Source: Acidobacteriota bacterium (GTDB lineage Bacteria > Acidobacteriota > Polarisedimenticolia > Gp22-AA2). From it: DNA of 64,000 nucleotides. Where the stretch lies: assembly GCA_018606725.1 (NCBI GenBank), contig JAGYID010000014.1, positions 1,895 through 65,894 of the forward strand, written 5' to 3'. A program made the translations under genes and the position numbers. The notes beneath the pieces were generated by a model. It was given only the letters and a program-made list of their open reading frames with translations, was not told where the DNA came from and did not search any database. Positions within the stretch are counted from its first letter, which is position 1. The number at the start of each line of letters is the position of its first letter. Of this stretch, positions 1-64,000 are shown piece after piece.

Positions 1-742
1 GACGGACATGACCGAGGCCCGGCGGAGCGAGAGAATGCTGCGCAGCCTGTCCCATAGTCTCTTGAGGGCGCAGGAGGCCGACCGCAGGCGCCTGGCGGTC
101 GAATTGCACGATCGCGCCAGCCAGAATCTCGGCACGCTCCTCATCCGCCTCCGCGTGCTGGCGGGGAATCTGCCGGCGCGCGCCAAGGCGCTGCAGGGAG
201 AGGTGGCGGAGATCAGCGAGCTGGTCAGCACGACCGCCGACATCGTGGAGGGCATTTCGAGGACGCTTCGACCCAGCGTCCTGGAAATTCTGGGCCTGAT
301 CCCCGCGTTGCGCGCCGTGACCGCGGAGTTCGTGAAGCGGACAGGCATCCCCGTCGAACTGGACTGCGCGCCGGTGCCCGGGCGGCTGTCCGCCGAAGCC
401 GAGCTGGTGCTCTACCGCATTCTCGAGGAGGCCCTGAAAAACATAGAGCAGCACGCCGATGCCCGCCACGTGGCGGTGCATCTGCAGCAGAAGGGGACGA
501 TTGTTGAACTGGCGATCAGGGACGACGGTGCCGGCTTCGATTCGGATCGTCCCCCGGCCGGAAGAAAGAAGAAGAACGGCATGGGACTGATCGGCCTGCG
601 CGAGCGAGCCGCCTACGTGGGCGGCGTCCTCAGGATCAAATCCACCCGGGGTGCCGGCACCGCGATCGAGGCGCGCATTCCCGTGCCGGCAGGCGGCTCT
701 CGTCTGCTACACCCCCGGAAACGTGCGGAGACCGCGGCGTAG
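1..742 (+). CDS. Sensor histidine kinase, C-terminal part (HisKA_3 dimerisation plus HATPase_c). The 5' end is truncated by the window edge.
   Basis: Translation shows an H-box LAVELHDRASQNLGTL followed by the G1/G2 ATP-lid motifs (DDGAGF, GMGLIGLRERA), typical of NarX/DesK-type kinases. The ORF runs off the left edge. Confidence 0.7.
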   Translation, partial: TDMTEARRSERMLRSLSHSLLRAQEADRRRLAVELHDRASQNLGTLLIRLRVLAGNLPARAKALQGEVAEISELVSTTADIVEGISRTLRPSVLEILGLIPALRAVTAEFVKRTGIPVELDCAPVPGRLSAEAELVLYRILEEALKNIEQHADARHVAVHLQQKGTIVELAIRDDGAGFDSDRPPAGRKKKNGMGLIGLRERAAYVGGVLRIKSTRGAGTAIEARIPVPAGGSRLLHPRKRAETAA

Positions 743-783
743 ACTGCCTCTGCGGCGAACCTCCGGGGCGTCTGTGTGCCCGC

Positions 784-1917
784 TCAATCTCCGAGCAGCT
801 CGCCGATCGGCTTCAGGTCTTCGACACGGTCACAAATGGACTTGATCATCACAATGATCGGCACGGCGAGCAGCAGGCCCCAGACCCCCCACATCCACCC
901 CCAGAACATCAGTCCCAGAAACAGCGCGGCCCCGTTCATGCGCACCGTCCTGCCGACGAGCCAGGGTGTCAGCATGTATCCCTCCAGGGTCGTGATGACC
1001 AAGGACAAGCCCGCAAGGTATAAGCCCATCAGCACCGTGCCGAACTGGAGGAAGCCGATCGTGAAGATGCCTCCCATGACGATGGCGGGGCCGAAGTAGG
1101 GAATGGTGTTGAACAGACCGGCGGCGAGCCCCCAGATGGGCGCCTGCTCGAGGCCGACCCACCAGAAGGCGATGCCCGACGCCACGCCGACCAGGACGGA
1201 CATCAACAGCTGGACGAGCATGTACCGGGCGATCTGCGTGTCGATCTCGTCGAGGATCTGCGTCGTGATCTTCCGCTTGAGGGCGGAGGTGCCCGCGATC
1301 TTGATGATCTTCCGTCTGAAGAGATCGCCCGCGATCAGCATGAAGTAGACGAGAAAGAGAACCAGGACCGCCTCGCTGGTCACCGCAATGACCCCCGTGC
1401 CGCCCCACCACAGATAGTCACCCACGTTCACCGGTTTGTCCTCCACCGTCACTCGCGTGACACCGGTTCGCGCCGAGTCGGGTCCGGCCGCCTCCGTGGT
1501 GGTGTTCTCCATTTCGGTGGCGGCCTCCTGCATCTTGCCCATCAGACCCTGTCCGTCGCGCCGACTCACCCTCAAGGATTCGCGAAGTTTTTTCGCAGCG
1601 GCCGGCAGCTTCTCGATGACGGCGACGGCATCGTCGCGCAGCGTGTACATGCCGAAGCCGGCGCCTCCGACGAGCACGGTGAGCAGCACGCCCGCCCCGA
1701 GGGCGCGGGGGATCGACCGCCTCTGAAGCCAGGAGACGATCGGATCGAGCGCGTAGCTGATCAGCACGCCGAAGACGAGCGGGATGAAGACTTCCTGGGC
1801 GAATTTCAGGAACAGCAGGCTGCCGATGCCGGCGAGCACCGCCAGAGAGACGGCCTGAATGTCGATGGGAGCCTTCGAGATCGTCTCGGGCTCGTCGGAC
1901 GGTGTGATGTCTCGCAT
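784..1917 (-). CDS. AI-2E family transporter (PerM/UPF0118-like membrane protein).
   Basis: 378-aa polytopic membrane protein with the AI-2E family's characteristic hydrophobic layout, ending ...AVPIIVMIKSICDRV. Start chosen at MRDITPSDEP inside a longer artefactual ORF. Confidence 0.8.
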   Translation of the reverse strand: MRDITPSDEPETISKAPIDIQAVSLAVLAGIGSLLFLKFAQEVFIPLVFGVLISYALDPIVSWLQRRSIPRALGAGVLLTVLVGGAGFGMYTLRDDAVAVIEKLPAAAKKLRESLRVSRRDGQGLMGKMQEAATEMENTTTEAAGPDSARTGVTRVTVEDKPVNVGDYLWWGGTGVIAVTSEAVLVLFLVYFMLIAGDLFRRKIIKIAGTSALKRKITTQILDEIDTQIARYMLVQLLMSVLVGVASGIAFWWVGLEQAPIWGLAAGLFNTIPYFGPAIVMGGIFTIGFLQFGTVLMGLYLAGLSLVITTLEGYMLTPWLVGRTVRMNGAALFLGLMFWGWMWGVWGLLLAVPIIVMIKSICDRVEDLKPIGELLGD

Positions 1918-1946
1918 ACGATGGTCCCGACTCCGCGGGGCGTCCC

Positions 1947-4052
1947 CTACTGCATGCGTCGGGGCTGGGTTCCATCCGAGACTCCCCAGGCTGCGTGCCG
2001 CAGCCAGGGGGTGAGATCGGCCGCCACGATCGGGGGGCAGAGGTGGAAGCCTTGCGCCGAGTCGCAGCCGAGACCCAGAAGACGGTCGAGAGTCCCCTGG
2101 TCCTCGACGCCTTCGGCGACCACCTTGAGTCCCATGGCATGACCCAGATCGACGATGGGGCGGAGCACGGAGTCGTCCACCTGCCCCAGCTTCGCGGCGA
2201 TGAACGATCTGTCGATCTTGATTTCCCGGACCGGGAGGCGCGAGAGATGCGCCGGTGACGAGAAGCCGGTGCCGAAGTCGTCGATCGCGAGGCCGATTCC
2301 CATGGCGCCGAGGTGCGTCGCCGTCTCGATCACCGGGGCCGCCATCAGGCTGCCCTCCGGGATATCGACTTTCAACTTGCCGGGGTCGACTCTCCACGCG
2401 TCCAGCAGTTCTCTGGCCGTGGCCGGCAAATCCGGGTCCAGCAGGTTCCGCGCCGAGAGGTTCACCGCGACGTCGATATCGAGCCCCGAGTCCAGCCAGA
2501 TCCGGCTCTGCTGCAAGGCCCGGTTGAGCACCCACTGCGTGAGCGGCTTGATGACCCCGGTCTCCTCCGCCGCGGGAATGAACTGACCCGGAGGCACCAG
2601 GCCCAGCTTCGGGTGCTGCCACCGCACGAGCGCCTCCACTCCAATGGTCTTGCCGATCCGGAGGTCGACCTTGGGCTGGAAGTGAAGCACCAGCTCGTCG
2701 TGCGCGATGGCGTGACGCAGTTCGCCTTCCAGCTGGAGATGGGCGGCGATCGGGACGTCCTGCCGGGGAGCGTACACCGAGTAGCCGCACCGGGCACGCT
2801 TGGCCACGTACATCGCCGCATCGGCGTGGCGCATCAGGGTCGGCGCGTCCTGGCCGTCCAGTGGATAAACCGCGATGCCGATGCTGGCGGCGATGCGGAT
2901 ATTGTGCTCGTCGATCAGGAAGGGCTGCTGCAGCGCCTGGAGGATCTTCTTCGCGGTCGTCGCTCCGTCGTCTCCTCCCATGCCGAGGGCGGGCAGGATC
3001 GCGAACTCGTCGCCGCCGAGGCGCGCCACCGTGTCGGAACCGCGGAGCAGGCCTTCCAGGCGCAGGGCGATCTGCTGCAGCAGCTGGTCGCCGACGTGAT
3101 GCCCGTAGGTGTCGTTCACGTCCTTGAAGCCGTCCACGTCCATGATGAGCACGGCCGCCGATTTTCTCTGCCGGCTCCCCGCCAGGATCGCCTGGTGCAG
3201 CCGGTCGTTCAGCAGGGTCCGGTTCGGCAGGCTCGTGAGGACATCGTGAAGGGTCTGGTATTCGAGCGCATCGGTCTGGGCTCTCTGCTCGGAAATGTCC
3301 CGCAGGATGCCGACGAATCGCTCCGCGCCGCCCAGGAGCATGCGCGTGGCGCGGAACTCGATCGGGAAAGCGGATCCGTCCTTGCGCCGGCCCCACATCT
3401 CGCGTGATCCCGGCGTGGCGGTGGCGTCCCGTCCGGGCCGCATCCAGCCGGCGAGGAAGCCCGCGAACTCCTCCCGGTAGGGCTCCGCGATGAGCAGCTC
3501 CGCCTCGCGGCCCAGGACATCGCCCATCTGATAGCCAAACAGCCTCTGGGCCGCCCGGTTGAAGGATGCGATGCGGCCGTTATCGTCGGTCGCCACGATT
3601 CCGTCGAAGAAGTCATCCAGCATCGAGTGGATCTCGTCGCCGCCCTTCAGCGCGCCCGACAGCCGGCGCTCGCCTGCCTCGTCCAACTCGAGGACGCAGG
3701 CGAACGACCGATCGCGGACGCCGGTTGCGACCGATGCGCTGATCCGGCCCGGAGCCGGCCGGCCGTCGGCACGGAGGAAATGCTGCTCCAGCCGGATCTC
3801 GTCAACCTCGCCGGCCAGGAGCCGCCGGGAATTCGACCCCACGAATTCCAGATCGTGCGGATCGGTGACGGCCCCCAGCGTGGTGCGCAGCAACTGCCTT
3901 CTGGTGTATCCCAGCAGCGTGCAGAGTCTCGGGTTGACCTGCAGGAAGCGCCCCTCGGAACTGATCAGCGCAAGGCCTACGGGAGCGTCATCGTAGGCGC
4001 GCCTGCCTGCCCGGCGTCTGGAGCGCGACTTCATCCGGGTCTGCTCTTTCAC
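1947..4052 (-). CDS. PAS/PAS-GGDEF-EAL signalling protein (c-di-GMP turnover).
   Basis: PAS-like segments are followed by a GGDEF domain (RLGGDEF present) and an EAL domain (EALVRW, DDFGTG motifs). Confidence 0.85.
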   Translation of the reverse strand: MKEQTRMKSRSRRRAGRRAYDDAPVGLALISSEGRFLQVNPRLCTLLGYTRRQLLRTTLGAVTDPHDLEFVGSNSRRLLAGEVDEIRLEQHFLRADGRPAPGRISASVATGVRDRSFACVLELDEAGERRLSGALKGGDEIHSMLDDFFDGIVATDDNGRIASFNRAAQRLFGYQMGDVLGREAELLIAEPYREEFAGFLAGWMRPGRDATATPGSREMWGRRKDGSAFPIEFRATRMLLGGAERFVGILRDISEQRAQTDALEYQTLHDVLTSLPNRTLLNDRLHQAILAGSRQRKSAAVLIMDVDGFKDVNDTYGHHVGDQLLQQIALRLEGLLRGSDTVARLGGDEFAILPALGMGGDDGATTAKKILQALQQPFLIDEHNIRIAASIGIAVYPLDGQDAPTLMRHADAAMYVAKRARCGYSVYAPRQDVPIAAHLQLEGELRHAIAHDELVLHFQPKVDLRIGKTIGVEALVRWQHPKLGLVPPGQFIPAAEETGVIKPLTQWVLNRALQQSRIWLDSGLDIDVAVNLSARNLLDPDLPATARELLDAWRVDPGKLKVDIPEGSLMAAPVIETATHLGAMGIGLAIDDFGTGFSSPAHLSRLPVREIKIDRSFIAAKLGQVDDSVLRPIVDLGHAMGLKVVAEGVEDQGTLDRLLGLGCDSAQGFHLCPPIVAADLTPWLRHAAWGVSDGTQPRRMQ

Positions 4053-4218
4053 CCATGTCCTCGTCGGGTTGCGACTTGGCTCCCGATACTGGCGTGGTAT
4101 TTATAACGCCGTGGTCAGAACCGGGCAATTCGGGAGTTTCATGAATCATCGGTCGGGACGCTCCTGACACCCGTCGGGTTGGATCTTCAAGTTAAGATGT
4201 CCCACTACCGAGGACCGC

Positions 4219-5556
4219 ATGCGTGTGCCACTGCTGGAGTCCATGTCGATCCGGGCGCGAGCCCGCTCCCACGGGGTGCTGACCGAAAATCGACTGCTCT
4301 CCGAGGTGGTCGGGCGCGCGCTGATGCTTCGTTCGCGCTTCGGCCGCCGCTCGGACGCGCACCGGCTGAACGACCTCCTGATCGCCTGCCGGCGCATCGC
4401 TTCCCCGTCCGCGCGGCGGCGGCTCAAACGCGCGGTGGCGCCATGGATCGAGCCGCAGCGCGCCGAGGAGTGGCGGCGAGCGCGCCTCGGGTGGGACCGC
4501 TACTACCGGGAGTTCGATCTGGCGAAGCCCGCGCTCCACACGAGCCTGCTCCTCAAGGCCCCCGGCCCCAACGGCGAGAAGGGCGTGCTCTACATGTCGT
4601 TCGAGTACAACTTCATGCGGCTGCTCGCCCATCACGACGCACGCCGCTTCTTGTCCGAGTACCTCGTCGTGGTCGCGACGTCGTGGTCGCCCACCGATTA
4701 CGGGGTGTTCGCGAGCTACGCCGGTCTGTCGGACGACCCGCTGTTCGCCGGCATCTCGAACCTCGCCGACATCGAGGCCTACCGGGTGATGGGACCAACG
4801 GTGGAGCCGGTCCCGCTGATGGCCAGCGACTGGATCGATCCCCGCTTCTACACGCCCAGGCCGCATGCCGAACGCGAGGTCGACATCCTCATGGTCGCGA
4901 ACTTCACGAGGTTCAAGCGACACTGGCTGCTCTTCCGCGCGCTCAAGCGCATGCGTCCCAATCTGCGGGTCACTCTCATCGGCATCCCGTCGCCGGATCG
5001 CTCGGCCGACCTGCTGCGCGCCGAGGCCAGGGCGTTCGGTGCGCCGCAGGACCTGGAGATCGTTTCCAACGCCAACATCGATGTCGTGACCGCGTACCAG
5101 TGCAACGCGCGCACATCGATCATCCTGAGCAAGCGCGAGGGCTCGTGCGTGGCGACCGCCGAGTGCCTGTTCGCGAACACGCCGATGGGGCTGCTTGGCG
5201 ACGCCCACGTCGGCTCCAAGGCTTACATCAACGAGCGCACCGGTGTCCTTTTCTCCGAGCGCGCGCTGGCCCGCGAGCTCAGCGCGTTTCTCGAAGCGAG
5301 CGGTGACTTCCAGCCGCGCGCCTGGGCGATGGAGCACATCACCTGTCATCGATCGTCGGACCGGTTGAACGCGCAGCTCCGCGAGTATTCGCTCCAGCGC
5401 GGCCGGCCGTGGACCCGCGACATCGCGCCGCTCTGCTGGCGCTACGTGCCGAGCTATGTGTCCGCCGACGACGAGCGGCGCCTCGCTCCGGCGCTCGAAG
5501 ATCTCAAGACGCGCCACGGCGTCGAGCTGAAGAAATGGGTCTACAGGCCGCACTGA
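4219..5556 (+). CDS. Putative GT4-like (GT-B fold) glycosyltransferase.
   Basis: Protein-like composition, unlike the antisense ORF 4192..5586. The C-terminal segment SKREGSCVATAECLFANTPMG resembles the GT4 E-x7-E sugar-donor motif. A GAGGA ribosome-binding site (RBS) lies upstream. Confidence 0.45.
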   Translation: MRVPLLESMSIRARARSHGVLTENRLLSEVVGRALMLRSRFGRRSDAHRLNDLLIACRRIASPSARRRLKRAVAPWIEPQRAEEWRRARLGWDRYYREFDLAKPALHTSLLLKAPGPNGEKGVLYMSFEYNFMRLLAHHDARRFLSEYLVVVATSWSPTDYGVFASYAGLSDDPLFAGISNLADIEAYRVMGPTVEPVPLMASDWIDPRFYTPRPHAEREVDILMVANFTRFKRHWLLFRALKRMRPNLRVTLIGIPSPDRSADLLRAEARAFGAPQDLEIVSNANIDVVTAYQCNARTSIILSKREGSCVATAECLFANTPMGLLGDAHVGSKAYINERTGVLFSERALARELSAFLEASGDFQPRAWAMEHITCHRSSDRLNAQLREYSLQRGRPWTRDIAPLCWRYVPSYVSADDERRLAPALEDLKTRHGVELKKWVYRPH

Positions 5557-5575
5557 CCACCTCGGAGGAATAACC

Positions 5576-7177
5576 GTGCGAACCATTCAGGCCGCGCATT
5601 TCGTCGGAGTCTGGGGAGTCTCGGGCGTCTCGATTGCGCTCTGCTTCGGCGCGCCGGAGGTCGGCCCCTCCGCGCCCGAGCGCCCCAGGATGTTCGTCGA
5701 GACCGCCGCGTCCCCGGTCACGGGGAAAACGATGGTCCTTCGCGCCGGAGGGAATCTGCAGGCGGCGCTCGACGCGGCCCGGCCGGGCGACGCGATCACG
5801 CTGCCGCCGGGAGCATCGTTCCGCGGGCCGTTTACGCTCCCCAGGAAGACGGGCGACGGCTGGATCGTGGTGCGCACCGCCGACGACGTTGGCCTCCCCC
5901 CCGCGGGGACCCGGGTCACCCCCGCCGACGCGGCGCACATGCCGAGGCTCGAGTCGGCTGACGGCCCGGCGATCGAGGCGGCACCTGGAGCGCACCATTT
6001 CCGCTTCGTCGGGATCGAGGTCCGCCCGACCAAGGGGACGTTCCTGTACAACCTGGTGCAGCTGGGAGACCGGGAGTCGCGCGCCGAGGAGACTCCGCAC
6101 CACATCATCTTCGATCGCTGCTACCTGCACGGCGACCCCGACAAGGGGACGCGGCGGGGGATCGCGCTGAACTCGAGGCATACGGCCGTCATCGACTCCG
6201 TGTTGGTCGATTTCAAGGAGAGCGGCGCCGACACCCAGGCCCTCTGCGGCTGGAACGGTCCCGGCCCGTTTGCCATCGTCAACAACCGTCTCGAGGCGGG
6301 GGGGGAGAACGTCATGTTCGGCGGCGCCGATCCGGCCATACCCGGTCTGGTCCCCTCCGATATCGAGATCCGCCGCAATCATTTCACCAAGCCCGTAGCC
6401 TGGAAGGAGGGGACGCCGGAGTACCGGGGGACCTCGTGGACGGTGAAAAACCTCTTCGAGCTGAAGAACGCCCGGCGCGTTCTGGTGGACGGGAACCTGT
6501 TCGAGCACAATTGGGCGCAGGCGCAGACCGGTTTCGCCATCCTGTACACGGTGCGCAATGAAGACGGGAAAGTCCCGTGGGCGGCGGTCGAGGACGTGAC
6601 CTTCACGAATAACATCGTGCGCGGCGTCGGCGCGGGCGTGAACATCCTCGGCCGGGATGCCGGACCCCCGGGCAAGAGCGGACTGACCCGGCGCCTGCGC
6701 ATCGCCAACAACCTGTTCGAGGACGTCGGCAAGGGGTGGGGAGGCTCCGGCATCCTGTTCCAGGTGCTCGAGGGCGCCTCCGACGTAGTCATCGAACATA
6801 ATACCGGTCTACAGTCCGGCAGCATCATCATGGCCGAGGGGACGCCGCACGACCGGTTCGTCTTCCGCGACAACATCGTCCTGCACAACGAGTACGGCAT
6901 CAACGGGTCGGGCACGGCCTCGGGTTCGGGCACGCTGCAGGCCTATTTCCCGAACGCCACCGTGAAGGGGAACGTCATCGTGGGCGGGGCCCCGGACCGC
7001 TACCCGCCGGGCAACTCGTTTCCGGCCAGCCCCGGCGAAGTTGGCTTCAAGGACGCCGCGCACGACGATTATTCCCTCGCCCCCAAGAGCCGCTTTCGCA
7101 ACAAGGCGACCGACGGCAAGGACCCCGGAGTCGATCTGCTGGCGCTTCGGAACGGCATGGCGGAGAAGGAGCCCTGA
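5576..7177 (+). CDS. Right-handed parallel beta-helix (pectate-lyase-fold) repeat protein, probably exported.
   Basis: Repeated N/G-rich beta-helix turns (NNRLEAGGENVMFGG, NIVRGVGAGVNILG, NNLFEDVGKGWGGSGILF) and an N-terminal hydrophobic segment. Confidence 0.55.
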   Translation: MRTIQAAHFVGVWGVSGVSIALCFGAPEVGPSAPERPRMFVETAASPVTGKTMVLRAGGNLQAALDAARPGDAITLPPGASFRGPFTLPRKTGDGWIVVRTADDVGLPPAGTRVTPADAAHMPRLESADGPAIEAAPGAHHFRFVGIEVRPTKGTFLYNLVQLGDRESRAEETPHHIIFDRCYLHGDPDKGTRRGIALNSRHTAVIDSVLVDFKESGADTQALCGWNGPGPFAIVNNRLEAGGENVMFGGADPAIPGLVPSDIEIRRNHFTKPVAWKEGTPEYRGTSWTVKNLFELKNARRVLVDGNLFEHNWAQAQTGFAILYTVRNEDGKVPWAAVEDVTFTNNIVRGVGAGVNILGRDAGPPGKSGLTRRLRIANNLFEDVGKGWGGSGILFQVLEGASDVVIEHNTGLQSGSIIMAEGTPHDRFVFRDNIVLHNEYGINGSGTASGSGTLQAYFPNATVKGNVIVGGAPDRYPPGNSFPASPGEVGFKDAAHDDYSLAPKSRFRNKATDGKDPGVDLLALRNGMAEKEP

Positions 7178-7375
7178 CCACGGCCGCGACGAGTTCCACG
7201 GTATCCCGTCGCAGCGTTCGCCAGGTTCCATCGGGAAAATCCCGACCGGCAGTTCAGGGGGCGCCTCACTGCCCCGCCCCGGATCATCCTCGTATAGTGC
7301 CGGCTCATTGTTGGCTCGATCCGTTCTGAGGATTGGTTCGCCCAGAAGGTCAATGCCCGGCATGAGGAGGGAATC

Positions 7376-7924
7376 ATGAAAGTCATGAATGTGAAGAAGG
7401 TCGTGATGCTCCTGGCAATCCTGACGCTGTTCTCCGCTCCGAGCTGGGCGGGCAGCTTCAGCGCCTTCGGCTCCTACTGGGATACGAACGATGCCGACGG
7501 CAGTTGGGGAGCGGGTGCGCGCGTCGGATTCGACCTGACGAAGAGGATTGAGTTTGAATTCCACGGAACGTACTATCCCGACTTCAAGAACGACGAATTT
7601 CCCGGCCAGACCATCGAGCTCACCGCCATTCCCGTCGACGGCGGCATGAAATTCAATTTCGCGCCCGACAAGACCGTGAATCCCTTCCTGGGCGCAGGGG
7701 TCACCTACTATTTCATGAGCATCAGTCCCGGCAGCGTGGACGACCAGACCGGCGTCTATATCGATGGGGGCCTCGATATCGGAAGCAAGGACGGCACCCG
7801 GTTCTTCGCCGAGGTGATGTGGCGCAAGGTGGATACCTCGATCAGTTTCGGCTCCTTCGACAGTGACGTGAATTTCGATGGGCTCGCTCTGAACATGGGC
7901 GCCACCTGGCGCTGGGGCAAATAG
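7376..7924 (+). CDS. Outer-membrane beta-barrel protein (OmpA-N/OmpW-like porin family).
   Basis: Signal peptide MKVMNVKKVVMLLAILTLFSAPSWA, alternating aromatic/hydrophobic beta-strands, C-terminal ...ATWRWGK with a terminal aromatic residue. Strong GAGGAGGG RBS. Confidence 0.6.
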   Translation: MKVMNVKKVVMLLAILTLFSAPSWAGSFSAFGSYWDTNDADGSWGAGARVGFDLTKRIEFEFHGTYYPDFKNDEFPGQTIELTAIPVDGGMKFNFAPDKTVNPFLGAGVTYYFMSISPGSVDDQTGVYIDGGLDIGSKDGTRFFAEVMWRKVDTSISFGSFDSDVNFDGLALNMGATWRWGK

Positions 7925-8008
7925 GAGCCGGACCTGGACTATACTTTTGCACCCTGATGTCGGTTCCGGGGGCTGAAAGTCGCGGGAACCGCCTGGCGGG
8001 GTGAAGCG

Positions 8009-8305
8009 ATGTCGGAAACCCCGGCAATTCGGTCGAGAATCAAGCAGCTCCTCGTGGATGCGCTCCACCTGGAGGGGCTCGCTCCCTCGAAGATCGCCGA
8101 CGACGCGCCGCTGTTCGGCGAAGGTCTCGGGCTCGATTCCGTGGACGCGCTGGAACTCGTGGTCGCTCTCGAGAAGGAGTTCGGGGTCCGGATCCAGAAC
8201 CACGAGGTCGGCAAAGAGGCGTTCGCCTCGGTCAGCGCCCTGGCGGCCTTCATCGACGGGCGCCTCGCCGCCGCGGGGAGCGCGAATGCCGGCAGCTCAT
8301 CCTGA
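8009..8305 (+). CDS. Acyl carrier protein.
   Basis: LGLDSVDALELV phosphopantetheine-attachment motif (Ser in DSV). Its 3' end overlaps the KS start by 20 nt. Confidence 0.8.
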   Translation: MSETPAIRSRIKQLLVDALHLEGLAPSKIADDAPLFGEGLGLDSVDALELVVALEKEFGVRIQNHEVGKEAFASVSALAAFIDGRLAAAGSANAGSSS

Positions 8306-9554
8306 TCGCGTTGCGTCCCGCGCCGTCGCCGTCACCGGTCTCGGCGCGGTCAGCCCCCTCGGCTGGAGCCTGGAGTCGCTGTGGGACGGCCTGCGGTCCG
8401 GCAGGACCGCCGTCGGTCCGTTCGACCGCTTCGACCACTCCGGCCATCGCACCCACGTCGCAGCCCAGGTCGATCTGGCGGCGGAGCCGGGGCGGCCGCG
8501 CGGCAAACCGCGCCGGATGTCGATCGCCGATCGGTTTGCCGTGGCCGCGGCCCGCGAGGCCGTGGCGCGGTCCGCGATCGATCTCGACGGCTGCGGCGGG
8601 CGCGCCGGCGTCTACTTCGGCAGCAGCACCGGCGGGATGCTCGAGACCGAGACCTACCTCGAGACCCTCCTCGCGGCCGCGGCCGGCCGTGGCAAGTCGC
8701 CCGCGGCGAGCCCCCTCGCCTCGCAGCAGCACAACGGTCCCGGCGATGCGGTGGCCCGCGATCTTCGGATCGGCGGGCCGGTGCAGACCATCTCCGCCGC
8801 GTGCGCGTCGGGCGCCATGGCGATCGGCGACGCCATTCTCGCCATTCGTCGCGGGGAGGTGGAGGTCGCGATCGCCGGAGGCTCCGACTCGCTCTGCCGG
8901 CTGACCTACGCGGGGTTCAACGCGCTGCGCGCGGTGGACGAACGTCCCTGCAGGCCGTTCCGCGGGGACCGCGCCGGCCTGTCGCTCGGCGAGGGCGCGG
9001 CCGCGCTCGTTCTGGAACCCCTCGAGCGGGCCCTGGCGCGCGGCGCGCGGCCGCTCGCCATCGCTGCCGGGGAGGCGGCGACGTGCGATGCGCACCACAT
9101 GACATCGCCCCACCCCGAGGGGCTCGGCGCCGCGGAGGCGATCAAGGGGGCGCTCGCGGACGCGCGGCTCGATCCCTCCGAAATCGACTTCGTCAACGCC
9201 CACGGCACCGGCACGCCGCTGAACGACGCGGCGGAGTGCGAGGCCCTGGTCGCCGTGTTCGGCGACCGGGCGCCGGATCTTCCGGTGACCTCCACCAAGT
9301 CGCTCGTCGGCCACCTGCTGGGTTCGGCCGGGGCGCTGGAGGCCGTGGCGACGATCCTCTGCCTCCTCCATGGGGAGGTCCACCCGATGCCGGACGACGG
9401 GGTGTCCGATCCCGGGATCCGGCTGCGGCTGGTCCTGGGGCGCCCGCTGCGGCTCGCGCGGGCGCGGCACGCGCTCTCCACGAGCCTGGCGTTCGGCGGC
9501 GCCAATGCCGCGCTGGTGTTCACGCGCCACGGAGAACAGCACCCTGCGCGCTGA
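8286..9554 (+). CDS. Beta-ketoacyl-ACP synthase (FabF/KAS II-type, type II PKS KS-alpha-like).
   Basis: VAVTGLGAVSPLG N-terminus, active-site Cys in ISAACASGAMAIG, and His motifs in NAHGTGTPLND and KSLVGHLLGSAG. Confidence 0.85.
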   Translation: MPAAHPDRVASRAVAVTGLGAVSPLGWSLESLWDGLRSGRTAVGPFDRFDHSGHRTHVAAQVDLAAEPGRPRGKPRRMSIADRFAVAAAREAVARSAIDLDGCGGRAGVYFGSSTGGMLETETYLETLLAAAAGRGKSPAASPLASQQHNGPGDAVARDLRIGGPVQTISAACASGAMAIGDAILAIRRGEVEVAIAGGSDSLCRLTYAGFNALRAVDERPCRPFRGDRAGLSLGEGAAALVLEPLERALARGARPLAIAAGEAATCDAHHMTSPHPEGLGAAEAIKGALADARLDPSEIDFVNAHGTGTPLNDAAECEALVAVFGDRAPDLPVTSTKSLVGHLLGSAGALEAVATILCLLHGEVHPMPDDGVSDPGIRLRLVLGRPLRLARARHALSTSLAFGGANAALVFTRHGEQHPAR

Positions 9555-9558
9555 GACG

Positions 9559-10770
9559 GTGATTACGGGACTGGGGACGATCGGCCCCTGCGGACACGGG
9601 CGCGAGGCGCTGGCGGCGGCCCTCGCGGTGGGCAAGCCCGTGGTCACCGAGGTGGACCGCGGCGCCGGGATGCACCGCGGGGGTGGAGCGCGGCTCGCCG
9701 CGCTCGTCCGGGAGCGCGATCTCTCCCGCTGGGTTCCTCCCGCCGCCGCCCGGCGGATGAGCTTTCCGTCGAAGCTCGCCGTGGCTGCGGCGCGCATGGC
9801 CCTCGCCGAGGCCGGCATCGGCGCCACCGGCGCCGGCGACCCGCGCGTCGGCGTCTACCTCGCCACCACGTTCGGCTCGGGACTCTCCACGGAGCGGCTG
9901 CTGCGCCAGATCCTGCTCGAAGGGGCCGAAGCGGCGCAGCCTTTCCACTTTTCGGAGTGCGTCGCCAACGCCCCCGCCGCGCAGCTCGCCATCGCCGTCG
10001 GCGCGCACGGCCCCAACGTGACGCTGACCCAGCGCGAAGCGGGGCCGCTCCTCGCCGTCGCCCGCGGGGCCCAGGCGGTGCGCGAAGGGCGCGTCGACCT
10101 CGCGCTCGCCGGCGCCGTCGAGGAGGTCACCCCGCTGCTGCACGCGCTGCTCGACCGCTTCGGCGCGCTGGCCCGGAAGGAGGGCGCGCTCGCGGAATTG
10201 CCGCGACCGTTCGACCGGCGGCGCGACGGCTTCCTCGCGGGAGAGGGAGCGACCCTCATCGTCCTCGAGCGTGAGGACGCGGCGCGTTCGCGCGGCGCGC
10301 GGGCGCTGGCGCGGGTGGCGTGGAGCGGTGCCGCGTTCGACGCGACCGCGACCGTTTCCGACTGGGGCGATGGCCACGCGCCTCTCGCCGCGGCCCTGCG
10401 CGCGGGGCTCGACGAAGCGCCTGGTGGAGCGGCCGGCGTCGGCGCCGTCGTCTCCGGGGCTTCGGGGGCCCGGCGGGGCGACCGCCTCGAGGCGCGCGTC
10501 GTGCGCGCCGCCTGGGGCGAGATCCCGCTGCCTCCCGTCCTGGTGCCCAAAGCGGTCACCGGCGAGTACGGGGGCGGGATCATCGCCCCGGGGTTGCTCG
10601 CTCTCGAGGGAGCGCGTTTCGGTCCCACGCCGGGATTCGCGGAACCCGACCCCGAGGTCGGTATCACGCCCCACTGCGGCGGAGCGCACCCGATCCCGTC
10701 CCGCGTTCTGCTGACCGGGCTGGCGTCCGGCGGGGGGGCCGCGTGGCTCGTCCTGGAACGGGCATCGTGA
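9559..10770 (+). CDS. KS-like partner subunit (chain-length-factor/KS-beta-like beta-ketoacyl synthase family protein).
   Basis: GTG start 4 nt after the KS stop, indicating translational coupling. Thiolase-fold KS homology (VITGLGTIGPCG..., C-terminal VLLTGLASGGGAAWLVLE). Arrangement is typical of APE/type II PKS KS-CLF pairs. Confidence 0.7.
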   Translation: MITGLGTIGPCGHGREALAAALAVGKPVVTEVDRGAGMHRGGGARLAALVRERDLSRWVPPAAARRMSFPSKLAVAAARMALAEAGIGATGAGDPRVGVYLATTFGSGLSTERLLRQILLEGAEAAQPFHFSECVANAPAAQLAIAVGAHGPNVTLTQREAGPLLAVARGAQAVREGRVDLALAGAVEEVTPLLHALLDRFGALARKEGALAELPRPFDRRRDGFLAGEGATLIVLEREDAARSRGARALARVAWSGAAFDATATVSDWGDGHAPLAAALRAGLDEAPGGAAGVGAVVSGASGARRGDRLEARVVRAAWGEIPLPPVLVPKAVTGEYGGGIIAPGLLALEGARFGPTPGFAEPDPEVGITPHCGGAHPIPSRVLLTGLASGGGAAWLVLERAS

Positions 10771-11501
10771 GCGACACCCGGCGGGTGGCGCTGGTCACGG
10801 GCGGGAGCCGCGGCATCGGGCGCGCCATCGTGCGCGCGCTGGCCGGGGAGGGTTGGAGGGTCGCCTTCACCTGGCGCGAGCGCGAGGACGAGGCGCAACG
10901 CCTGGCCGGGGAGCTCGGCGACGCGGCGCGTCCCTTCCGGCTCGATCTCCTGGATCGAGCGCGCCCGGGGAGCCTCGTCGTCGAGGTCGAGGACCAGCTC
11001 GGGCCGATTGCCGGACTGGTGAACAACGCCGGGGTGCGGCGCGACGGGCTGCTCGCGGCGCTCCCCGACGACGCCTGGGACGCGATGCTCGACGCCAATC
11101 TCGGCGGCGCCTTCCGCTGCTGCCGCGCCGCGATCCCGCGCATGTTGCGCCGGCGGGCGGGCTCGATCGTCAACGTGTCCTCGCTGACCGCCGTGCACGG
11201 ACTCGCCGGCCAGACGGCCTATGGCGCGGCCAAGGCGGGCATCCTCGGCCTGACTCGTTCCCTGGCGCGGGAGATCGGCTCGCGCGGGATCCGGGTCAAC
11301 GCCGTGATCCCGGGCTTCGTGCCGACCGACATGGTCGCCGACCTGCCGCCCGAAAAGGTCACGGCGCTGCGCGCCGCCGAGGCGCTGCCGGGCGGCGTGA
11401 CCGCGGCCTCCGTCGCCGACGCGGTGGCGTTCCTGCTGTCGGACCGCGCGGCCTCCATCACCGGCCAGACCCTCGTCGTCGACGCCGGCATGACGGCGTA
11501 G
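10767..11501 (+). CDS. fabG: 3-oxoacyl-ACP reductase (FabG-type SDR ketoreductase).
   Basis: GTGA start overlaps the upstream stop. Rossmann motif VALVTGGSRGIGRAI, NNAG motif, catalytic Ser...YxxxK (TAYGAAKAG). Confidence 0.85.
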   Translation: MSDTRRVALVTGGSRGIGRAIVRALAGEGWRVAFTWREREDEAQRLAGELGDAARPFRLDLLDRARPGSLVVEVEDQLGPIAGLVNNAGVRRDGLLAALPDDAWDAMLDANLGGAFRCCRAAIPRMLRRRAGSIVNVSSLTAVHGLAGQTAYGAAKAGILGLTRSLAREIGSRGIRVNAVIPGFVPTDMVADLPPEKVTALRAAEALPGGVTAASVADAVAFLLSDRAASITGQTLVVDAGMTA

Positions 11502-11512
11502 GAGCGTGGCCG

Positions 11513-12691
11513 ATGTCGCCTGATGCCAGCAGCGCTGCACGCGACGGCCGCCTCGCCGCGCTGCTCCCCGCGGAGCTGATCCCGCTCTTCGACGAGCGGT
11601 TCGTCGGGTCGTGCACCCTGTTCGAGGAATACGTGCACCGGCTCGCGTTGCGGGTCGTCCGCAGCACCGGGATCGACGCCGCGGCGAGGCAGCCTGGCAC
11701 TCGCGGCGAGATCGCGGTGCGTGCCGGCCTGGACGCGGCCCGCGCAGAGGTCACGGTGGGCTGGCTCCTGGCCACGCTGGCGCTGACCGGTCGCGCGGCA
11801 CGCGCCGGCGACGGGCGCTTCCACATCCCGTCGGCGCTGCCGGATCTCGAACCCGAGGAGGTGGCCCGCGAGCAGGAACGCCACGATCCCTCCGCCCTGG
11901 CGTCCTACAGGATGGCGGACCTCGCGGCTGCGGCGTATCCGTCCGTCCTCCGCGGGACCGCGAGCGGCGAGGCGGCCCTGTTCGCGCCGGAACGGATCGG
12001 CGCGTGGTTCGAGTACTTCTCCAACGACAACGTCATCTATGCGATCAGCAACCGCATCGGAGCGATCGCGGCCGAGCGCGCGCTGCACGGCGACGGGGGG
12101 GCGGTCCTCGAGCTCGGGGGCGGACTGGGGAGCGGGACGGCGGCGGTGCTGGAGCGTCTCGCGGACGCGGGGCGGCTCCCCGCAGTCCGGTCTTACCGTC
12201 TCACGGAGATCGCGCCGTCATTCCTGCGCCGGGCCCAGCGGAGGCTCGCGGGGCGGTTCCCCGGCGTGCCGCTTTCCTTCGGACGTCTCGACATGGACCG
12301 GCCGTTCGGCGAGGCGGAGGTCGAGGCAGGTACGTTCGCGCTCGTGTACGGCGTCAACACCCTGCACGTCGCCCGCGACCTCGAGTTCACCCTCGCCGAG
12401 GTCCGGCGCGCCCTCGCACCGGGGGGGGCCCTCGTCCTGTCCGAGTGCGTCCGGCCGTTCCCCGACCGGCCGGTCTACATCGAGTTCCTGTTCAACCTGC
12501 TCGAGGCGTTCCGCGCCCCGCGGCTCGTCGAGCCGTGGCGCCCCAACGGCGGCTTCCTCACTCCCGAACAGTGGACCGCGGCCCTCGAAGCCTGCGGCTT
12601 CCGCGCGGTGACCGTCTATCCCGACATCGCGCGGATCCGCGAGGTCTGCCCCGCGTTCGTCGTGGCCGCGATCACGGCCACAGCCGCCTGA
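11513..12691 (+). CDS. Class I SAM-dependent methyltransferase.
   Basis: GGAG RBS 8 nt upstream. SAM-binding motif I VLELGGGLGSGT and post-I acidic residue. The 3' end overlaps the convergent acyltransferase gene. Confidence 0.7.
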   Translation: MSPDASSAARDGRLAALLPAELIPLFDERFVGSCTLFEEYVHRLALRVVRSTGIDAAARQPGTRGEIAVRAGLDAARAEVTVGWLLATLALTGRAARAGDGRFHIPSALPDLEPEEVAREQERHDPSALASYRMADLAAAAYPSVLRGTASGEAALFAPERIGAWFEYFSNDNVIYAISNRIGAIAAERALHGDGGAVLELGGGLGSGTAAVLERLADAGRLPAVRSYRLTEIAPSFLRRAQRRLAGRFPGVPLSFGRLDMDRPFGEAEVEAGTFALVYGVNTLHVARDLEFTLAEVRRALAPGGALVLSECVRPFPDRPVYIEFLFNLLEAFRAPRLVEPWRPNGGFLTPEQWTAALEACGFRAVTVYPDIARIREVCPAFVVAAITATAA

Positions 12692-13643
12692 AGCAGAACC
12701 ACTGGTGCGGCGCGCGGCGGATGGCCCACTCGATCTCGGCCGCCACCCGCCGCATGGTGGCCGTCAGATCCGCCGCCCGATCGTCGGTTCGCGGGGCGCG
12801 GATCGGCGGGCGGAAGACCACCCGGTAGCGCCGTCGTCCCTCGCGGAAGACGAAGACGGGCAGGAGCGGCGCATCGGCGGTCCGGGCGAGGGCGGCCGGG
12901 CCCGGCGGAAGCGGGAACGGCCTCCCGAACAGCGACGCGTCGATCGATTTCCCGCCCGCCCGCGGACGGTCCCCCTGCACGGCGACGATGTCTCCGCGGC
13001 GAAGCGCGTCGAGCAGCTCCATGCCCTGCAGCGGGTCGTCGTTCTGAAAGTGCATCGTGTACCGGGCCTGCGTGAACCCGGCCACCACGCTCCGGAGAAA
13101 CGCCTGCGCCTGCGCGTCGGCCTCGGGCTCGCGGACAAGATGAACGCGGCGAAGCTCCATCTGTGCCGGCACCATGGAGCCGACCTCGAAGTTCCCCAGG
13201 TGCGCCGTGACCAGCATGAAACCCCGGTCCAGCCGCGCCACCTCGTTCCAGTGCTCGATCGCCTCGGGGTCTATCTGGAACGACCGGTCCGTGATCAACC
13301 GTTCGTAGCGCTCGTTCAGGCACCATCCGAACGACCACATCGTCCTGCAGATGCGGCGCTGGCGCTCCCACCAGCCGCAGGGCCCGAGGACCGCCTCGAG
13401 GTTCGACGCGATGGCGGCGCGGATCTTTCGCAGGCAGACGAAGAAGAATGCCGTGAAGACGGCGGAGAGAATCCACAGGAACGGCGACGGAACCGCGCGA
13501 AGGATGAAGCGATGCAGGCGGTACCAGAAGACGCCGGTGATGTGGAACGGGCCGAGGATCCTCCAAGACCAGCCGCGTTCCGGTGCGTGGGGCGGTGTCG
13601 CCTCGGCAGGCGCAGCCACGGGGGCAGTTCGGGACTCGGCCAC
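12672..13643 (-). CDS. LpxL/HtrB-like lysophospholipid (lauroyl/myristoyl) acyltransferase.
   Basis: N-terminal membrane anchor, an LPLAT-type HxxxxD-like block (VTAHLGNFE), and family-typical length (323 aa). Such acyltransferases are standard in aryl polyene clusters. Confidence 0.7.
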   Translation of the reverse strand: MAESRTAPVAAPAEATPPHAPERGWSWRILGPFHITGVFWYRLHRFILRAVPSPFLWILSAVFTAFFFVCLRKIRAAIASNLEAVLGPCGWWERQRRICRTMWSFGWCLNERYERLITDRSFQIDPEAIEHWNEVARLDRGFMLVTAHLGNFEVGSMVPAQMELRRVHLVREPEADAQAQAFLRSVVAGFTQARYTMHFQNDDPLQGMELLDALRRGDIVAVQGDRPRAGGKSIDASLFGRPFPLPPGPAALARTADAPLLPVFVFREGRRRYRVVFRPPIRAPRTDDRAADLTATMRRVAAEIEWAIRRAPHQWFCFRRLWP

Positions 13644-13652
13644 GGGCGGATT

Positions 13653-14678
13653 CTACAGCGACACGCCTTCGAGCTCGACCAGCAGATCCGCCCGGCAGAG
13701 GTCGGCCTTCAGGTAGATGGCCGAGGTCGACGGATCGAGCCGCCGTGCGAGAGCGTCCCGGATCGCGGGGAAGTGCTCCGGAGAGCGGACGTAGGTCTTG
13801 AGCAGGCCGAAGCGGACGACGTCGTGGCGCCGCCGCCCGGAGCGCCCGACCGCCCCCTCGAGCAGGGCATCGACGTTGGTCAGCGACTCCTCGAGCTGGC
13901 CGAGCGGGTCGCCGCGGTGCACCGTCTCGTGACCGACGACGCTCCCCGTGCCGGACAGGAAGAGCGCCCGCCCCCAGCTCGCCGGCGCGAAGGTGCCGCG
14001 GGCGAAGGAGGGGCTCTTCGGACCGTACTCCGGCGGGTAGCGGTGCGCGCTGACCTGCCGCGGGTTCTCGACGTGGGTCCCCGGCTCGCGGCCGGCGGCG
14101 AAACAGACGATGAGCGCCTCGCCGACGGTGCCGACCGCCGAGGCCGCGGAGAAGTGCTGCTCGGCAGTCTCGCCGAAGCGCTCCTCGAAGCCGCGGGCGC
14201 GTCCGACGTTGAAGCGCTTGTAGCGCTCGACGCCGCGCTGGGTCTCGTTGATCTGCGGTACGTAGTTCCAGACGCGCTGCAGGCCGGGGTAGCCGCGCTC
14301 GTCGAGGAGGGCGAGCAGCTCGCGGTAGGTCTCGAACGCGTCCGCCTCGATGTCGTCGCCGACGCGACGGCTGCGACAGCCAAACAGCACGCGGCCGTCC
14401 TCGGCCCACGCCAGTTCGCCCCGGCGGAAACGCGCGGCGGGCGCCGGAGTGCCCCAGATCTCGAGCTGGGGCGCGCCGTCCAGGACGGAGTTCGGGACAT
14501 CGACGAAAGGATGATCGGCGTCGCGCAGCCCCGACGCCGGCCCGCCGTAGCGCACCGCCAACAGGACGCGGCCGCGCTCTTTGTCGAGTTCGGCCGCCAA
14601 CCGCCCGGCCGGACCGACCCGCAGAGTCAGCCCGGTCTCCCGTGCGCCGGGCGAAGTCTGGAGCGCAGGTGTCATCAT
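13653..14678 (-). CDS. FkbO/Hyg5/XanB2-family chorismatase-like protein with a C-terminal YjgF/RidA-like domain; a predicted hydroxybenzoate-forming enzyme.
   Basis: 341 aa, close to FkbO/XanB2 length. The C-terminal half (FSAASAVGT...LFLSGTGSV...) resembles the YjgF-like domain of chorismatases. Its position between the acyltransferase and the PHP gene inside a KS/CLF/ACP cluster parallels the xanthomonadin locus. Confidence 0.5.
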   Translation of the reverse strand: MMTPALQTSPGARETGLTLRVGPAGRLAAELDKERGRVLLAVRYGGPASGLRDADHPFVDVPNSVLDGAPQLEIWGTPAPAARFRRGELAWAEDGRVLFGCRSRRVGDDIEADAFETYRELLALLDERGYPGLQRVWNYVPQINETQRGVERYKRFNVGRARGFEERFGETAEQHFSAASAVGTVGEALIVCFAAGREPGTHVENPRQVSAHRYPPEYGPKSPSFARGTFAPASWGRALFLSGTGSVVGHETVHRGDPLGQLEESLTNVDALLEGAVGRSGRRRHDVVRFGLLKTYVRSPEHFPAIRDALARRLDPSTSAIYLKADLCRADLLVELEGVSL

Positions 14679-14687
14679 TATTGATTC

Positions 14688-15665
14688 CTAGCCTTCGGGC
14701 TCTTCCTGCGGGGCGGAAGGGGCGCAGGGTTCCGCGACGGTCCGGAGATCGGCGCTCCTCATGCTCCGCGAAACCACCTTGCTCAGCCCGCTCGTCCCGA
14801 AGTAGCTCAGAAGGCTCATGAAGAGCGGGACCCCCGCCAGGGAGATCGGCACGAAGGCTGCCGCCGCCAGATAGTTGACCGGCGTCATGCGGCGGCGTTC
14901 CGCGGGAATGCCGAGATGCCGGTAGTACCGGCCGACCATCCCGTACACCTGCCCCACCAGCCCGAGAAGGCCGATCTCGCGCCCCGCCACGAGACAGTTC
15001 CCCTCCGCCACGGAAGCGAGCCAGGCCCGCTTGTCATCGCCGGGCGCGAGCGTGACGTAGGCCCCGATCGGCCGCAGACCGTGCGCGTCGCTGCCGCCGA
15101 TTCCGAAACGGGTCAGCCCCATCCGCCGGCCATACTCAAGGATGCCGGCGGCAGCCCGGTTCTGATCGGGGGGCAGCGTGCCGTTCCCCATCTCCACGTG
15201 GGTGAACAGCTCCAGGATATCCTCCACGAACCGCATCGGACTCTTCTGCATGCGATAGCTCTGGAAAGGATGATTGAGGACGTGGACCAGATTCCGGGAG
15301 CGCAGGTACGGGACGAGCTCGTAGATGTTCCCCTTCACCCGATTCAGATCGTCGTGGGTCGCCTCGTCGACCCCGAGGACGTTCACGTGGGCCCACTGCC
15401 CGGTTTCCGGGAAGAAGGTCTCGACCTCCTCGCCGATGATCACGGTCGGCTCGAGATCGGGGCGCCTCGACAGGAGCTCGAGGGCTCCGTCGATGGTGTC
15501 GTGGTCGGTGATGGCGACATAGTCGCAGCCGACCTCCCGGCAGCGCTCGTAGACGCGCAGGGGGTCGTTGTAGGAGTCGCGCGCGCGAAGGAGCTTCAGA
15601 TGCCGGAAATTCGAGAAGGCGGTGTGGACGTGCAGGTCAACCTTCCGCAGAGGAGATCCGGTCAC
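14688..15665 (-). CDS. PHP-domain metal-dependent phosphoesterase.
   Basis: N-terminal DLHVHTAFS and ITDHD PHP motifs, with later GGSDAHG. Confidence 0.6.
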   Translation of the reverse strand: MTGSPLRKVDLHVHTAFSNFRHLKLLRARDSYNDPLRVYERCREVGCDYVAITDHDTIDGALELLSRRPDLEPTVIIGEEVETFFPETGQWAHVNVLGVDEATHDDLNRVKGNIYELVPYLRSRNLVHVLNHPFQSYRMQKSPMRFVEDILELFTHVEMGNGTLPPDQNRAAAGILEYGRRMGLTRFGIGGSDAHGLRPIGAYVTLAPGDDKRAWLASVAEGNCLVAGREIGLLGLVGQVYGMVGRYYRHLGIPAERRRMTPVNYLAAAAFVPISLAGVPLFMSLLSYFGTSGLSKVVSRSMRSADLRTVAEPCAPSAPQEEPEG

Positions 15666-15736
15666 GCGGCGTTCCCTCCAGCGCCGCGGCGGGTCGCGGC
15701 AAACGGCGGCATTCTATCATCCGGCGGGCGGTTACA

Positions 15737-16480
15737 ATGATTGCGACGATGAAGACTGCCGACAGCCCGGGCGCGGCCGCGCTGAACCGGCGCTTCTACG
15801 ATGCGCTCTGGGCCGACACTTACCTGATTCGGCCCGAGCGCTTCAACACCTGGCCGCTGGTCCGCGATCTGATGATCGCCGGTTCGCACCGCCTGGAGAT
15901 CGGGCCGGGCCTGCGGCCGCGCCTGCCGATCCCCGGCACCTGCTTCGTCGACATCAGCCGCGCCGCCCTCTCCCGGCTGGTCCGGCATGGCGGGTTGGCC
16001 ACGCAAGCCACCGCCGAGGCCTTGCCGTTTCCGGATGCGGCCTTCGATCTCGTCATGGCGATGGACATCATCGAGCACGCCGTCGACGACGAGCCGGTGT
16101 TCCGCGAGCTGGCGCGAGTGCTCCGGCCCGGCGGGGCGCTGGTGCTGTCTTCGCCGCTGCACCCGGACAAATGGACCAGCTTCGACGACGTGGTCGGGCA
16201 TCTTCGCCGCTACCAGCCTCGAGAGCTGCTGGCGAGGCTGGCAGGCCACGGGCTGACGCTGGAACGCAGCGCCGTCTACGGCATGCAGCTGCGCAGCCGG
16301 ATGCTGATCCGAATGGGAGCGTGGTGGCTCACGCGACGGAGAGAGCAGGCGATGCGCTGGTACAACCGCGTGCTCATGCCGATCGGACTGTTGTTCGAGA
16401 AACGCCTGCGGCTGGAGCCGGGAATGATCGACGCCACGCGCGTGGACGAGGTGCTGCTGGTCTGCCGGAAGAACTTTTAA
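15737..16480 (+). CDS. Class I SAM-dependent methyltransferase (Methyltransf_11-like).
   Basis: Motif I region LEIGPGLRP and Methyltransf_11-like core DLVMAMDIIEHAVDDEPVFRELARVLRPGGALVLS. Confidence 0.7.
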   Translation: MIATMKTADSPGAAALNRRFYDALWADTYLIRPERFNTWPLVRDLMIAGSHRLEIGPGLRPRLPIPGTCFVDISRAALSRLVRHGGLATQATAEALPFPDAAFDLVMAMDIIEHAVDDEPVFRELARVLRPGGALVLSSPLHPDKWTSFDDVVGHLRRYQPRELLARLAGHGLTLERSAVYGMQLRSRMLIRMGAWWLTRRREQAMRWYNRVLMPIGLLFEKRLRLEPGMIDATRVDEVLLVCRKNF

Positions 16481-17253
16481 CCACCCGCCTCCGACGACCG
16501 TTCCTCGAGCCTCGATCGCTCCGTCGGGTCCGCGAGGTCGAACAGGCCGTCGGGGATTTGCCGCTCCTCCATCTCGAGGAGCGTGACCTCGGTCCGGAGT
16601 CCGGAGCGGAGACGGTCGGTGATGACCAGCCGGCGGGCCACGGGCCGGGCCCCTTCCCTCCACTCGAGGAATTCCACGACGGACGAGGTCTTCCCGCTCG
16701 GCAGGAGGTATTCGGCGCGGACGGGCCTTTCCGTCGCGCGTCGCACGAAGTACCTGATCTTGGGATAGGGGGCGCGCTTGCTCCTGGCCGCCAGATCCAG
16801 GACGACGAGAGGCTCCCCGGCCTCCTCCGTCTCCGTGGCTCGCTCGATCCCATAGTCGCGCCCGTAGCGGATCCCGAGGACGTCATCGATCGACGCGCTC
16901 CCGCGCAGCCGTCGCGCCGGGCTCATCTTGATGGGCTTCCGGGCGCCGGGTGCCAGGAACCAGACGACGTCATCGAGCCTGAGAAGGTATTTCCCCGTCT
17001 CGTTCGGCCCCAGGAAGCGCACCAGGCTCTTCGCGTCGCCCGAGCGCCAGACCTCGATGTCCATCGGGCCGGGCCGCTGGTGAAGCGCATCGATCCGGAG
17101 GCGCGCCCGGAAGGACTCCGGGGCGAGGCTCGCGACGTCGCTCTTCCTGAGGATATCCGCGGCGGCTTCGGGCGTAATCACCGCGGCCGGCGCGGGCGCG
17201 GGCATCAGAGCGAGGACCGCGACGATGGCCGCGGACAGCCTCCCGCTAAACAT
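16477..17253 (-). CDS. LolA-like outer-membrane lipoprotein-sorting/carrier protein.
   Basis: Signal peptide MFSGRLSAAIVAVLALMPAPAPAAV. Beta-rich, about 250 aa. Start overlaps the stop of the upstream ABC permease, so it is the operon's last gene. LolA-like proteins are typical of APE export modules. Confidence 0.55.
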   Translation of the reverse strand: MFSGRLSAAIVAVLALMPAPAPAAVITPEAAADILRKSDVASLAPESFRARLRIDALHQRPGPMDIEVWRSGDAKSLVRFLGPNETGKYLLRLDDVVWFLAPGARKPIKMSPARRLRGSASIDDVLGIRYGRDYGIERATETEEAGEPLVVLDLAARSKRAPYPKIRYFVRRATERPVRAEYLLPSGKTSSVVEFLEWREGARPVARRLVITDRLRSGLRTEVTLLEMEERQIPDGLFDLADPTERSRLEERSSEAGG

Positions 17254-18487
17254 GCCGGAGCGCGTCCGCGATCCGGAGCCGGACGGACATCCCCACCGGC
17301 ACGGCGGCCGCAATGCCGAGAATCACCAGCATGAGCGCGACGGTGGCGGCGAAGTCGCCCGGCGCCGTCGCGAGCCGGAGCTCGATGCCACCCGTCGCTC
17401 CGGGCGGGGGTGGCATCTGGATCCCGAGACCGTTGATCGCGGCGACGAGGGCGATCCCGAGGAGGTCTCCGGCCAGCGCCCCAAGGAGCCCGAGCCACAG
17501 GGCCTCGAGCAGGATGATCGCCGCCACCTGTGCGCGGCTCGTCCCGATGGCGAGGAGCGTGCCGATTTCGCGGACGCGCTCCATGACGGACATCATGAGA
17601 GTGTTCGAGGTCGACAGACAGACGAGGACGAAGATGACCGATCCGAGAAACCAGAAGATACCGAGGTAGAGGGACTCCACCTGTCCGTAGAACGGCGCGC
17701 GCGTCTTCCAGTCCACGATCGCGAGGGACGGCTCCCGCCCGCGGAGGCGGCGGTCGAGCTCGGCCTGGACCTCCGGAGTCCGCGCTGTGTCGTCGAGCCC
17801 GATGACGAGCGACGTGATGTTCTGCGTGCCGAGGAGCCGTTGCGCGCTCGCGAGGTGCATCTTGACGATACGGGAATCGAGGTCCTGGAGCCCGGTCGTG
17901 ATCAGGCCGGCCACCCGGAGATCGAGCGCGTTCAACGTCCCGTCGGTCGTGATGCCGAGCAGCGTGAGCAGGTCCCCCGCCTCCGCGCCGAGGCTTCGCG
18001 CCAGGACCGTCCCGAGGAGGATCGCGTCCTCCCCGTCCGACGGTGGCGCGTCGGGCAGGCCCGTCCCCCCTCGGAGCTTCACCTCGAACCGCATGCGACG
18101 CTCGCGCCCGGGCTCGTTGGCCACGGCGATCACCGCGGCGGACCGCTCCCCCTTCGAGAGCATGCCGGTGAACTGCACGATGGCGCCGGCGGCCAGGACG
18201 TGCGGCATCGCCTCGATCCCGTTCCGCAGCTCCTGCCAATCCTGCATGCCGGGGATCCCCGGACGCTCGGCGGAGGACTCGCCCCCGGCGACGTCGCTTC
18301 GAGGCACGACCTCGAGCTGACCGATTCCGCCGTGGATGATCGCCTCGCGCAGCCCCTCGAAGGAAAACCGGATGAAGCCGGCGGTGAGGAGTGTGCCGAT
18401 CGTCCCCGCGGCGACGATCAGGAGCGAGAGCAGCGTCCGCCGGCGGTTCCGCGCCAGGTTCCGCAGGGCGATCACGGCGAACTTCAT
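17246..18487 (-). CDS. ABC transporter permease, FtsX/MacB/LolCE-like.
   Basis: N-terminal [33 protein letters not shown], a large periplasmic domain, then the C-terminal FtsX 4-TM bundle. ATGA overlap with the upstream ATPase. Confidence 0.75.
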   Translation of the reverse strand: MKFAVIALRNLARNRRRTLLSLLIVAAGTIGTLLTAGFIRFSFEGLREAIIHGGIGQLEVVPRSDVAGGESSAERPGIPGMQDWQELRNGIEAMPHVLAAGAIVQFTGMLSKGERSAAVIAVANEPGRERRMRFEVKLRGGTGLPDAPPSDGEDAILLGTVLARSLGAEAGDLLTLLGITTDGTLNALDLRVAGLITTGLQDLDSRIVKMHLASAQRLLGTQNITSLVIGLDDTARTPEVQAELDRRLRGREPSLAIVDWKTRAPFYGQVESLYLGIFWFLGSVIFVLVCLSTSNTLMMSVMERVREIGTLLAIGTSRAQVAAIILLEALWLGLLGALAGDLLGIALVAAINGLGIQMPPPPGATGGIELRLATAPGDFAATVALMLVILGIAAAVPVGMSVRLRIADALRHV

Positions 18488-19242
18488 CGAACCCCTCCCG
18501 GGCGGCGGGCGCCGGCGCCCTCGTCGGCGATGACGCGCCCGTCGAGGAGACGGATCCGCCGCGGCGATCTCTCGATGACGGCCGGGTCGTGGGTGGCGAT
18601 GAGGAACGTGGTGCCCCGCTCGGTGTTCGTCCGCGCCAGCAGGTCTACGATCTCCGCTCCGGTTGTCGAGTCGAGGTTCGCGGTGGGCTCGTCGGCGAGG
18701 ATGACGCGCGGGTCGTGAACGAGGCCGCGTGCGAGCGCGACGCGCTGCCGCTCCCCGCCCGAGAGCTGGTCGGGCCGCTGGTGCATGCGGCCGGCGAGAC
18801 CGACGGAGGCGAGCGCCTCCTCCGTCCGCCGCCGCCGCTCGGCCCGGCCGAGGCCGTCGATCCTCAACGGGTACTCGACGTTCTCGTAGGCGGTGAGCAC
18901 CGGGATGAGATTGAACGACTGGAACACGAACCCGACCTTGCGCCGGAGGAACAACGTCCTCTCGCCGGACGTCTGCCGGCCGAGGTCGCTCCCCTCGAAG
19001 AGCACGCTCCCGGAGTCCGGCCCGTCGAGGGCGCCGAGCAGGTTGAAGAGCGTCGTCTTGCCGCACCCCGAGGGCCCGGCGACCACCACGAACTCGCCCC
19101 TCGTGACGACCAGGTCGACGCCGCGGAGAGCCTCGATGGTGAAGGCGCCCAGCCGGTATCTCTTGCGAAGCCCGGACGCCTCGAAGATCGGCGGAGCCGA
19201 CTCGGGATCGAGGGGCCGGCGCGGTGCGTGGGGTTCGGACAT
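18484..19242 (-). CDS. ABC transporter ATP-binding protein (LolD/MacB-type).
   Basis: Walker [13 protein letters not shown] signature [14 protein letters not shown], Walker B ILADEPT, H-loop IATHD. Confidence 0.85.
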
Positions 19243-19338
19243 GAACCTGGATTCTATCGAATCCCGGGCGGATTCGAACTTCGGCGGCCGGTTGATCGGG
19301 GCCCTGATAGAATTCCCTGGCCGCAAGGAGAATGCTTG

Positions 19339-20079
19339 ATGGGGTCCTTCAGGACGGAGGTGCGCCGCCGGGGACACCGGGGGTCTGCCGAACGCCGTGG
19401 CGCACCCGATCCCCTCGAGCGGGCGCTCGTGGCCGCGACGGCGCGCTACGTCGGACTGCACCCGCGGTTCCGCTGGTACGCGCGCCTGAAATACCGGTTT
19501 GATCCCTGCTACCGGGCGATTGCGCGGCACATCGGCGAGGACTCGTTCACCGTGGATCTGGGAACCGGCCTCGGGATGCTGCCGGTGCTGCTCGGCGAGC
19601 TCGGCGGGCGACGTCGGGCCCTCGGCGTCGATTGGGATCGGGAGAAGGTGCGCTGCGGGCTCCATGCGTCCCGCGGCCTCCCGGGCGTGGAGATGGTCGA
19701 AGGCGACCTGCATGCCTTCGCCCTGCCCGCCTGCGACGTCATCACCCTGGTTGACGTGCTCCATTACTACGAGGCCCCCAGGCAGGAGGAGATTCTCCAA
19801 CGATGCCGGCTGGCGCTCGGGCCGGGCGGCCGCCTGATCATCCGGGACGGCGACGGCGCCCGCCCGGGCGGCGCGCGCTTCACGCGGATCGTCGAGACGT
19901 GGGCCACCCGAATGGGGTGGAATCGGGGACCGGCGGTGCATTTCCGGCCCATATCGGAGCTGCGCGCCGCGCTCGTCGGGCTCGGCTTTCGCGTCGACGA
20001 GGACGAGGTGGCGAGTCGGTCTCATCCCGGCAACGTGCTTCTCGTGGCCGGGCTGGACACGGTGTCAGGAGATCCCTGA
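19339..20079 (+). CDS. SAM-dependent methyltransferase (small class I methyltransferase).
   Basis: Divergent from the ABC operon across a 96-bp intergenic region. Motif I VDLGTGLGMLP, later LIIRDG. The N-terminal part of the listed ORF is artefactual; start chosen at MGSFRTEV. Confidence 0.6.
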   Translation: MGSFRTEVRRRGHRGSAERRGAPDPLERALVAATARYVGLHPRFRWYARLKYRFDPCYRAIARHIGEDSFTVDLGTGLGMLPVLLGELGGRRRALGVDWDREKVRCGLHASRGLPGVEMVEGDLHAFALPACDVITLVDVLHYYEAPRQEEILQRCRLALGPGGRLIIRDGDGARPGGARFTRIVETWATRMGWNRGPAVHFRPISELRAALVGLGFRVDEDEVASRSHPGNVLLVAGLDTVSGDP

Positions 20080-20196
20080 TTTTCGCCCGGGGAGCGGTCC
20101 GGCACGGCGCCGCCGCCTACAATGAGCCGGTCGGCCTCGGACGCGCTCGTTGGGAGCGCGTGGACGACCGGCTCCGCGCTTGCGCAGGAGGAACGT

Positions 20197-20652
20197 ATGA
20201 AAGCCAAAGAGCTCATGACCCCCGAACCGGACGTCGTCACCTCCAAAGACTCCCTCAGCAAGGCTGCTCAAGTCATGCGTGACCGAAACGTCGGCTCGGT
20301 CCCCGTCGTCGAGAGCCGCGACACCATGAGGCCGCAGGGGATCATCACCGATCGCGACATCGTGGTCCGCCACGCCGCCGACGATCACGATCGAGGCTGC
20401 ATCGTCTCGGCCCACATGACGAAAGGGCCCATCGAGACGGTGGACGAGAACGACGAACTCGAGAAAGTGATGGACACGATGAAGCGCGCGGAAGTGCGGC
20501 GCGTCCTGGTGACCGGCAAAGGCGGGCGCCTGGTCGGGATCATCGCCCAGGCCGACCTGGCGACTTCGGATCAAGTCCCGATGCGCGACATAGCGGAGGT
20601 TGTGCAGACGATCTCCGAGCCGGCCGGGGCGAGGCGCGAACGCTCCGTCTAG
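20197..20652 (+). CDS. CBS-domain pair protein.
   Basis: AGGAGG RBS. Tandem CBS motifs (VGSVPVV..., GIITDRDIVVR, RLVGIIAQADL). Confidence 0.8.
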   Translation: MKAKELMTPEPDVVTSKDSLSKAAQVMRDRNVGSVPVVESRDTMRPQGIITDRDIVVRHAADDHDRGCIVSAHMTKGPIETVDENDELEKVMDTMKRAEVRRVLVTGKGGRLVGIIAQADLATSDQVPMRDIAEVVQTISEPAGARRERSV

Positions 20653-20670
20653 GGAACCAAGGAGACCCCC

Positions 20671-21222
20671 ATGCCCGAAAAGCCGTTCCTGACAGACATC
20701 AAGACCTTGAGACAGCGGGCGCGCCAGCACATCGAGAAGGGGGCCGTGACGCCCGGGTACCAGGCCGACCTGGCGACCGTCGTCCGCATCCTGAACGAGG
20801 CTCTCGCCACCGAGATCGTCTGCGTCCTCCGGTACAGGCGCCATTACTTCATGGCGAGCGGAATCAACGCCCAGAGCGTCGCCCAGGAGTTCCTCGAGCA
20901 CTCCAACGAGGAGCAGGCGCACGCGGATCAGATCGCGCAGCGGATCGTGCAGCTGGGCGGAGAGCCGAACCTGTCTCCGGAGGGCCTCCTGACGCGCAGT
21001 CACGCGGAGTATGTCGAAGGGGACTCCCTCATCGACATGATCAAGGAGGACCTGGTCGCCGAACGGGTCGCCATCGACAGCTATCGCGAGATGATCGCGT
21101 ACCTCGGACATGATGACCCCACCACGGTCAGGATGCTCGAGGGAATCCTCGCCATGGAGGAGACGCACGCGGAGGATCTCGTCAGTCTCCTGGAAAAACT
21201 GGGGACATCGGGCCCCCGCTGA
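20671..21222 (+). CDS. Ferritin-like (bacterioferritin/Dps-superfamily) di-iron protein.
   Basis: GGAGA RBS. Four-helix-bundle ferritin-like sequence with E/H metal ligands (EHSNEEQAHAD, EETHAEDL). Confidence 0.7.
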   Translation: MPEKPFLTDIKTLRQRARQHIEKGAVTPGYQADLATVVRILNEALATEIVCVLRYRRHYFMASGINAQSVAQEFLEHSNEEQAHADQIAQRIVQLGGEPNLSPEGLLTRSHAEYVEGDSLIDMIKEDLVAERVAIDSYREMIAYLGHDDPTTVRMLEGILAMEETHAEDLVSLLEKLGTSGPR

Positions 21223-21232
21223 GGAGTCGGCG

Positions 21233-21442
21233 ATGAACGACCAGAGCCAGGACGTCGTCCTCGACACCGAGACCGAGGTCGCCTGTCCCTTCTGCGGCGA
21301 GTCGGCCGTGGTCAGCCTGGACCCAGGGGGCGGGGCCGCGCAGGACTACGTGGAGGATTGCCCGGTGTGCTGCCGCCCCTGGCGGGTGCGGGTGAGATAC
21401 GACGACACGGGGGCGGCGGCGGTCCGGGTCGAACAGGCCTGA
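21233..21442 (+). CDS. CPXCG-motif cysteine-rich small zinc-ribbon protein.
   Basis: 69 aa with CPFCG...CPVCC. GAGGAG RBS. Confidence 0.6.
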   Translation: MNDQSQDVVLDTETEVACPFCGESAVVSLDPGGGAAQDYVEDCPVCCRPWRVRVRYDDTGAAAVRVEQA

Positions 21443-21587
21443 GGATCGATCAAAACGACGTTCGTGACCGCACAACTAAGCCCGGGATGCTGTCGATCCG
21501 AATGGATCGGCATCCTCCCGGGCATTTGTTGTCGGCGCGTCCAGTATGCGCTCTCGACTGCTACGCGGGATGTCGTCGACCCTTGTC

Positions 21588-21923
21588 TTACTTTGCGAAT
21601 CGTGGCAGATCCTGGTCGAGGCTGTATCCCTTGTGTTCCCTGGTTGCCTCGGCCACCTTGTTGTATGCCTGGGTGGTCTCGTTCTTGGCGTCCGCGAAAG
21701 CCGCCTGGCCGACTTTGACGGCCTTGGCACCGGCCTTCTGGACCGCGCCGGGGATCTGCCGCGCCCTCTCCCCCAGCTCGCGGGTGGCATCCTTCAGCCG
21801 GGCGCGCATCTCGCGCCCGCTGCGCGGCGTCGTAAGCAGGGCGATCGTGGCGCCGGCGGCGGCCCCCGCAATGAAGGTACCAAGAAGCGACCCGAATCCA
21901 CTGCCATGGTTGACTGAGCTCAT
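21588..21923 (-). CDS. YtxH-domain (DUF948-like) small membrane-anchored stress protein.
   Basis: N-terminal G/A-rich TM segment followed by a charged coiled region typical of YtxH. AAGGAG RBS. Confidence 0.6.
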   Translation of the reverse strand: MSSVNHGSGFGSLLGTFIAGAAAGATIALLTTPRSGREMRARLKDATRELGERARQIPGAVQKAGAKAVKVGQAAFADAKNETTQAYNKVAEATREHKGYSLDQDLPRFAK

Positions 21924-22121
21924 TTGACGTCTCCTTTATCACCGGGTTGAGTCGGTGGATGACTCTTATCGCAGACACACTTGTACTCCGGCATCTCCGG
22001 TCCGGCAATTCGGGACGATCCTGAATCGACCGCGCTGCGTGCCTGAATCGACAGTCAGGAATTCTCGAAGGGCCGGGAGCCTGTCCGAGTATTCGGCCGG
22101 GCTCCCAGACGACTCTGACCG

Positions 22122-22955
22122 CTACTTTGCGAGAAAGGTCAGCAGCTCGCGGTTGACTTCCTCGGCGTGGGTCCAGTTCAGGCCGTGCGGGCCGCCCTTG
22201 ATCACCGCCAGCCGGCTCCCCTTGACGATCTCCTGCGTGCGCTTCCCGGTGCCGGCCAGGGGAAGAATGCGGTCGTCGTCGCCGTGAACGACCAGCGTCG
22301 GCAGGTCGATGCGATTGAGATCCTCGCGGAAGTCGGTGAGCCACGCCTGGACGCAGTCGAGCGTGCCCCTGGGAGAGGCGCCGGCCGCGATGTTCCAGCT
22401 CAGTCGCACGACCTCGTCGCTGACCTTGGTGCCCTTCAGGCTGTCGACGTTGTAGAACTTCGCCAGGAAGCCGGAGAGGAATGCCGGACGGTCCGCGGCG
22501 ATGGCCTTCTTGATCCCGTCGTAGACGCCGCTCTCCACGCCCGCCGGGTTGTCGGGCGTCTTCAGCAGGAACGGCGTGATCGCGGCCATGAACACCGCCT
22601 TGCTCACGCGCTTGCTGCCGTGGGAGCCGAGATAGCGGGCCACCTCGCCGCCACCCATCGAAAACCCGACCAGCGTCGCGTCGCGCAGGTCGAGCTTGGT
22701 CATCAGCTTGTGCAGGTCATCGGCGAAGGTGTCGTAGTCGTAGCCGGTGGTCGGCCTGCTGGAATTCCCGAACCCCCTGCGATCGTAGGTGACGACCCGG
22801 TAACCGGCGTCCAGCAGCGCCGGCACCTGCTTCTCCCAGGAGGCGCCGCTCAGCGGCCAGCCGTGGATCAGCACGACCGGCTTGCCCCGGCCGTGGTCCT
22901 CAAAATAGAGATCGACGCTACCGGAGTTTTCCTTGTCGACATTGATAAAAGTCAT
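22122..22955 (-). CDS. Cofactor-free (non-haem) haloperoxidase/perhydrolase, alpha/beta-hydrolase fold.
   Basis: GFSMGG nucleophile elbow and overall similarity to non-haem chloroperoxidases (VVLIHGWPLS, VVHGDDDRILP). Confidence 0.8.
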   Translation of the reverse strand: MTFINVDKENSGSVDLYFEDHGRGKPVVLIHGWPLSGASWEKQVPALLDAGYRVVTYDRRGFGNSSRPTTGYDYDTFADDLHKLMTKLDLRDATLVGFSMGGGEVARYLGSHGSKRVSKAVFMAAITPFLLKTPDNPAGVESGVYDGIKKAIAADRPAFLSGFLAKFYNVDSLKGTKVSDEVVRLSWNIAAGASPRGTLDCVQAWLTDFREDLNRIDLPTLVVHGDDDRILPLAGTGKRTQEIVKGSRLAVIKGGPHGLNWTHAEEVNRELLTFLAK

Positions 22956-23153
22956 CGAGAATCTCCTTCCCTTGAATTCGGTCGCCGGAATCCATCCTAG
23001 CAGGCCGGACGCGCGGAGCCCATTCGACCTGCCGACTTTCCTGAGTGCCTATTCGGGTTTTTCCCGATTGGCACCGGTCGCTGGTTCCGCTAGTGTGAGT
23101 GGGCAGGCATGTGTAGAGCATGTCGTAACGGAGATCGTTCCGAAGGAGGAACC

Positions 23154-23690
23154 ATGAGAGAGCATCGAGCCATCCCGCTTGTCATTCTGGCGGCGATCGT
23201 GTCCCTGGTCGTTTCGTGCACGCAAACCAACGATGCAGGGATCACCAGCTTGATCAAGGCCAGGTTCGTCGCCGACGATCGGGTTCACGCGTCCGAGATC
23301 AACGTGGATACGACGAACGGGGTCGTGACGCTGACGGGGAATGTGGACGGCCAGGAGGCCCGGGACCGGGCCCTGCAACTGGCGAGAGAGACGAGCGGTG
23401 TGCGGGAGGTGAAGGACATGATCTCTGTGAAGGTCGGATCCTCGACAGGCGAGGCTCCCGATCCGAACCGCACGGTCGGCACGCGTATCGACGACGCGGG
23501 GATCACCATGCGGGTGAAGGCGCGGCTCCTGGACGATCCCGTCGTGAAGGGCATGCAGATCGATGTCGACACCCGGGACGGGGTGGTGTTCCTGACCGGT
23601 ACGGTGCCCAGCGATGCCGAAAGGAAGCAGGCGATTCAGCTCGCCAGGGCGACCGAGGGCGTGAAAGACGTCCAGGCGAACCTCCGGTGA
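23154..23690 (+). CDS. BON-domain (OsmY-like) periplasmic lipoprotein.
   Basis: Lipobox LVVSC, then two BON domains (INVDTTNGVVTLTGNV and IDVDTRDGVVFLTGTV). AAGGAGG RBS. Confidence 0.75.
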   Translation: MREHRAIPLVILAAIVSLVVSCTQTNDAGITSLIKARFVADDRVHASEINVDTTNGVVTLTGNVDGQEARDRALQLARETSGVREVKDMISVKVGSSTGEAPDPNRTVGTRIDDAGITMRVKARLLDDPVVKGMQIDVDTRDGVVFLTGTVPSDAERKQAIQLARATEGVKDVQANLR

Positions 23691-24352
23691 ATCGCAACCG
23701 TCCACGAACCCACGTCGGATTCGTATCGTGCCTCCTGCTGCTCACGTTTCTAGCGGGCTGCTCGCAGAGCGCCACGACGCGCGCGACGCAGCACGACAAG
23801 ACGCTCAAAGGAGCCGGCATCGGGGCGTTGTCCGGTGCCGCGCTCAGCATCGCGATGGGCAAGCGAAAGGCCGACGAGATCCTCATCGGCACAGCCATCG
23901 GAGCGGGGATCGGAGCCGGCGTGGGCGGTTACATGGACGCCCAGGAAGAGAAGCTCGCGCAGATCCCCGGCACCCACGTCGAGCGCGTGAGCGATGACAC
24001 CCTGCTCGTGCATTTCGACTCGGACGTCCTGTTCTCGGTCGACTCGGCGACGCTCACCTCGACCTCGCGCGGCGCCGTCGAGGAGGTTGCGGGCGTCCTG
24101 ACGGAATACCCGAAGACGGCCGTCGTCATCCAGGGACATACGGACTCGACCGGCTCCGAGGCGCACAACCAGGACCTCTCCGAGCGGCGCGCCGAATCGG
24201 TGAGAAGCTACCTGGTCGGGCGCGGCGTGAACCAGGAGCGCATGGCCGCAGTCGGCCACGGCGAGGGAGCGCCCCTGGCGGACAACGCCACCGCGGCGGG
24301 CAGGCAGCAGAACCGCCGGGTGGACATCCTGCTCAAGGCCAAGGCGATCTGA
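23687..24352 (+). CDS. OmpA-family peptidoglycan-binding lipoprotein.
   Basis: GTGA start overlap with the BON gene, lipobox LAGCS, Gly-rich linker, and OmpA C-like domain ([22 protein letters not shown]). Confidence 0.7.
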
Positions 24353-24366
24353 AGGGAGAGAAGACA

Positions 24367-24552
24367 ATGAACAAACTGACGTTCAAGGGCGAATGGAATG
24401 AAGTGAAGGGTAAGCTCAAGCAGAAGTATGGCCTGCTCACCGACGACGACCTCGTCTACTCGGAAGGCAAGGACGACGAGCTGCTGGGCCGCCTGCAAAA
24501 GAAGCTGGGCAAGGCCAAGGACGAGATCCAGAAGATCATCAGCGAAATCTAG
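24367..24552 (+). CDS. CsbD-family general stress protein.
   Basis: 61 aa, with the CsbD signature [16 protein letters not shown]...[27 protein letters not shown]. Confidence 0.8.
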
Positions 24553-24827
24553 GAGCCGGTATTGGCCCGGATGGGGGAGGGGGCAATTCGGGGCATTCCT
24601 GAAACTCGGGTCGGGTGCGGCCTGACAAGCGGACCGACCTCCGGAAGGAGGAGCCGGGTCGCTTCGAGGGCCCGCCGTGACCTAAGTGAAACTGCGGTCG
24701 GTACTTTCGTGCCGTGGTTCGATCGTGGAGATGATTCAGTTCCGGAATTCCCCGGATGGAGCATGGACCCGGAGCTCATATTTGACCACTCTGCGCCAGG
24801 AATCCGGGGATACAATCTGAGCTGCCT

Positions 24828-26306
24828 ATGAACCCCGGTCGACCACGTGGAGTGCTCCTGATCGAGCCCGACATCAACCCGGTCGCGCGTCGTTTCAGCC
24901 TCCCGAACATCGCCAACTATCCTCCGATCTCCCTCACCTTCACTTCGAACGGCGACGAAGCCATCGGCGTGGCGGCGGCGATCCGAAGCATTTCCCCAAC
25001 GACCACCATCGTCTTCGGAGGGACCGCCCCTTCGGAGGATCCCGCCTCGTTCTGGGACTCGGCGGCGGATCTGATCTGCTGCCGAAACGGCGACGCGGCA
25101 TTCGCGGCGCTGGCCGCCGAAGTTCGCGAAACGGGACGGGCCCCGGCGCGCTTCCCCGGCTTTTTCCACCGCGACGACGGGCGCTGGGTCCTCGACCCGG
25201 GGCCGCCCGCGGCGCCCCTGGCGAGCCTTCGACCTTACGCCTGGCACCTGCTCCCCAATCGTTACTGGCGCGAGTACTTCCAGGGGTTCCGGCCCACCGG
25301 GATGAGCCAGACGAGCGAGGGGTGCCCCTACGACTGCACCTTCTGCACCGTCTGGAAGACGCACGGGCGTAAGGTTTCATTGGCATCCCTTGCGAACGTC
25401 CAGCACGACTTCAATTCTCTGCCCGCCTCCATCCGAGGCTTCTTCTTCGCCGACGACATCTGGATGCAGGCCAGCGAGCGGCAGATCCAGGAGCTCTACG
25501 ACCCGCTCCTGGAATGGATGGCCTCGGACTTTCTCCCGCGCCGTGGCGATTTCTGGCTGACGGTCGAGACCCGGACGGACCTTTACCTGCGCGAGGAGGA
25601 TCGGTTCAAGGCCTGGATCCGGCGCGGAGGGCTGAAGAGAATCCTCTTCGGCGTCGAGGCGGTGACCGACGAGCAACTCAAGAACTTCAGCAAGCGCAAC
25701 ACGGTCGATAACAACATCGAGGCGATCCGTCGCGCCGCGGAGACCGGTGCCATCGTGACGGCCCAGTTCGTCATCCCGTGCGACGCCACGCTCGCCTACT
25801 TCGACGAGATGGTCCGGTTCCTGAAGACCCATCGGCGCTGGATCAGGACCTCGAACTTCACCGTCGCGACCCCGCTGCCGGGCACCGACCTCTACACGGA
25901 ATCCCTGAAAGTGTCCCCGGAGCTGGCCGACAGGAAGGCGGTTTCGCACCCGGCCTTCTCCCTCTTCACCGCGCTGACGCCGACCCGCCTCGACGTCCGC
26001 GAGTTCTACGAGCAGGTGGCGCGAGTATTCCGCGCCGCCAACCAGATCCACTTCAGTGTTGACGCTCAGCGTCAGGTCTTCCGGATGGCGGTTCAATCTC
26101 CCTGGCTGATCCGGCGCCTCGTGAAGGCCCCGCTGGCCCTGCGCGCCCTGACCGATCCTCGCACCTTCCTCGATGTGCACCGCCAGGTCCAGGGTGACCG
26201 TCTCCTCGGACCGCGGCCGGTGACGTCGTACCGCCCCCTGCCGTCGTCGGACATCGCGACGAGCGCTACTCGAGCAGGCATGGCGCCGTCGAGCGCGCAG
26301 AGATAG
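24828..26306 (+). CDS. B12-binding-domain radical SAM protein (class B rSAM).
   Basis: N-terminal Rossmann-like B12-binding region, then CPYDCTFC (CxxxCxxC) radical SAM cluster motif. Confidence 0.75.
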   Translation: MNPGRPRGVLLIEPDINPVARRFSLPNIANYPPISLTFTSNGDEAIGVAAAIRSISPTTTIVFGGTAPSEDPASFWDSAADLICCRNGDAAFAALAAEVRETGRAPARFPGFFHRDDGRWVLDPGPPAAPLASLRPYAWHLLPNRYWREYFQGFRPTGMSQTSEGCPYDCTFCTVWKTHGRKVSLASLANVQHDFNSLPASIRGFFFADDIWMQASERQIQELYDPLLEWMASDFLPRRGDFWLTVETRTDLYLREEDRFKAWIRRGGLKRILFGVEAVTDEQLKNFSKRNTVDNNIEAIRRAAETGAIVTAQFVIPCDATLAYFDEMVRFLKTHRRWIRTSNFTVATPLPGTDLYTESLKVSPELADRKAVSHPAFSLFTALTPTRLDVREFYEQVARVFRAANQIHFSVDAQRQVFRMAVQSPWLIRRLVKAPLALRALTDPRTFLDVHRQVQGDRLLGPRPVTSYRPLPSSDIATSATRAGMAPSSAQR

Positions 26307-26330
26307 TGTCCGAGGCTTCCGGAAGGAGCT

Positions 26331-27101
26331 TCAGCGGCCGCGGTGCGACCGGGCGTCCGGCGAGCCGAGGCCCGCGATCGTGGGCGCGGCGGCCGCCGAC
26401 GCTTCCACCTTGTCGATCGACGGATGCCACGCGTACAGCAGCGTGCGGTCCTTGACCTCGTCGATCAGCGCCCGGGCGATCGCGGGGCGGACGGCCGGGC
26501 AGCCGAAGCTGCGCCCGATTCGCCCCTGCCTCCGCGCGACCTCTTCGCCGACGTACGGTGCTCCGTGGACCACGATGGTGCGCGCTTCGGCCCGATCGTT
26601 CACCCCCGGCTCCATCCCGCGCAGGCGCATCGAATAGCCGTTCCGGCCGCTGTATGTCGTGCCGGTCACGAACGCCCCGAGCGACGTCATCAGGCTGCCC
26701 TCCTCGTTCGAGAACGACAGTGCCAGGTTCTCGCCCGAGTTCCGGCCGTGCGCCACCAGTTCGTGGAACAGCAGCCGGCGCGAGGCCAGGTCAAGGACCC
26801 ACATCCGCTTGGTCGTCGAGGGCAGGCCGTAGTCAATCAACGTGAGGAGCGGGCGGGAGACCTCTCCCCTGGAACGCAGGGCCGCCCAGGCGGAAAGCGC
26901 CGCCCGCAGAGCCTCGGGCCGCATCGTCGGGGCGGCATGGAGCAGGGCGGTCTCGATGGCGCGTGAGTAAGTGCCCGGCGGCGGCAGGGATACCCGAGGG
27001 GCCGGCGATGGCGGAAGCGCCACGGCGGGCACGGCACCTACGGGTGGCACCGCCGCCAGCAGGGGCAGGGTCGTCAGGAGCAGGGTGCGAGGGATCTTCA
27101 T
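26331..27101 (-). CDS. L,D-transpeptidase catalytic-domain family protein (YkuD_2-like), secreted.
   Basis: Signal peptide, Pro-rich linker, C-terminal GRSFGCPAV resembling the LDT catalytic Cys motif. Confidence 0.5.
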   Translation of the reverse strand: MKIPRTLLLTTLPLLAAVPPVGAVPAVALPPSPAPRVSLPPPGTYSRAIETALLHAAPTMRPEALRAALSAWAALRSRGEVSRPLLTLIDYGLPSTTKRMWVLDLASRRLLFHELVAHGRNSGENLALSFSNEEGSLMTSLGAFVTGTTYSGRNGYSMRLRGMEPGVNDRAEARTIVVHGAPYVGEEVARRQGRIGRSFGCPAVRPAIARALIDEVKDRTLLYAWHPSIDKVEASAAAAPTIAGLGSPDARSHRGR

Positions 27102-27168
27102 GATGGGACCACTATAGGCCCCTTTGGGCGCGGTGTCATTCCCGCCACGGCGGGTGGCCCTTTCAGAC

Positions 27169-28989
27169 TCATCGGGCGGGGGGATGAGCGGCTTCCTTCG
27201 CGCCCGAGGCCGGCCCCCCTGAAACCCGGGATGCCACGCGATCGAGCGCGGTTCGTTGCGGCCCGTCGAACTCGTACACGTCCGGAGCGAAGCGCAATGC
27301 GCCGGCGTCGTCGACCCAGGCCGTCAAATAGAGGATGTGAATCGGCACCGGCGGCTTGACGGACAGGTGGCGCTCCTTCGGCTGGTCCAGGGCCTCGCGG
27401 AGGAGGTCCTGCGACGATTCGCCCAGGAGCCGCGCCGCCAGATCGAGCGGTCTCTCCACCCGGATGCAGCCATGGCTGAGATCCCGGTCCGATTGGCCGA
27501 ACAGACCACGCGTGGGCGTGTCGTGCAGATAGATGCGGAACTCGTTGGTGAGCTGGAACTTCAGGCGTCCGAGCGCGTTGTTCGGCCCGGGGTCCTGGCG
27601 CAGGCGATAAGGGAAGCGTCCCCCCTCCAGCGCGCGCCAGTCCACGGTCGCAGGGTCCACTTCGCGAGGGTCCTCCTCCGGACCCTCGAGCAGGCGAAGG
27701 CCGCGTCGCGCGAACGCCCTCGGGTCGTCCCGCATCTCGGGCAGGTATTCTCCGAGGGCGATGCTCTTCGGGACGTTCCACGGCGGGTTGACCACGACGG
27801 CCACGATCCGATCGCTGAACACCGGCGTGGGCGAGAAGGCCTTCCCGACGACGATACGCGTGCGCCACACGGAGGCTCCGCCGCGCACCAGCTTGAGGTC
27901 GAACGCCGGGATGTTGACGAACACATGCAGAGCGCCGAGCCGGCGCGGGATCCACCGCCAGCGCTCGAGGTTCAGCTCGACTTGCTGGCTCCACCAGTCG
28001 ACGGGCACATTCAGCTCGTCCAAGGTGCGCCCGCCCACCTTCCCGTCCGGCTCGATCGCGTGCCGCTCCTGGAAGCGGCGGACCGATTCGGCCAGCGCCT
28101 CGTCGAATTGATCGCCGGCGCCCGCCGTCGCGCTGTTGGCGGACTCCACCGTCCCGGCGGATTCAGCGAGGCGCTTCCGTAGGATCAATACCCTCGGTCC
28201 GCGTGAACCCGGTCCGAGCTCGGGGCCATCGGGGATCGCCGGCCACCCGCCCGCCGCCTCGACCTGGCGCAATCCTCTCAACGCCTCGCGCAGGCGCGCA
28301 TAGCCCGCGTGTGGCGGCGGCAGGGCTTCGAGAAGCTCCGCAAGAGTACCGTCCTTGCGGGCCTGGTCCAGCTTCGTCAGCGGGTCGAGCTCGGGGGGAT
28401 TCGTGTGCCAGTCGTTCCGGATCTCATCGGGGTGCACGCGGCCGGTCGACAGGTCGGCCGCGTACCGGAAGAAGGCGGCGGTCATGAGCAGATCGAAATC
28501 GGCCAGACGCGCGACCGCGGCGTCATCGAACGGGGGCTTGCCGATCTGCGTCCCCAGGAGATCGAGCCGGCTCAGAGCGTAGTCTTCCGGGTCCAATCCG
28601 TGTTCGCCCGCCCGTCGCAGCGCGTCGAGAAGAGTCTTCGTCGAAGGGAGGAGCCCGCCGGAGTCGTCGCACCACGCCAGCCGTTGCCCGTTATTGGCGT
28701 AGAACTCCCTCAGGGTGTCGCGCGTCGGGAAGACCGGGTTGGACCGGTTTACCCCGCCCTCCGCCGGCACGGGGGCCGACCTCAGCTGCCGTGCCAGCGC
28801 CTGCTGTACCTCGTCGCGCGACAGGTCCGGCCGTCCGCCGTCTCCAAAGGACTTCAGCCGCGCCTCGAGACGCCCGGGGATCGTGTCGCGCGGACCGCAG
28901 GCCGCGACCAGGACGACCAAGAGTACGGGCCATGCGCGCCCGAGGACGCTTCGCATCGCGACCCCTTCGCGGAAGCGGGTGAGGAGCAT
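27169..28989 (-). CDS. YcbB/LdtD-like L,D-transpeptidase with a peptidoglycan-binding domain.
   Basis: Lipoprotein-like N-terminus (LVAAC), PG-binding-like middle region, YkuD domain with SHGCIRV catalytic motif. Confidence 0.75.
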   Translation of the reverse strand: MLLTRFREGVAMRSVLGRAWPVLLVVLVAACGPRDTIPGRLEARLKSFGDGGRPDLSRDEVQQALARQLRSAPVPAEGGVNRSNPVFPTRDTLREFYANNGQRLAWCDDSGGLLPSTKTLLDALRRAGEHGLDPEDYALSRLDLLGTQIGKPPFDDAAVARLADFDLLMTAAFFRYAADLSTGRVHPDEIRNDWHTNPPELDPLTKLDQARKDGTLAELLEALPPPHAGYARLREALRGLRQVEAAGGWPAIPDGPELGPGSRGPRVLILRKRLAESAGTVESANSATAGAGDQFDEALAESVRRFQERHAIEPDGKVGGRTLDELNVPVDWWSQQVELNLERWRWIPRRLGALHVFVNIPAFDLKLVRGGASVWRTRIVVGKAFSPTPVFSDRIVAVVVNPPWNVPKSIALGEYLPEMRDDPRAFARRGLRLLEGPEEDPREVDPATVDWRALEGGRFPYRLRQDPGPNNALGRLKFQLTNEFRIYLHDTPTRGLFGQSDRDLSHGCIRVERPLDLAARLLGESSQDLLREALDQPKERHLSVKPPVPIHILYLTAWVDDAGALRFAPDVYEFDGPQRTALDRVASRVSGGPASGAKEAAHPPAR

Positions 28990-29233
28990 TCGAGATCTGT
29001 ATTTTACTCGACCCGAAGGACGTTCGCAGGCGGGGCGCCGGGTCGCGGCAGCACCGCATCATGCGGCTCTCGGTTTCTGTCCGTGTCTTCCTGACAACGA
29101 ATTCAGAGAACTTCCGATTGTGCGGTTCGCAGGGTTCAGATGAATATTGCATTCGATTACGAGCAAGGTTGTCGTCGCACGGATCCATCGCAGGGTTGGT
29201 GCGGTCGGCTGGCCAGAGAGAGGAAGTGAGCAC

Positions 29234-29317
29234 ATGAGCCTGATGACCATTTTGATAATCGTCTTGGTGGTTCTGTTCCTGGGAGGCGGTGGATTCTACT
29301 GGCGGGGGCGGGGCTAG
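29234..29317 (+). CDS. DUF3309-like tiny membrane protein (27 aa), absent from the ORF track because it is under 60 aa.
   Basis: MSLMTILIIVLVVLFLGGGGFYWRGRG: a single TM followed by a GGGG-aromatic-RGRG tail, as in the DUF3309 family. GAGAGGAAG RBS 6 nt upstream. Confidence 0.5.
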   Translation: MSLMTILIIVLVVLFLGGGGFYWRGRG

Positions 29318-29704
29318 GCGCCCGGCCAAATACTCGGACCGGCTCTTGGCCGGAGAGCGAGTCCACGGCGCGGTCGACTTGGAGGGCACCATTCATGAGA
29401 AGAGCATCGACGGCAAGTTGATCAGCGGGTCGTTACAAGGCTTCTTCGAATACCGCTCCGCTTGAGGTTCCCCCCTCCACACTCAGTTCCCGCCCAAGGG
29501 GCCCGCGCCGAAAATCGGCGCGGCGCCCCCACGTTCGGGCTCGAGTCGTCCGGTCCTAACGATACCGATCGAACCGGGGCGACCTGGCCGATCCGCTCCG
29601 AAACCTCATCGACGGTTCGCAACGGCAGGATGCCCAGGACCCGGTGCCCGCCGACGGTTTTCAGCGTCGCCGACGCCAGGCATCCGCATTGCGAGCCCTC
29701 GACG

Positions 29705-30652
29705 CTACCTGGCGAGCTCGAACGACAGGGAGGAGACCCAGCCCTTTGCGCCCAGCTCGTCGGTGACCTCCCAGAGTACGTCGCGCTTTTCGCCGGTCGG
29801 ATAGAGCATGGTGCCGGGCTCGAGCGGTTTCACGACCTGGCCGTTGGTGTCCGGGGTCGCGTACATGCGGCCGGGCCTGTTCATGGTGACAGCCTGCTGG
29901 GCGTTGTCGGCGGAGGCGTTCTCCGGCAGGGCGCCCAGCTGATCCACCAGGTCGGTGTAGGCCTGGAGATACGCCAGGGTGATGACCTGACCGATCTCGG
30001 TATTGGAGTAGCCGGTGGCGCCGGCGCCGCCGAAATCGTTGGTGGAAAAGACGGTGCCGTGCAAGCCCAACCCGAGATCGGTCTTCTTGGCATGGCCTTC
30101 GACCGCGGCCACCTGTTCCGAGGAGCGCACGTCGGTGACGGTCAGCACCACGTCCGCCGTCTTCTTCTTCACGTTGATGCCGCCAGCCACGACCCCCGCG
30201 GTGTGGCTATGGAGCAGGCCGCCGACCAGGCCCCCGACGCCTCCGCCGCCGGCCCTGTTGTTGGAGGAGATCAGATCGGGCACCAGCACATAGTCCGCCG
30301 CCTTGATCTGCCCACGGCCGATGTTCGAGCCGCCGCGCAGATCGCCGCTGGCCGCGAGGGCCCTCTCGGACTGCGCGGCCTGCATCCCCTTGCCGCGATC
30401 GACCAGGGTGAAGCAGTTCGACTTGCGCACGAAGACCTTGATCAGCGCTTCAGGCGACCCGAGGCCCTGCTCGCGCCACCAGTCGGATTCCGGTTCCACG
30501 ACGCTCATGGAGCCGAGCCGCTTCTGGCACACCGGAATCTGGGCGGATTTCTCGTCGCGTATGGCCTGGACCGACTTGGCGAACGCCGGTATCGCCGCCA
30601 CGCCGACCAGGGCCGCCACGACCGAAGTCGCCATCAGTCTCTTCAATGTCAT
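29705..30652 (-). CDS. CsgG/HfaB-family outer-membrane lipoprotein (curli-type secretion channel family).
   Basis: Signal peptide and Cys (IPVCQ), with CsgG-like core (FTLVDRG..., YVLVPDLIS...). Confidence 0.6.
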   Translation of the reverse strand: MTLKRLMATSVVAALVGVAAIPAFAKSVQAIRDEKSAQIPVCQKRLGSMSVVEPESDWWREQGLGSPEALIKVFVRKSNCFTLVDRGKGMQAAQSERALAASGDLRGGSNIGRGQIKAADYVLVPDLISSNNRAGGGGVGGLVGGLLHSHTAGVVAGGINVKKKTADVVLTVTDVRSSEQVAAVEGHAKKTDLGLGLHGTVFSTNDFGGAGATGYSNTEIGQVITLAYLQAYTDLVDQLGALPENASADNAQQAVTMNRPGRMYATPDTNGQVVKPLEPGTMLYPTGEKRDVLWEVTDELGAKGWVSSLSFELAR

Positions 30653-30661
30653 ATGCCCTCC

Positions 30662-30961
30662 TTATTTTCCTTTGAGCACGAGGGACCAGGAGCCGGTCTT
30701 CCCGAAGTTGTCGGATACCAGGACCCCCTCGCCGCCAGCGACGTAGACGTACTTGCCGTCGGCGCTGCAGGCGACCGCAGCGTCGCCGTCCTCGGACGCC
30801 CATCGCAGCTTTTCCTTGAAGTCGGTCTGCGCTTTCTGGGCGTACAGGCCGGTGCCGAGCAGCGCCTGCGCGCCCAGGATGACGGCCGCCGCGGCGGCGA
30901 CGGCAAAGAACCAGCGATGGATGGACCAGCGCCCGACCTGTCCGCCTGTCTTCTCCTGCAT
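30662..30961 (-). CDS. Hypothetical small membrane-anchored protein.
   Basis: Immediately downstream of the CsgG-family gene (9-nt gap). One TM (WFFAVAAAAAVILGAQALL) and a soluble tail. The start is uncertain. Confidence 0.35.
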   Translation of the reverse strand: MQEKTGGQVGRWSIHRWFFAVAAAAAVILGAQALLGTGLYAQKAQTDFKEKLRWASEDGDAAVACSADGKYVYVAGGEGVLVSDNFGKTGSWSLVLKGK

Positions 30962-31233
30962 CGTGCCCTCCCTCGAAAGGCTCAACTCGACACACACCCT
31001 GCCGGCCGCGCCGTGCGGCCTTCCTCAACATAGGTTCAGGGAGAGGCTCAGTCCAGAGATGTGACGCCGCCTCCGGCCAGGCCGACGGCGGTCCGTGCGT
31101 CGTCACCCGGGTCGGGGGGGGCCGGGGGGAATTGCTGCCGACCCGCATGCGGCTGGCGTCCCCAGGTGTCAAGCGGGATCTGTTCGTGATAGAAGGAGCG
31201 CGCGGCCGGTGCACTCGTCGGGAGGGAATCCGC

Positions 31234-31749
31234 ATGCGTCGACTGTCCCTGATTCTCGCGGCCGCCACCCTCGCCACCTGTCCCCTGCGCCCGATCGCCG
31301 CGGGCTCCACCGCCGATCGCTGCGCCGGGGCGCCTCACCGGCAGTTCGACTTCTGGCTGGGGGCGTGGGACGTCCGCACGCCGGACGGGAAGACCGCCGG
31401 CACCAACCGGATCGAGAAGGTCTCCGGCGGGTGCGCCCTGATCGAGAACTGGAGCGGCGCGAGCGGCAGCCGCGGCACGTCGCTCAACTTCTACGACGAG
31501 GCGTCGGGATTGTGGAACCAGGTGTGGGTGGACAATGAAGGGGAGATCCTGCGGCTGAGCGGGACCCTCGATGCGGGCAGCATGGTCCTCGAGGGAGCCG
31601 CCGCCGGCGACCGGACCACGCGGCACCGCATCACCTGGAGACCTCTCCAAGGCGGCCGGGTTCGCCAGCATTGGGAGTCATCGCCCGACGGCGGCAAGAC
31701 CTGGTCGACGCTGTTCGACGGCACCTACACGCGGCGCGGCAGTCCCTGA
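31234..31749 (+). CDS. Hypothetical secreted protein (DUF1579/lipocalin-like beta-barrel size).
   Basis: Signal peptide MRRLSLILAAATLATCPL, then a W-rich soluble domain (FDFWLGAWDVRTPDG...). No confident family assignment. Confidence 0.4.
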   Translation: MRRLSLILAAATLATCPLRPIAAGSTADRCAGAPHRQFDFWLGAWDVRTPDGKTAGTNRIEKVSGGCALIENWSGASGSRGTSLNFYDEASGLWNQVWVDNEGEILRLSGTLDAGSMVLEGAAAGDRTTRHRITWRPLQGGRVRQHWESSPDGGKTWSTLFDGTYTRRGSP

Positions 31750-31821
31750 TCAGAAAGGCCGCACCGGTTTCGATCGGGCCGCTCGCCGGCTGCCTCACCC
31801 TCGTGGCCGGGAGCGGAACCT

Positions 31822-32082
31822 TCAGCGGCAGCGGCCGCTGTCGCAGGTCCCGTTGGCGAGAGTGCAGCCGAAGGCGCCGGTGACGTGACCGCAGCGCGTC
31901 GGGCTGATGCATCCCTTGTTCGGGCACTGCGGGCCGGCGATGGCGGCGACGCCGGCCAGGTCGGCGAGCGCGGAGACGTACGGGCCCGGGTGACCGCCCG
32001 CCGGGACGACGACAGCCGGTATCATCGCGAGCACAACGACGAAGGCGAGAGCGGCGACGGCTCGACCGGCGAATCTGCGCAT
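31822..32082 (-). CDS. Secreted 6-Cys peptide, paralogue 1 of 3 (86-aa precursor).
   Basis: GGAGGA RBS. Sec signal peptide, conserved PYVSALADLA segment, C-terminal CPNKGC...C...C...C...C (6 Cys). Confidence 0.6.
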   Translation of the reverse strand: MRRFAGRAVAALAFVVVLAMIPAVVVPAGGHPGPYVSALADLAGVAAIAGPQCPNKGCISPTRCGHVTGAFGCTLANGTCDSGRCR

Positions 32083-32262
32083 GCTGTCCTCCTCGATGAA
32101 GAGCGCGACGTCTGCCGCGCTTCGACTCGCGCATCATACTCCCGGCGTCGGTGTTCGCGCGCGATCGTCCTTGACTCCATCCCGCGGGCGGATGTAGTTT
32201 CGCGACCACCACGATGCAGGAGCCCGGCGACGCCCGCCGGCCACCCTCACAAGGAGCATGCG

Positions 32263-32532
32263 ATGCCTTCGATGAAGAAACTCGTCCTGCCGCTGCTGAC
32301 CATGGCGACGATCGTGATGCTGGCGTCGGCCCTGTCCGGCCCTTCGGCCGGGACTGACAGTCCGTATCTTTCCGCCTTGTCGGATTTGGCGGCCTCGCCG
32401 GTCCTGGCCGCCGGCGGTTGCGGCAACCGCGCCTGCGACTTCACGCAGTTCCGGACCTGCTACACCAACTCCGGGACCCGCTGCGACAGGAACGTGCGCA
32501 CCGCGGCGGGGTGCGCGACCATCCCCTGCTGA
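32263..32532 (+). CDS. Secreted 6-Cys peptide, paralogue 2 of 3 (89-aa precursor).
   Basis: AAGGAG RBS. Signal peptide, SPYLSALSDLA segment, C-terminal CGNRAC...C...C...C...C. Divergent from paralogue 1. Confidence 0.6.
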   Translation: MPSMKKLVLPLLTMATIVMLASALSGPSAGTDSPYLSALSDLAASPVLAAGGCGNRACDFTQFRTCYTNSGTRCDRNVRTAAGCATIPC

Positions 32533-32619
32533 AGGGCCCCCCGGGGGCCACGCGGCTCGACCGGCTGCGGCGACCTGTAGTAAGATCGCGTCTCAATTAC
32601 AAATCGCAGGAGGTGCACC

Positions 32620-33279
32620 ATGGCACTGCGTATTGGAGACGAGGCCCCCGAGTTCACGGCCCAAACCACCCAGGGAACCATCAACTTCCACCAGTGGATC
32701 GGCGACGGATACGCCATCCTGTTCTCGCATCCGAAGGACTTCACGCCGGTCTGCACGACCGAGCTCGGTTACATGGCCGGCCTGAAGCCGGAGTTCGACA
32801 AGCGCAACTGCAAGATCATCGGGCTGAGCATCGACTCGGTCGAGGACCACACGCGCTGGTCCCGGGACATCGAGGAGAGCCAGGGGCACGCCGTCAACTA
32901 TCCGATGATCGGCGACTCGGATCTCAAGGTCGCCAAGCTCTACGACATGATCCACCCGAACGCCACCGGCGAGGCCAAGGGACGCACCGCCCAGGACAAC
33001 GCCACCATCCGCTCGGTGTTCATCGTCGGCCCCGACAAGAAGATCAAGGCGACGCTGACCTATCCGATGAGCACCGGCCGGAACTTCGACGAGGTCCTGC
33101 GTCTGCTCGACTCGATTCAGCTGACCGCCAAACACAAGGTCGCCACCCCGGTCAACTGGAAGCAGGGGCAGGACGTGATCATCGTGCCCGCGGTCAGCGA
33201 CGAAGAAGCCCGGCAAAAGTTCCCGGGCGGATGGAAGGCGCCGAAGCCGTACATCCGCACGGTGCCGCAGCCGAGGTAG
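32620..33279 (+). CDS. 1-Cys peroxiredoxin (Prx6 subfamily).
   Basis: FTPVCTTE peroxidatic-Cys motif and Prx6-type C-terminal extension. Confidence 0.85.
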   Translation: MALRIGDEAPEFTAQTTQGTINFHQWIGDGYAILFSHPKDFTPVCTTELGYMAGLKPEFDKRNCKIIGLSIDSVEDHTRWSRDIEESQGHAVNYPMIGDSDLKVAKLYDMIHPNATGEAKGRTAQDNATIRSVFIVGPDKKIKATLTYPMSTGRNFDEVLRLLDSIQLTAKHKVATPVNWKQGQDVIIVPAVSDEEARQKFPGGWKAPKPYIRTVPQPR

Positions 33280-33286
33280 GGCGGGC

Positions 33287-34633
33287 TTGAGCGAGCACGC
33301 GCTGCGGGTGTACGAGTCGATCCTCGGGTTGCTCTCGAGCGAGGACAACCCGACGCCTCTCGTGCGCCTGACCAAGACCGTCCCCTTCAAGCACACCCGT
33401 GCCTACGCGAAGCTCGAGTGGTACAACCCGTTCGGGGCGGTGAAGGACCGCATCGCCGCCAATCTCCTCGCCGACGCCGAAAAACGCGGCCTCATCGCCC
33501 CCGGCGCGAAGAAGCTGGTCGAGCCGACCTCCGGCAATACCGGCCTCGGCCTGACGATGATGGGCAACGCCAGGGGCTACTCGGTGCGCACGCCCCTGTC
33601 GAACAAGATCCCCCTCGAGAAGCGCGCCGTGCTCCGTTTCTTCGGGGCGGACGTGATGGAGCTGAACGACGAGCTGTGCCCGGCGCCGGGGGCGCCCGAG
33701 GGGGCGATCGCGGTGGCCCGTCAGACGGCGCGGATGCCGGACTTCCACATGCTCGACCAGTATCGCAACGAGGCCAATCCGGAGAGCCACTACAAGACCA
33801 CCGGTCCCGAGATCTGGCGGCAGACCGGCGGGAAGGTCACCCACTTCGCCGCCGGTCTCGGCACCTGCGGCACGGTCACCGGCACCGGCCGGTACCTGAA
33901 GGAAAAGAACCGGGCGGTGAAGGTGATCGGCGTCCATCCGGGCGAGGGGCACGACATCCCCGGCGTCCGCAGCCTCGTGCAGCTGAAGCAGACCGAGCTG
34001 TTCCGTCCGAACGAGTACGACGGCGTGGTCGAGGTCGCGAACGACGAGGCGTATGCGCTCTGTCTGCGGCTGGTACGCGAGGAGTGCATCATCGCGGGGC
34101 CGAGCTCGGCGATGGCACTGTCCGGGGCACTCAAGGCGGTGCCCGACGAGCCGGGCAACCTGCTCGTGGTGATCTTCCCCGACAACATCTTCAAGTACGC
34201 CTCGTCGGTGATGCGGCACTTCCCCGACCTGTTCCCGGCCGCGGCGGCGCCCCCGCCGGCCGGATCGGAGCTCAACGCGAGGCTGTACGACGAGATGGTC
34301 AAGCACGCCAAGACGTCGCGCGACGCCGTGGCGATCGACGAGGCCAGGGCGATGATCGACGGTCAGGGCGCTTTGGTGATTGACGTCAGGTCGAACGAGC
34401 GATACGACGCCGCGCACGTTCCCGGCGCCGTCAACATCCCGCTCTCCACGCTCGGCGAGTCGGCCGCGCGGCTGCCCGGCGACAAGGATCGGGCGATCCT
34501 CTGTGTCTGCGACCGCGGCAACATCTCGGCGAACGGGATGCTCTACCTCAAGGCGCTGGGCTACTCCCGGGTCAAGAGCCTGAGCGGCGGCACGCAGGCC
34601 TGGATCCGCGAAGGGTTGCCGACCGAGCCCTGA
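33287..34633 (+). CDS. Cysteine synthase (PLP-dependent CysK/CysM-like) fused to a C-terminal rhodanese domain.
   Basis: PLP lysine region (NPFGAVKDR), SGNTG loop, and C-terminal rhodanese with CDRG active-site loop. Confidence 0.8.
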   Translation: MSEHALRVYESILGLLSSEDNPTPLVRLTKTVPFKHTRAYAKLEWYNPFGAVKDRIAANLLADAEKRGLIAPGAKKLVEPTSGNTGLGLTMMGNARGYSVRTPLSNKIPLEKRAVLRFFGADVMELNDELCPAPGAPEGAIAVARQTARMPDFHMLDQYRNEANPESHYKTTGPEIWRQTGGKVTHFAAGLGTCGTVTGTGRYLKEKNRAVKVIGVHPGEGHDIPGVRSLVQLKQTELFRPNEYDGVVEVANDEAYALCLRLVREECIIAGPSSAMALSGALKAVPDEPGNLLVVIFPDNIFKYASSVMRHFPDLFPAAAAPPPAGSELNARLYDEMVKHAKTSRDAVAIDEARAMIDGQGALVIDVRSNERYDAAHVPGAVNIPLSTLGESAARLPGDKDRAILCVCDRGNISANGMLYLKALGYSRVKSLSGGTQAWIREGLPTEP

Positions 34634-34675
34634 CGGGCGTCGGTCAGGCAGGCGGCCGGCCCGCGCCCCGATCGT

Positions 34676-35236
34676 CTACGCGGCCGGCCACATCAGCCGG
34701 AAGGTGATCCCGGTCAGCAGGGCGTAGACACTGCCGTCGATGACGCCGCGCAGCGTGTTGCCCCACGGCTGCCCCTTCCAGATCGAGTCGAGCACCTGCG
34801 ACATGGCGTAGCCGGAGAACGCCACCGTGCCGATGACCCGCATGACCAGCATGCCGTCGGCGCCAGGCTGCAGCGTGTGGCGCGCCACATAGGCGGCGAC
34901 GAAGTTCACCAGGACGCAGAAGGCGAACCATTGCACCAGGCTCTTCCCCATCGCCGGGCAGCCCTTCGGCATGACGGTCAGAAGCGCCACCGGCCCCTTC
35001 TCGAACTTCTCCTTCATCGCCGGCTCCTTCGTCTGCTTCATGTCCATGCAGTATGGCGTGAAGTAGAGCCCCGGCGACGGGTTTGCCCTGCCGAGCGCGT
35101 CGCGCACGGCGTCCTCGTGGGGCAGGGACCTGTAGTCGGCCTTGTGGTACTTGAGCAGCATGTGCATGACCCAGCTGGCCAGGAAGACGACGACCGCCGA
35201 GACGATGACCTGCAGCCACAGGCTTCCGAACGGCAT
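34676..35236 (-). CDS. Hypothetical integral membrane protein.
   Basis: Protein-like composition with several TM helices. The overlapping 223-aa ORF 34644..35315 looks artefactual. Confidence 0.45.
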   Translation of the reverse strand: MPFGSLWLQVIVSAVVVFLASWVMHMLLKYHKADYRSLPHEDAVRDALGRANPSPGLYFTPYCMDMKQTKEPAMKEKFEKGPVALLTVMPKGCPAMGKSLVQWFAFCVLVNFVAAYVARHTLQPGADGMLVMRVIGTVAFSGYAMSQVLDSIWKGQPWGNTLRGVIDGSVYALLTGITFRLMWPAA

Positions 35237-35352
35237 CGCAGCACCTCCTTACTTTGCAGGAATGGGGCCGGCTCTCCTGGAGCGTCGCCCGGACCGGCGA
35301 CCGGATGGCGGGCATGGTAAGGCAAGACCGGCTGCGTCACAATAGACCCCGC

Positions 35353-35694
35353 ATGGCGACTCGACGCTTCGTCAATCTGTTCATCGACCCGAATCCGAAC
35401 TGTCCGGACGGATGCGACCAGCGGTTCCACGCCGTCTCGGAGCCCCGGTCGGTTCGCCTGATCCGCTACTCGAGCGGCGGCGACGACTCGGTGGAGTGCA
35501 AGGTCGCGGGCTGGGCGAGTGCCGGGGGCGGCACGCCGTGCGGCGCGCAGGCCGTGCGTGTCGAGGACTCGGGCGCGGGGGTCGTCACGCTGCTGTACGG
35601 CGGCGACTGGGGACTGCGCCTGACACCGTGCGACGGGCGGCCGCCGTTCGGGGAGCCGTATCTCCTCCTCGAAGAGGACGCCATCCTCGAGTGA
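35353..35694 (+). CDS. Hypothetical protein.
   Basis: ORF with moderately protein-like composition and no recognised domain. Could be artefactual. Confidence 0.3.
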   Translation: MATRRFVNLFIDPNPNCPDGCDQRFHAVSEPRSVRLIRYSSGGDDSVECKVAGWASAGGGTPCGAQAVRVEDSGAGVVTLLYGGDWGLRLTPCDGRPPFGEPYLLLEEDAILE

Positions 35695-35744
35695 CCCCGC
35701 TGCCCCATCCGATCTCTAATCGGGTACCAAAGGAGCATCAGTCA

Positions 35745-36239
35745 ATGGACCAAGTCAGAATCGTAAAGGCCGGCGTCGCGCGCATCGCGGATCTCGAGCC
35801 GCTCTGGAGGGCGCTGCATGCGCAGCACCTGTCGATCGACCCGCGGCCGGCGGGAATCCCGATGCGGCCGCAGGACGAGACCTGGGAGCGGCGCCGCGAT
35901 CTCTATGAAGCGTGGCTCGCCGAGAAGGATGCCCTTCTCCTGCTGGCGGAGTCGAAGGAGCGCGCGGTCGGTTACGCCTTGAGCCACATGCACGAGGCGG
36001 ACGACACCTGGGACACGCACGGCCGCTTCGGCGTGCTGGAAAGCCTCTCGGTCCTGCCGGAGATGCGCGGCCGCGGAATCGGAGGGTTGCTGATGTCGGC
36101 GCTCCGCGCCGAGCTCCGGAACCTGGGCGTGACGGCGCTGGAGATCGGCGTCGTGGCAACCAACAAAGCCGCCCGGCGATTCTACGAGCGCCAGGGGTTC
36201 CGTCCCTGGCAGGTTCACTACCTCGGCACGATCCGATAG
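35745..36239 (+). CDS. GNAT-family N-acetyltransferase.
   Basis: AAGGAG RBS. Acetyl-CoA-binding motif A (RGRGIGGLLM) and C-terminal ...FYERQGF. Confidence 0.7.
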   Translation: MDQVRIVKAGVARIADLEPLWRALHAQHLSIDPRPAGIPMRPQDETWERRRDLYEAWLAEKDALLLLAESKERAVGYALSHMHEADDTWDTHGRFGVLESLSVLPEMRGRGIGGLLMSALRAELRNLGVTALEIGVVATNKAARRFYERQGFRPWQVHYLGTIR

Positions 36240-36245
36240 CAGGCG

Positions 36246-36554
36246 CTACTTCTTCACGCCGATCTTGGGGTCGAGGAGCCACCCTGAGTCCGTGTGATGG
36301 ATGCTGTACTTGAAATCCAGCGTCTGCCCGGGATCCTCGGGGGGAATCACGTCGGTCCGGACGGTGCTCGACGTGGCGAACTTCCCTGCCGGGACCTCGA
36401 AGCTCGACTTGTCGAAGGGGCCACCTCCGGGGAAATTCACCAGGTACGCTTTCTCGTCCTTCGAGATCCAACAAACCTTATCGTTGCCATTCTTGGACAG
36501 ATCGACATCGATCACGTTCTGCCCGGTTCTGAGCTCAACATCGATCGTGCTCAT
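36246..36554 (-). CDS. Hypothetical small beta-rich protein, co-transcribed downstream of the Ser/Thr kinase.
   Basis: Strong GAGGAGGAGAGA RBS, locally lower GC, protein-like composition, no recognisable family. Confidence 0.5.
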   Translation of the reverse strand: MSTIDVELRTGQNVIDVDLSKNGNDKVCWISKDEKAYLVNFPGGGPFDKSSFEVPAGKFATSSTVRTDVIPPEDPGQTLDFKYSIHHTDSGWLLDPKIGVKK

Positions 36555-36572
36555 TCTCTCCTCCTCTCTCGA

Positions 36573-39176
36573 TCACCGCCGCGCGCCCGGCGTTCCGAGC
36601 AGCGCGACGAATTCGGGCTTGTTGCGCAGGGATTGAAAGACCGGCAAGTTGCCCAGCGAGGCCGCCGGGTAGCCGGCCCGGACAGCCTCCCCGAGCCAGT
36701 GCAGGGCTTCCACTGTGTGGCCGAGCTGGGCGTAGGTCGTCGCCACCGCGAGGCGCTCCTCGGCGCCGGCCTTGCCTGACTCGAGGACCCGGCGCACGAG
36801 CGCCAGGGACTCCGCCTCCTTTCCGAGCGCGGCGTGGTACTTCGCGAGCTCCGCCGCCACCGCAATGTCCTTGGGGTTGACCTCGAGCTCGCGCCGGGCC
36901 AACTCGACGGCCTGGCGAAAGGCCGGCGCCGCCTCCGATCGTTTCCCCGGAGCCCAGTACAGCGCCTCGCCCAAGTTGCCCCAGATGGTGTACTCAGCGT
37001 GACCCGAGCGGATCGCCTCGCGGTAGATCTCCGCCGCGCGGTCGTAGTGTCCCAGCATGAAGTGGGCCGCACCGAGGTTCATGAAGCCGGTGGGGGCCGG
37101 CTCCAGCTCGATCGAGCGCTCGAGGATCGGAATTGCCTCCTTGAACAATCCCTGCATGAGATAGGTCGCTCCCAGATTGTGGAAGCCCCGGTGGCTGTCG
37201 GGGGCCAGCGCGACGACCTGTCGGAACATGTCCTGCGCCTCGGCGTACCGCGCCAGGTCGAAATAGAAGGTCCCTAGCCAGTTGTAACCGACCCACGAGC
37301 TGGGACGCAGCGCGATCGCCTGCCGGTAGGTCGCTTCGGCATTGTCGGTCCGCCCCAGCCGCTCATAGGCGCGGGCCTGCCACAACAGCGCCTCCTCGTC
37401 GCCCGGGTCCAGCGCCGCGACCTTCTCGAACTCGGCGGCGGCTTCCGCGTAGCGGCCGGTTCCCTCGAAGACCATCCCGAGACACAGCCGCCCTTCGGGG
37501 GCCCTCGCGTCCAGCCGGATCGCCTCCCGGCAGGAGGCCCGCGATTTCTCCAGCCAGGCGGGCTCCCGGGTCAGATCGAACTTGTACCAGCAGGCCATTC
37601 CGAGACCGGCGTGCGCCGGCGCGTACCCGGGGTCGATCAGGAGCGACCGCTGGAACACCGTCACCGCGCTGTCGACGCTCTGCGGCCGGTCGTAGCTCCG
37701 CAGATAGCCGCGTCCCTGGAGGTAGTAATCGTAGGCGTCCGCCACCGCCGGGCCGCGCAGCCGCGGCGATTCTCCGTCGCTGGGGGGCGGCCCCACCTCA
37801 AGCATCCTGACGGCCGCCTCGACGATGCGATCCTCGAGCACGAACGGCTCCCGCAGTGTGCCCTCGACTGTCTCGGCCTGCAACTGCCGGCGCTCCCGGA
37901 CATCCACCAGATTAACGCTGGTGCGCACCGAGTCGCCGAAACGTTGCAGTTGACCGGTGAGCAGCAGATCGACGCCGAGCTCGAGACCCGCCTTCTGCAC
38001 GCTGGCGTCGTCGACCCGCCGGACCTCGCTGGCGGGGGCCACGTGGAGCGCTCGTCGGTCGGCGATGCGGGTCAAACGCACGGTGAGCACTTCGGTCAGC
38101 CCGTCGCTGAAGGCCCTGGTACGGGCTTCGTCGTCCGTCGCATCGAAGCGCAGCACCGCCAGCCTTCGTGGCCGGCTCGCCGGCCCCGCCGCGGGTCGCA
38201 ACAGATCGGGATTGATCCACAGGATGACGCCGGCGGCTGCCAACATCAGCCCCGCTGCCAGAGCCGTTGCCAGTACCGCGGCCCGGTGGCGCCCGGCGGC
38301 GGGCCCCGCCGGCGCGCGGCGCGCTCCGGCAGCCTCCGCCGGGAGGCCCCTCGCGACGTGGAGGTCAGCCACGAGATCGCCGGCGCCGGGATGCCGCATG
38401 GCCGGTTCCTTCGCCAGCATCCGATGGACGACCCGCTCGACCTCCGCGGGGATGTCCGCGTTCACGGCGCGGAGCGGGGGCGGAACCTCGTGCAGCACGC
38501 GGGCGACCGTCTCGCCGATCGAGGCGCCGAGAAACGGATGCCGACCGGCGAGCCCCTCATAGCAGACCACCCCGAGGGAGAAGATGTCGGCACGTCCATC
38601 GACCGGACGGTTCAGCAGGATCTCGGGCGCGATGTAGCCGGGCGTCCCGGCCGCGATCTCCGCTTCGGTCGTGCGGGTGGTGATCGAGGCGACATCCTCG
38701 GTCGCCAGCCGGAGCCGCCGGGCCACCCCGAAATCGAGCAGCTTGGCCCGCCCATCGGTCGTGAGCATGATGTTCTCGGGCTTGATGTCGAGGTGAACCA
38801 CCCCCTTCCGGTGGGCGGCCTCGAGCGCCTCGCCGCACTGCTCCGTGACCCGCAGCACCGTGTCTCGATCAAGCCCTTCCCGAAGGTGGGCCCGCAGCGT
38901 ACGACCCTCCACGAACTCCATGACCAGGAAGTCGATCCCGGCCTGGGTGTCGAAATCGTAAATCGCTTCGATGTTCGGGTGATTGAGGCGGGAGAGGAGA
39001 CGCGCCTCCGTCTGGAAATTCCGGCGCGCGGCCTCACCGGCGAGGGCGCCCTCGGGCAGGATCTTCAGCGCGACATCGCGGTCGAGACGCTCGTCGCGGG
39101 CGCGATACACGACCGCCATTCCACCGGCACCCAGCTTCTCGAGGATGTGGTAGTGCCCGAGTCTCCCGGAGATCAT
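36573..39176 (-). CDS. Serine/threonine protein kinase with a TM segment and a C-terminal TPR-repeat domain.
   Basis: Hanks-kinase motifs GAGGMAVVY, VALK, HLDIKPEN, DFG, APE. A hydrophobic segment is followed by more than 8 TPR repeats. Confidence 0.85.
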   Translation of the reverse strand: MISGRLGHYHILEKLGAGGMAVVYRARDERLDRDVALKILPEGALAGEAARRNFQTEARLLSRLNHPNIEAIYDFDTQAGIDFLVMEFVEGRTLRAHLREGLDRDTVLRVTEQCGEALEAAHRKGVVHLDIKPENIMLTTDGRAKLLDFGVARRLRLATEDVASITTRTTEAEIAAGTPGYIAPEILLNRPVDGRADIFSLGVVCYEGLAGRHPFLGASIGETVARVLHEVPPPLRAVNADIPAEVERVVHRMLAKEPAMRHPGAGDLVADLHVARGLPAEAAGARRAPAGPAAGRHRAAVLATALAAGLMLAAAGVILWINPDLLRPAAGPASRPRRLAVLRFDATDDEARTRAFSDGLTEVLTVRLTRIADRRALHVAPASEVRRVDDASVQKAGLELGVDLLLTGQLQRFGDSVRTSVNLVDVRERRQLQAETVEGTLREPFVLEDRIVEAAVRMLEVGPPPSDGESPRLRGPAVADAYDYYLQGRGYLRSYDRPQSVDSAVTVFQRSLLIDPGYAPAHAGLGMACWYKFDLTREPAWLEKSRASCREAIRLDARAPEGRLCLGMVFEGTGRYAEAAAEFEKVAALDPGDEEALLWQARAYERLGRTDNAEATYRQAIALRPSSWVGYNWLGTFYFDLARYAEAQDMFRQVVALAPDSHRGFHNLGATYLMQGLFKEAIPILERSIELEPAPTGFMNLGAAHFMLGHYDRAAEIYREAIRSGHAEYTIWGNLGEALYWAPGKRSEAAPAFRQAVELARRELEVNPKDIAVAAELAKYHAALGKEAESLALVRRVLESGKAGAEERLAVATTYAQLGHTVEALHWLGEAVRAGYPAASLGNLPVFQSLRNKPEFVALLGTPGARR

Positions 39177-39351
39177 GCCGAACCCCGGTTGGGCGGCCGT
39201 CCCAGGACGGTGCGCGCGATTGACGATGAATGTGAAGCCGTGGGCGAATTATACGCCCATGGTCCGCGAACCGGCCCCAAGGAGCCTGTCCGGGTATTCG
39301 GCCGGGCGGGCCAGACTCCCGATCCGGCGCGGATAGCGGGAGGGACCGCTC

Positions 39352-40167
39352 CTACTCCACCGCCACCGGTCGGAGCCGGATTTCGATCCTCCGGTTCTTG
39401 GCCCGTCCTTCCGGGGTGTCGTTGGGCGCCACCGGGTGGGTGTCCGCCATCGACACCGCCAGCAGCCGGTTGGCGACGATACCGGAGTCCGCGAACAGCC
39501 GTACGACGCTGGCGGCGCGCGCCCCCGCCAGCTCCCAGTTGGTCGGGTAGCGGCCCACCAGCCCGGCGCCGATCGGCTTGTTGTCGGTGTGGCCGGTGAC
39601 GACGATCTGGTAGTTCGTCTGCTTGAGCTGCTCCCCCACCCGCGTCAGGACCTCGCTGCCGCTCTTGTCCAGCGTCGCGGAGCCGGAGGCGAACAGGATC
39701 TCCTGGGCGACGTTGACGCTCAACCCGTCGCGCAGCTGCTGCACCTGGATCTGGCCCGCCTCCAGCTCCTTCTTCAGGCTGCCGACCAGGCCGTCGTAGG
39801 TCGACTTGAGACGGTTGGCCTCCCCCTCGGTCTGCTGCAGCTGCATGCCGAGCGCCCTCTCCCGCTCTTCGACCTCGGCCAGGCGCTTCTCGACGGCGGC
39901 CTTCTCGGCATCGAGGGCGCTCTTCTGCTGCGCCAGCGACTCGTTCGATTGCGCCAGCGACTGGTTCTTTTGAGTCTCGTCGCTCATCTGGCCCTGCAAC
40001 GCCTTGTACTTGCCATCGAGGGCATCGCGATCCTGCTCCAGGGTCCTGTACTTGCCGCTCGACACGCACGCGGTCGAGAGCAGCAAGCCGGCCCCGACGA
40101 CAATCGTGGCCGCCGCGATCATGGGACGCGCTGACCGACGTGATGACGCCCCTGCACTGAGGATCAT
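39352..40167 (-). CDS. OmpA/MotB-family peptidoglycan-binding protein with a long coiled-coil linker.
   Basis: N-terminal TM/lipobox (LLLSTAC), Q/E-rich coiled coil, C-terminal OmpA-like domain (VVTGHTDNKPIG...NRRIEIRL). Confidence 0.65.
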   Translation of the reverse strand: MILSAGASSRRSARPMIAAATIVVGAGLLLSTACVSSGKYRTLEQDRDALDGKYKALQGQMSDETQKNQSLAQSNESLAQQKSALDAEKAAVEKRLAEVEERERALGMQLQQTEGEANRLKSTYDGLVGSLKKELEAGQIQVQQLRDGLSVNVAQEILFASGSATLDKSGSEVLTRVGEQLKQTNYQIVVTGHTDNKPIGAGLVGRYPTNWELAGARAASVVRLFADSGIVANRLLAVSMADTHPVAPNDTPEGRAKNRRIEIRLRPVAVE

Positions 40168-40266
40168 GTCGACCTCCCTCTTTTGGTGGTCCGACCCGTG
40201 TCGAGGCACGCGCCGGCGATTCGAAGCGCGGCAAGTCTATCAGAGGGGTGCTATCCTCGCTGCCCG

Positions 40267-42153
40267 ATGATTTCTGCGCTCAGCCACGCCGGCAGCGTCG
40301 CTCTTCTCGCGCTTCTGTTCCATGCCACCGGATCGCTCATCGAGCGGGTCGCACCGTGGGGGGAGCTTCGCACCCTCGACCGCGGCCTGGTTCGGATCAC
40401 CGTCGGCCTCGTCGGCTGGATAGCGGCTCTGTTCGTTCTGGCGTGCGCGGGCGGGCTGCGCCGCGCGGTGGTCCTGCCGCTCGTCGCCGCCGTCATCCTC
40501 GTCGCCGCCCCGCGCCTGATCCGGGGCGGACGGGACATCCTGGCGCGCCCGGGAGGAGAACCGGCGGAGGATCCGTCATCGCCATGGCGACGGGTGGGCG
40601 CGCATCTCCTGCCCCTCGCCGTGCCGGCCGCGGTGCTGGTCGGTGTCTGGGTCTTCGCGCTGACTCCGGGGATCGGCTGGGACGACGACACCTATCACCT
40701 CACCCTCCCCAAGCTCTATGTCGCCCACGGCGGTTTCGTGCGGGTGCCCTTCTCCGTTTACTCGCACTGGCCGCATGCCGTCGAGCTGCTGAACGCGCTC
40801 GCGCTGATCGTCCACGACTATCTGACCGCAAAGCTGCTGCAGGTCCTCTTCCTCGGTCTGCTGCTCCTCGCCGTTTACCGGGTCGCGCGGCGGCGTGCCT
40901 CGCGCCTCGCCGGGTTCCTGGCGGTGCCGTTGGTCCTCGGCAACCAGGTCCTGCTCAACCAGGCGCCGGTCGCCTACGTCGATGTCGCCTTCGCGTTCTT
41001 CTTCTTCATGGCGATTGCGCTGGCGTGGGAGCACCTCGATTCCGCGCGCCTGGCGCCGCTGGTCCTGTCGGGGCTCTGCTGCGGCGCCATGGCGGGCTGC
41101 AAACTCTCGGGCCTCGTCGGTCTCGCCTGCGTCCTGGCCCTCGTCGTGGCGGCGCGCCCGGCGTCCGCCGTCGCGCGCCCCGCCCCGCCCCGGCCTGGTC
41201 GCGTCATCGGCGGCCTGGTGTTGCCGGCGCTCATCCTCGCCGTTCCCTGGTATGTGAAGAGCTGGATCGAAACGGGTGACCCGTTCTATCCGCTGCTGTA
41301 TCGATACCTGGGCGGGGTGGAATGGAGCGCCGATCTGGGCCGGCAGTTTCTGGAATGGCAGCGGTCGATCGGCATGGGCCGATCGGCGGCCGATTATCTG
41401 GCGCTGCCGCTCCGGGTGATCCTGTCCGGAGGACCCGGCTACGCCCGCTTCGACGGCGGCATCGGCGCCCTCTGGATCATCCTCGTTCCCCTGGCTGCGG
41501 CGGCGAGCCTGCGGGTGCCGATCATCCGGCGGGCCCTCCTGCCGGCGGCGGTCTATTTCGCGGCGTGGGCGCTCACCTCGCAGCAGATGCGCTTCCTGAT
41601 CCCGGTGCTGCCGCTGCTGGCTTTCTCGGCGGGCGCGGCGATCGAAGCGCTGCTCGGGAGGCTGGGGCAGCCCGCGCGTCGCGTCGCGGGCGGCATCCTG
41701 GTCTCGGGCGTCTGTCTTTCGCTGCTGGTGCAGGCGTGGCCGCTGCTCGCGGAGGCCCGGTTCATCGGAGCCGCGATCCTTCAGGGCGGCCCCGAGCGGC
41801 TCGGCTCGCCGATCCCGCCCGGATACGCATTCCTCAACGCCCAGGCGCCGGGCGACGCCAAGGTCATGCTGCTCAACACCAACTTCGGTTTCTTCCTCGA
41901 GCGCGCCTACATCGCCGACAGCTTCTTCGAGGCATCGCAGATGAACGCGCTGCTGCTCGACGCCGGCACCGCGACCGGGATCCGGGAGCTCATGGCCAGG
42001 CTCGGCATCACCCACGTCTACGTCGCGAACCGGGACTGGGGCATTCCCTATCCGCCGGCCTTGTGGGAGTTCCTGGGGAATGCCGGAAACGCCGAGCTCG
42101 TCTACGCCTGCCCCGGCGAGCAATGCTTCATCTTCCGGCTGCGCGGCTGGTCA
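40267..42153 (+). CDS. GT39/ArnT-like membrane glycosyltransferase (lipid-carrier-dependent). The 3' end is undefined because no in-frame stop codon occurs before 44580.
   Basis: More than 10 TM helices with GT-C-type loops. Protein-like sequence ends near 42.15 kb, where the convergent regulator gene ends. Beyond that point the ORF is antisense to that gene. Confidence 0.5.
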
Positions 42154-45100
42154 AATCCGGCTTACGTCGACGACCTGGGGAGCGGAGAGGAAGGCGCGCT
42201 GCAGCGCCGGGAAGGCGGCGAGAGAATCGGCGAGGCGCGCGACGGTTCGCGCGCCGCGTGCCTGGTAGGCGACGGCATCCGCCTCCTGGCCACCTCTACG
42301 ATGCAGCTGCGCGGCGGTCGCGCACACCTGCCACTCCGCCATCGGCGCCTCGAACCCGTGGAGCGCCGCCGCGGCGGCGGTGATCTCCTCGAGCGCCCGC
42401 GGCAGGGATCCCTCTTCCTCGTGAATGCGCGCGAGCATTCGCCGCGCCAGGCTCAGGTAGGTGCGCTCTCCCGACTGCGCGGCCTGGGCGCGGACCCGCT
42501 CCGCCTCCTCCCGCGCCCGGGCCCGGTCGCCCCGGGACAGTTCGAGCTCGCTCAGGCACAGCCCCAGCGGCATCTGCCAGTTCCAGTCCATCAGGGCGCG
42601 GCTGCGCGCCTGCGGCCCGGCGATCTCGGCGAGACAGTGCCGGGCCCGGTCGTGGCGCTCGAGGCCGAGATACGCGAAGGAGAGCAGCACCTGGCTGAGC
42701 AGCTCGCTGTGGGCATGGTCCGCCTCGCGGGCCCGCTTCAGCCCCCGCTCGCAGAGCTGCCGCGCGGCGTCGAAGTGGAAGGCTTTCTCGTACAGCAGGG
42801 CCTCCTCGAGGTGGAGCAGGGTCGCCCACGGCTGATGACCGTTGCTCTCCGCCATCCGGATCCCCTTCTGGAGGACATCGAGCATGTCGCCCCACTGCCC
42901 GAGATGCAGCAGGCCCCAGGCCAGGAAGAAGTGGCAGAGCAGATAGTCGAACCCATCGCCGACTTCGAGCGCCAGGTCCATCGCCTCGCGCGCCGCCTCG
43001 CAACCGGCGCGATATTCCGATCGCAGGCAGCGGAAATAGGAGGCGCGGGCGACGTGCTGGCCCAGCAGCAGCCGGTCCCCCGCCCGGCGCGCCGCGTCGA
43101 TCGCCGCGCCCGGCGCGCCGCGATCCTCCTCCCGGGGGCCGCGCAGCAGGAGATTCCAGTACGCCGCGTAGCCCCGGGCGTGGGAGCGCAGCAGATCGTC
43201 GTCGAGACGCCCGGCCAGATCGATGGCCCGCTCGGCGGCCGCCTCGAAGCGGGGTCGATCGAACCAGGACAGGGCGCTGCCGAGATAAAACAGTCCCCTG
43301 GCCTCGGCATCCGGCCGTCCCTGTTCCCGCGCCAGCTCCACGAGCGCCGCGAAATCCTCGGCCGCTCCCTGCATGTCCCCCATCGAGCGACGCACCATGC
43401 CGACCTGCTCGAGGATCGCCGTCTGCAGACCGGCTCGTTCGGCGCCGCCCAGACGATTGACCAGTTCGTGGGCGCGGATCAGATGACCGACCGCCTCGCG
43501 GTTGGCGTACCGCCGGGCAGCGTTGTCGGCCGCGCTCCTCAGGTATTGGATGGTGCTGCGATAGTCGTGCGCCCGCTCGAAGTGAACCGCCAGCTCCGCG
43601 GCGATCTCCCCGGCGCGCTCGCCGTAGACCGCGATGCCGCGCTCGGCGACCCGCTGATGCAGGCGGAGCCGCCGCGCCGGCGGGATGCGGTGATACAGGA
43701 CGTCCTGGTAGAGGGGGTGGATGAAACCATAGCGGGCCGCAACCGTTCCGTCCGGCAGCCTGCCGACGCCGGTCGGGCGCAGGAACTGTCCGCGGCGCGA
43801 CAGGCCTTCGCAGACCTCTTCGGTCGCCGGCAGGGCGGTCTCCTGGCCGGCCGCAACCGCCAGCGCGGAAAACTCCAGCCCGGCCACGCTGGCCGCCTCC
43901 AGAAGCGCCTGCTCGCCCGACGGCAGACGATCGATCTGCATGTCGATCATCTGTCGCAGACTCTCGGGCACGACCGTGTCCACCTCCCGGAGGACTTCCC
44001 GCGGATCGGCGGCCCCCGCAGGGTCGCCGATGAGGCTCTTCGCCGCGAGGTAATCGATGACGTTCACCATGAACAGCGGATTGCCGTCGGTACGCCGGTG
44101 AATCGCCCGCGCCAGCCCACCCGGCAGCTTCGCCCCGGGGAACCGCAACGCCACGTATTCGGCGACCGCGTCCTCGCGCAGGTAGTCCAGCCTCAGCTCG
44201 TGGCATCGCCGGCGCATCAACAGCTCCTGGCGCACCGCTTCGAGAGGATGATGACCGAGCAGGACCTCCGAGGGGCGATAGGTGCCGATCAGCATCAGAC
44301 GGGACGGCTCGCGGCGGCGCGCCAGCGACGAGATCAGATCGAGGGTGGAATAGTCGGACCAGTGCAGGTCCTCCAGCACCAGGATCAGGGGCGCCTCCGC
44401 CGACAGCGCCTCCATCGCCTCCGCCATCTCCCTCAGCATTCTCTCCTTGGTCGCGCCGATGATCTCGCGGCGCAGCCAGTGCCGGTCGTCCTCCCTGATG
44501 AGGGCCGGCAGCTGGATCAACCAGGTCGGGGCGTCGCGGCGCAGCACGGTCGCGACCTCCGCACCGGCAGGCTGGCGTGACAGACGGCCAAGCGCCTCCA
44601 GGACCGGCAGGTAGGCCTCGCCGGCGCCGTACTGCTCACGGCACGTTCCACGGGCGACGCGCAGGAGAGGGGCGCCGGTCGCCCGCTCCAGGAACGCCTC
44701 GACCACGGCGGTCTTGCCGATGCCGGCCTCGCCGGTCACGAAGACCGCCTGTCGCTCCCCGAGGAGCGCCCTGTCGAGCCAGCCCCGCAGCCGCTCGATT
44801 TCCTCGTCCCGGCCGACCACCCCGGCCCCTGGCGCGCCGGGGTCGCGACCGCCGCCGACGCCGATCCGGCCGATAAAGCGATAGCCGCGCCGTTGCAGCG
44901 TCTCGATGTAGCGCGGCGTCGCGGCCGAATCGCCCAGCGCTCCCCGGATCTCCCGGATGCAGACCTTGAGGACCGAGTCCTGCACGTGCGTCCCTGCCCA
45001 AAGCGCCTCCAGGAGTTCCGCCTTGGTCACCAGCCGGCCGGCGCGGGTGAGCAGGAAGTGCAGGACCGCGAAGGCCTTCGGGGTCAGCCGGACCGGCCGG

Positions 45101-45174
45101 CCGCCCCGCAGCAGGCGCTGGGTGGCGGGATCGAGACAGAACGGGTGAAAGACGACCTGGGAATCGCGGGTCAA
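42151..45174 (-). CDS. SARP/AfsR-like transcriptional regulator: OmpR-type winged-helix DNA-binding domain, AAA/NB-ARC ATPase and TPR domain.
   Basis: N-terminal trans_reg_C-like LTPKAFAVLHFL...RRGYRF, Walker A GEAGIGKT, long C-terminal TPR/helical repeats. Confidence 0.75.
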   Translation of the reverse strand: MTRDSQVVFHPFCLDPATQRLLRGGRPVRLTPKAFAVLHFLLTRAGRLVTKAELLEALWAGTHVQDSVLKVCIREIRGALGDSAATPRYIETLQRRGYRFIGRIGVGGGRDPGAPGAGVVGRDEEIERLRGWLDRALLGERQAVFVTGEAGIGKTAVVEAFLERATGAPLLRVARGTCREQYGAGEAYLPVLEALGRLSRQPAGAEVATVLRRDAPTWLIQLPALIREDDRHWLRREIIGATKERMLREMAEAMEALSAEAPLILVLEDLHWSDYSTLDLISSLARRREPSRLMLIGTYRPSEVLLGHHPLEAVRQELLMRRRCHELRLDYLREDAVAEYVALRFPGAKLPGGLARAIHRRTDGNPLFMVNVIDYLAAKSLIGDPAGAADPREVLREVDTVVPESLRQMIDMQIDRLPSGEQALLEAASVAGLEFSALAVAAGQETALPATEEVCEGLSRRGQFLRPTGVGRLPDGTVAARYGFIHPLYQDVLYHRIPPARRLRLHQRVAERGIAVYGERAGEIAAELAVHFERAHDYRSTIQYLRSAADNAARRYANREAVGHLIRAHELVNRLGGAERAGLQTAILEQVGMVRRSMGDMQGAAEDFAALVELAREQGRPDAEARGLFYLGSALSWFDRPRFEAAAERAIDLAGRLDDDLLRSHARGYAAYWNLLLRGPREEDRGAPGAAIDAARRAGDRLLLGQHVARASYFRCLRSEYRAGCEAAREAMDLALEVGDGFDYLLCHFFLAWGLLHLGQWGDMLDVLQKGIRMAESNGHQPWATLLHLEEALLYEKAFHFDAARQLCERGLKRAREADHAHSELLSQVLLSFAYLGLERHDRARHCLAEIAGPQARSRALMDWNWQMPLGLCLSELELSRGDRARAREEAERVRAQAAQSGERTYLSLARRMLARIHEEEGSLPRALEEITAAAAALHGFEAPMAEWQVCATAAQLHRRGGQEADAVAYQARGARTVARLADSLAAFPALQRAFLSAPQVVDVSRI

Positions 45175-45378
45175 CGCACACTCCCCCGTGAGGCCTTGCG
45201 GGCACGTCGAATTTACCGTTCGCTTACCGAAAGATTACCACCTTCGCGCTTCCACCCGCCGCGATTGCTCGTAGATTTCCGCGGTCAGCTCGGCGCGATC
45301 AGGCCCTCACCGATGGACGTCGGGACGTGGGCGGGTCCGCTTTGATCCCCTGAGGAGGGGGAAGGCGGAGGGAGAACC

Positions 45379-47955
45379 ATGAGGTCATCGAGACAGGAGA
45401 GGACTGTCCGCAGGCGGGGCCCCGGCGCGATCGTTGGAGCGATCGTGTCGCTTTTGGCCATGTCGCTGTTCGCCCCGCGCGCGGAGGCGGAGATCAGGAA
45501 GGGCAACGTCACCATCAAGCTCGAGACGGTGGCCGCGGGGCTGACCGGTCCGGAGCACCTGACGCACGCCGGCGACGGCTCCGGGCGGCTGTTCATCGTA
45601 GACCAGGCCGGCCAGATCCGGATCGTCAAGAACGGTGTTCTGTTGTCGCGGCCATTCCTCGATCTGACCGCGCTGCTGCCGGCCCTCAACCCGGGGTTCG
45701 ACGAGCGCGGCCTGCTGGGGCTGGCGTTTCATCCGGATTACGTCCACAACGGGCGCTTCTTCGTGCGCTACAGCGCGCCGCGCGCCGGGTCTGCGGGCGA
45801 GCCGTGCTTCGGCACCACCCGCGGCTGCCACGAGGAGATCCTGGCCGAGTTCGGCGTCTCGTCCGACCCGGACCTCGCCAACCCGGGCGGCCGGATCCTG
45901 TTCCGCGTCGACAAGCCGCAGTTCAACCACAACTCCGGCACGGTGGCGTTCGGACCGGACGGCTTCCTGTACTTCACGCTGGGGGACGGCGGCGGCGCCA
46001 ACGACGGACTGGCGGACAACCCGCCGTCGCACGGGCCGTTCGGCAACGCCCAGAACATCGAGGTGCCCCTCGGAAAGATCCTGCGTCTCGACGTCGACAG
46101 CCCGCCGCAGGCGCCGCGGCCGTACGCCACCCCGGCGGACAACCCGTTCCTCGGCCGGGACGGTCTCGACGAGATTTACGCCTACGGGCTGCGCAACCCG
46201 TTCCGTTTCGCGTTCGATGACGGCCCCGGCGGTGACGGCACTTTGTGGCTCGCCGACGTCGGCCAGAACCTGTTCGAAGAGGTCGACACGATCGTCAATG
46301 GCGGCAACTACGGCTGGGTGATCCGGGAAGGATCGCATTGCTTCGATCCGTTCAATCCCCTGACCCCGCCGGCGAGCTGCAGCTCCACGGGTGCGTTCGG
46401 CGAGCCGTTCATCGAGCCGATCGTCGACTATTCACACGCCGAGGGGGGCATCTCGGTCATCGGCGGCTACGTGTACCGGGGCACGCGCTCGCCCGACCTC
46501 ACCGGGAAGTACGTGTTCGGCGATTTCAGTGCCAGCTTCGGAGCGCCCGGCGGCCGTCTCTACTTCCTCGAGCGCCCGGACCCCGACAGCTTCGCGATAC
46601 GCGAGTTCGTCAACGGCCCGGGCGATCGTCCGTACGGACTGTTCCTCAAGGGGTTCGGCGAGGACCAGGACCGGGAGGTGTACGCGCTCGGGTCGACCGC
46701 GCTGGCGCCGACCGGCAACACCGGGGTCGTGCAGCGGATCGTCGAAGTGGTCAACCCCGTCCTCGACATCAAACCGGGCAGCTGTCCGGCGCGGCTGAAC
46801 GGAGTCGCCCGGGGGGTCCTGCCGATGGCGCTTCTCGGAACTCCGGGCTTCGACGTCAACACCATCGACACAGCGACGCTGCGTCTGACCCGCGGCGGCT
46901 CGATCGTGGCGTTCACTGCCACGATCGACGGCGCCCAGGCCGGCACCGGCAGCACGGCGACCGGTCACGGCTCGGCGACGCTCGACACCGCCAGTAATCT
47001 GCTGTGCACCGATGTCAGGTTCTCCGGACTGCTGGGCACGCAGACGAACCAGCACTATCACGGGCCGGCCACGCGAGCCGACAACGCGTCGGTCATCATC
47101 CAGCTCCCGGGACCGGGGAACTTCACGAACTACTGCACGACGATCAGCGACGCGAACGAGCGGACCCTGCTCGCCGGTTTGTCCTACATCAACATCCACT
47201 CGACCCGGAACCCTGGCGGCGAGATCAGGGGGCAGGTCCTGCCGGCCTCGGTCGCGCCGGTCCGCGTCCATGTCGAGGACGTCGGGACGCCATCCGGCGA
47301 AGGGGCGTGCGGCTGCCAGGGATCGGAGCCCGACGGCATCCCGGACCTCGTCCTGCAGTTCGACAACCAGGAGGTCTTCTCCGCCCTCAGGCTGCGCTCC
47401 GGGGGCGACGCCCCGGACACCCTCGCGGTCAGTGGCCACCGGCTGCCCCGGACCGGCTCCGGCCCGACGCGGTTCGAGTTCGACATGGACGGCTCGCAGG
47501 AGGTTCCGCCCAACATCTCGCTCGGCCGCGCGGCGTGCGGCGTCACGCTCGACGAGGCGACCGGCAATGTCAGCGTCGGGTGCACTTACGAAGGGATGAC
47601 CGGCATCACCGCCGCGGCGCACATCCACGGCCTGGCGCAGCCCGGCGTCAACGCGTCGGTGATCGTCCCGCTCACCGAGATCGGCGACCGCTCCGGCACC
47701 ATCACCGGCGGCGGCACCCTGACCCCCGCCCAGGTCCAGGGGATGCTCGACGGCCTGACCTACGTCAACCTGCACACCGACTTCAAGCCGGGCGGCGAGA
47801 TTCGCGGGCAGATCGCCGGCGGCGAGAAATTCGGCGCCAGCGACTGCGTCCAGGTGATCCGGTCGCCCGAGTCCAGGGCGCGGACGACGATGCGCCCGGC
47901 CGCGACCGGCGCGCCGACGGTCCGCCGGCGGCCGACCTCGAGCGGCCCTCGATGA
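45379..47955 (+). CDS. Secreted PQQ-dependent soluble sugar dehydrogenase (GSDH/YliI beta-propeller family) with two C-terminal CHRD domains.
   Basis: Signal peptide, GSDH-like propeller motifs (HNSGTVAFGPDGFLYFTLGDGG, YAYGLRNPFRFAFD), then two CHRD-like repeats (HIHSTRNPGGEIRGQV and NLHTDFKPGGEIRGQI). Confidence 0.8.
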   Translation: MRSSRQERTVRRRGPGAIVGAIVSLLAMSLFAPRAEAEIRKGNVTIKLETVAAGLTGPEHLTHAGDGSGRLFIVDQAGQIRIVKNGVLLSRPFLDLTALLPALNPGFDERGLLGLAFHPDYVHNGRFFVRYSAPRAGSAGEPCFGTTRGCHEEILAEFGVSSDPDLANPGGRILFRVDKPQFNHNSGTVAFGPDGFLYFTLGDGGGANDGLADNPPSHGPFGNAQNIEVPLGKILRLDVDSPPQAPRPYATPADNPFLGRDGLDEIYAYGLRNPFRFAFDDGPGGDGTLWLADVGQNLFEEVDTIVNGGNYGWVIREGSHCFDPFNPLTPPASCSSTGAFGEPFIEPIVDYSHAEGGISVIGGYVYRGTRSPDLTGKYVFGDFSASFGAPGGRLYFLERPDPDSFAIREFVNGPGDRPYGLFLKGFGEDQDREVYALGSTALAPTGNTGVVQRIVEVVNPVLDIKPGSCPARLNGVARGVLPMALLGTPGFDVNTIDTATLRLTRGGSIVAFTATIDGAQAGTGSTATGHGSATLDTASNLLCTDVRFSGLLGTQTNQHYHGPATRADNASVIIQLPGPGNFTNYCTTISDANERTLLAGLSYINIHSTRNPGGEIRGQVLPASVAPVRVHVEDVGTPSGEGACGCQGSEPDGIPDLVLQFDNQEVFSALRLRSGGDAPDTLAVSGHRLPRTGSGPTRFEFDMDGSQEVPPNISLGRAACGVTLDEATGNVSVGCTYEGMTGITAAAHIHGLAQPGVNASVIVPLTEIGDRSGTITGGGTLTPAQVQGMLDGLTYVNLHTDFKPGGEIRGQIAGGEKFGASDCVQVIRSPESRARTTMRPAATGAPTVRRRPTSSGPR

Positions 47956-49031
47956 ACAACCGACGCCGGGGGCGGCTCGCGGCCCCCGCCGCCGTGATGA
48001 TCGCGGTCGTTATCGTCATGACGATCGCGCTCGTCACGCCGCGGGCCGCCTTCGGCGCCTTCGTGACGATGGGGGCCTCCAGGGACAACACGCTGATCGA
48101 GAACGCCACCGGGGCGTTCAGCGACGGCGCCGGACCGAGTTTCTTCGTCGGCAGGGTCGATGTCATCAGCGGCGGACTCAAACGGCGCGGGGTGATCGCC
48201 TTCAACGTCGCCGGCGGAATCCCGGCCGGCTCGACCATCGTCAGCGTCAGCCTGCGCCTCAACATGTCCAGGTCGACCACGGCGCTGCAGTCGGTGTCCC
48301 TCCACCGGCTGCTGTCCGATTGGGGCGAGGGCACGTCGGTCGCGACCGGCGGGGGCGGCGGCGGGGCGCCATCGACGGCAAACGACGCGACCTGGATCCA
48401 CACCTTCTACAACACCCTCCTCTGGGCGATTCCCGGCGGCGATTACACTGGCACGCCCAGCACCACGATCCAGGTCGGCCCGGTCGGTCAATACACCTTC
48501 CTGTCGACGCCCGGGATGGTGGCCGACGTCCAGGCCTGGCTGGACACCCCGGCGCGGAGCTTCGGCTGGATCGTCATCGGCAACGAGGCGGTCATCGCCA
48601 CCGCGAAACGCTTCGACACCAAGGAGAATCCCCTCGCCGCCGCGCGGCCGATGCTGACGGTCGAGTACGCCGCCGCCGTGCCCCCGGCGGGACGGGTCCC
48701 CGAGGGAGGCACGGCGGGGCCGCCGCTCACCGTCGTGAGCGCCGGTGCCGGCACTCTTCGGCTGAGCTGGGGCGGCTCCTGTCTTTCGACCGACACCGAT
48801 TACGAGATCTATGCGGGGACCATCGGAACCTTCTCCAGCTACGCGCCGCTCACCTGCAGCACCGCCGGGGCGACCGCGATGACCATCACCCCGGCGGCCG
48901 GGAGCCAGTTCTACCTCGTCGTGCCGCGCAACGCAGCGCGCGAAGGATCGTACGGCATCGACAGCCAGGGACGCGAGCGCCCCGCGGGGGCCGGCGCCTG
49001 CCTGCAACAGGCGATCGGCGCCTGTCCGTAG
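47952..49031 (+). CDS. Secreted DNRLRE-domain protein with a C-terminal FN3/Ig-like domain.
   Basis: ATGA overlap with the upstream gene. N-terminal TM/signal, then SRDNTLIEN (DNRLRE-type motif). Confidence 0.6.
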   Translation: MNNRRRGRLAAPAAVMIAVVIVMTIALVTPRAAFGAFVTMGASRDNTLIENATGAFSDGAGPSFFVGRVDVISGGLKRRGVIAFNVAGGIPAGSTIVSVSLRLNMSRSTTALQSVSLHRLLSDWGEGTSVATGGGGGGAPSTANDATWIHTFYNTLLWAIPGGDYTGTPSTTIQVGPVGQYTFLSTPGMVADVQAWLDTPARSFGWIVIGNEAVIATAKRFDTKENPLAAARPMLTVEYAAAVPPAGRVPEGGTAGPPLTVVSAGAGTLRLSWGGSCLSTDTDYEIYAGTIGTFSSYAPLTCSTAGATAMTITPAAGSQFYLVVPRNAAREGSYGIDSQGRERPAGAGACLQQAIGACP

Positions 49032-49054
49032 GAGCCGGTCCGGACGCCGGTGCG

Positions 49055-50107
49055 TCAGGCCGTGGCCCCGCCGCAGGAGGAGCCGGAGCCGGCGGTGCAG
49101 CCGTAGCAGTGGTTACCGGTGACGACGCGCCGGGCGTGCAGGACCGACGGGTCGAAGTCGCGGATGTGGGCCGGCGCGCCGTGGGCGAGGGTCAGGTCGA
49201 GCATCTGGTTGAAGTCGCAGTCGTACAGCCGCCCGTCCCATCCGACGGAGAGGGTATACCGGCACATTACCCCGGCGGCAGCCACCGGGTTGAAGGCGTT
49301 TACCAGCCGCTCCATGTACCCCTCGTAATTGCCGGAGCGGATCAGGAACTCGAGGAAGCGGCTGATCGGCATGTTGGTGATGGTGTACAGGTTGTTGAAG
49401 ACGATGCCGTGCTCGTGGGCCAGCCGCTGCCGGAAGTGCGCCTCCTGCGACGGCTGCGCCGGGGGCAGGAACGCGCCGACGGGATTGGTGACCAGGTTCA
49501 GGACGAGGCCGCTGCCGTCGCAGCCGTAGCCGAGACCGTTCAGAACCCGCAGAGCCTGGAGCGACTTATCGAAAACGCCGGCGCCGCGCTGGGCGTCGGT
49601 CTGCGACGGGACGACCGACGGGAGCGAGGCGACAATCTCGACGCGGTGCCGCGCCAGGAAGCCGCCGAGATCCCCCTGCGACGGCAGCAGCAGGACGCTC
49701 AGGTTGCAGCGGTCCATGACCCGCCGGCCGAGCCGCCGTGACTCCTCGACCAGGTAACGGAAGGCGGGGTTCAGCTCCGGCGCGCCGCCGGTGATGTCGA
49801 CCGCCGGGATGTCGGTGCGCGCCAGCGCCGCCATGCACGCCTCGGCCGTGGCCTGGGTCATGACCTCGGCGCGATCGGGCCCGGCGTCGACGTGGCAGTG
49901 GCCGCAGGTCTGGTTGCACAGCTTGCCGACGTTGATCTGGAACACCGTGATGCCGGTGGCCCGCAGCGGCGCGAGCCGGGCGCCGGCCAGCATCGCGTCG
50001 AAGCGCGGTTGGCCGTTGGGCGACTCCAGTAGGCGCACCTGCTCGCCCGGCGCGGCCAATGCGCTGCCGCGCGCCTTGAGGCTCCGGGTCGGAGGAGGCA
50101 CCGGCAT
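49055..50107 (-). CDS. arsS: Arsenosugar-biosynthesis radical SAM protein ArsS.
   Basis: CNQTCGHCH radical-SAM cluster motif and C-terminal Cys-rich tail (HCYGCTAGSGSSCGG), characteristic of the ArsS family. Confidence 0.75.
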   Translation of the reverse strand: MPVPPPTRSLKARGSALAAPGEQVRLLESPNGQPRFDAMLAGARLAPLRATGITVFQINVGKLCNQTCGHCHVDAGPDRAEVMTQATAEACMAALARTDIPAVDITGGAPELNPAFRYLVEESRRLGRRVMDRCNLSVLLLPSQGDLGGFLARHRVEIVASLPSVVPSQTDAQRGAGVFDKSLQALRVLNGLGYGCDGSGLVLNLVTNPVGAFLPPAQPSQEAHFRQRLAHEHGIVFNNLYTITNMPISRFLEFLIRSGNYEGYMERLVNAFNPVAAAGVMCRYTLSVGWDGRLYDCDFNQMLDLTLAHGAPAHIRDFDPSVLHARRVVTGNHCYGCTAGSGSSCGGATA

Positions 50108-50111
50108 CTCC

Positions 50112-50444
50112 CTACATCGAGATTTTGGTGGCGACGTTCCGCATCTGCACGCCGTGCACGAGCGACGCACCTCCCCGGATGGCGCAGGTGACGTGCACCG
50201 CTTCGGTCATCTCCTCGACGCTGGACCCCTTCTCCAGGCAGGCCTGCGTGTAGGCGTCGATGCAGTACGGACACTGGACCGCGTGCGCCACCGCCAGCGC
50301 GATCAGCGCCTTCTCCCGCTCGGTCAGCGCCCCCTCGGCGAACACGGCGCCGTAGTAGGCCATGAACTTCTCCCACAACGCCGGGTTCCCCTTCCCCATG
50401 TCGGCGAAATGACCGAGATCCTTCGGGTGGTAATAGGTCTCCAT
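50112..50444 (-). CDS. Carboxymuconolactone-decarboxylase (CMD/AhpD)-family, arsenosugar-associated peroxidase-like protein.
   Basis: 110 aa with the CMD core AVAHAVQCPYCIDAYT. Sits 4 nt upstream of arsS on the same strand. Confidence 0.7.
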   Translation of the reverse strand: METYYHPKDLGHFADMGKGNPALWEKFMAYYGAVFAEGALTEREKALIALAVAHAVQCPYCIDAYTQACLEKGSSVEEMTEAVHVTCAIRGGASLVHGVQMRNVATKISM

Positions 50445-50640
50445 GATGCGCCTCCTCAATGCCGCGCCTCCTGAATGACGCGCCTCCTGACGCGGCGACG
50501 GGCCGGAACGGCTGGACGATGCCGGGAACGCCGCGCAGCGTATCACCGGCGGCGCCGGCCGTCGAGGCTGGCCCGCGGTCCTGCTCCGCGTACTCCGGAC
50601 TCCGGTCGGCATGCTCGCGCTCCTGTATAATCCCGCCCTC

Positions 50641-51561
50641 ATGAGCCGCGCCAAACAGGGATCGAGAGACGCGAAGCAGGGACCGGGAGAGGCGAAGCGG
50701 ACGTCCGGGGAGACCACCCGGCGGGTCGAGGCGGTCATCGATCCCCAGGGGGTCCTCGAAGGAGCCGGGGTCAGGCTGCGCCGCAGCATCGGCACGCGGG
50801 AGATGAATTATCTCGACCCGTTCCTCCTGCTCGACGACTTCGGCTCGCACGACCCGCGGGACTACGAGGCCGGCTTCCCGATGCACCCGCACCGTGGCAT
50901 CGAGACGGTCACCTACGTCCTGTCGGGCGCGGTGCGTCACAAGGACACGCTCGGAAACTCCGGCAGCATCGGCGCCGGAGACATCCAGTGGATGACCTCC
51001 GGGCGCGGCATCCTGCACGAGGAGATGCCGCAGGTCCGGCCCGAGGGGATCGCCGGCTTCCAGCTCTGGGTGAACCTCCCCGCGAAGGCGAAGATGACGG
51101 CGCCGCGCTACCAGGACGTGCGGGCCGACCGCATCCCCGAGTACACGACCCCCGACGGCGCGCGCATCCGGGTGGTGGCGGGGACGGCCGGCGACGTGCG
51201 AGGGGCGGTGACCGACATCGCCGCCGACCCGATCTATCTCGACGTCCTGGTACCGCCCCGGAGCGTTTACCGCGGCCCGGTCGAGCGCGGCCACACCGCC
51301 TTCGCGTACGTGTTCCAAGGGAGCGCCCGCTTCCCCGGCCCGGGCCGCGAAGAGGTGGCCGTCCCGAGCCCCCGCCTGGTCGTCCTGGGCGACGGCGACG
51401 AGGTCCGCGTCACCACGGCCGACGAGCCGGCGCGCTTCCTGCTGGTCTCCGGCAAGCCGCTCCACGAGCCGATCGCGCGCTATGGACCGTTCGTGATGAA
51501 CACCCGCGAGGAGATCGAGCAGGCGCTCGAGGACCTCCGCCGCGGCACCTTCGTCACCTAG
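50641..51561 (+). CDS. Pirin-family protein (cupin).
   Basis: Pirin N-terminal metal-site region HPHRGIETVTYVLSG...H...E, then the C-terminal cupin. Confidence 0.8.
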   Translation: MSRAKQGSRDAKQGPGEAKRTSGETTRRVEAVIDPQGVLEGAGVRLRRSIGTREMNYLDPFLLLDDFGSHDPRDYEAGFPMHPHRGIETVTYVLSGAVRHKDTLGNSGSIGAGDIQWMTSGRGILHEEMPQVRPEGIAGFQLWVNLPAKAKMTAPRYQDVRADRIPEYTTPDGARIRVVAGTAGDVRGAVTDIAADPIYLDVLVPPRSVYRGPVERGHTAFAYVFQGSARFPGPGREEVAVPSPRLVVLGDGDEVRVTTADEPARFLLVSGKPLHEPIARYGPFVMNTREEIEQALEDLRRGTFVT

Positions 51562-51677
51562 AAGCGCGGCCCGGCCGGGCCCCTCCTGACGCCCGGCCGC
51601 CCCATGCTAAGATTCGCTCCAATCGAACGGAACCTCGACACGCCGAGAAAAGGAGGCGCGCCGTGCGACACATTCTG

Positions 51678-53045
51678 ATGCCGATTTTCAGGGGACTTAA
51701 GACTGGCACTCGGGTGCGGGAACGGATGACCCGCGGAGCGGCGATCTTCGCCGCGGTTCTCTTCGCCGCGGGCCCGGCCGTGGCAGTTGCTGACGAAACG
51801 TGCATGTCGCCCTACATGGCCAAGATCACCTCGCAGGAGGACTTCGTCTACGTCTGGACCCTCGGCACGAAGGGGGTCGGCGACGAGTCCGACAAGCTGG
51901 TGACCATCGATGCGCGCCCCGGGTCGAAGACCTACGGCAAGGTGGTGAACACGCTGTCGGTCGGCGGGCGCAACGAGGCGCATCACGCCGGCTTCACCGA
52001 CGATCGGCGCTACCTCTGGGCCAGCGGTCTCGACACCAGCAAAATCTTCGTATTCGACGTCGCCACCGATCCGGCCCGGCCGCGGCTGCACAAGACGATC
52101 GCCGACTTCGTCGCCAAGACGGGCGGGGTCGTCGGGCCGCACTCCCTGTACGCCCTCCCCGGGCGCATGCTGATGACCGGCCTGTCGAACGACAAGGACC
52201 ATGGCGGCCGCACCGCGCTCGTGGAGTACGGCAATCAGGGCGCCTACATCGCCACCCACTGGATGCCGACGGCCGCCGATCCGCGCGGCGCCGCCATCGA
52301 GAAGGTCGCCGACGGCTACGGCTACGACGCGCGCGTCCTGCCGCGCCGCAACGTCATGCTGACCTCGTCGTTCACCGGCTGGTCGAACTACATGATGGAC
52401 TTCGGCAAGATGTTGCAGGACCCCGAGGCGATGAAGCGCTTCGGCCAGACGGTCGTGGTCTGGGACCTGCACGCCCGCAAGCCGCTGAAGGTCCTCGACG
52501 TGCCGGGATCGCCGCTCGAGATTCGCTTCGCCTGGGGGGCGAGGCACAACTACGCCTTCACCAGCAGCGCCCTCACCTCCAAACTGTGGCTCATCCACGA
52601 AGACAGCCCGAACGTCTGGAAGGCGCAGGCGGTCGCCGACATCGCCGACCCGTCGAAGGTCCCGCTGCCGGTCGACATCAGCCTGAGCGCCGACGACAAA
52701 AGCCTGTGGGTCGACACCTTCATGGACGGCATGGCGCGGTTGTTCGACGTCAGCGACCCGTTCCATCCGAAGCAGGTGTACGAGAAGAAGATCGGCGCGC
52801 AGCTCAACATGGTGTCGCAGAGCTGGGACGGGGCGCGCGTCTACTTCACCTCCTCGCTGCTGGCGAACTGGGACAAGAAGGGTCAGGACGACGAGCAGTT
52901 CCTGAAGGCCTACGCCTGGGACGGCAAGGAGCTGACCGAGAAGTTCGCCGTCGACTTCTACGCCGAGAAGCTCGGCCGCCCGCACATCATGCACTTCGGC
53001 GCCTACAGCCTGTACGGCAAGACCGGCATCGCGGCGGGCAAGTAG
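51678..53045 (+). CDS. Selenium-binding protein (SBP56 family; methanethiol-oxidase-like), exported.
   Basis: Signal peptide, then SBP56 homology over the whole length (HHAGFTDDRRYLWASGL..., C-terminal HFGAYSLYGK). Confidence 0.8.
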   Translation: MPIFRGLKTGTRVRERMTRGAAIFAAVLFAAGPAVAVADETCMSPYMAKITSQEDFVYVWTLGTKGVGDESDKLVTIDARPGSKTYGKVVNTLSVGGRNEAHHAGFTDDRRYLWASGLDTSKIFVFDVATDPARPRLHKTIADFVAKTGGVVGPHSLYALPGRMLMTGLSNDKDHGGRTALVEYGNQGAYIATHWMPTAADPRGAAIEKVADGYGYDARVLPRRNVMLTSSFTGWSNYMMDFGKMLQDPEAMKRFGQTVVVWDLHARKPLKVLDVPGSPLEIRFAWGARHNYAFTSSALTSKLWLIHEDSPNVWKAQAVADIADPSKVPLPVDISLSADDKSLWVDTFMDGMARLFDVSDPFHPKQVYEKKIGAQLNMVSQSWDGARVYFTSSLLANWDKKGQDDEQFLKAYAWDGKELTEKFAVDFYAEKLGRPHIMHFGAYSLYGKTGIAAGK

Positions 53046-53231
53046 CTGGTCCGCGCCCGCCTCGTTCCGCCGACAGGGGCCTTTCTCCTGTCGCTGGCGC
53101 TCGCCTGCGCCGGCCTGCTGGAGCCGGCGGCATCCGGAGCGGCGGCGCCAGCCGGAGCGCCGCCGCCGGCCGATCAAGAAGCCGCCGCGCGGGATGACGC
53201 CGCCGAGGCTCCGCCCGCCGGGCTGGAATAC

Positions 53232-54905
53232 GTGCCGCCGGCGCCGGGGAGCTATGCGCTGCCACCGATCCAGCCGGCGGCAGACGGCGCGGTGATCGAC
53301 GCCGACGGAACGCCGCGCCGGCTGTTCGACTACCTCGGCGATCGCGACATCCTGCTCAGCTTCGTGTACACGCGCTGCACCGACACCGAAGGCTGCCCGC
53401 TCGCGACCGGCGTCCTGGAGATGGTCCGCGAGGGGCTCGCGAAGGATCCGGAGCTGGCGGCGATGGTGCGTCTGGTGACCCTGAGCTTCGACCCGGAGCG
53501 CGACAGCCCGGGCGCCATGCGCCGCTATGCCCTGCACGCCGGCGGCATCGACCCCGGCACCCGCTGGAACGAGCGGCCGTGGGTCTTTCTCACCACCGCG
53601 TCCAGGGCCCGGCTGCAGCCGATCCTCGACGGCTACGGGCAGTCGGTGGTGCGAGAGCTCGACGCCGCCGGCCGGCCGACCGGTGATTTCACCCACGTGC
53701 TCAAGGTCTTCCTCATCGATCGCCGGAAGCGGGTGCGCAACATCTACAGCACCAGCTTCCTGCACCCGGCGATCGCCCTCAACGACCTCAAGACCCTGGC
53801 GCTGGAGGAGGTCGACCCGCGGGCGCTCGGGCGCGTCCGGCATCCGCCGCGCGGCCTGCCGCCGGTGCCGCTGCCGGCGGACGACCCACCGACGATCCCG
53901 AAGCTCCGCCTCGGGCGGAAGCTGTTCCTCGACCGGCGCCTGTCGCGCAACGGCACCCTGTCCTGCGCCATGTGCCACGTGCCGGAGCAGGGCTTCGCCG
54001 TCAACGAGACCCGCACGGCCGTGGGCTTCGAGGGCCGGACGCTGCGCCGCAACGCCCCGACCCTGCTCAACGTGGCGTACGCCGCGCCGTTTTTCCACGA
54101 CGGCCGCGAGCCGGCGCTGGAGATGCAGCCGTTCGACGTGTTTCTCAATCCCGATGAGATGGCGGCGCCGTCGCTGGGCGCCCTGGTGGAGACGGTCCGG
54201 TCATTGCCGGACTACGCGCCGCTGTTCGAGGCGGCCTTCCGCGCCCAGCCGGGCGTCGAGGCCATCGGCCGGTCGATCGCCGCCTACCTGCGCACCCTGC
54301 TGTCGGCGAACTCGCCGTTCGATCGCTGGCGCTTCGGCAAGGACGGGGCGGCGCTGGGCGCCGCGGCGCAGCGCGGCTTCGCGCTGTTCACCGGCCGGGG
54401 CCGCTGCGCGTCGTGCCACCGCATCGGCGACGATGCAGCCCTGTTCACCGATCACCAGTTTCACGACACCGGAGTGGCGTGGTTCGCCGCCGAGACCCGG
54501 CGGACGGAGACCGGGCCGGTGACCGTGCAGCTCGCCCCGGGCGTGACGGCGCCGCTGTCGCGCGCGGCGGTCGACAGCGTCGGCGGGCCGGCGGCGAACG
54601 ACCTGGGTCGTTACGAGGCGACCGGCGATCCGGCCGATCGGTTCCGCATCAAGACGCCGACGCTGCGGAATGTCGCGCTCACCGCGCCGTACATGCACGA
54701 CGGGTCGCTGTCGACGCTGCGGGAGGTGGTGGAGTTCTACGACCGCGGAGCGCGCCCGCACGAGGGCCTCGATCCGATCCTGAAGCCGCTCGACCTTCGG
54801 GAGGGCGAGGTCGACGATTTGGTGACGTTCCTGGAGAGCCTCACCGGCGACAACATCGACGAGCTGGTCCGCGACGCGCGCAGCGAGGCGGTGGGAAATC
54901 CGTGA
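53232..54905 (+). CDS. SCO1/SenC-like thioredoxin-fold domain fused to a di-haem cytochrome c peroxidase (CCP/MauG family).
   Basis: SCO-like FVYTRCTDTEGCP motif, then two haem-binding sites CAMCH and CASCH and the CCP C-terminal PTLRNVALTAPYMHDGS. The true start may lie upstream, near 53046, giving a lipoprotein-type signal (LSLALAC) from a non-ATG codon. Confidence 0.75.
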   Translation: MPPAPGSYALPPIQPAADGAVIDADGTPRRLFDYLGDRDILLSFVYTRCTDTEGCPLATGVLEMVREGLAKDPELAAMVRLVTLSFDPERDSPGAMRRYALHAGGIDPGTRWNERPWVFLTTASRARLQPILDGYGQSVVRELDAAGRPTGDFTHVLKVFLIDRRKRVRNIYSTSFLHPAIALNDLKTLALEEVDPRALGRVRHPPRGLPPVPLPADDPPTIPKLRLGRKLFLDRRLSRNGTLSCAMCHVPEQGFAVNETRTAVGFEGRTLRRNAPTLLNVAYAAPFFHDGREPALEMQPFDVFLNPDEMAAPSLGALVETVRSLPDYAPLFEAAFRAQPGVEAIGRSIAAYLRTLLSANSPFDRWRFGKDGAALGAAAQRGFALFTGRGRCASCHRIGDDAALFTDHQFHDTGVAWFAAETRRTETGPVTVQLAPGVTAPLSRAAVDSVGGPAANDLGRYEATGDPADRFRIKTPTLRNVALTAPYMHDGSLSTLREVVEFYDRGARPHEGLDPILKPLDLREGEVDDLVTFLESLTGDNIDELVRDARSEAVGNP

Positions 54906-54944
54906 TCGCGTGGTCCGTGACCGGGTCGTCCGCGGGCGGCGGGC

Positions 54945-55499
54945 TCACTCCTTCGGCAGCGCGTCCGTCCTTGGCTCGAAGTCCGGCACCGTGCCGAGCC
55001 CTGCCGACACCAGGTTGGCGAACCGGGCCAGTCCGATGACCAGGATCGCCTCGAGAATCTGCTCGTCGGTGAAGCCATAGGTCCGCAGCCCCTCGACGTC
55101 GTCGCGGCTGGCCTTGGTCGCTTGGCGGTTCAGCTTCAGCGCGAAATTCAAGAGCGCTTTGTCGGCCACCGGCAGGTCGGTGTGCGCGTGGTCGACGGCG
55201 ATCTGCTCCGGCTTCGGCCCCTTCAGCCCCAGCATCTTGACGATCTCGCAGTGCGCCGTGACGCAGTATGTGCTGAGATTGGCGGCCGAGCAGACCAGGA
55301 AGATGTATTCCTTCTGCGCCCGCGACAGGGCGCCCTCCTGGATCAGGATGCTCCAGACCAGGCGCGTCTCCGCCTCGATCAGGTCGGGTCGCATCGTCTG
55401 GGCCCGGTAGAAGTTGGGGATGAACCCGAACTGCCGCCGCGCCTCCGCGAACGGCAGGAACTCGTTCTCGTCGAGCGGCACCTGGCGCAGGAAACTCAT
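54945..55499 (-). CDS. CMD/AhpD-family (carboxymuconolactone decarboxylase-like) redox protein.
   Basis: CMD core with YCVTAHCEIV (Cys/His motif). Sits 6 nt downstream of 6-Cys peptide paralogue 3. Confidence 0.7.
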   Translation of the reverse strand: MSFLRQVPLDENEFLPFAEARRQFGFIPNFYRAQTMRPDLIEAETRLVWSILIQEGALSRAQKEYIFLVCSAANLSTYCVTAHCEIVKMLGLKGPKPEQIAVDHAHTDLPVADKALLNFALKLNRQATKASRDDVEGLRTYGFTDEQILEAILVIGLARFANLVSAGLGTVPDFEPRTDALPKE

Positions 55500-55504
55500 C
55501 GGCG

Positions 55505-55777
55505 CTAGACGCAGGAGCCGGTCGAGCAGCTGCTCCCGTTGTACTTGTAGCAGTAGTACCCGACGAGCTTGCCGCAGTTGCTGTGACGGTGCCCGCCCGA
55601 CACGCATCCCTTGTCGTTGCACTGGACCTGCGCCTGGACGTCCGGCACCGCCAGCCCTGACAGCGCCGATAGATACGGCGACCCGCCCTGCCGCTCCCCG
55701 CCCAGGAACGCCGGCAGCGCCGCCAGCACGGCCAGCACCAGCAATCCGCGCAACGCAATCCTCACGGTTCTGCTCAT
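55505..55777 (-). CDS. Secreted 6-Cys peptide, paralogue 3 of 3 (90-aa precursor).
   Basis: GAGGAGG RBS. Signal peptide, SPYLSALSGLA segment, C-terminal CNDKGC...C...C...C...C. Confidence 0.6.
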   Translation of the reverse strand: MSRTVRIALRGLLVLAVLAALPAFLGGERQGGSPYLSALSGLAVPDVQAQVQCNDKGCVSGGHRHSNCGKLVGYYCYKYNGSSCSTGSCV

Positions 55778-55918
55778 CGGTTTCCCTCCTCGTCTCGGGT
55801 ACGCGCACGCACGGGAAAACAACCCGTGGGCTGCTGATTGATTTCAGGTGGCGTCATCCTACCAGCACCGGCGCGGCGCGGGCAAGCGCTGCCGCGCGGT
55901 GTTGACCGGACGGCCGAC

Positions 55919-57460
55919 TCACCCCGCGTCGCAGGCATCCCCGATGTCGTCCCGGTCGAGGTCGCTCTGATCGGTGTTCGGCGCCGTCGGGCAATTGTCG
56001 CAAGCATCACCGACCAGGTCGCCGTCGGCATCCTCCTGCCGCGCGTTCTGGATCCCGGGGCAGTTGTCGTCGCAGCCGGCGGTCAGACCGCCGGTGCAGC
56101 GGTGGTCGGCGTACTGCCCGTCACCGTCACCGTCGTTGAGGATGCCGTCGCTGTCGAAATCGGCCAGCGGCACCGCCTGCGTGAAGATGTCGGTGTCGCC
56201 GCGGCGGCTGTCCGACCAGATCGGGTGGATGCTCGTCCCGGCGACGATCATCTGGTTGTAGTCGCCGAGGAAATCGGCGGACGGGTTGTATGGCAGGAGC
56301 CTGTCCGAGGCGCGGATGTTGGGGCCGAACGATGCGCCGCCGTCGGTCGAGGTGGCCAGGGTGACGGCAAACGACAGGTTGTCGGCGGCGCCGCGCCGAT
56401 CGAGGAAGGTGACGTGCACGGCGCCGGCGTCATCGACGTTGATCCACGGGAGGAACTGCGCCGCGCCGTTGCCGGGCGCGTCGTCGTTGACCCGCACCGG
56501 GTCGCTCCAGGTGTCGCCCCGGTCGTCCGAGTAGCGCAGCAGGATGTCGATGCTGCCGAAGCGGGCGTCGGGATACACGACGTACAGGCGGCCACGGTAG
56601 GGTCCGTTGCTGCGGTCGACGGCGTTCGCCGGACCGCCGGGATTGATGTCCGGCGGCTCAGCATAGTGCAGCCTTCTCTCGAGCGCGATGTCGCGGCTCA
56701 GCCAGGTGCGCCCGCCGTCGAGCGAGCGGTCGAGCCAGATGGCATTGCTCAGGCCGAAATCGAACCACGTCACGTACAGCTCGCCTCCCGGGCCGATCGA
56801 CACGACCGAGTAGATGCTCTGGTAGTAGCGCGGGTCGGACAGGAGGACCGGCGCCGAGAACGTCGTCCCGCCGTCGAGGCTGGTCCTGTAGAAGATCCCC
56901 GAGCCTACACCCGGCAGATTGCCCGACCAGACCAGATGCAGGGCCCCGGTGACCGGGTCCGCGGCGATCCACTCCTTGTCGGGGGAAGCGTAAATGGTCA
57001 AGTCGTTGATGAGCGCGAACGTCTTCCCGCCGTCGACCGACCTGTACAGGAACATCGATTCGTCGGCGAAAAACCCGCCGGTGAGGTTGTACCCGAGCGT
57101 GGTGAGGTAGAAGGTCCCCCGGCTGTCGACGGCCAGCACCGGATCGGCGGCGTATTGCAGTCCGGGCGGATTCGGCACTGTCTGGCTGCGCCAGCGCTGG
57201 CCGCCGTCGGTCGTCAGGGCGGTGCCGATGGTCACCGTGTCCCCCGGCCCGTAATTGATCCAGGCGGCGACGCGGCGCTGCGGATCCGCCGGGTCGACCG
57301 CCTGCGTCGTCTCCCCCTGCCTGATCCGTAATTTGTCCTGATTGACCAGCACGTTCTGCGGGAAGGGAGGCGCCGCCGGTGCGGCCCAGACCAGTGCGGT
57401 CCCCAGGAGAGCGGTCATCATCATGGAGCGGGATCGGGATACCAAAGCGTTGCGGGACAT
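55919..57460 (-). CDS. Secreted BNR/Asp-box repeat (sialidase-like beta-propeller) protein with C-terminal thrombospondin type-3 calcium-binding repeats.
   Basis: Several S/TxDGGxTW Asp-boxes (TTDGGQRW, SVDGGKTF, SLDGGTTF, SLDGGRTW, SDDRGDTW, STDGGASF). The C-terminal D-rich DxDxDGxxD repeats contain Cys. Confidence 0.65.
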   Translation of the reverse strand: MSRNALVSRSRSMMMTALLGTALVWAAPAAPPFPQNVLVNQDKLRIRQGETTQAVDPADPQRRVAAWINYGPGDTVTIGTALTTDGGQRWRSQTVPNPPGLQYAADPVLAVDSRGTFYLTTLGYNLTGGFFADESMFLYRSVDGGKTFALINDLTIYASPDKEWIAADPVTGALHLVWSGNLPGVGSGIFYRTSLDGGTTFSAPVLLSDPRYYQSIYSVVSIGPGGELYVTWFDFGLSNAIWLDRSLDGGRTWLSRDIALERRLHYAEPPDINPGGPANAVDRSNGPYRGRLYVVYPDARFGSIDILLRYSDDRGDTWSDPVRVNDDAPGNGAAQFLPWINVDDAGAVHVTFLDRRGAADNLSFAVTLATSTDGGASFGPNIRASDRLLPYNPSADFLGDYNQMIVAGTSIHPIWSDSRRGDTDIFTQAVPLADFDSDGILNDGDGDGQYADHRCTGGLTAGCDDNCPGIQNARQEDADGDLVGDACDNCPTAPNTDQSDLDRDDIGDACDAG

Positions 57461-57642
57461 GTGTGTTTCCCCCTGCGGCCTGTCGACGGCGGCCAACGAT
57501 TCCCGGCGGCGAGTCTTGTGCGTACACCCTCAGTGGAGCGAGCGCGAATGTCTTGCGGGCAAGCTACGGTGAGATTGAGGGGCTGTCAACGACATTCGCC
57601 GGCAACGCGCGGCCGCCTGCCATGTCGGTGGTGAGCCGGCGT

Positions 57643-59247
57643 TCAGGCGCGGGACGGCCGCCCGCGGCGGAAGTCATGGAGGATCTCGCGGGCGGCGTTG
57701 CGTCCCGGCGCGCCGGTCACGCCGCCGCCCGGGTGGGCGCCGGAGCCGCACAGATAGAGGTTGCGAATCGGCGTCCGGTAGCGGGCCCAGCCGGGCAGCG
57801 GGCGCATCGAGAACAGCTGGTCGAGCGCCATGTCGCCGTGACAGATGTTGCCGCCCGTGAGCCCGAAGGTCTCCTCGAAATCGAGCGGCGTCAGGATGTG
57901 CCGCTGCAGGATCGCGCCTTTGAGATTAGGCGCGTACTCGGCCAGGGTGTCGATCGCCAGGTCTCCGAGCTCCTCCTTCCGCGTTCGCCAGTCGCCTTCG
58001 GCCAGCCGGTAAGGGATGTACTTGATCGAGATCGACATCACGTGGCGGCCGGGCGGGGCGAGCGTCGGGTCGAGGAACGACGGGACCACCACGTCCAGAT
58101 AGGGCCGGCGCGACGGCCGCCCGGCACGGTAGTCGAGGAACGCCGCCTCGAGGTACTCGGGGTCGGCGCCGGCCACCTGGATGTTGCCGTGCAGATGCGG
58201 GCCGGCGCCGGGGAGCGCCGTGAAGTCGGGCGGCTCGGAGAGCGCCAGGTTGACCTTGCCGGAGTTGCCGTTGCAGCGCAGGGTCTCGATGCCGCGCACG
58301 AAGTCGTCCGGCAGGTTCGACCGCCCCACCAGCCCGAGGAAGGTCCGCTTCGGATCGGCATTGGAGGCGACGACCCGTCCGAGAACCTCCTCCCCGCCCT
58401 CGAGGACGACCCCGCGGGCGGCGCCGTTCCGCACCACGATGCGCTCGACCGCGGCGCCGGTCCGGATCTCGGCTCCGTGGGCGCGGGCCGCCGCGGCCAT
58501 CGCCCGGGTGATGCCGCCCATCCCGCCGCGGACGAAGCCCCACAGCCCGGGGGCGCCCATCGTCCCTCCTTCGTAGTAGTGCAGCAGCGGAAAGGCGGTG
58601 CCGGGCGTGCGCGGGCTGCCGTACACCCCGATGGTCCCGCCGGCGGCGATGCTGGCCTTGAGCTGGGGCGACTCGAACCACTCGTCGAGCAGGTCGGCGG
58701 CGCTCATGGTCATCACTTTGACGAGCAGCGCCCGGTCGGCGCCCGGCAGCGTCAGAAACCGGCGGCCGAGCCGCAGCAGTTCCAGCAATCCGCCCAGTCC
58801 GGGGCGGGCGATGTCCGGCGGCGTCTCGGCGAGCGTCGGGCGGATGAACTCCGCCAGCCGCGACATGGCGGCGCCGAACCGCGGGTAGGCCGCGGCGTCC
58901 TTCGGCGAGAAACGCGCGATCGCCGCCGCGTCCTCGTTCTCCCCCATCCCCAGCAGGAGATGGCGGCTGTCGGCGAACGGCGTGAACGATACCGGGCACG
59001 GCACGATGTCGAAGCCGTGCCGCCGCAGCTCGAGGTCGCGGATGATCTCCGGCCGCAGCAGGGTGCAGCAGTACGACGTCGTCGAGGCCTGGTAGCCGGG
59101 AAGAATCTCCTCGGTCACGCAGGCGCCGCCGACCAAGTACCGCCGCTCCAGCACCAGGACCGAGCGGCCGGCCCGGGCGAGATAACCGGCCGTCACCAGG
59201 CCGTTGTGACCGCCCCCGACGACGATCGCATCGTACGTCCGCGCCAT
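57643..59247 (-). CDS. Phytoene-desaturase-family (CrtI-like) FAD-dependent oxidoreductase.
   Basis: N-terminal dinucleotide-binding fold YDAIVVGGGHNGLVTAGYLARAG and CrtI-family length and C-terminus. Starts 18 nt after the upstream rSAM-STAS gene. Confidence 0.75.
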   Translation of the reverse strand: MARTYDAIVVGGGHNGLVTAGYLARAGRSVLVLERRYLVGGACVTEEILPGYQASTTSYCCTLLRPEIIRDLELRRHGFDIVPCPVSFTPFADSRHLLLGMGENEDAAAIARFSPKDAAAYPRFGAAMSRLAEFIRPTLAETPPDIARPGLGGLLELLRLGRRFLTLPGADRALLVKVMTMSAADLLDEWFESPQLKASIAAGGTIGVYGSPRTPGTAFPLLHYYEGGTMGAPGLWGFVRGGMGGITRAMAAAARAHGAEIRTGAAVERIVVRNGAARGVVLEGGEEVLGRVVASNADPKRTFLGLVGRSNLPDDFVRGIETLRCNGNSGKVNLALSEPPDFTALPGAGPHLHGNIQVAGADPEYLEAAFLDYRAGRPSRRPYLDVVVPSFLDPTLAPPGRHVMSISIKYIPYRLAEGDWRTRKEELGDLAIDTLAEYAPNLKGAILQRHILTPLDFEETFGLTGGNICHGDMALDQLFSMRPLPGWARYRTPIRNLYLCGSGAHPGGGVTGAPGRNAAREILHDFRRGRPSRA

Positions 59248-59264
59248 GGATGCCCGGACGGATT

Positions 59265-61226
59265 TCAGCGGTACAGCGCGAACAGGGTCGCCAGGGCGGC
59301 GACCTCGCCCGTCGGCGGCAGGGCGATGCGGACGCGCTCGCGATGAGCCTTCAGCCCCTCGGCGATCCGTTCCGCCGCACCGGGCTCGACGTGCAGCAGA
59401 CGGCGGAGATCGAGGATCAGCCGATCCTCGGTCCGCTTCAGGGCGTCGCGCAGGTCGGCGGCGAGCCTCTCCGCCCCCGCCGCAGCCAGGCGCCCCTTCA
59501 CCTGCACCCAGACCGTCGATTCGGGGCGCAGCTCCACGTCCACGCCGTGCGTCGCGGCCCGCAGGCGATCCCAGGCGCGCGCCGGCCGCGACTCCTCCGG
59601 CATGCGGAAGGTGTGCCGCATCGTCGGCGGGTGCTGGAACAGACCGAGCTTCAGGGTGAGCCCGGTCCAGGCGGCCATGCCGACGGCGGCGACCGACTGG
59701 AGACGCTCGGTCCAGGTGGGCGGCCCCAGCGTCCGGTGGATGCGCGCCTGGAGATCGGCGATCCACTTGCGGGCCCCGGCGCCCGGGCCGAGCGCCCGGC
59801 CGGCCAGGAAGATGGGATACGTCCTGCGAATCTCGGTCGCGAAGCGCGCCGCCTTGCCGCGCAGCAGGGGGCTGGGAGAATCCTTCAGCTTCAGGTATCC
59901 CAAGAGCCAGCTCTCGATCGATCGGAAGATGGAAGGTCCGAGCCGGTGGAAGTCCTCCCGGAAACAGCGGGCCTGGGCCGCCTGGATCTCCCCGGGCGTC
60001 ATGGTCGGGTGGGTCACCATCGCCGAGAACCCGGTGCAGTTGCGGTAGTACAGCTCGCGATCGTCCGCCAGCTCGCGGTGCATCAGCCCCTCGCTCATGA
60101 CGCGCTCGAAGAAAGGCGTCCCGGGGGTCGGTCCGTAGATCAGGAACTGGGACAGGGCCGGCTTGAGCGCCAGGAGACCCGACAGCTCCTCGTCGATGAT
60201 CGCCGGGGTCTGGTACGGCAGGCCCACGATCATCGACGCCAGGATGCCGATGCCGTGCTCGCGGAACTCCCTGAAGACCTCCTCGGCGGGTCGTCCCGAC
60301 TGCTTGGCGAATCCCGACCGGGTTCCCTCGTAGCCGATCCAGACACCGTCGATGCCCATCTCGAGAATTTCGGTGATGGTGTACTGGCTGATGGCGCGGA
60401 TGCTCGCGAACGCGAACACCGACAGGGGCACGCCGCCTTCCCGGACGCAATCGCGGAATTCCAGGGCGCGCTTCCGGTTGAGCAGGAAATCCTCATCGAG
60501 GATGACGATCGACATTCCCGGATCGACCTCGAGGTAGCGCTGCACCACCCGGTAGATGTCACGGCCCGTCGGCAGCAGGCGGATGTGCCGGCGCTTGAAG
60601 AAGTAGGACGTGCAGCAGAAATCGCAGCCGTTGGGGCACCCCAGGCCGGCGAACACCATGCCGGTGCGCGAGGCCTCCCTGCCGAACACCTTCATCCGGC
60701 TGACCATCAGCGGGTGGCCGTACGGCATCGGGATCTCCGGCTCGCCCAGCAGCCGCCGCATGAAACCGACCCCCTCCTCGCGGCAGATGTGATCGGAATA
60801 GGGCGCCAGGACCTCGTCGGAAAGGACGGTGCCGTACCCTCCGAGAATGATCGCGGACCGCGGCGCGTGGGTCCGGACGAGGGCGACGACCTCTTTCATC
60901 CGGTGAAAGGTCGCCAGCAGGAACGACACGCCGACGAAGTCGTACCCTTTCTTCAGCTCGCGGATGAGCTCCGCCCTGGTCGGATACTGCAGGACGGTGG
61001 CCGGCGCCTCGAGGTTCTCGGCGACGTATTCCAGCGAGAAATGCACGTGGGTGGCCCGGGGGCTGAACAGGCCCTGCGCGCGGGTCACCTGGCCGAACAA
61101 CAGCTCGTAGCCGACGCTGGGGCCGTCGCCGTGCGCCTCGCCCAGCGGCCGGCAGACGCTGGTCAGCAGGACTTTCTTCACGGCCCTTCCCATGGCCGGG
61201 TTCGCAGCGGCCCCACGCATTGTCAT
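59265..61226 (-). CDS. B12-binding-domain radical SAM protein with a C-terminal STAS (anti-sigma-antagonist-like) domain.
   Basis: B12-binding Rossmann region, CPNGCDFC radical SAM motif, and a C-terminal ~110 aa resembling STAS (VELRPESTVWVQVKGRL...LILDLRRLLHVEPGAAERI). The start could be the second Met (61193). Confidence 0.7.
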   Translation of the reverse strand: MTMRGAAANPAMGRAVKKVLLTSVCRPLGEAHGDGPSVGYELLFGQVTRAQGLFSPRATHVHFSLEYVAENLEAPATVLQYPTRAELIRELKKGYDFVGVSFLLATFHRMKEVVALVRTHAPRSAIILGGYGTVLSDEVLAPYSDHICREEGVGFMRRLLGEPEIPMPYGHPLMVSRMKVFGREASRTGMVFAGLGCPNGCDFCCTSYFFKRRHIRLLPTGRDIYRVVQRYLEVDPGMSIVILDEDFLLNRKRALEFRDCVREGGVPLSVFAFASIRAISQYTITEILEMGIDGVWIGYEGTRSGFAKQSGRPAEEVFREFREHGIGILASMIVGLPYQTPAIIDEELSGLLALKPALSQFLIYGPTPGTPFFERVMSEGLMHRELADDRELYYRNCTGFSAMVTHPTMTPGEIQAAQARCFREDFHRLGPSIFRSIESWLLGYLKLKDSPSPLLRGKAARFATEIRRTYPIFLAGRALGPGAGARKWIADLQARIHRTLGPPTWTERLQSVAAVGMAAWTGLTLKLGLFQHPPTMRHTFRMPEESRPARAWDRLRAATHGVDVELRPESTVWVQVKGRLAAAGAERLAADLRDALKRTEDRLILDLRRLLHVEPGAAERIAEGLKAHRERVRIALPPTGEVAALATLFALYR

Positions 61227-61418
61227 TGAACGCCCTCCGATCGAGGGGTCATCATACTCTCCAGGGACGCGCGACGCCCGTCAGCCACCCGCCACCCCCC
61301 TGTTGCCTTCCGGTTCGTCTCGGGATAGAGTGCACCGCGCAAGTGCGTCACGGCACTCCCAGGTTCATTCACGGTCCGACCTTCGGTCTTTCGGCGCTCC
61401 GTAACACGGCAGGGCTTC

Positions 61419-63128
61419 ATGGCGAAGATCGGCAATCTGATTTGCCTGACCCCGCGTGACTCGTACGTCGTCGACGAACCGATCCGCAAGCCCGGCTTGC
61501 TGGGGGGCCTCGAGCGCCGGATCGGTCCGTTCTTCCGCAGCCCCGGGATCGCCTTCCCCTACCTGATCGGCTTCCTGCGCAAGAACGGCATCCTCGACGC
61601 CGACACGCGCGTCGCCGTGCAGCACGACAAGATCGAGGGGCCGACATCGTTCGAGGACATCCTCGCCGACAAGGTCGAGCTCGGCCGCGGCGATCACGAC
61701 GTCCTGTTCGTCACCGCCTATACGAACTCGGCCCGCGAGGCGTATCGCCGGGCCCGCGAGGCGCGCGCCGCCTACGCCGCCGCCGGCAAGAATCTCACGG
61801 TCGTGTTCGGCGGGCCGCACGCCTCGGCGATGCCCGAGGAGGGAACGCGCCGCGGTCACGTCGATGCGACCGTCGCCGGCGAGGGCGAGTGGGCCGCTTC
61901 GGCGCTGCTCACCGACCTCAAGGAGGGGCGGCCGGTGAAACCGGTCTACAAGGCGACCTTCGATCGCATCCGCGATCGCGGTACGTTGGCCCTCGACATG
62001 GGGATCTGGGACGGGCTGACCCGCCGGCCGCAGCAGATCGTCTCCTCGACCACCCTGGCCCGCGGTTGCAAGCTGGACTGCCACTTCTGCGCCGTCTTCC
62101 TGACCAACGGCCCGACGGTGCGCAACCGCGACACAGCCGATGTCGTGGACGAGATCCGGGCCCAGGGCCCGCGTTACACCCGGGAGACGATCGACCGGAT
62201 TCCGCCGGGCTTCTACAACGCCATCCTCAAGGCGGCCGTCAAGCTGCCGATCGTCGGCCCGCGATACGGCGATCGCCTGATCGCCAAGATGGGGCCGGGC
62301 TTCACCGACAGTTACTTCTTCTGGGACGACAACCTGTACAACGCCGCCGGCTCCTTCCAGGCGCTGTGCGAGGCGATCCGCCCCGTCGGGCGCCAATGGG
62401 CGGCCGAGCTGACCATCGACCTGGCGGAGAAGCCGGAGCTTCTGAAGGCGGCCTACGACAGCGGCTGCCGCGATCTGTTCCTCGGCATCGAGTCGGTCAG
62501 CCAGACGGCGATTGACGGCCTCGACAAGTGGTCGAACAACACCGCCGGCATGCGCGAGATGGTTCAGCGCGTCCACGATGCCGGCATCAACGTCATGGGC
62601 GCCTTCGTCTTCGGGCTGGACGGCGACGACCCCTCCTGCTTCGACCGGACCCTCGAGTTCATCAATGCGACCGGGATCGACTTCATCGTCGCCAACATCA
62701 TCCAGCCCTACCCCGGCACCGGGACCTTCAAGGACGCGGTCGCCGGCGACGATCTGCTCCCCTGGACCCGCTGCCCCGACGACGCGGACGTCGCGATGGA
62801 TTACAACTGGCCGCTGTTCGACGGGGCGCACGTCCTGGTCCGCCCGAAGGCGATGACGATCGACCAGCTGCAGGAGGGCTATTACTACTTCCTGCGCGAA
62901 GCCTACTCGCTGACCGGCATCGTGCGCCGCTACCGCGGGCACGCCTACGATGTTCCCTGGGCGATCTCCCACTTCACGCGCAACTACCTGATGAGCCGCT
63001 ACGGCATGATCAAGACGGCCCACGCCATCCGCCGCAAGGGCGCCAAGCCGGTGGGGCTCGTCGTCGCCCCGGAGGACGGCCGGCGGGCACCCGAGCCCGG
63101 CTTCGTCCCGGAATCTTTCACCGGCTGA
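61419..63128 (+). CDS. B12-binding-domain radical SAM protein (class B rSAM).
   Basis: Divergent from 59265..61226. Rossmann-like B12 region and CKLDCHFC radical SAM motif. Confidence 0.75.
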   Translation: MAKIGNLICLTPRDSYVVDEPIRKPGLLGGLERRIGPFFRSPGIAFPYLIGFLRKNGILDADTRVAVQHDKIEGPTSFEDILADKVELGRGDHDVLFVTAYTNSAREAYRRAREARAAYAAAGKNLTVVFGGPHASAMPEEGTRRGHVDATVAGEGEWAASALLTDLKEGRPVKPVYKATFDRIRDRGTLALDMGIWDGLTRRPQQIVSSTTLARGCKLDCHFCAVFLTNGPTVRNRDTADVVDEIRAQGPRYTRETIDRIPPGFYNAILKAAVKLPIVGPRYGDRLIAKMGPGFTDSYFFWDDNLYNAAGSFQALCEAIRPVGRQWAAELTIDLAEKPELLKAAYDSGCRDLFLGIESVSQTAIDGLDKWSNNTAGMREMVQRVHDAGINVMGAFVFGLDGDDPSCFDRTLEFINATGIDFIVANIIQPYPGTGTFKDAVAGDDLLPWTRCPDDADVAMDYNWPLFDGAHVLVRPKAMTIDQLQEGYYYFLREAYSLTGIVRRYRGHAYDVPWAISHFTRNYLMSRYGMIKTAHAIRRKGAKPVGLVVAPEDGRRAPEPGFVPESFTG

Positions 63129-63189
63129 ACGTCCCGGAAGCCCTGTCTTGGCAGGGATCCGCGCCGGTGCCATAATCCGGCGCTCAGCC

Positions 63190-63963
63190 ATGAGCACGCG
63201 TCTCATCAATCAAAATGGGGTGTCTGTGTCCCGGCGCATCGCCGGCACGGCCGCCCTGCATCTTCTGGCGGCGGCCTCGCTGCTCCAGTCGGCCGCCTGC
63301 ACCGGCGGCCCGGGGAAGTCCGCCCCGCCGCCGATCATCCTGGCGACCACCACCAGCACCTACGACTCCGGCCTGCTCGACGACATCATCCCGCCCTTCG
63401 AGAAGGCCAGCGGCATGACGGTCAAGACGATCGTCGTCGGCTCGGGCAAGGCGCTGGCGCTTGGGGAGCGCGGCGAGGCCGATCTGCTGCTGGTGCACGC
63501 GCCCGAGGCGGAGGAGGGTTTCATGGCGCGCGGCGGCGGCATTCTGCGGCGCCGGATGATGTACAACGATTTCGTCCTGGTCGGCCCGGCGGCCGACCCG
63601 GCCGGGGTGGGCGGGGCCGCCGATCTGAAGGCGGCGATGACCGCGCTGCACCGTTCGGGCGCCGTCTTCGTGTCCCGCGGCGACGGTTCGGGAACGCAGG
63701 AGATGGAGCTCGATCTCTGGAAGCAGGCCGGTCTGTCGCACCCGGCGGAGGGCTACCTGGAGACCGGGCAGGGCATGGCTTCGACCCTGCGCGTCGCATC
63801 GGAGAAGCGCGGCTACACCCTGACCGATCGCTTCGGCCGGGAGCGCTTCGGGCAGGCGCTGTTCGTCCCCGATGCCGAGCCGTTCGAAGCCGCCGCGTCC
63901 ATCGCACCCGGCGCCGCGGATCCCCTTGCCGCTCCCGGAGGCCCCGATGCGCCTCATCGCTGA
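63190..63963 (+). CDS. tupA: TupA-like tungstate/molybdate ABC transporter substrate-binding protein.
   Basis: Lipoprotein signal with Cys, PBP_like_2 fold with the TupA-type TTTSTYDSGL anion-binding motif. Confidence 0.65.
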   Translation: MSTRLINQNGVSVSRRIAGTAALHLLAAASLLQSAACTGGPGKSAPPPIILATTTSTYDSGLLDDIIPPFEKASGMTVKTIVVGSGKALALGERGEADLLLVHAPEAEEGFMARGGGILRRRMMYNDFVLVGPAADPAGVGGAADLKAAMTALHRSGAVFVSRGDGSGTQEMELDLWKQAGLSHPAEGYLETGQGMASTLRVASEKRGYTLTDRFGRERFGQALFVPDAEPFEAAASIAPGAADPLAAPGGPDAPHR

Positions 63964-64000
63964 AGGCTTCCGGCAGGCGCTGCACCTGATCGTGGGGATT
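63948..64000 (+). CDS. Start of a probable ABC permease (TupB-like), truncated by the window edge.
   Basis: GGAGG RBS and an ATG overlapping the end of tupA. The hydrophobic N-terminus MRLIAEGFRQALHLIVGI runs off the window. Confidence 0.3.

Follow-up and report, generated by a model that had tools for sequence, protein, structure and literature searches.

The ArsS/CMD Gene Pair

The locus described here belongs to a member of the Acidobacteriota and lies in a stretch of 64 kb that is called the window below. It consists of two genes on the reverse strand. The second of them, arsS (49055–50107), encodes a radical SAM enzyme of 350 aa with a Cys-rich DUF3641 domain; the first (50112–50444) encodes a CMD/AhpD-like partner of 110 aa with a CPYC motif (C58/C61). 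The original prediction of an arsS gene with a CNQTCGHCH motif and a Cys-rich tail, forming a two-gene operon with a CMD-family companion, was borne out by family models for both proteins and by the gap of only 4 nt that separates the genes.

With regard to arsS, the reading frame runs from the ATG at 50107 to the TGA stop at 49055–49057, and there is an alternative start, a GTG at 50101, that is better spaced from a GGAG overlapping the stop codon of the upstream gene. The protein matches NCBIfam TIGR04167, titled “arsenosugar biosynthesis radical SAM (seleno)protein ArsS”, with 424.9 bits against a curated cutoff of 300 bits, and the alignment covers profile positions 2–302 of 303. The Pfam model DUF3641 is matched with 180.6 bits, and the generic Radical_SAM model with 26.9 bits, which is under its cutoff of 29.5. 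The CX3CX2C cluster motif (C64/C68/C71, in CNQTCGHCH) is at least 95% conserved among 81 homologues, and six more Cys residues are conserved as well: C91, C282, C297, C334, C337, and C345. When the 81 ArsS sequences are aligned, all 104 of the columns with at least 95% conservation are kept in the window protein, including all nine conserved Cys.

The Cys-rich tail reads HCYGCTAGSGSSCGG; it fits the pattern HC[YF]GCTAGxGSSCGG and shows few substitutions across the 80 relatives. Is this a selenoprotein? The ArsS family includes selenoprotein members (PMC13188914), and an in-frame TGA was contemplated in the original prediction. Codon 345 of the window gene is TGC, that is, Cys and not Sec, and the TGA at 49055–49057 is the real stop, five codons past codon 345 and after GGATA. 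Neither the window gene nor any of its 80 relatives has an in-frame TGA in the GxxU tail, and all of these relatives use Cys; therefore, the selenoprotein form is absent from this part of the ArsS family.

An AlphaFold2 model of the protein was obtained with a pLDDT of 76.9 and a pTM of 0.84. Its nearest neighbors in Foldseek are the SPASM/twitch radical SAM enzymes SkfB, BlsE, EpeE, SuiB, anSME, and PqqE, with TM values of ∼0.5; this predicted likeness fits a Cys-rich C-terminal accessory domain and adds nothing specific. A sequence search for a solved ArsS structure returned a generic radical SAM match alone.

The reading frame of the partner starts at the ATG at 50444 and ends with a TAG stop at 50112–50114. 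Its product gives a full-length match of 193.2 bits to NCBIfam TIGR04169, for which the cutoff is 120 bits; the model is titled “arsenosugar biosynthesis-associated peroxidase-like protein” and is placed by NCBIfam in the class “hypoth_equivalog”. The Pfam CMD domain is recognized with 60.5 bits, and the nearest solved proteins are the small AhpD/CMD proteins 3bey, 7y4r, and 5dik. In an alignment of 59 partners, 40 columns show at least 95% conservation, and the window protein departs from the consensus in only one of them; the stretch Q57-C-P-Y-C-I-D-A64 is among the 39 that it keeps. A search for exact copies gave none for the window ArsS; the partner protein turned up on just two contigs of the same organism, each under 2 kb, with identical DNA over the ∼220 nt that could be aligned. 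Like the other members of TIGR04169, it has the full-length match, the CPYC motif, and the place directly upstream of arsS, and no feature sets it apart from them. A match was also found to NF041537, the NCBIfam family of ArsM/AhpD-domain fusions; it is confined to the AhpD part and, at 28.5 bits, falls far under the whole-protein cutoff of 510, and it is a weak link between AhpD-like domains and the methyl chemistry of As(III).

Just upstream of the partner ATG, a 16-nt unit occurs in three tandem copies (TCAGGAGGCGCGTCAT, TCAGGAGGCGCGGCAT, and TGAGGAGGCGCATCATG; 50443–50490, reverse strand), for which TRF reports a period of 16, 3.0 copies, and a score of 75. Each unit bears AGGAGG, a Shine–Dalgarno-like element. 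The 91%-identical relative L089, in which the 4-nt spacing between the two genes is identical, has two copies, and in more distant relatives the unit is single; from its sequence, the repeat seems to have arisen when the ribosome-binding region was recently duplicated in tandem. Farther upstream, TGATACGCT (50537–50545, reverse strand) resembles a TGnTAnnCT motif that precedes the partner gene in five loci (the window, L089, L083, L084, and L086), and with low confidence this motif may be the −10 element of the operon. Scans of the operon region for a sigma-70 consensus promoter and for an intrinsic terminator gave no match. Nor was a riboswitch or other structured leader recognized in front of the operon: Rfam gave no match, and the RNA fold of this region, with a z-score of +0.56, is not unusual.

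The Surroundings of the Pair

The genes next to the pair tell a different story, one of sulfur. A pirin gene is divergent from the operon, with a shared intergenic region of 166 bp at 50445–50610, and precedes on its own strand a gene of the SBP56 (“selenium-binding”) family at 51663–53045. The latter is mtoX, the gene for methanethiol oxidase, with 762.8 bits on NF052453 (cutoff 650), and it is followed by its maturation gene, a fusion of SCO1/SenC with a MauG-type di-haem peroxidase (53232–54905; SCO1-SenC and CCP_MauG domains). An AhpD-like “peroxidase-related enzyme” (54945–55622) converges on this cluster. The mtoX-SCO1-mauG arrangement, fused versions included, was described by Eyice et al. 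for a copper-dependent enzyme of the sulfur cycle (PMC5739008). The pirin-mtoX-SCO1/mauG genes are a separate methanethiol-oxidation unit, in which mtoX-SCO1/mauG is a known operon of sulfur metabolism.

Across the other ArsS loci, neither mtoX nor any other neighbor from the window recurs beside ArsS, with the exception of the pirin. A pirin gene oriented away from the pair is also present in L089 (pirin 83% identical) and in the Nitrospiraceae locus L014 (pirin 28% identical). The neighbors of the pair, being a methanethiol oxidase operon that does not recur beside ArsS, therefore lend no support to the link with selenium that had been drawn from them.

Another point concerns the arsenic genes of the window. 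An HMM for ArsM was built from the ArsM-type methyltransferases that stand beside ArsS in related loci, and the Bacteroidota representative was identified by NCBIfam as NF038099 with 562.7 bits. Applied to every window ORF of 90 aa or more, this HMM found a single match of 26 bits, the class-I methyltransferase at 15737–16480, which is also the best in the window on the arsenite methyltransferase model NF008823, with 26.3 bits (cutoff 263). The other class-I methyltransferase, at 11633–12691, matched no ArsM model in NCBIfam. Both of these genes are inside a cluster that resembles those for aryl-polyene/xanthomonadin-type pigments. The absence of arsM from the window, as originally stated, is thereby confirmed.

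The pigment-like cluster contains an ACP, a ketosynthase, a second ketosynthase-domain gene, a ketoreductase, an LpxL-like acyltransferase, an FkbO-type chorismatase, a LolA-like protein, and a MacB-type exporter. The window also has three genes for B12-binding radical SAM proteins, considered as alternative As-methylases; they match families only weakly and in a generic way.

When most of the gene candidates in the 64 kb were scanned against family models, none proved to be ArsR, Acr3, ArsB, ArsC, ArsH, or ArsI. The TIGR04282 and TIGR04283 glycosyltransferases and the purine nucleoside phosphorylase had no match in the window either; here the HMMs were made from related loci, and the representatives behind them were confirmed by NCBIfam.

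ArsS Loci in Other Genomes

How unusual is a pair of this kind? For comparison, 80 related ArsS loci were collected from species-representative genomes, their ORFs were called and clustered, and each recurrent neighbor was searched with an HMM. Together with the window these make 81 loci, and in 59 of them a TIGR04169 partner is directly upstream of arsS. Three layouts can be distinguished among the 80: a Nitrospira type, the bare pair, and a Bacteroidota type. In the Nitrospira type, which lacks the CMD partner, an ArsM-family methyltransferase adjoins ArsS and reaches 235 bits on NF008823, just below the cutoff of 263; some of these loci also have ArsR together with a PiT-family transporter. 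The Bacteroidota type combines CMD-ArsS with varying sets of ArsM (NF038099), TIGR04282/TIGR04283 glycosyltransferases, and purine nucleoside phosphorylase. The bare pair is spread over Acidobacteriota, Bryobacterales, Vicinamibacterales, Polyangia, Ktedonobacteria, Eisenbacteria, Elusimicrobiota, Acidimicrobiia, Melioribacteraceae, and Desulfuromonadales.

The layouts were counted in the 35 loci that are flanked on either side by 9 kb or more of sequence. The bare CMD-ArsS pair accounts for 16 of these, and the pair with a glycosyltransferase and without ArsM for eight; ArsM is within 10 kb of ArsS in nine, and the remaining two have ArsS without any of these genes. Put the other way, 26 of the 35 have no ArsM within 10 kb. 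In the sampled loci, the linkage of ArsS with ArsM is the exception, and most cases of it come from the Nitrospira clade, part of the Bacteroidota, and the single cyanobacterial plasmid that was inspected. Outside the Bacteroidota, a locus tends to have either the CMD partner or an adjacent ArsM, one in place of the other.

Five closest relatives, with 80–91% identity and on contigs of 3–50 kb, were inspected as well. The 110-aa partner is directly upstream in all five, every neighborhood is different, and no ArsM is near any of them within these contigs. The all-against-all clustering of ORFs from the 81 loci gave as conserved neighbors of the bare pair only generic ABC-ATPase and SDR families. 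The CMD-ArsS cassette behaves like an autonomous two-gene module. Two methyltransferases near the closest relatives were also considered as ArsM and rejected: on NF008823, with its cutoff of 263 bits, the one in L083 (14591–15172) reaches only 49.6 bits, and the one in L086 (7863–8618) matched no ArsM model.

These counts bear directly on the main proposal of the original prediction, namely, that a pair standing alone suggests a variant pathway for organoarsenic or organoselenium compounds. As the bare pair is the usual layout of the family and the closest relatives are likewise bare, a missing neighboring ArsM is no sign of a new pathway, and the proposal finds no support. The pair in the window is an intact, ordinary copy of a widespread bacterial two-gene cassette.

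A neighbor-joining tree over 305 aligned columns puts the window ArsS among those of Acidobacteriota and Nitrospirota, and the ArsM-linked Nitrospira clade, which is partly ArsR-linked, branches beside it. The window protein groups firmly with ArsS, as had been supposed, so that its grouping does not speak against the ArsS identification. All of the strongly conserved columns are common to ArsM-linked and bare-pair ArsS, and nothing in the sequence suggests a change of substrate in the window enzyme.

The pair can be compared with several better known systems. SsArsS from Synechocystis sp. PCC 6803 shares with the window enzyme the TIGR04167 family, the CX3CX2C motif, and the Cys-rich DUF3641 tail. 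An ArsS on a Pseudanabaena plasmid, ∼50% identical to that of the window, is 1 kb from a gene that RefSeq annotates as arsenosugar ArsM. The cyanobacterial arsS is cotranscribed with arsM and lacks a CMD partner; the window has the CMD partner and no arsM in 64 kb. The arsenosugar cluster of the Bacteroidota has the CMD-ArsS core in common with the window, and differs in having ArsM, two glycosyltransferases, and a phosphorylase, all of them missing from the window. As for the Nitrospira-type loci, they hold the closest ArsS among the species-representative genomes (70–75% identical to the window protein), and their composition, an ArsM-family gene and no CMD partner, is the reverse of that seen here.

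Predicted Chemistry and Alternative Explanations

On the strength of these likenesses, the pair is probably the standard ArsS/TIGR04169 cassette, arranged as a two-gene operon, and its enzyme probably carries out the known ArsS reaction. In that reaction, as described in two reports (PMC13598754; bioRxiv 10.64898/2026.04.29.721666), SAM is reductively cleaved at the [4Fe-4S] cluster of the CX3CX2C motif, and the resulting 5′-deoxyadenosyl radical is added to the arsenic of DMAs(III). The same reports give the product as 5′-deoxy-5′-dimethylarsinoyl-adenosine, the first committed intermediate of the arsenosugars, and the reaction as redox-neutral. By homology, the window ArsS would likewise adenosylate DMAs(III) to 5′-deoxy-5′-dimethylarsinoyl-adenosine. 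The cotranslated CPYC partner is most likely, judging from its motif and family, a thiol–disulfide oxidoreductase that serves this chemistry: it may hold or deliver the arsenical in a trivalent thiol-bound form, or it may maintain the Cys-rich tail of the enzyme in a reduced state.

Related to this mechanism is the question of its substrate. Where does the methylated arsenic come from? For the Synechocystis enzyme, a cotranscribed ArsM is described as the supplier (bioRxiv 10.1101/2022.09.23.509062; PMC8552651). In the present case, the methylated arsenic could come from an ArsM encoded outside the 64-kb window or from the methylarsenicals of neighboring microbes, and an unlinked ArsM is the most likely source. 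Since the window lacks ArsM, the glycosyltransferases, the phosphorylase, ArsR, and the other ars genes, the case for the use of arsenic in vivo is one of homology.

A much less likely reading is that the pair is a module for salvage or detoxification without an ArsM of its own, in which the partner would reduce the DMAs(V) of other microbes to DMAs(III) and ArsS would turn this toxic trivalent species into a harmless adenosyl-arsenical. The absence of ArsM within 10 kb in 26 of the 35 loci, the 16 bare pairs, and the lack of ArsM in the 64-kb window all point this way, as do the redox-type CxxC motif of the partner and the neighborhoods that differ by lineage, as expected of an autonomous module. 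Nevertheless, an ArsM may be present and just not linked, the CMD partner has no known reductase activity, and in the Bacteroidota the pair accompanies ArsM and arsenosugar glycosyltransferases, a context of biosynthesis. The broader version of this idea is slightly more speculative still: across many soil phyla, the bare cassette might work without an arsenite methyltransferase in the same genome, as salvage or detoxification at the community level, with the partner reducing imported dimethylarsenate and ArsS locking the trivalent product into an adenosyl-arsenical. If this were true, the partner family would have its first function, that of a methylarsenate/dimethylarsenate reductase.

Two further explanations look to the neighbors of the pair, and both are very improbable. 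One holds that the pair acts, together with the “selenium-binding” gene, on methylated selenium or on another metalloid or sulfur species. It draws on the SBP56-family gene and the several redox genes that adjoin the pair, and on the selenoprotein members of the ArsS family (PMC13188914). Yet the SBP56 gene is the copper enzyme MtoX with its SCO1/MauG partner and belongs to sulfur metabolism, its neighborhood beside ArsS is not conserved elsewhere, Cys takes the place of Sec in ArsS from the window and from each of the 80 relatives, and no active-site column differs between the window enzyme and ArsM-linked ArsS. The other would make the pair a single unit with the divergent pirin-mtoX-SCO1/mauG genes, their 166-bp region coregulating a response to volatile methylated chalcogens or pnictogens, or to peroxide. 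The pirin is indeed found divergent upstream of the pair in the window and in L089, and independently in L014; nevertheless, these are only two independent lineages, the pirin is absent from the other loci, including relatives with 80% identity, and mtoX is beside ArsS in no other locus, so that such a unit is scarcely credible. The standard cassette carrying out the known reaction is the preferred explanation of the pair.

What, then, can be learned from this locus? The pair itself matters little: both genes belong to curated families already so named, and they stand in the commonest layout of the family. A modest value is to be found in the comparative result, which makes the linkage of ArsS and ArsM exceptional in the sampled loci. 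It is also worth asking how far the family label extends. On plasmids of Burkholderia glumae there is a protein named ArsS by RefSeq, 46.5% identical, that has neither ArsM nor a CMD partner nearby, and the ArsS label may cover more than one substrate and be broader than the one characterized reaction. The window ArsS did not match the model for ArsL, the enzyme of arsinothricin biosynthesis. ArsL is, like ArsS, a radical SAM enzyme that makes a C–As bond (bioRxiv 10.64898/2026.04.29.721666; PMC8552651), but it belongs to a different family and uses a 3-amino-3-carboxypropyl radical.

Sequences around the arsS operon

As for the DNA immediately before the CMD partner gene, a tandem repeat at 50443-50490 consists of three copies of a 16-nt unit, each with a Shine-Dalgarno-like AGGAGG, and the array reaches up to the ATG of that gene. 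L089, a relative with 91% identity, has two copies of the unit, and more distant relatives have one. The ribosome-binding site thus appears to have been duplicated recently.

Another start site in this region is that of the pirin gene (50611/50641-51561, + strand), which lies upstream of mtoX on the same strand. A perfect TATAAT occurs at 50626-50631 (+), with TG immediately 5' of it. Because this TATAAT stands 9 nt ahead of the ATG at 50641, the gene may be leaderless and start there, rather than at 50611; alignment with the L089 pirin also favours a start downstream of 50611. The methanethiol oxidase operon follows (51663-54905, + strand), and comprises mtoX, which matches NF052453 with 762.8 bits, and then a single ORF joining SCO1/SenC and MauG-like di-haem peroxidase domains. 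The same arrangement, mtoX followed by a SCO1/SenC-MauG fusion, was described by Eyice et al. 2017 (PMC5739008).

On the arsS side, two + strand genes occupy 45379-49031. One encodes an 858-aa secreted protein made of a glucose/sorbosone dehydrogenase beta-propeller and two CHRD domains, and the next, for a DNRLRE-domain protein, is convergent with arsS and ends 23 nt from its stop.

Several genes for oxidative stress are dispersed over the window: a Dps/ferritin-like gene (20671-21222), a 1-Cys peroxiredoxin gene (32620-33279), and an AhpD-like peroxidase-related enzyme (54945-55622; TIGR01926, 102 bits). They may be the source of the original prediction that the ArsS/CMD pair sits beside peroxide-detoxifying genes.

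ArsS in other genomes

In the Nitrospira/Nitrospiraceae loci (L003-L022), ArsS is adjoined by an ArsM-family gene, in part of them also by ArsR, and the CMD partner is absent; three Nitrospira loci (L015, L017, and L022) have an additional, shorter ArsM-like gene. The Acidobacteriota loci neighbouring this clade have the CMD partner, without ArsM.

Genes annotated arsS are also plasmid-borne, in Burkholderia glumae (L091, plasmid NZ_CP100267.1) and Hymenobacter volaticus (L092). Neither ArsM nor the CMD partner is among the genes listed around the Burkholderia plasmid copies, whose neighbours are genes for thioredoxin, CcdA, a DUF547 protein, and another radical SAM enzyme. In Hymenobacter loci, too, DUF547 recurs near ArsS.

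Other gene groups in the window

The cluster at 8009-20025 resembles an aryl-polyene/xanthomonadin-type pigment locus. It has genes for an ACP, a ketosynthase, a second protein with a ketosynthase domain, and a ketoreductase. Also encoded there are two class-I methyltransferases, an FkbO/Hyg5 chorismatase match below cutoff (227.5 versus 325 bits), an acyltransferase resembling LpxL, a MacB-type ABC exporter, and one protein each of the PHP-domain and LolA-like kinds.

Three B12-binding radical SAM genes (24828-26306, +; 59265-61226, -; 61419-63128, +) match named families only weakly (HpnR 119, HpnJ 46-69, PhpK-type 26-52 bits). Two of them adjoin each other divergently, with a CrtO/CrtI-like desaturase gene (57643-59247) on one side and, on the other, the gene for a TupA-like solute-binding protein (63148-63963), whose score of 154 bits is below cutoff.

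Follow-up and report, generated by a model that had tools for sequence, protein, structure and literature searches.

We analyzed a 64,000-nucleotide stretch of DNA (the window) in which a gene for a six-Cys peptide, P3, is followed on the same strand by a gene of the CMD/AhpD family. The P3 gene (55505 to 55777, reverse strand) encodes 90 amino acids plus a stop codon, is identical to sequence P0001 and has a GC3 of 0.94. A Shine-Dalgarno sequence, GAGGAGGG (55784 to 55791, reverse strand), can be read directly 6 nt before the ATG, which bears out the GAGGAGG-type ribosome-binding site proposed in an earlier sequence-only reading of this DNA.

The predicted product has four parts. Residues 1 to 26 (55700 to 55777) form an N-terminal signal/anchor segment, as judged by predicted helix, charge and hydropathy; the AlphaFold model places a helix at residues 3 to 25. 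The motif SPYLSALSGLA, which the earlier reading had ascribed to this third paralogue, is indeed found in the six-Cys open reading frame at residues 33 to 43 (55649 to 55681). It is followed by V47-Q48-A49 (55631 to 55639), a putative cleavage site of the A-x-A type located three residues ahead of the first Cys. P3 may be cleaved there, at a site about 24 residues past the hydrophobic helix, a distance atypical for signal peptidase I. The C-terminal domain, CNDKGCVSGGHRHSNCGKLVGYYCYKYNGSSCSTGSCV (55508 to 55621), carries six Cys in the last 38 residues, with loops of 4, 9, 7, 7 and 4 residues and a core net charge of +3.

AlphaFold predicted four beta strands in the Cys domain (pLDDT, 74 to 84), and the peptide models as a whole were of moderate confidence (mean pLDDT, 69 to 72). 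Foldseek found nothing significant in the PDB (best E-value, 3). The six Cys presumably form three disulfides. Knottins (ICK) are defined by I-IV, II-V, III-VI disulfide connectivity together with loop lengths. In their consensus the fourth loop has 1 to 4 residues, shorter than the 7-residue fourth loop of P3, and a comparison by loop lengths alone did not place P3 among the knottins. Among five P3 orthologues, pN/pS was 0.30 to 0.65 and below 1 in every segment, with the lowest value (0.30) in the six-Cys domain; synonymous divergence was high (pS, 0.41 to 0.57).

An unannotated family of exported six-Cys peptides (predicted)

None of the three peptides of this type in the window (P1, P2 and P3) matched a Pfam or NCBIfam model at an E-value of 1 or less. 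Full-length matches nevertheless define a family of 356 clusters at 50% identity, each of about 83 to 98 amino acids, found mainly in metagenomes and in genomes labelled Acidobacteriota. The few members with an organism label come mostly from Acidobacteriota genomes (Polarisedimenticolia). The P3 family is therefore genuine yet unannotated, having neither a Pfam or NCBIfam model nor a functional name.

Family members start with a signal/anchor helix, which is followed by the near-invariant SPYLSALSDLA motif, then by an A-x-A site and last by a six-Cys domain of 31 to 43 amino acids at the C terminus. Over the first 12 residues the mean net charge is +2.8, the best 15-residue hydropathy averages 2.68, and in 69% of the members the hydrophobic stretch is followed by a Pro. 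Charge, hydropathy and the predicted helix fit export through a Sec-type signal/anchor helix, and the family is predicted to be exported in this way. Exactly six Cys are present in 195 of 200 members, the first and last Cys spacings are both Cx4C in 160 of 200, and in 134 of 200 the last Cys is the C-terminal end. The core has a mean net charge of +1.9. In the P2 model the motif is a short helix of low confidence and the Cys domain has four strands, as in P3; neither model has a helix in the Cys domain.

The motif is the most conserved segment of the family, with 3.24 bits per column, versus 0.95 bits per column for the core outside the Cys residues. Positions P34, Y35, S37 and L39 are 99 to 100% conserved. 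Since the motif is more conserved than the folded domain, a conserved partner is implied, which could be a protease, a chaperone or an export factor. This contrast is also what would be expected if the family were exported RiPP or pro-peptide precursors whose motif is recognized by a maturase or protease encoded elsewhere, CMD being unrelated to maturation. The same idea draws on the several divergent copies per genome (three in the window, a tandem pair at the related locus L014), on the exact end at the last Cys and on the conserved A-x-A boundary, where alignment column 49 is Ala in 97% and column 47 in 66% of the members. Against it, no MNIO, YcaO, lanthipeptide synthetase or SPASM radical SAM gene adjoins any of the 12 peptide loci examined or lies near the window peptides, and the core is under strong purifying selection within subtypes and is predicted to fold alone. 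We consider this explanation doubtful.

The only radical SAM gene adjacent to a peptide among the related loci, next to P0017 at L005, was dropped as a RiPP lead when it proved to be a TIGR04337 AmmeMemoRadiSam-type enzyme. The radical SAM genes of the window, of the ArsS and B12-binding types, are at least 3.5 kb away and absent from L001. Bufferins are Sec-exported, Cys-rich RiPP metallophores with small precursors, a Sec-type signal and conserved Cys, six of them in BufA2; they are regulated by ECF sigma/anti-sigma pairs and act in periplasmic metal stress (PMC11626156). The P3 family shares with them the small precursor, the N-terminal Sec-type signal (predicted in P3) and the conserved Cys, but its core is 31 to 43 amino acids, versus 61 to 68 in bufferins, and it adds an invariant pro-motif. 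The window peptides did not match DUF2282, the BUF_6/12Cys type having no public profile (PMC11626156), and neither MNIO (DUF692) nor DUF2063 was found among the Pfam-scanned genes of the window or the called genes of L001 and L005 to L017. On these grounds the peptides were not assigned to the MNIO/bufferin group. Assignment to SCIFF, ranthipeptides or sactipeptides was likewise rejected, with no NCBIfam precursor match for the window peptides and no adjacent SPASM maturase.

Conotoxin- and defensin-type pre-pro-peptides, in which a conserved leader precedes a variable disulfide-rich mature part, resemble the P3 family in having a signal, a conserved pro-region and a short cationic six-Cys domain, and also in occurring as several divergent paralogues per genome. 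This organization and the cationic core (+1.9 on average, +3 in P3) are the points in favor of a secreted, defensin- or bacteriocin-like antimicrobial, with the ZAS-CMD genes linked to it (see below) protecting the producer. That proposal is very improbable: no conserved immunity or transporter gene lies beside family members, the cores stay conserved within each subtype and show no rapid diversification, and CMD is predicted to be cytoplasmic and mostly occurs without the peptide. The Cys pattern and predicted fold also differ from those of bacterial cis-defensins, which combine a CxxxC...CxC framework with a helix that packs against a beta-sheet (PMC11561630), whereas the P3 family has Cx4C...Cx4C and is predicted to be all-beta. 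Given its Cx4C end spacings and a Cys domain predicted to have four strands but no helix, the P3 family was not counted among the cis-defensins.

The three copies in the window

P1 (31822 to 32082, reverse strand; 86 amino acids, P0002) and P2 (32263 to 32532, forward strand; 89 amino acids, P0005) have their own Shine-Dalgarno sequences, GAGGAGGA and AAGGAG, respectively. P1 orthologues are P0008, P0009 and P0011, and those of P2 include P0012, P0013, P0015, P0017, P0028, P0047 and P0063.

The sequence-only reading had taken the motif region to be highly conserved at the DNA level among the three copies and had concluded that they arose by recent duplication or gene conversion. Nucleotide comparison contradicted the first point: the 33-nt motif is identical at 20 to 22 of 33 positions (61 to 67%) between the copies, mostly with different synonymous codons, and between P3 and P2, 7 of the 10 codons for the same residue differ synonymously. 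Because each paralogue has its own orthologue subfamily and the synonymous sites of the motif differ, recent duplication or gene conversion does not hold; judged by their sequences, the three copies are ancient paralogues.

That P1 and P2 lack a redox partner of this kind, as also claimed, stands insofar as neither adjoins a CMD gene; P2, however, is followed 87 nt downstream, on the same strand, by a 1-Cys peroxiredoxin gene. The P2-peroxiredoxin link was set aside, as the syntenic locus L006 has no peroxiredoxin. The P2-peroxiredoxin spacer folds no better than shuffled sequence.

The CMD/AhpD-like protein

The gene downstream of P3 (54945 to 55499, reverse strand) encodes a CMD/AhpD-like "peroxidase-related enzyme" of 184 amino acids without a signal peptide. 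It exceeds the curated cutoffs of both Pfam CMD (PF02627; 31.3 bits versus 23, E = 2e-7) and TIGR01926 (103.2 bits versus 81.8, E = 1.4e-29). Among solved structures, 2OYO, 2PRR and 6K40 are the closest. Residues 17 to 175 align with 2OYO, and Glu64, Cys79 and His83 match.

The active-site stretch, N74-L-S76-T-Y-C79-V-T-A-H83-C84 (55248 to 55280, reverse strand), contains the CxxxHC motif described earlier. When it is aligned with N-R-C-L-Y-C-A-V-S-H-G of 2OYO, Ser76 replaces the first Cys of CxxC and an extra Cys84 follows the His. The protein thus shares Glu, the second Cys and His with AhpD-like TIGR01926/CMD proteins but departs from their canonical CxxC + His + Glu set through Ser76 and Cys84. 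By this alignment, membership of the fold family holds and the canonical two-Cys chemistry does not.

The variant is general in the subfamily: N[LM]STYCVT.HC is present in 121 of 121 close homologues, and NLSTYCVTAHC in 112 of them. Its presence seems independent of the rare association with the peptide (neighborhoods of five homologues were examined). The subfamily comprises 1724 homologues at an E-value of 1e-20 or less, versus a handful of P3-type peptides, and exceeds these peptides at least 100-fold in abundance; its labels also include Vicinamibacterales.

The junction and a candidate promoter

The stop codon of P3 (TAG) and the ATG of the CMD gene are separated by the 5-nt spacer CGCCG (55500 to 55504, reverse strand), not by 6 nt as first reported, and the spacer has no Shine-Dalgarno sequence. 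This arrangement suggests that CMD translation is coupled to that of the P3 peptide.

A promoter-like element, TTGCCC-N15-TGgTAGGAT, consisting of a -35 hexamer and an extended -10 (55856 to 55885, reverse strand), lies 78 nt ahead of the start codon of the peptide gene. In the window the pattern TTGC-N17-TGnTAsGAT has a single occurrence, with 0.00 expected from shuffles, and L001 and L012 have one each, both times upstream of a P3-type peptide gene. The element may therefore work as a promoter. A consensus scan of positions 54800 to 56100 yielded neither a sigma-70-type promoter nor a terminator, and within the P3 gene, too, no sigma-70-like promoter was detected. The P3 gene probably drives expression of the CMD gene. 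The P3 5' untranslated region folds no better than shuffled sequence, and the window gave no hits in Rfam or tRNA scans.

P3-CMD adjacency at related loci

In three of four informative loci, a P3-type peptide gene has a same-strand neighbor from this CMD subfamily, and the gene order differs each time: peptide>CMD in the window, peptide>ZAS>CMD in L001 and ZAS>CMD>peptide in L011, where ZAS is a zinc (zf-HC2) anti-sigma factor. The outer flanks differ among the three. CMD identity among these paired loci is 71 to 76%, and L001 proteins are 72 to 87% identical to those of the window. At L012, a PD40 beta-propeller gene lies downstream of the P3-type peptide in place of CMD. The recurrence in L001 and L011 agrees with the earlier suggestion that this copy was recruited into a redox operon; the adjacency is thus found in other genomes, and the P3 gene contains no detectable sigma-70-like promoter from which CMD could be transcribed on its own. 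Three matches from the scans were discarded: L002 and L003, chance metagenome matches inside a PilY1-like protein, and L004 (Synechococcus), a chance match that was all that a genome-contig scan with P3-type and P2-type alignments returned.

Two further loci, L015 and L017, have the order ECF-sigma>ZAS>CMD, with CMD as the last gene. Their CMDs are 77 to 80% identical to the window CMD, closer than the peptide-linked ones, and no family peptide was found in six frames at either locus. The P3-CMD association is accordingly patchy, closer CMD homologues being without the peptide. The end of ZAS and the start of CMD share 4 nt in L001, L011, L015 and L017. ZAS resembles RsrA (TIGR03988, E = 5.4e-10, below cutoff), and the ECF-sigma>ZAS>CMD operons can be likened in this respect to SigR/RsrA-type zinc anti-sigma modules. 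The window CMD has neither ECF sigma nor ZAS upstream, L001 and L011 have ZAS only, and L015 and L017 have both. A tblastn search of the window with the L001 ZAS found nothing, and the window does not contain the ECF-type promoter motif defined from L015 and L017. Compared with ECF/anti-sigma/CMD operons, the window locus lacks both regulatory genes and has the peptide gene in the ZAS position, upstream of CMD. In ECF41-type operons CMD is co-transcribed with an ECF sigma gene (PMC3426412), and close homologues of the window CMD likewise lie in operons with such a gene. An anti-sigma factor is missing from ECF41 systems, however, and the CxxC that the window CMD lacks is retained in their CMDs.

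These loci bear on whether CMD acts on the peptide, by keeping its six Cys reduced before Sec export or by RiPP-like tailoring, with tight coupling ensuring stoichiometric co-synthesis; the sequence-only reading had likewise offered a part for CMD in processing or immunity. The 5-nt coupling, the retained nucleophilic Cys, His and Glu, the adjacency kept in three gene orders and the precedent of bufferins, Sec-exported Cys-modified RiPPs (PMC11626156), would fit such a role. It is nonetheless unlikely. CMD far outnumbers the peptides, occurs in ECF-ZAS-CMD operons at both peptide-free loci examined, and has the same active-site pattern in every close homologue. In L001 and L011 it is coupled to ZAS and not to the peptide, L012 has no CMD, and a CMD neighbor is also missing for subtypes P1 and P2 and for most of the family. 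CMD also lacks a signal peptide, while the peptide has a signal/anchor helix. The proposal of a part in processing or immunity was thus not supported.

The adjacency might instead be inherited and have no functional meaning, a single ancestral landing of a peptide gene beside a ZAS-CMD pair having been followed by small rearrangements and deletions, with the 5-nt spacing in the window as a by-product of ZAS deletion. The three CMD-linked loci come from related organisms, as the identities of the L001 proteins indicate; L012 is without CMD and closer CMD homologues are without the peptide; and the other peptide subtypes have unrelated, variable neighbors. However, the three orders keep both genes adjacent and on the same strand within non-syntenic outer flanks, the synonymous divergence among the P3 orthologues means that there was time enough for the genes to separate, and the window CMD depends on the promoter and ribosomes of the peptide gene, as proposed above. 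We regard inherited adjacency as possible, with perhaps one chance in a few of being correct.

The neighboring methanethiol oxidase cluster

Two genes on the forward strand lie beside the peptide-CMD unit: an SBP56/methanethiol-oxidase-like (mtoX-like) gene (51726 to 53045; signal peptide; Pfam SBP56, E = 3.3e-46), whose protein is 87% identical to its counterpart beside the L001 unit, and a gene for a fusion of SCO1/SenC with a di-haem CCP/MauG domain (53232 to 54905; CCP_MauG, E = 2.6e-48; SCO1-SenC, E = 5.6e-9). On both long contigs the mtoX-SCO1/MauG pair adjoins the peptide-CMD unit; the two converge in the window and diverge in L001. An mtoX-SCO1-mauG cluster, fused forms included, has been described (PMC5739008), and positions 51726 to 54905 show the same arrangement, SBP56 followed by a fused SCO1/SenC-MauG; the published description contains no six-Cys peptide or CMD gene.

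Discussion

The reading that we prefer, by a modest margin of confidence, is that the peptide and CMD genes form one expression unit, linked by co-expression and not as enzyme and substrate. P3 would be a pre-pro-peptide whose Sec-type signal/anchor helix carries the C-terminal half across the inner membrane; the amphipathic SPYLSALSDLA segment and the A-x-A site would precede a cationic, four-stranded beta mini-protein of about 40 amino acids. CMD would be a cytoplasmic AhpD-like thiol oxidoreductase that keeps the nucleophilic Cys, Glu and His and has Ser for the resolving Cys.

As to origin, CMD is in other genomes (L015 and L017) the last gene of an ECF-sigma>ZAS>CMD stress operon and would be translationally coupled to ZAS throughout; in the lineage of the window, P3-type peptide genes would have joined the ZAS-CMD module. 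ZAS would then have been lost in the window, and because it is gone, CMD would be transcribed from the sigma-70-type promoter of the peptide gene and translated most likely by re-initiation 5 nt past the peptide stop. The result would be an envelope Cys-rich peptide co-expressed with a cytoplasmic enzyme of thiol stress, next to a methanethiol oxidase cluster that produces peroxide and sulfide; P3 would have a redox role in the envelope. Besides L012 and the patchy association, further points weigh against this reading. The peptide and CMD are predicted to reside in different compartments, and there are only three paired loci, all from related organisms, so block inheritance without functional coupling keeps some weight.

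A broader suggestion, which we offer tentatively, is that peptides with the SPYLSALSDLA leader are an unrecognized class of exported, disulfide-rich or processed mini-proteins. Their pro-motif might dock to a trans-encoded processing or export partner, and the subtypes might have distinct targets. P3 could then be a periplasmic thiol/copper buffer or a redox partner acting with the methanethiol oxidase and SCO1-MauG, co-regulated with the cytoplasmic 1-Cys AhpD-like enzyme.

The members of the peptide family that carry an organism label stem from poorly studied, uncultivated lineages. The P3-CMD unit would represent a rewired stress operon in which the anti-sigma gene has been replaced by the gene for a peptide predicted to be exported, a change that would take an AhpD-like enzyme out of ECF control and place it under a promoter of the housekeeping type. 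Methanethiol oxidase clusters may, in addition, have a new accessory in this unit.

Organization and expression signals of the P3-CMD gene pair

The P3 gene, read from the sequence, encodes a 90-aa six-Cys peptide with the motif SPYLSALSGLA (minus strand, ATG at 55777, TAG stop at 55505-55507; product MSRTVRIALRGLLVLAVLAALPAFLGGERQGGSPYLSALSGLAVPDVQAQVQCNDKGCVSGGHRHSNCGKLVGYYCYKYNGSSCSTGSCV) and has the Shine-Dalgarno sequence GAGGAGGG 6 nt before its ATG. The CMD/AhpD-like gene directly downstream (CMD; minus strand, ATG at 55499, end at 54945) encodes 184 aa and scored above cutoff with both the Pfam CMD model (31.3 against 23 bits) and NCBIfam TIGR01926, "peroxidase-related enzyme" (103.2 against 81.8 bits). 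The sequence-only reading of this pair was partly confirmed. The CxxxHC motif noted in CMD is present (C79-V-T-A-H83-C84), whereas the spacer between the P3 stop and the CMD ATG is 5 bases (CGCCG) rather than 6, and the claim of DNA-level conservation among the peptide copies was also corrected. No Shine-Dalgarno-like sequence was found in front of the CMD ATG.

A promoter-like element, TTGC-N17-TGnTAsGAT, precedes the P3 ATG by 78 nt (55856-55885, minus strand). It occurs once in the 64-kb window (0.00 expected from shuffles) and once each in L001 and L012, two related loci from other contigs, both times upstream of a P3-type gene. A generic scan of 54800-56100 returned no promoter-like or terminator-like sites. 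Together, the upstream element, the scan result, and the 5-nt spacer without a Shine-Dalgarno sequence suggested that peptide and CMD are most likely expressed from a single transcript with coupled translation.

CMD genes beside peptide genes in other loci

Four P3-type loci were informative (the window, L001, L011, and L012); L013 and L014 were left out because they were too short. The sequence-only reading had asked whether CMD genes flank the peptide in other genomes, and they do: the two were paired in three of the four loci, counting the window, on one strand each time. The gene order was peptide-CMD in the window, peptide-ZAS-CMD on the 62-kb contig L001, where ZAS is a 78-aa zinc (zf-HC2) anti-sigma protein, and arginase-ZAS-CMD-peptide in L011. 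In L012, the peptide gene is followed by a PD40 beta-propeller gene, and CMD is missing. The paired loci thus have three different gene orders, and their outer flanks are unrelated. Inheritance of the peptide-CMD block without functional meaning is a serious, if less likely, rival explanation of the pairing.

The neighbors of other peptide subtypes were unrelated genes, encoding an AmmeMemoRadiSam radical SAM protein, a methyltransferase and a thioesterase, an HTH protein, and an RHS protein. In L014, two family peptides stand in tandem, 20 nt apart (154-713, plus strand), directly downstream of an apparent tRNA gene 3' end, a hint that family members may be carried on an integrated element.

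The CMD enzyme and its usual operon

The window CMD had 1724 homologs at E<=1e-20, more than 120 of them at least 64% identical, and the active-site stretch N[LM]STYCVT.HC was present in all 121 close homologs. Alignment to structure 2OYO placed Glu64, Cys79, and His83 at the AhpD catalytic positions and Ser76 where the CxxC motif has its first Cys. In Mycobacterium tuberculosis AhpD, the nucleophile is the counterpart of the retained Cys, and the resolving Cys is the counterpart of the one replaced here.

Two close homologs (80% and 77% identical; L015 and L017) are encoded in ECF-sigma-ZAS-CMD operons, each with a second sigma/ZAS pair ahead of it, and no family peptide was found in any frame of either locus. 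CMD genes co-transcribed with ECF sigma factors have been described before (PMC3426412). The two consecutive ECF-sigma/zf-HC2 anti-sigma pairs before the CMD gene lie at 1080-4741 in L015, where gene calling gave the first sigma gene a 607-aa product that matches CMD faintly, and at 53-2540 in L017. In L015 and L017 alike, a shared motif, TTTGACA ... CGTCCAACGA, lies upstream of the second sigma gene; the ECF-type motif common to the two loci was not found in the window.

The ZAS stop and the CMD start overlap by 4 nt in all four ZAS-bearing loci, indicating that CMD is habitually translated in tandem with the preceding gene. ZAS is absent everywhere in the 64-kb window, and its position is taken by the peptide gene. 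The simplest history would be an L001-like peptide-ZAS-CMD arrangement followed by loss of ZAS.

The sequence-only reading had offered two explanations for the pair. The idea that CMD participates in processing or immunity, as an enzyme acting on the peptide or a protein protecting against it, was not supported. Such a relationship is unlikely because the great majority of the CMD subfamily is peptide-free, the active-site stretch shows no apparent change with peptide association, other peptide subtypes lack CMD, and peptide and CMD are predicted on opposite membrane sides. Recruitment of the peptide into a redox operon was supported by the pairing in three of the four loci and by the peptide gene standing in the ZAS position. 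The best reading is that peptide and CMD form a co-expression unit, which would join an exported six-Cys mini-protein to a cytoplasmic thiol-stress enzyme originally under ECF/ZAS control. For the peptide, the nearest described analogs in logic are the bufferins, Cys-rich products that are exported by Sec and controlled by a sigma/anti-sigma pair (PMC11626156); the defining MNIO/DUF2063 genes and precursor profiles of bufferins are absent here. No MNIO, YcaO, lanthipeptide, or SPASM-type maturase was found near any window peptide copy.

Genes flanking the P3-CMD pair and elsewhere in the window

Two genes run convergently to CMD: an mtoX-like SBP56 gene whose product has a signal peptide (51726-53045, plus strand) and a fused SCO1/SenC and di-haem peroxidase/MauG gene (53232-54905, plus strand). 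The region 51726-54905 is an mtoX-SCO1-mauG methanethiol oxidase cluster as described, fused form included, in PMC5739008, with a host that is probably an acidobacterium. SBP56 and SCO1/CCP-MauG genes also adjoin the L001 peptide-ZAS-CMD unit, but divergently upstream of it. This neighborhood, seen in two related genomes only, is suggestive.

The gene that immediately precedes P3 on its strand (55919-57496) encodes a secreted BNR/sialidase-like beta-propeller protein with an Asp- and Cys-rich C-terminal thrombospondin type 3 repeat region; it does not adjoin the P3-type genes of other loci. An arsenosugar-type pair (49055-50459, minus strand) consists of radical SAM ArsS (TIGR04167, E=1.4e-127) and its associated AhpD-like peroxidase-like protein (TIGR04169, E=9.6e-58), the latter being another CMD-fold gene product encoded 4.5 kb away from the P3-linked CMD; next to the pair lies a pirin gene (50611-51561). 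The window has three B12-binding radical SAM genes (24852-26306, plus; 59265-61181, minus; 61419-63128, plus). Two of them flank a phytoene-desaturase-like FAD oxidoreductase gene (57643-59247), 2-5 kb from P3. Since the B12-binding radical SAM genes are not in L001, they are probably unrelated to the peptide.

Farther away, 8054-19800 is a probable lipid or aryl-polyene-like biosynthetic cluster with an ACP-like ORF, two ketosynthase-family genes, a short-chain reductase-like ORF, methyltransferases, a lipid A-type acyltransferase, an FkbO/Hyg5-like chorismatase, a LolA-like protein, and an FtsX/ABC exporter. A long ORF for a glycosyltransferase-like multi-pass membrane protein (40183-42150, plus strand) was missed by GC3-based gene calling because of a frame that runs open far into an opposite-strand regulator gene.

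Age of the three paralogs

The paralogs P1 (31822-32082, minus strand) and P2 (32263-32532, plus strand) are divergently arranged, each with its own Shine-Dalgarno sequence. A 1-Cys peroxiredoxin gene (32620-33279) begins 87 nt after P2, and a cysteine synthase-rhodanese fusion gene (33287-34633) comes next, all on the plus strand, so that a second family copy adjoins thiol/peroxide genes. The P2-peroxiredoxin spacer contains a possible separate promoter (TCGACC-N18-TAAGAT), and L006, syntenic with the P2 locus, has neither gene.

The sequence-only reading had seen high DNA-level conservation of the motif and, from it, recent duplication or gene conversion. Neither held on comparison. The 33-nt motif DNA is identical at only 20 to 22 positions between window copies, and of the 10 motif codons at which P3 and P2 have the same amino acid, 7 differ, indicating that the motif is kept by selection on the protein. 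The copies are only about 30-35% identical, and each has its own ortholog group in other metagenomes (P3: P0003, P0004, P0006, P0007, P0010; P1: P0008, P0009, P0011; P2: P0012, P0013, P0015, P0017, P0028, P0047, P0063). The paralogs are old, and the motif can be explained without any recent duplication or gene conversion.

An unannotated family of putatively exported six-Cys peptides

None of the three peptides matched a Pfam or NCBIfam model at E<=1. Among 5.8 billion proteins, a profile search picked out 20 relatives, rising to 61 on iteration. When 1.84 billion cluster representatives were searched exhaustively with HMMER, 356 passed E<=0.001 and 159 passed E<=1e-10; all are 83-98 aa, a few carry N-terminal extensions, and the matches span the full length. 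Few members carry source names, mostly Acidobacteriota; one labeled peptide is from Candidatus Polarisedimenticolia and another from Candidatus Dormibacteraeota. Labels in the linked CMD subfamily are Vicinamibacterales and Polarisedimenticolia.

Among about 200 members, the architecture was highly regular. A positively charged N terminus (mean net charge, +2.8 over the first 12 residues) leads into a hydrophobic helix (best 15-aa Kyte-Doolittle hydropathy averaging 2.68), followed by Pro in 69%. The motif [S/G/T]PY[L/V]SALSDLA, at about residue 32, is the best-conserved part (3.24 bits per column), its P, Y, S, and L being 99-100% conserved. A linker of 8-11 residues ends in A-x-A (final Ala in 97%) before a C-terminal domain of 31-43 residues, which has exactly six Cys in 195/200 members, Cx4C as both first and last Cys spacing in 160/200, and the last Cys as the C terminus in 134/200. 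Outside the Cys, this domain shows poor family-wide conservation (0.95 bits), and its net charge is usually positive (mean, +1.9).

AlphaFold models built with a 67-sequence alignment gave similar pictures for two subtypes: an N-terminal helix (residues 3-25 in P3, 5-24 in P2), a low-confidence middle, with a short helix over the motif in P2 (36-43), and a Cys domain of four beta strands (pLDDT 74-84 in P3). A Foldseek search of the PDB gave no significant match.

The constraint ranking among five P3-type orthologs differed from the family-wide one: pN/pS was lowest in the Cys domain (0.30), intermediate in the motif (0.39), and highest in the helix and linker (0.60-0.65). This indicates that each subtype has its own fixed core, with the leader motif common to the subtypes. 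The family, so far without annotation, is a new variant among cysteine-rich pre-pro-peptides; the peptide is probably exported, and its six-Cys mini-protein is probably disulfide-bonded. As read from these sequences, the invariant pro-motif implies a conserved partner of the family, and the cationic, subtype-specific cores imply that the peptides would be aimed at defined targets.
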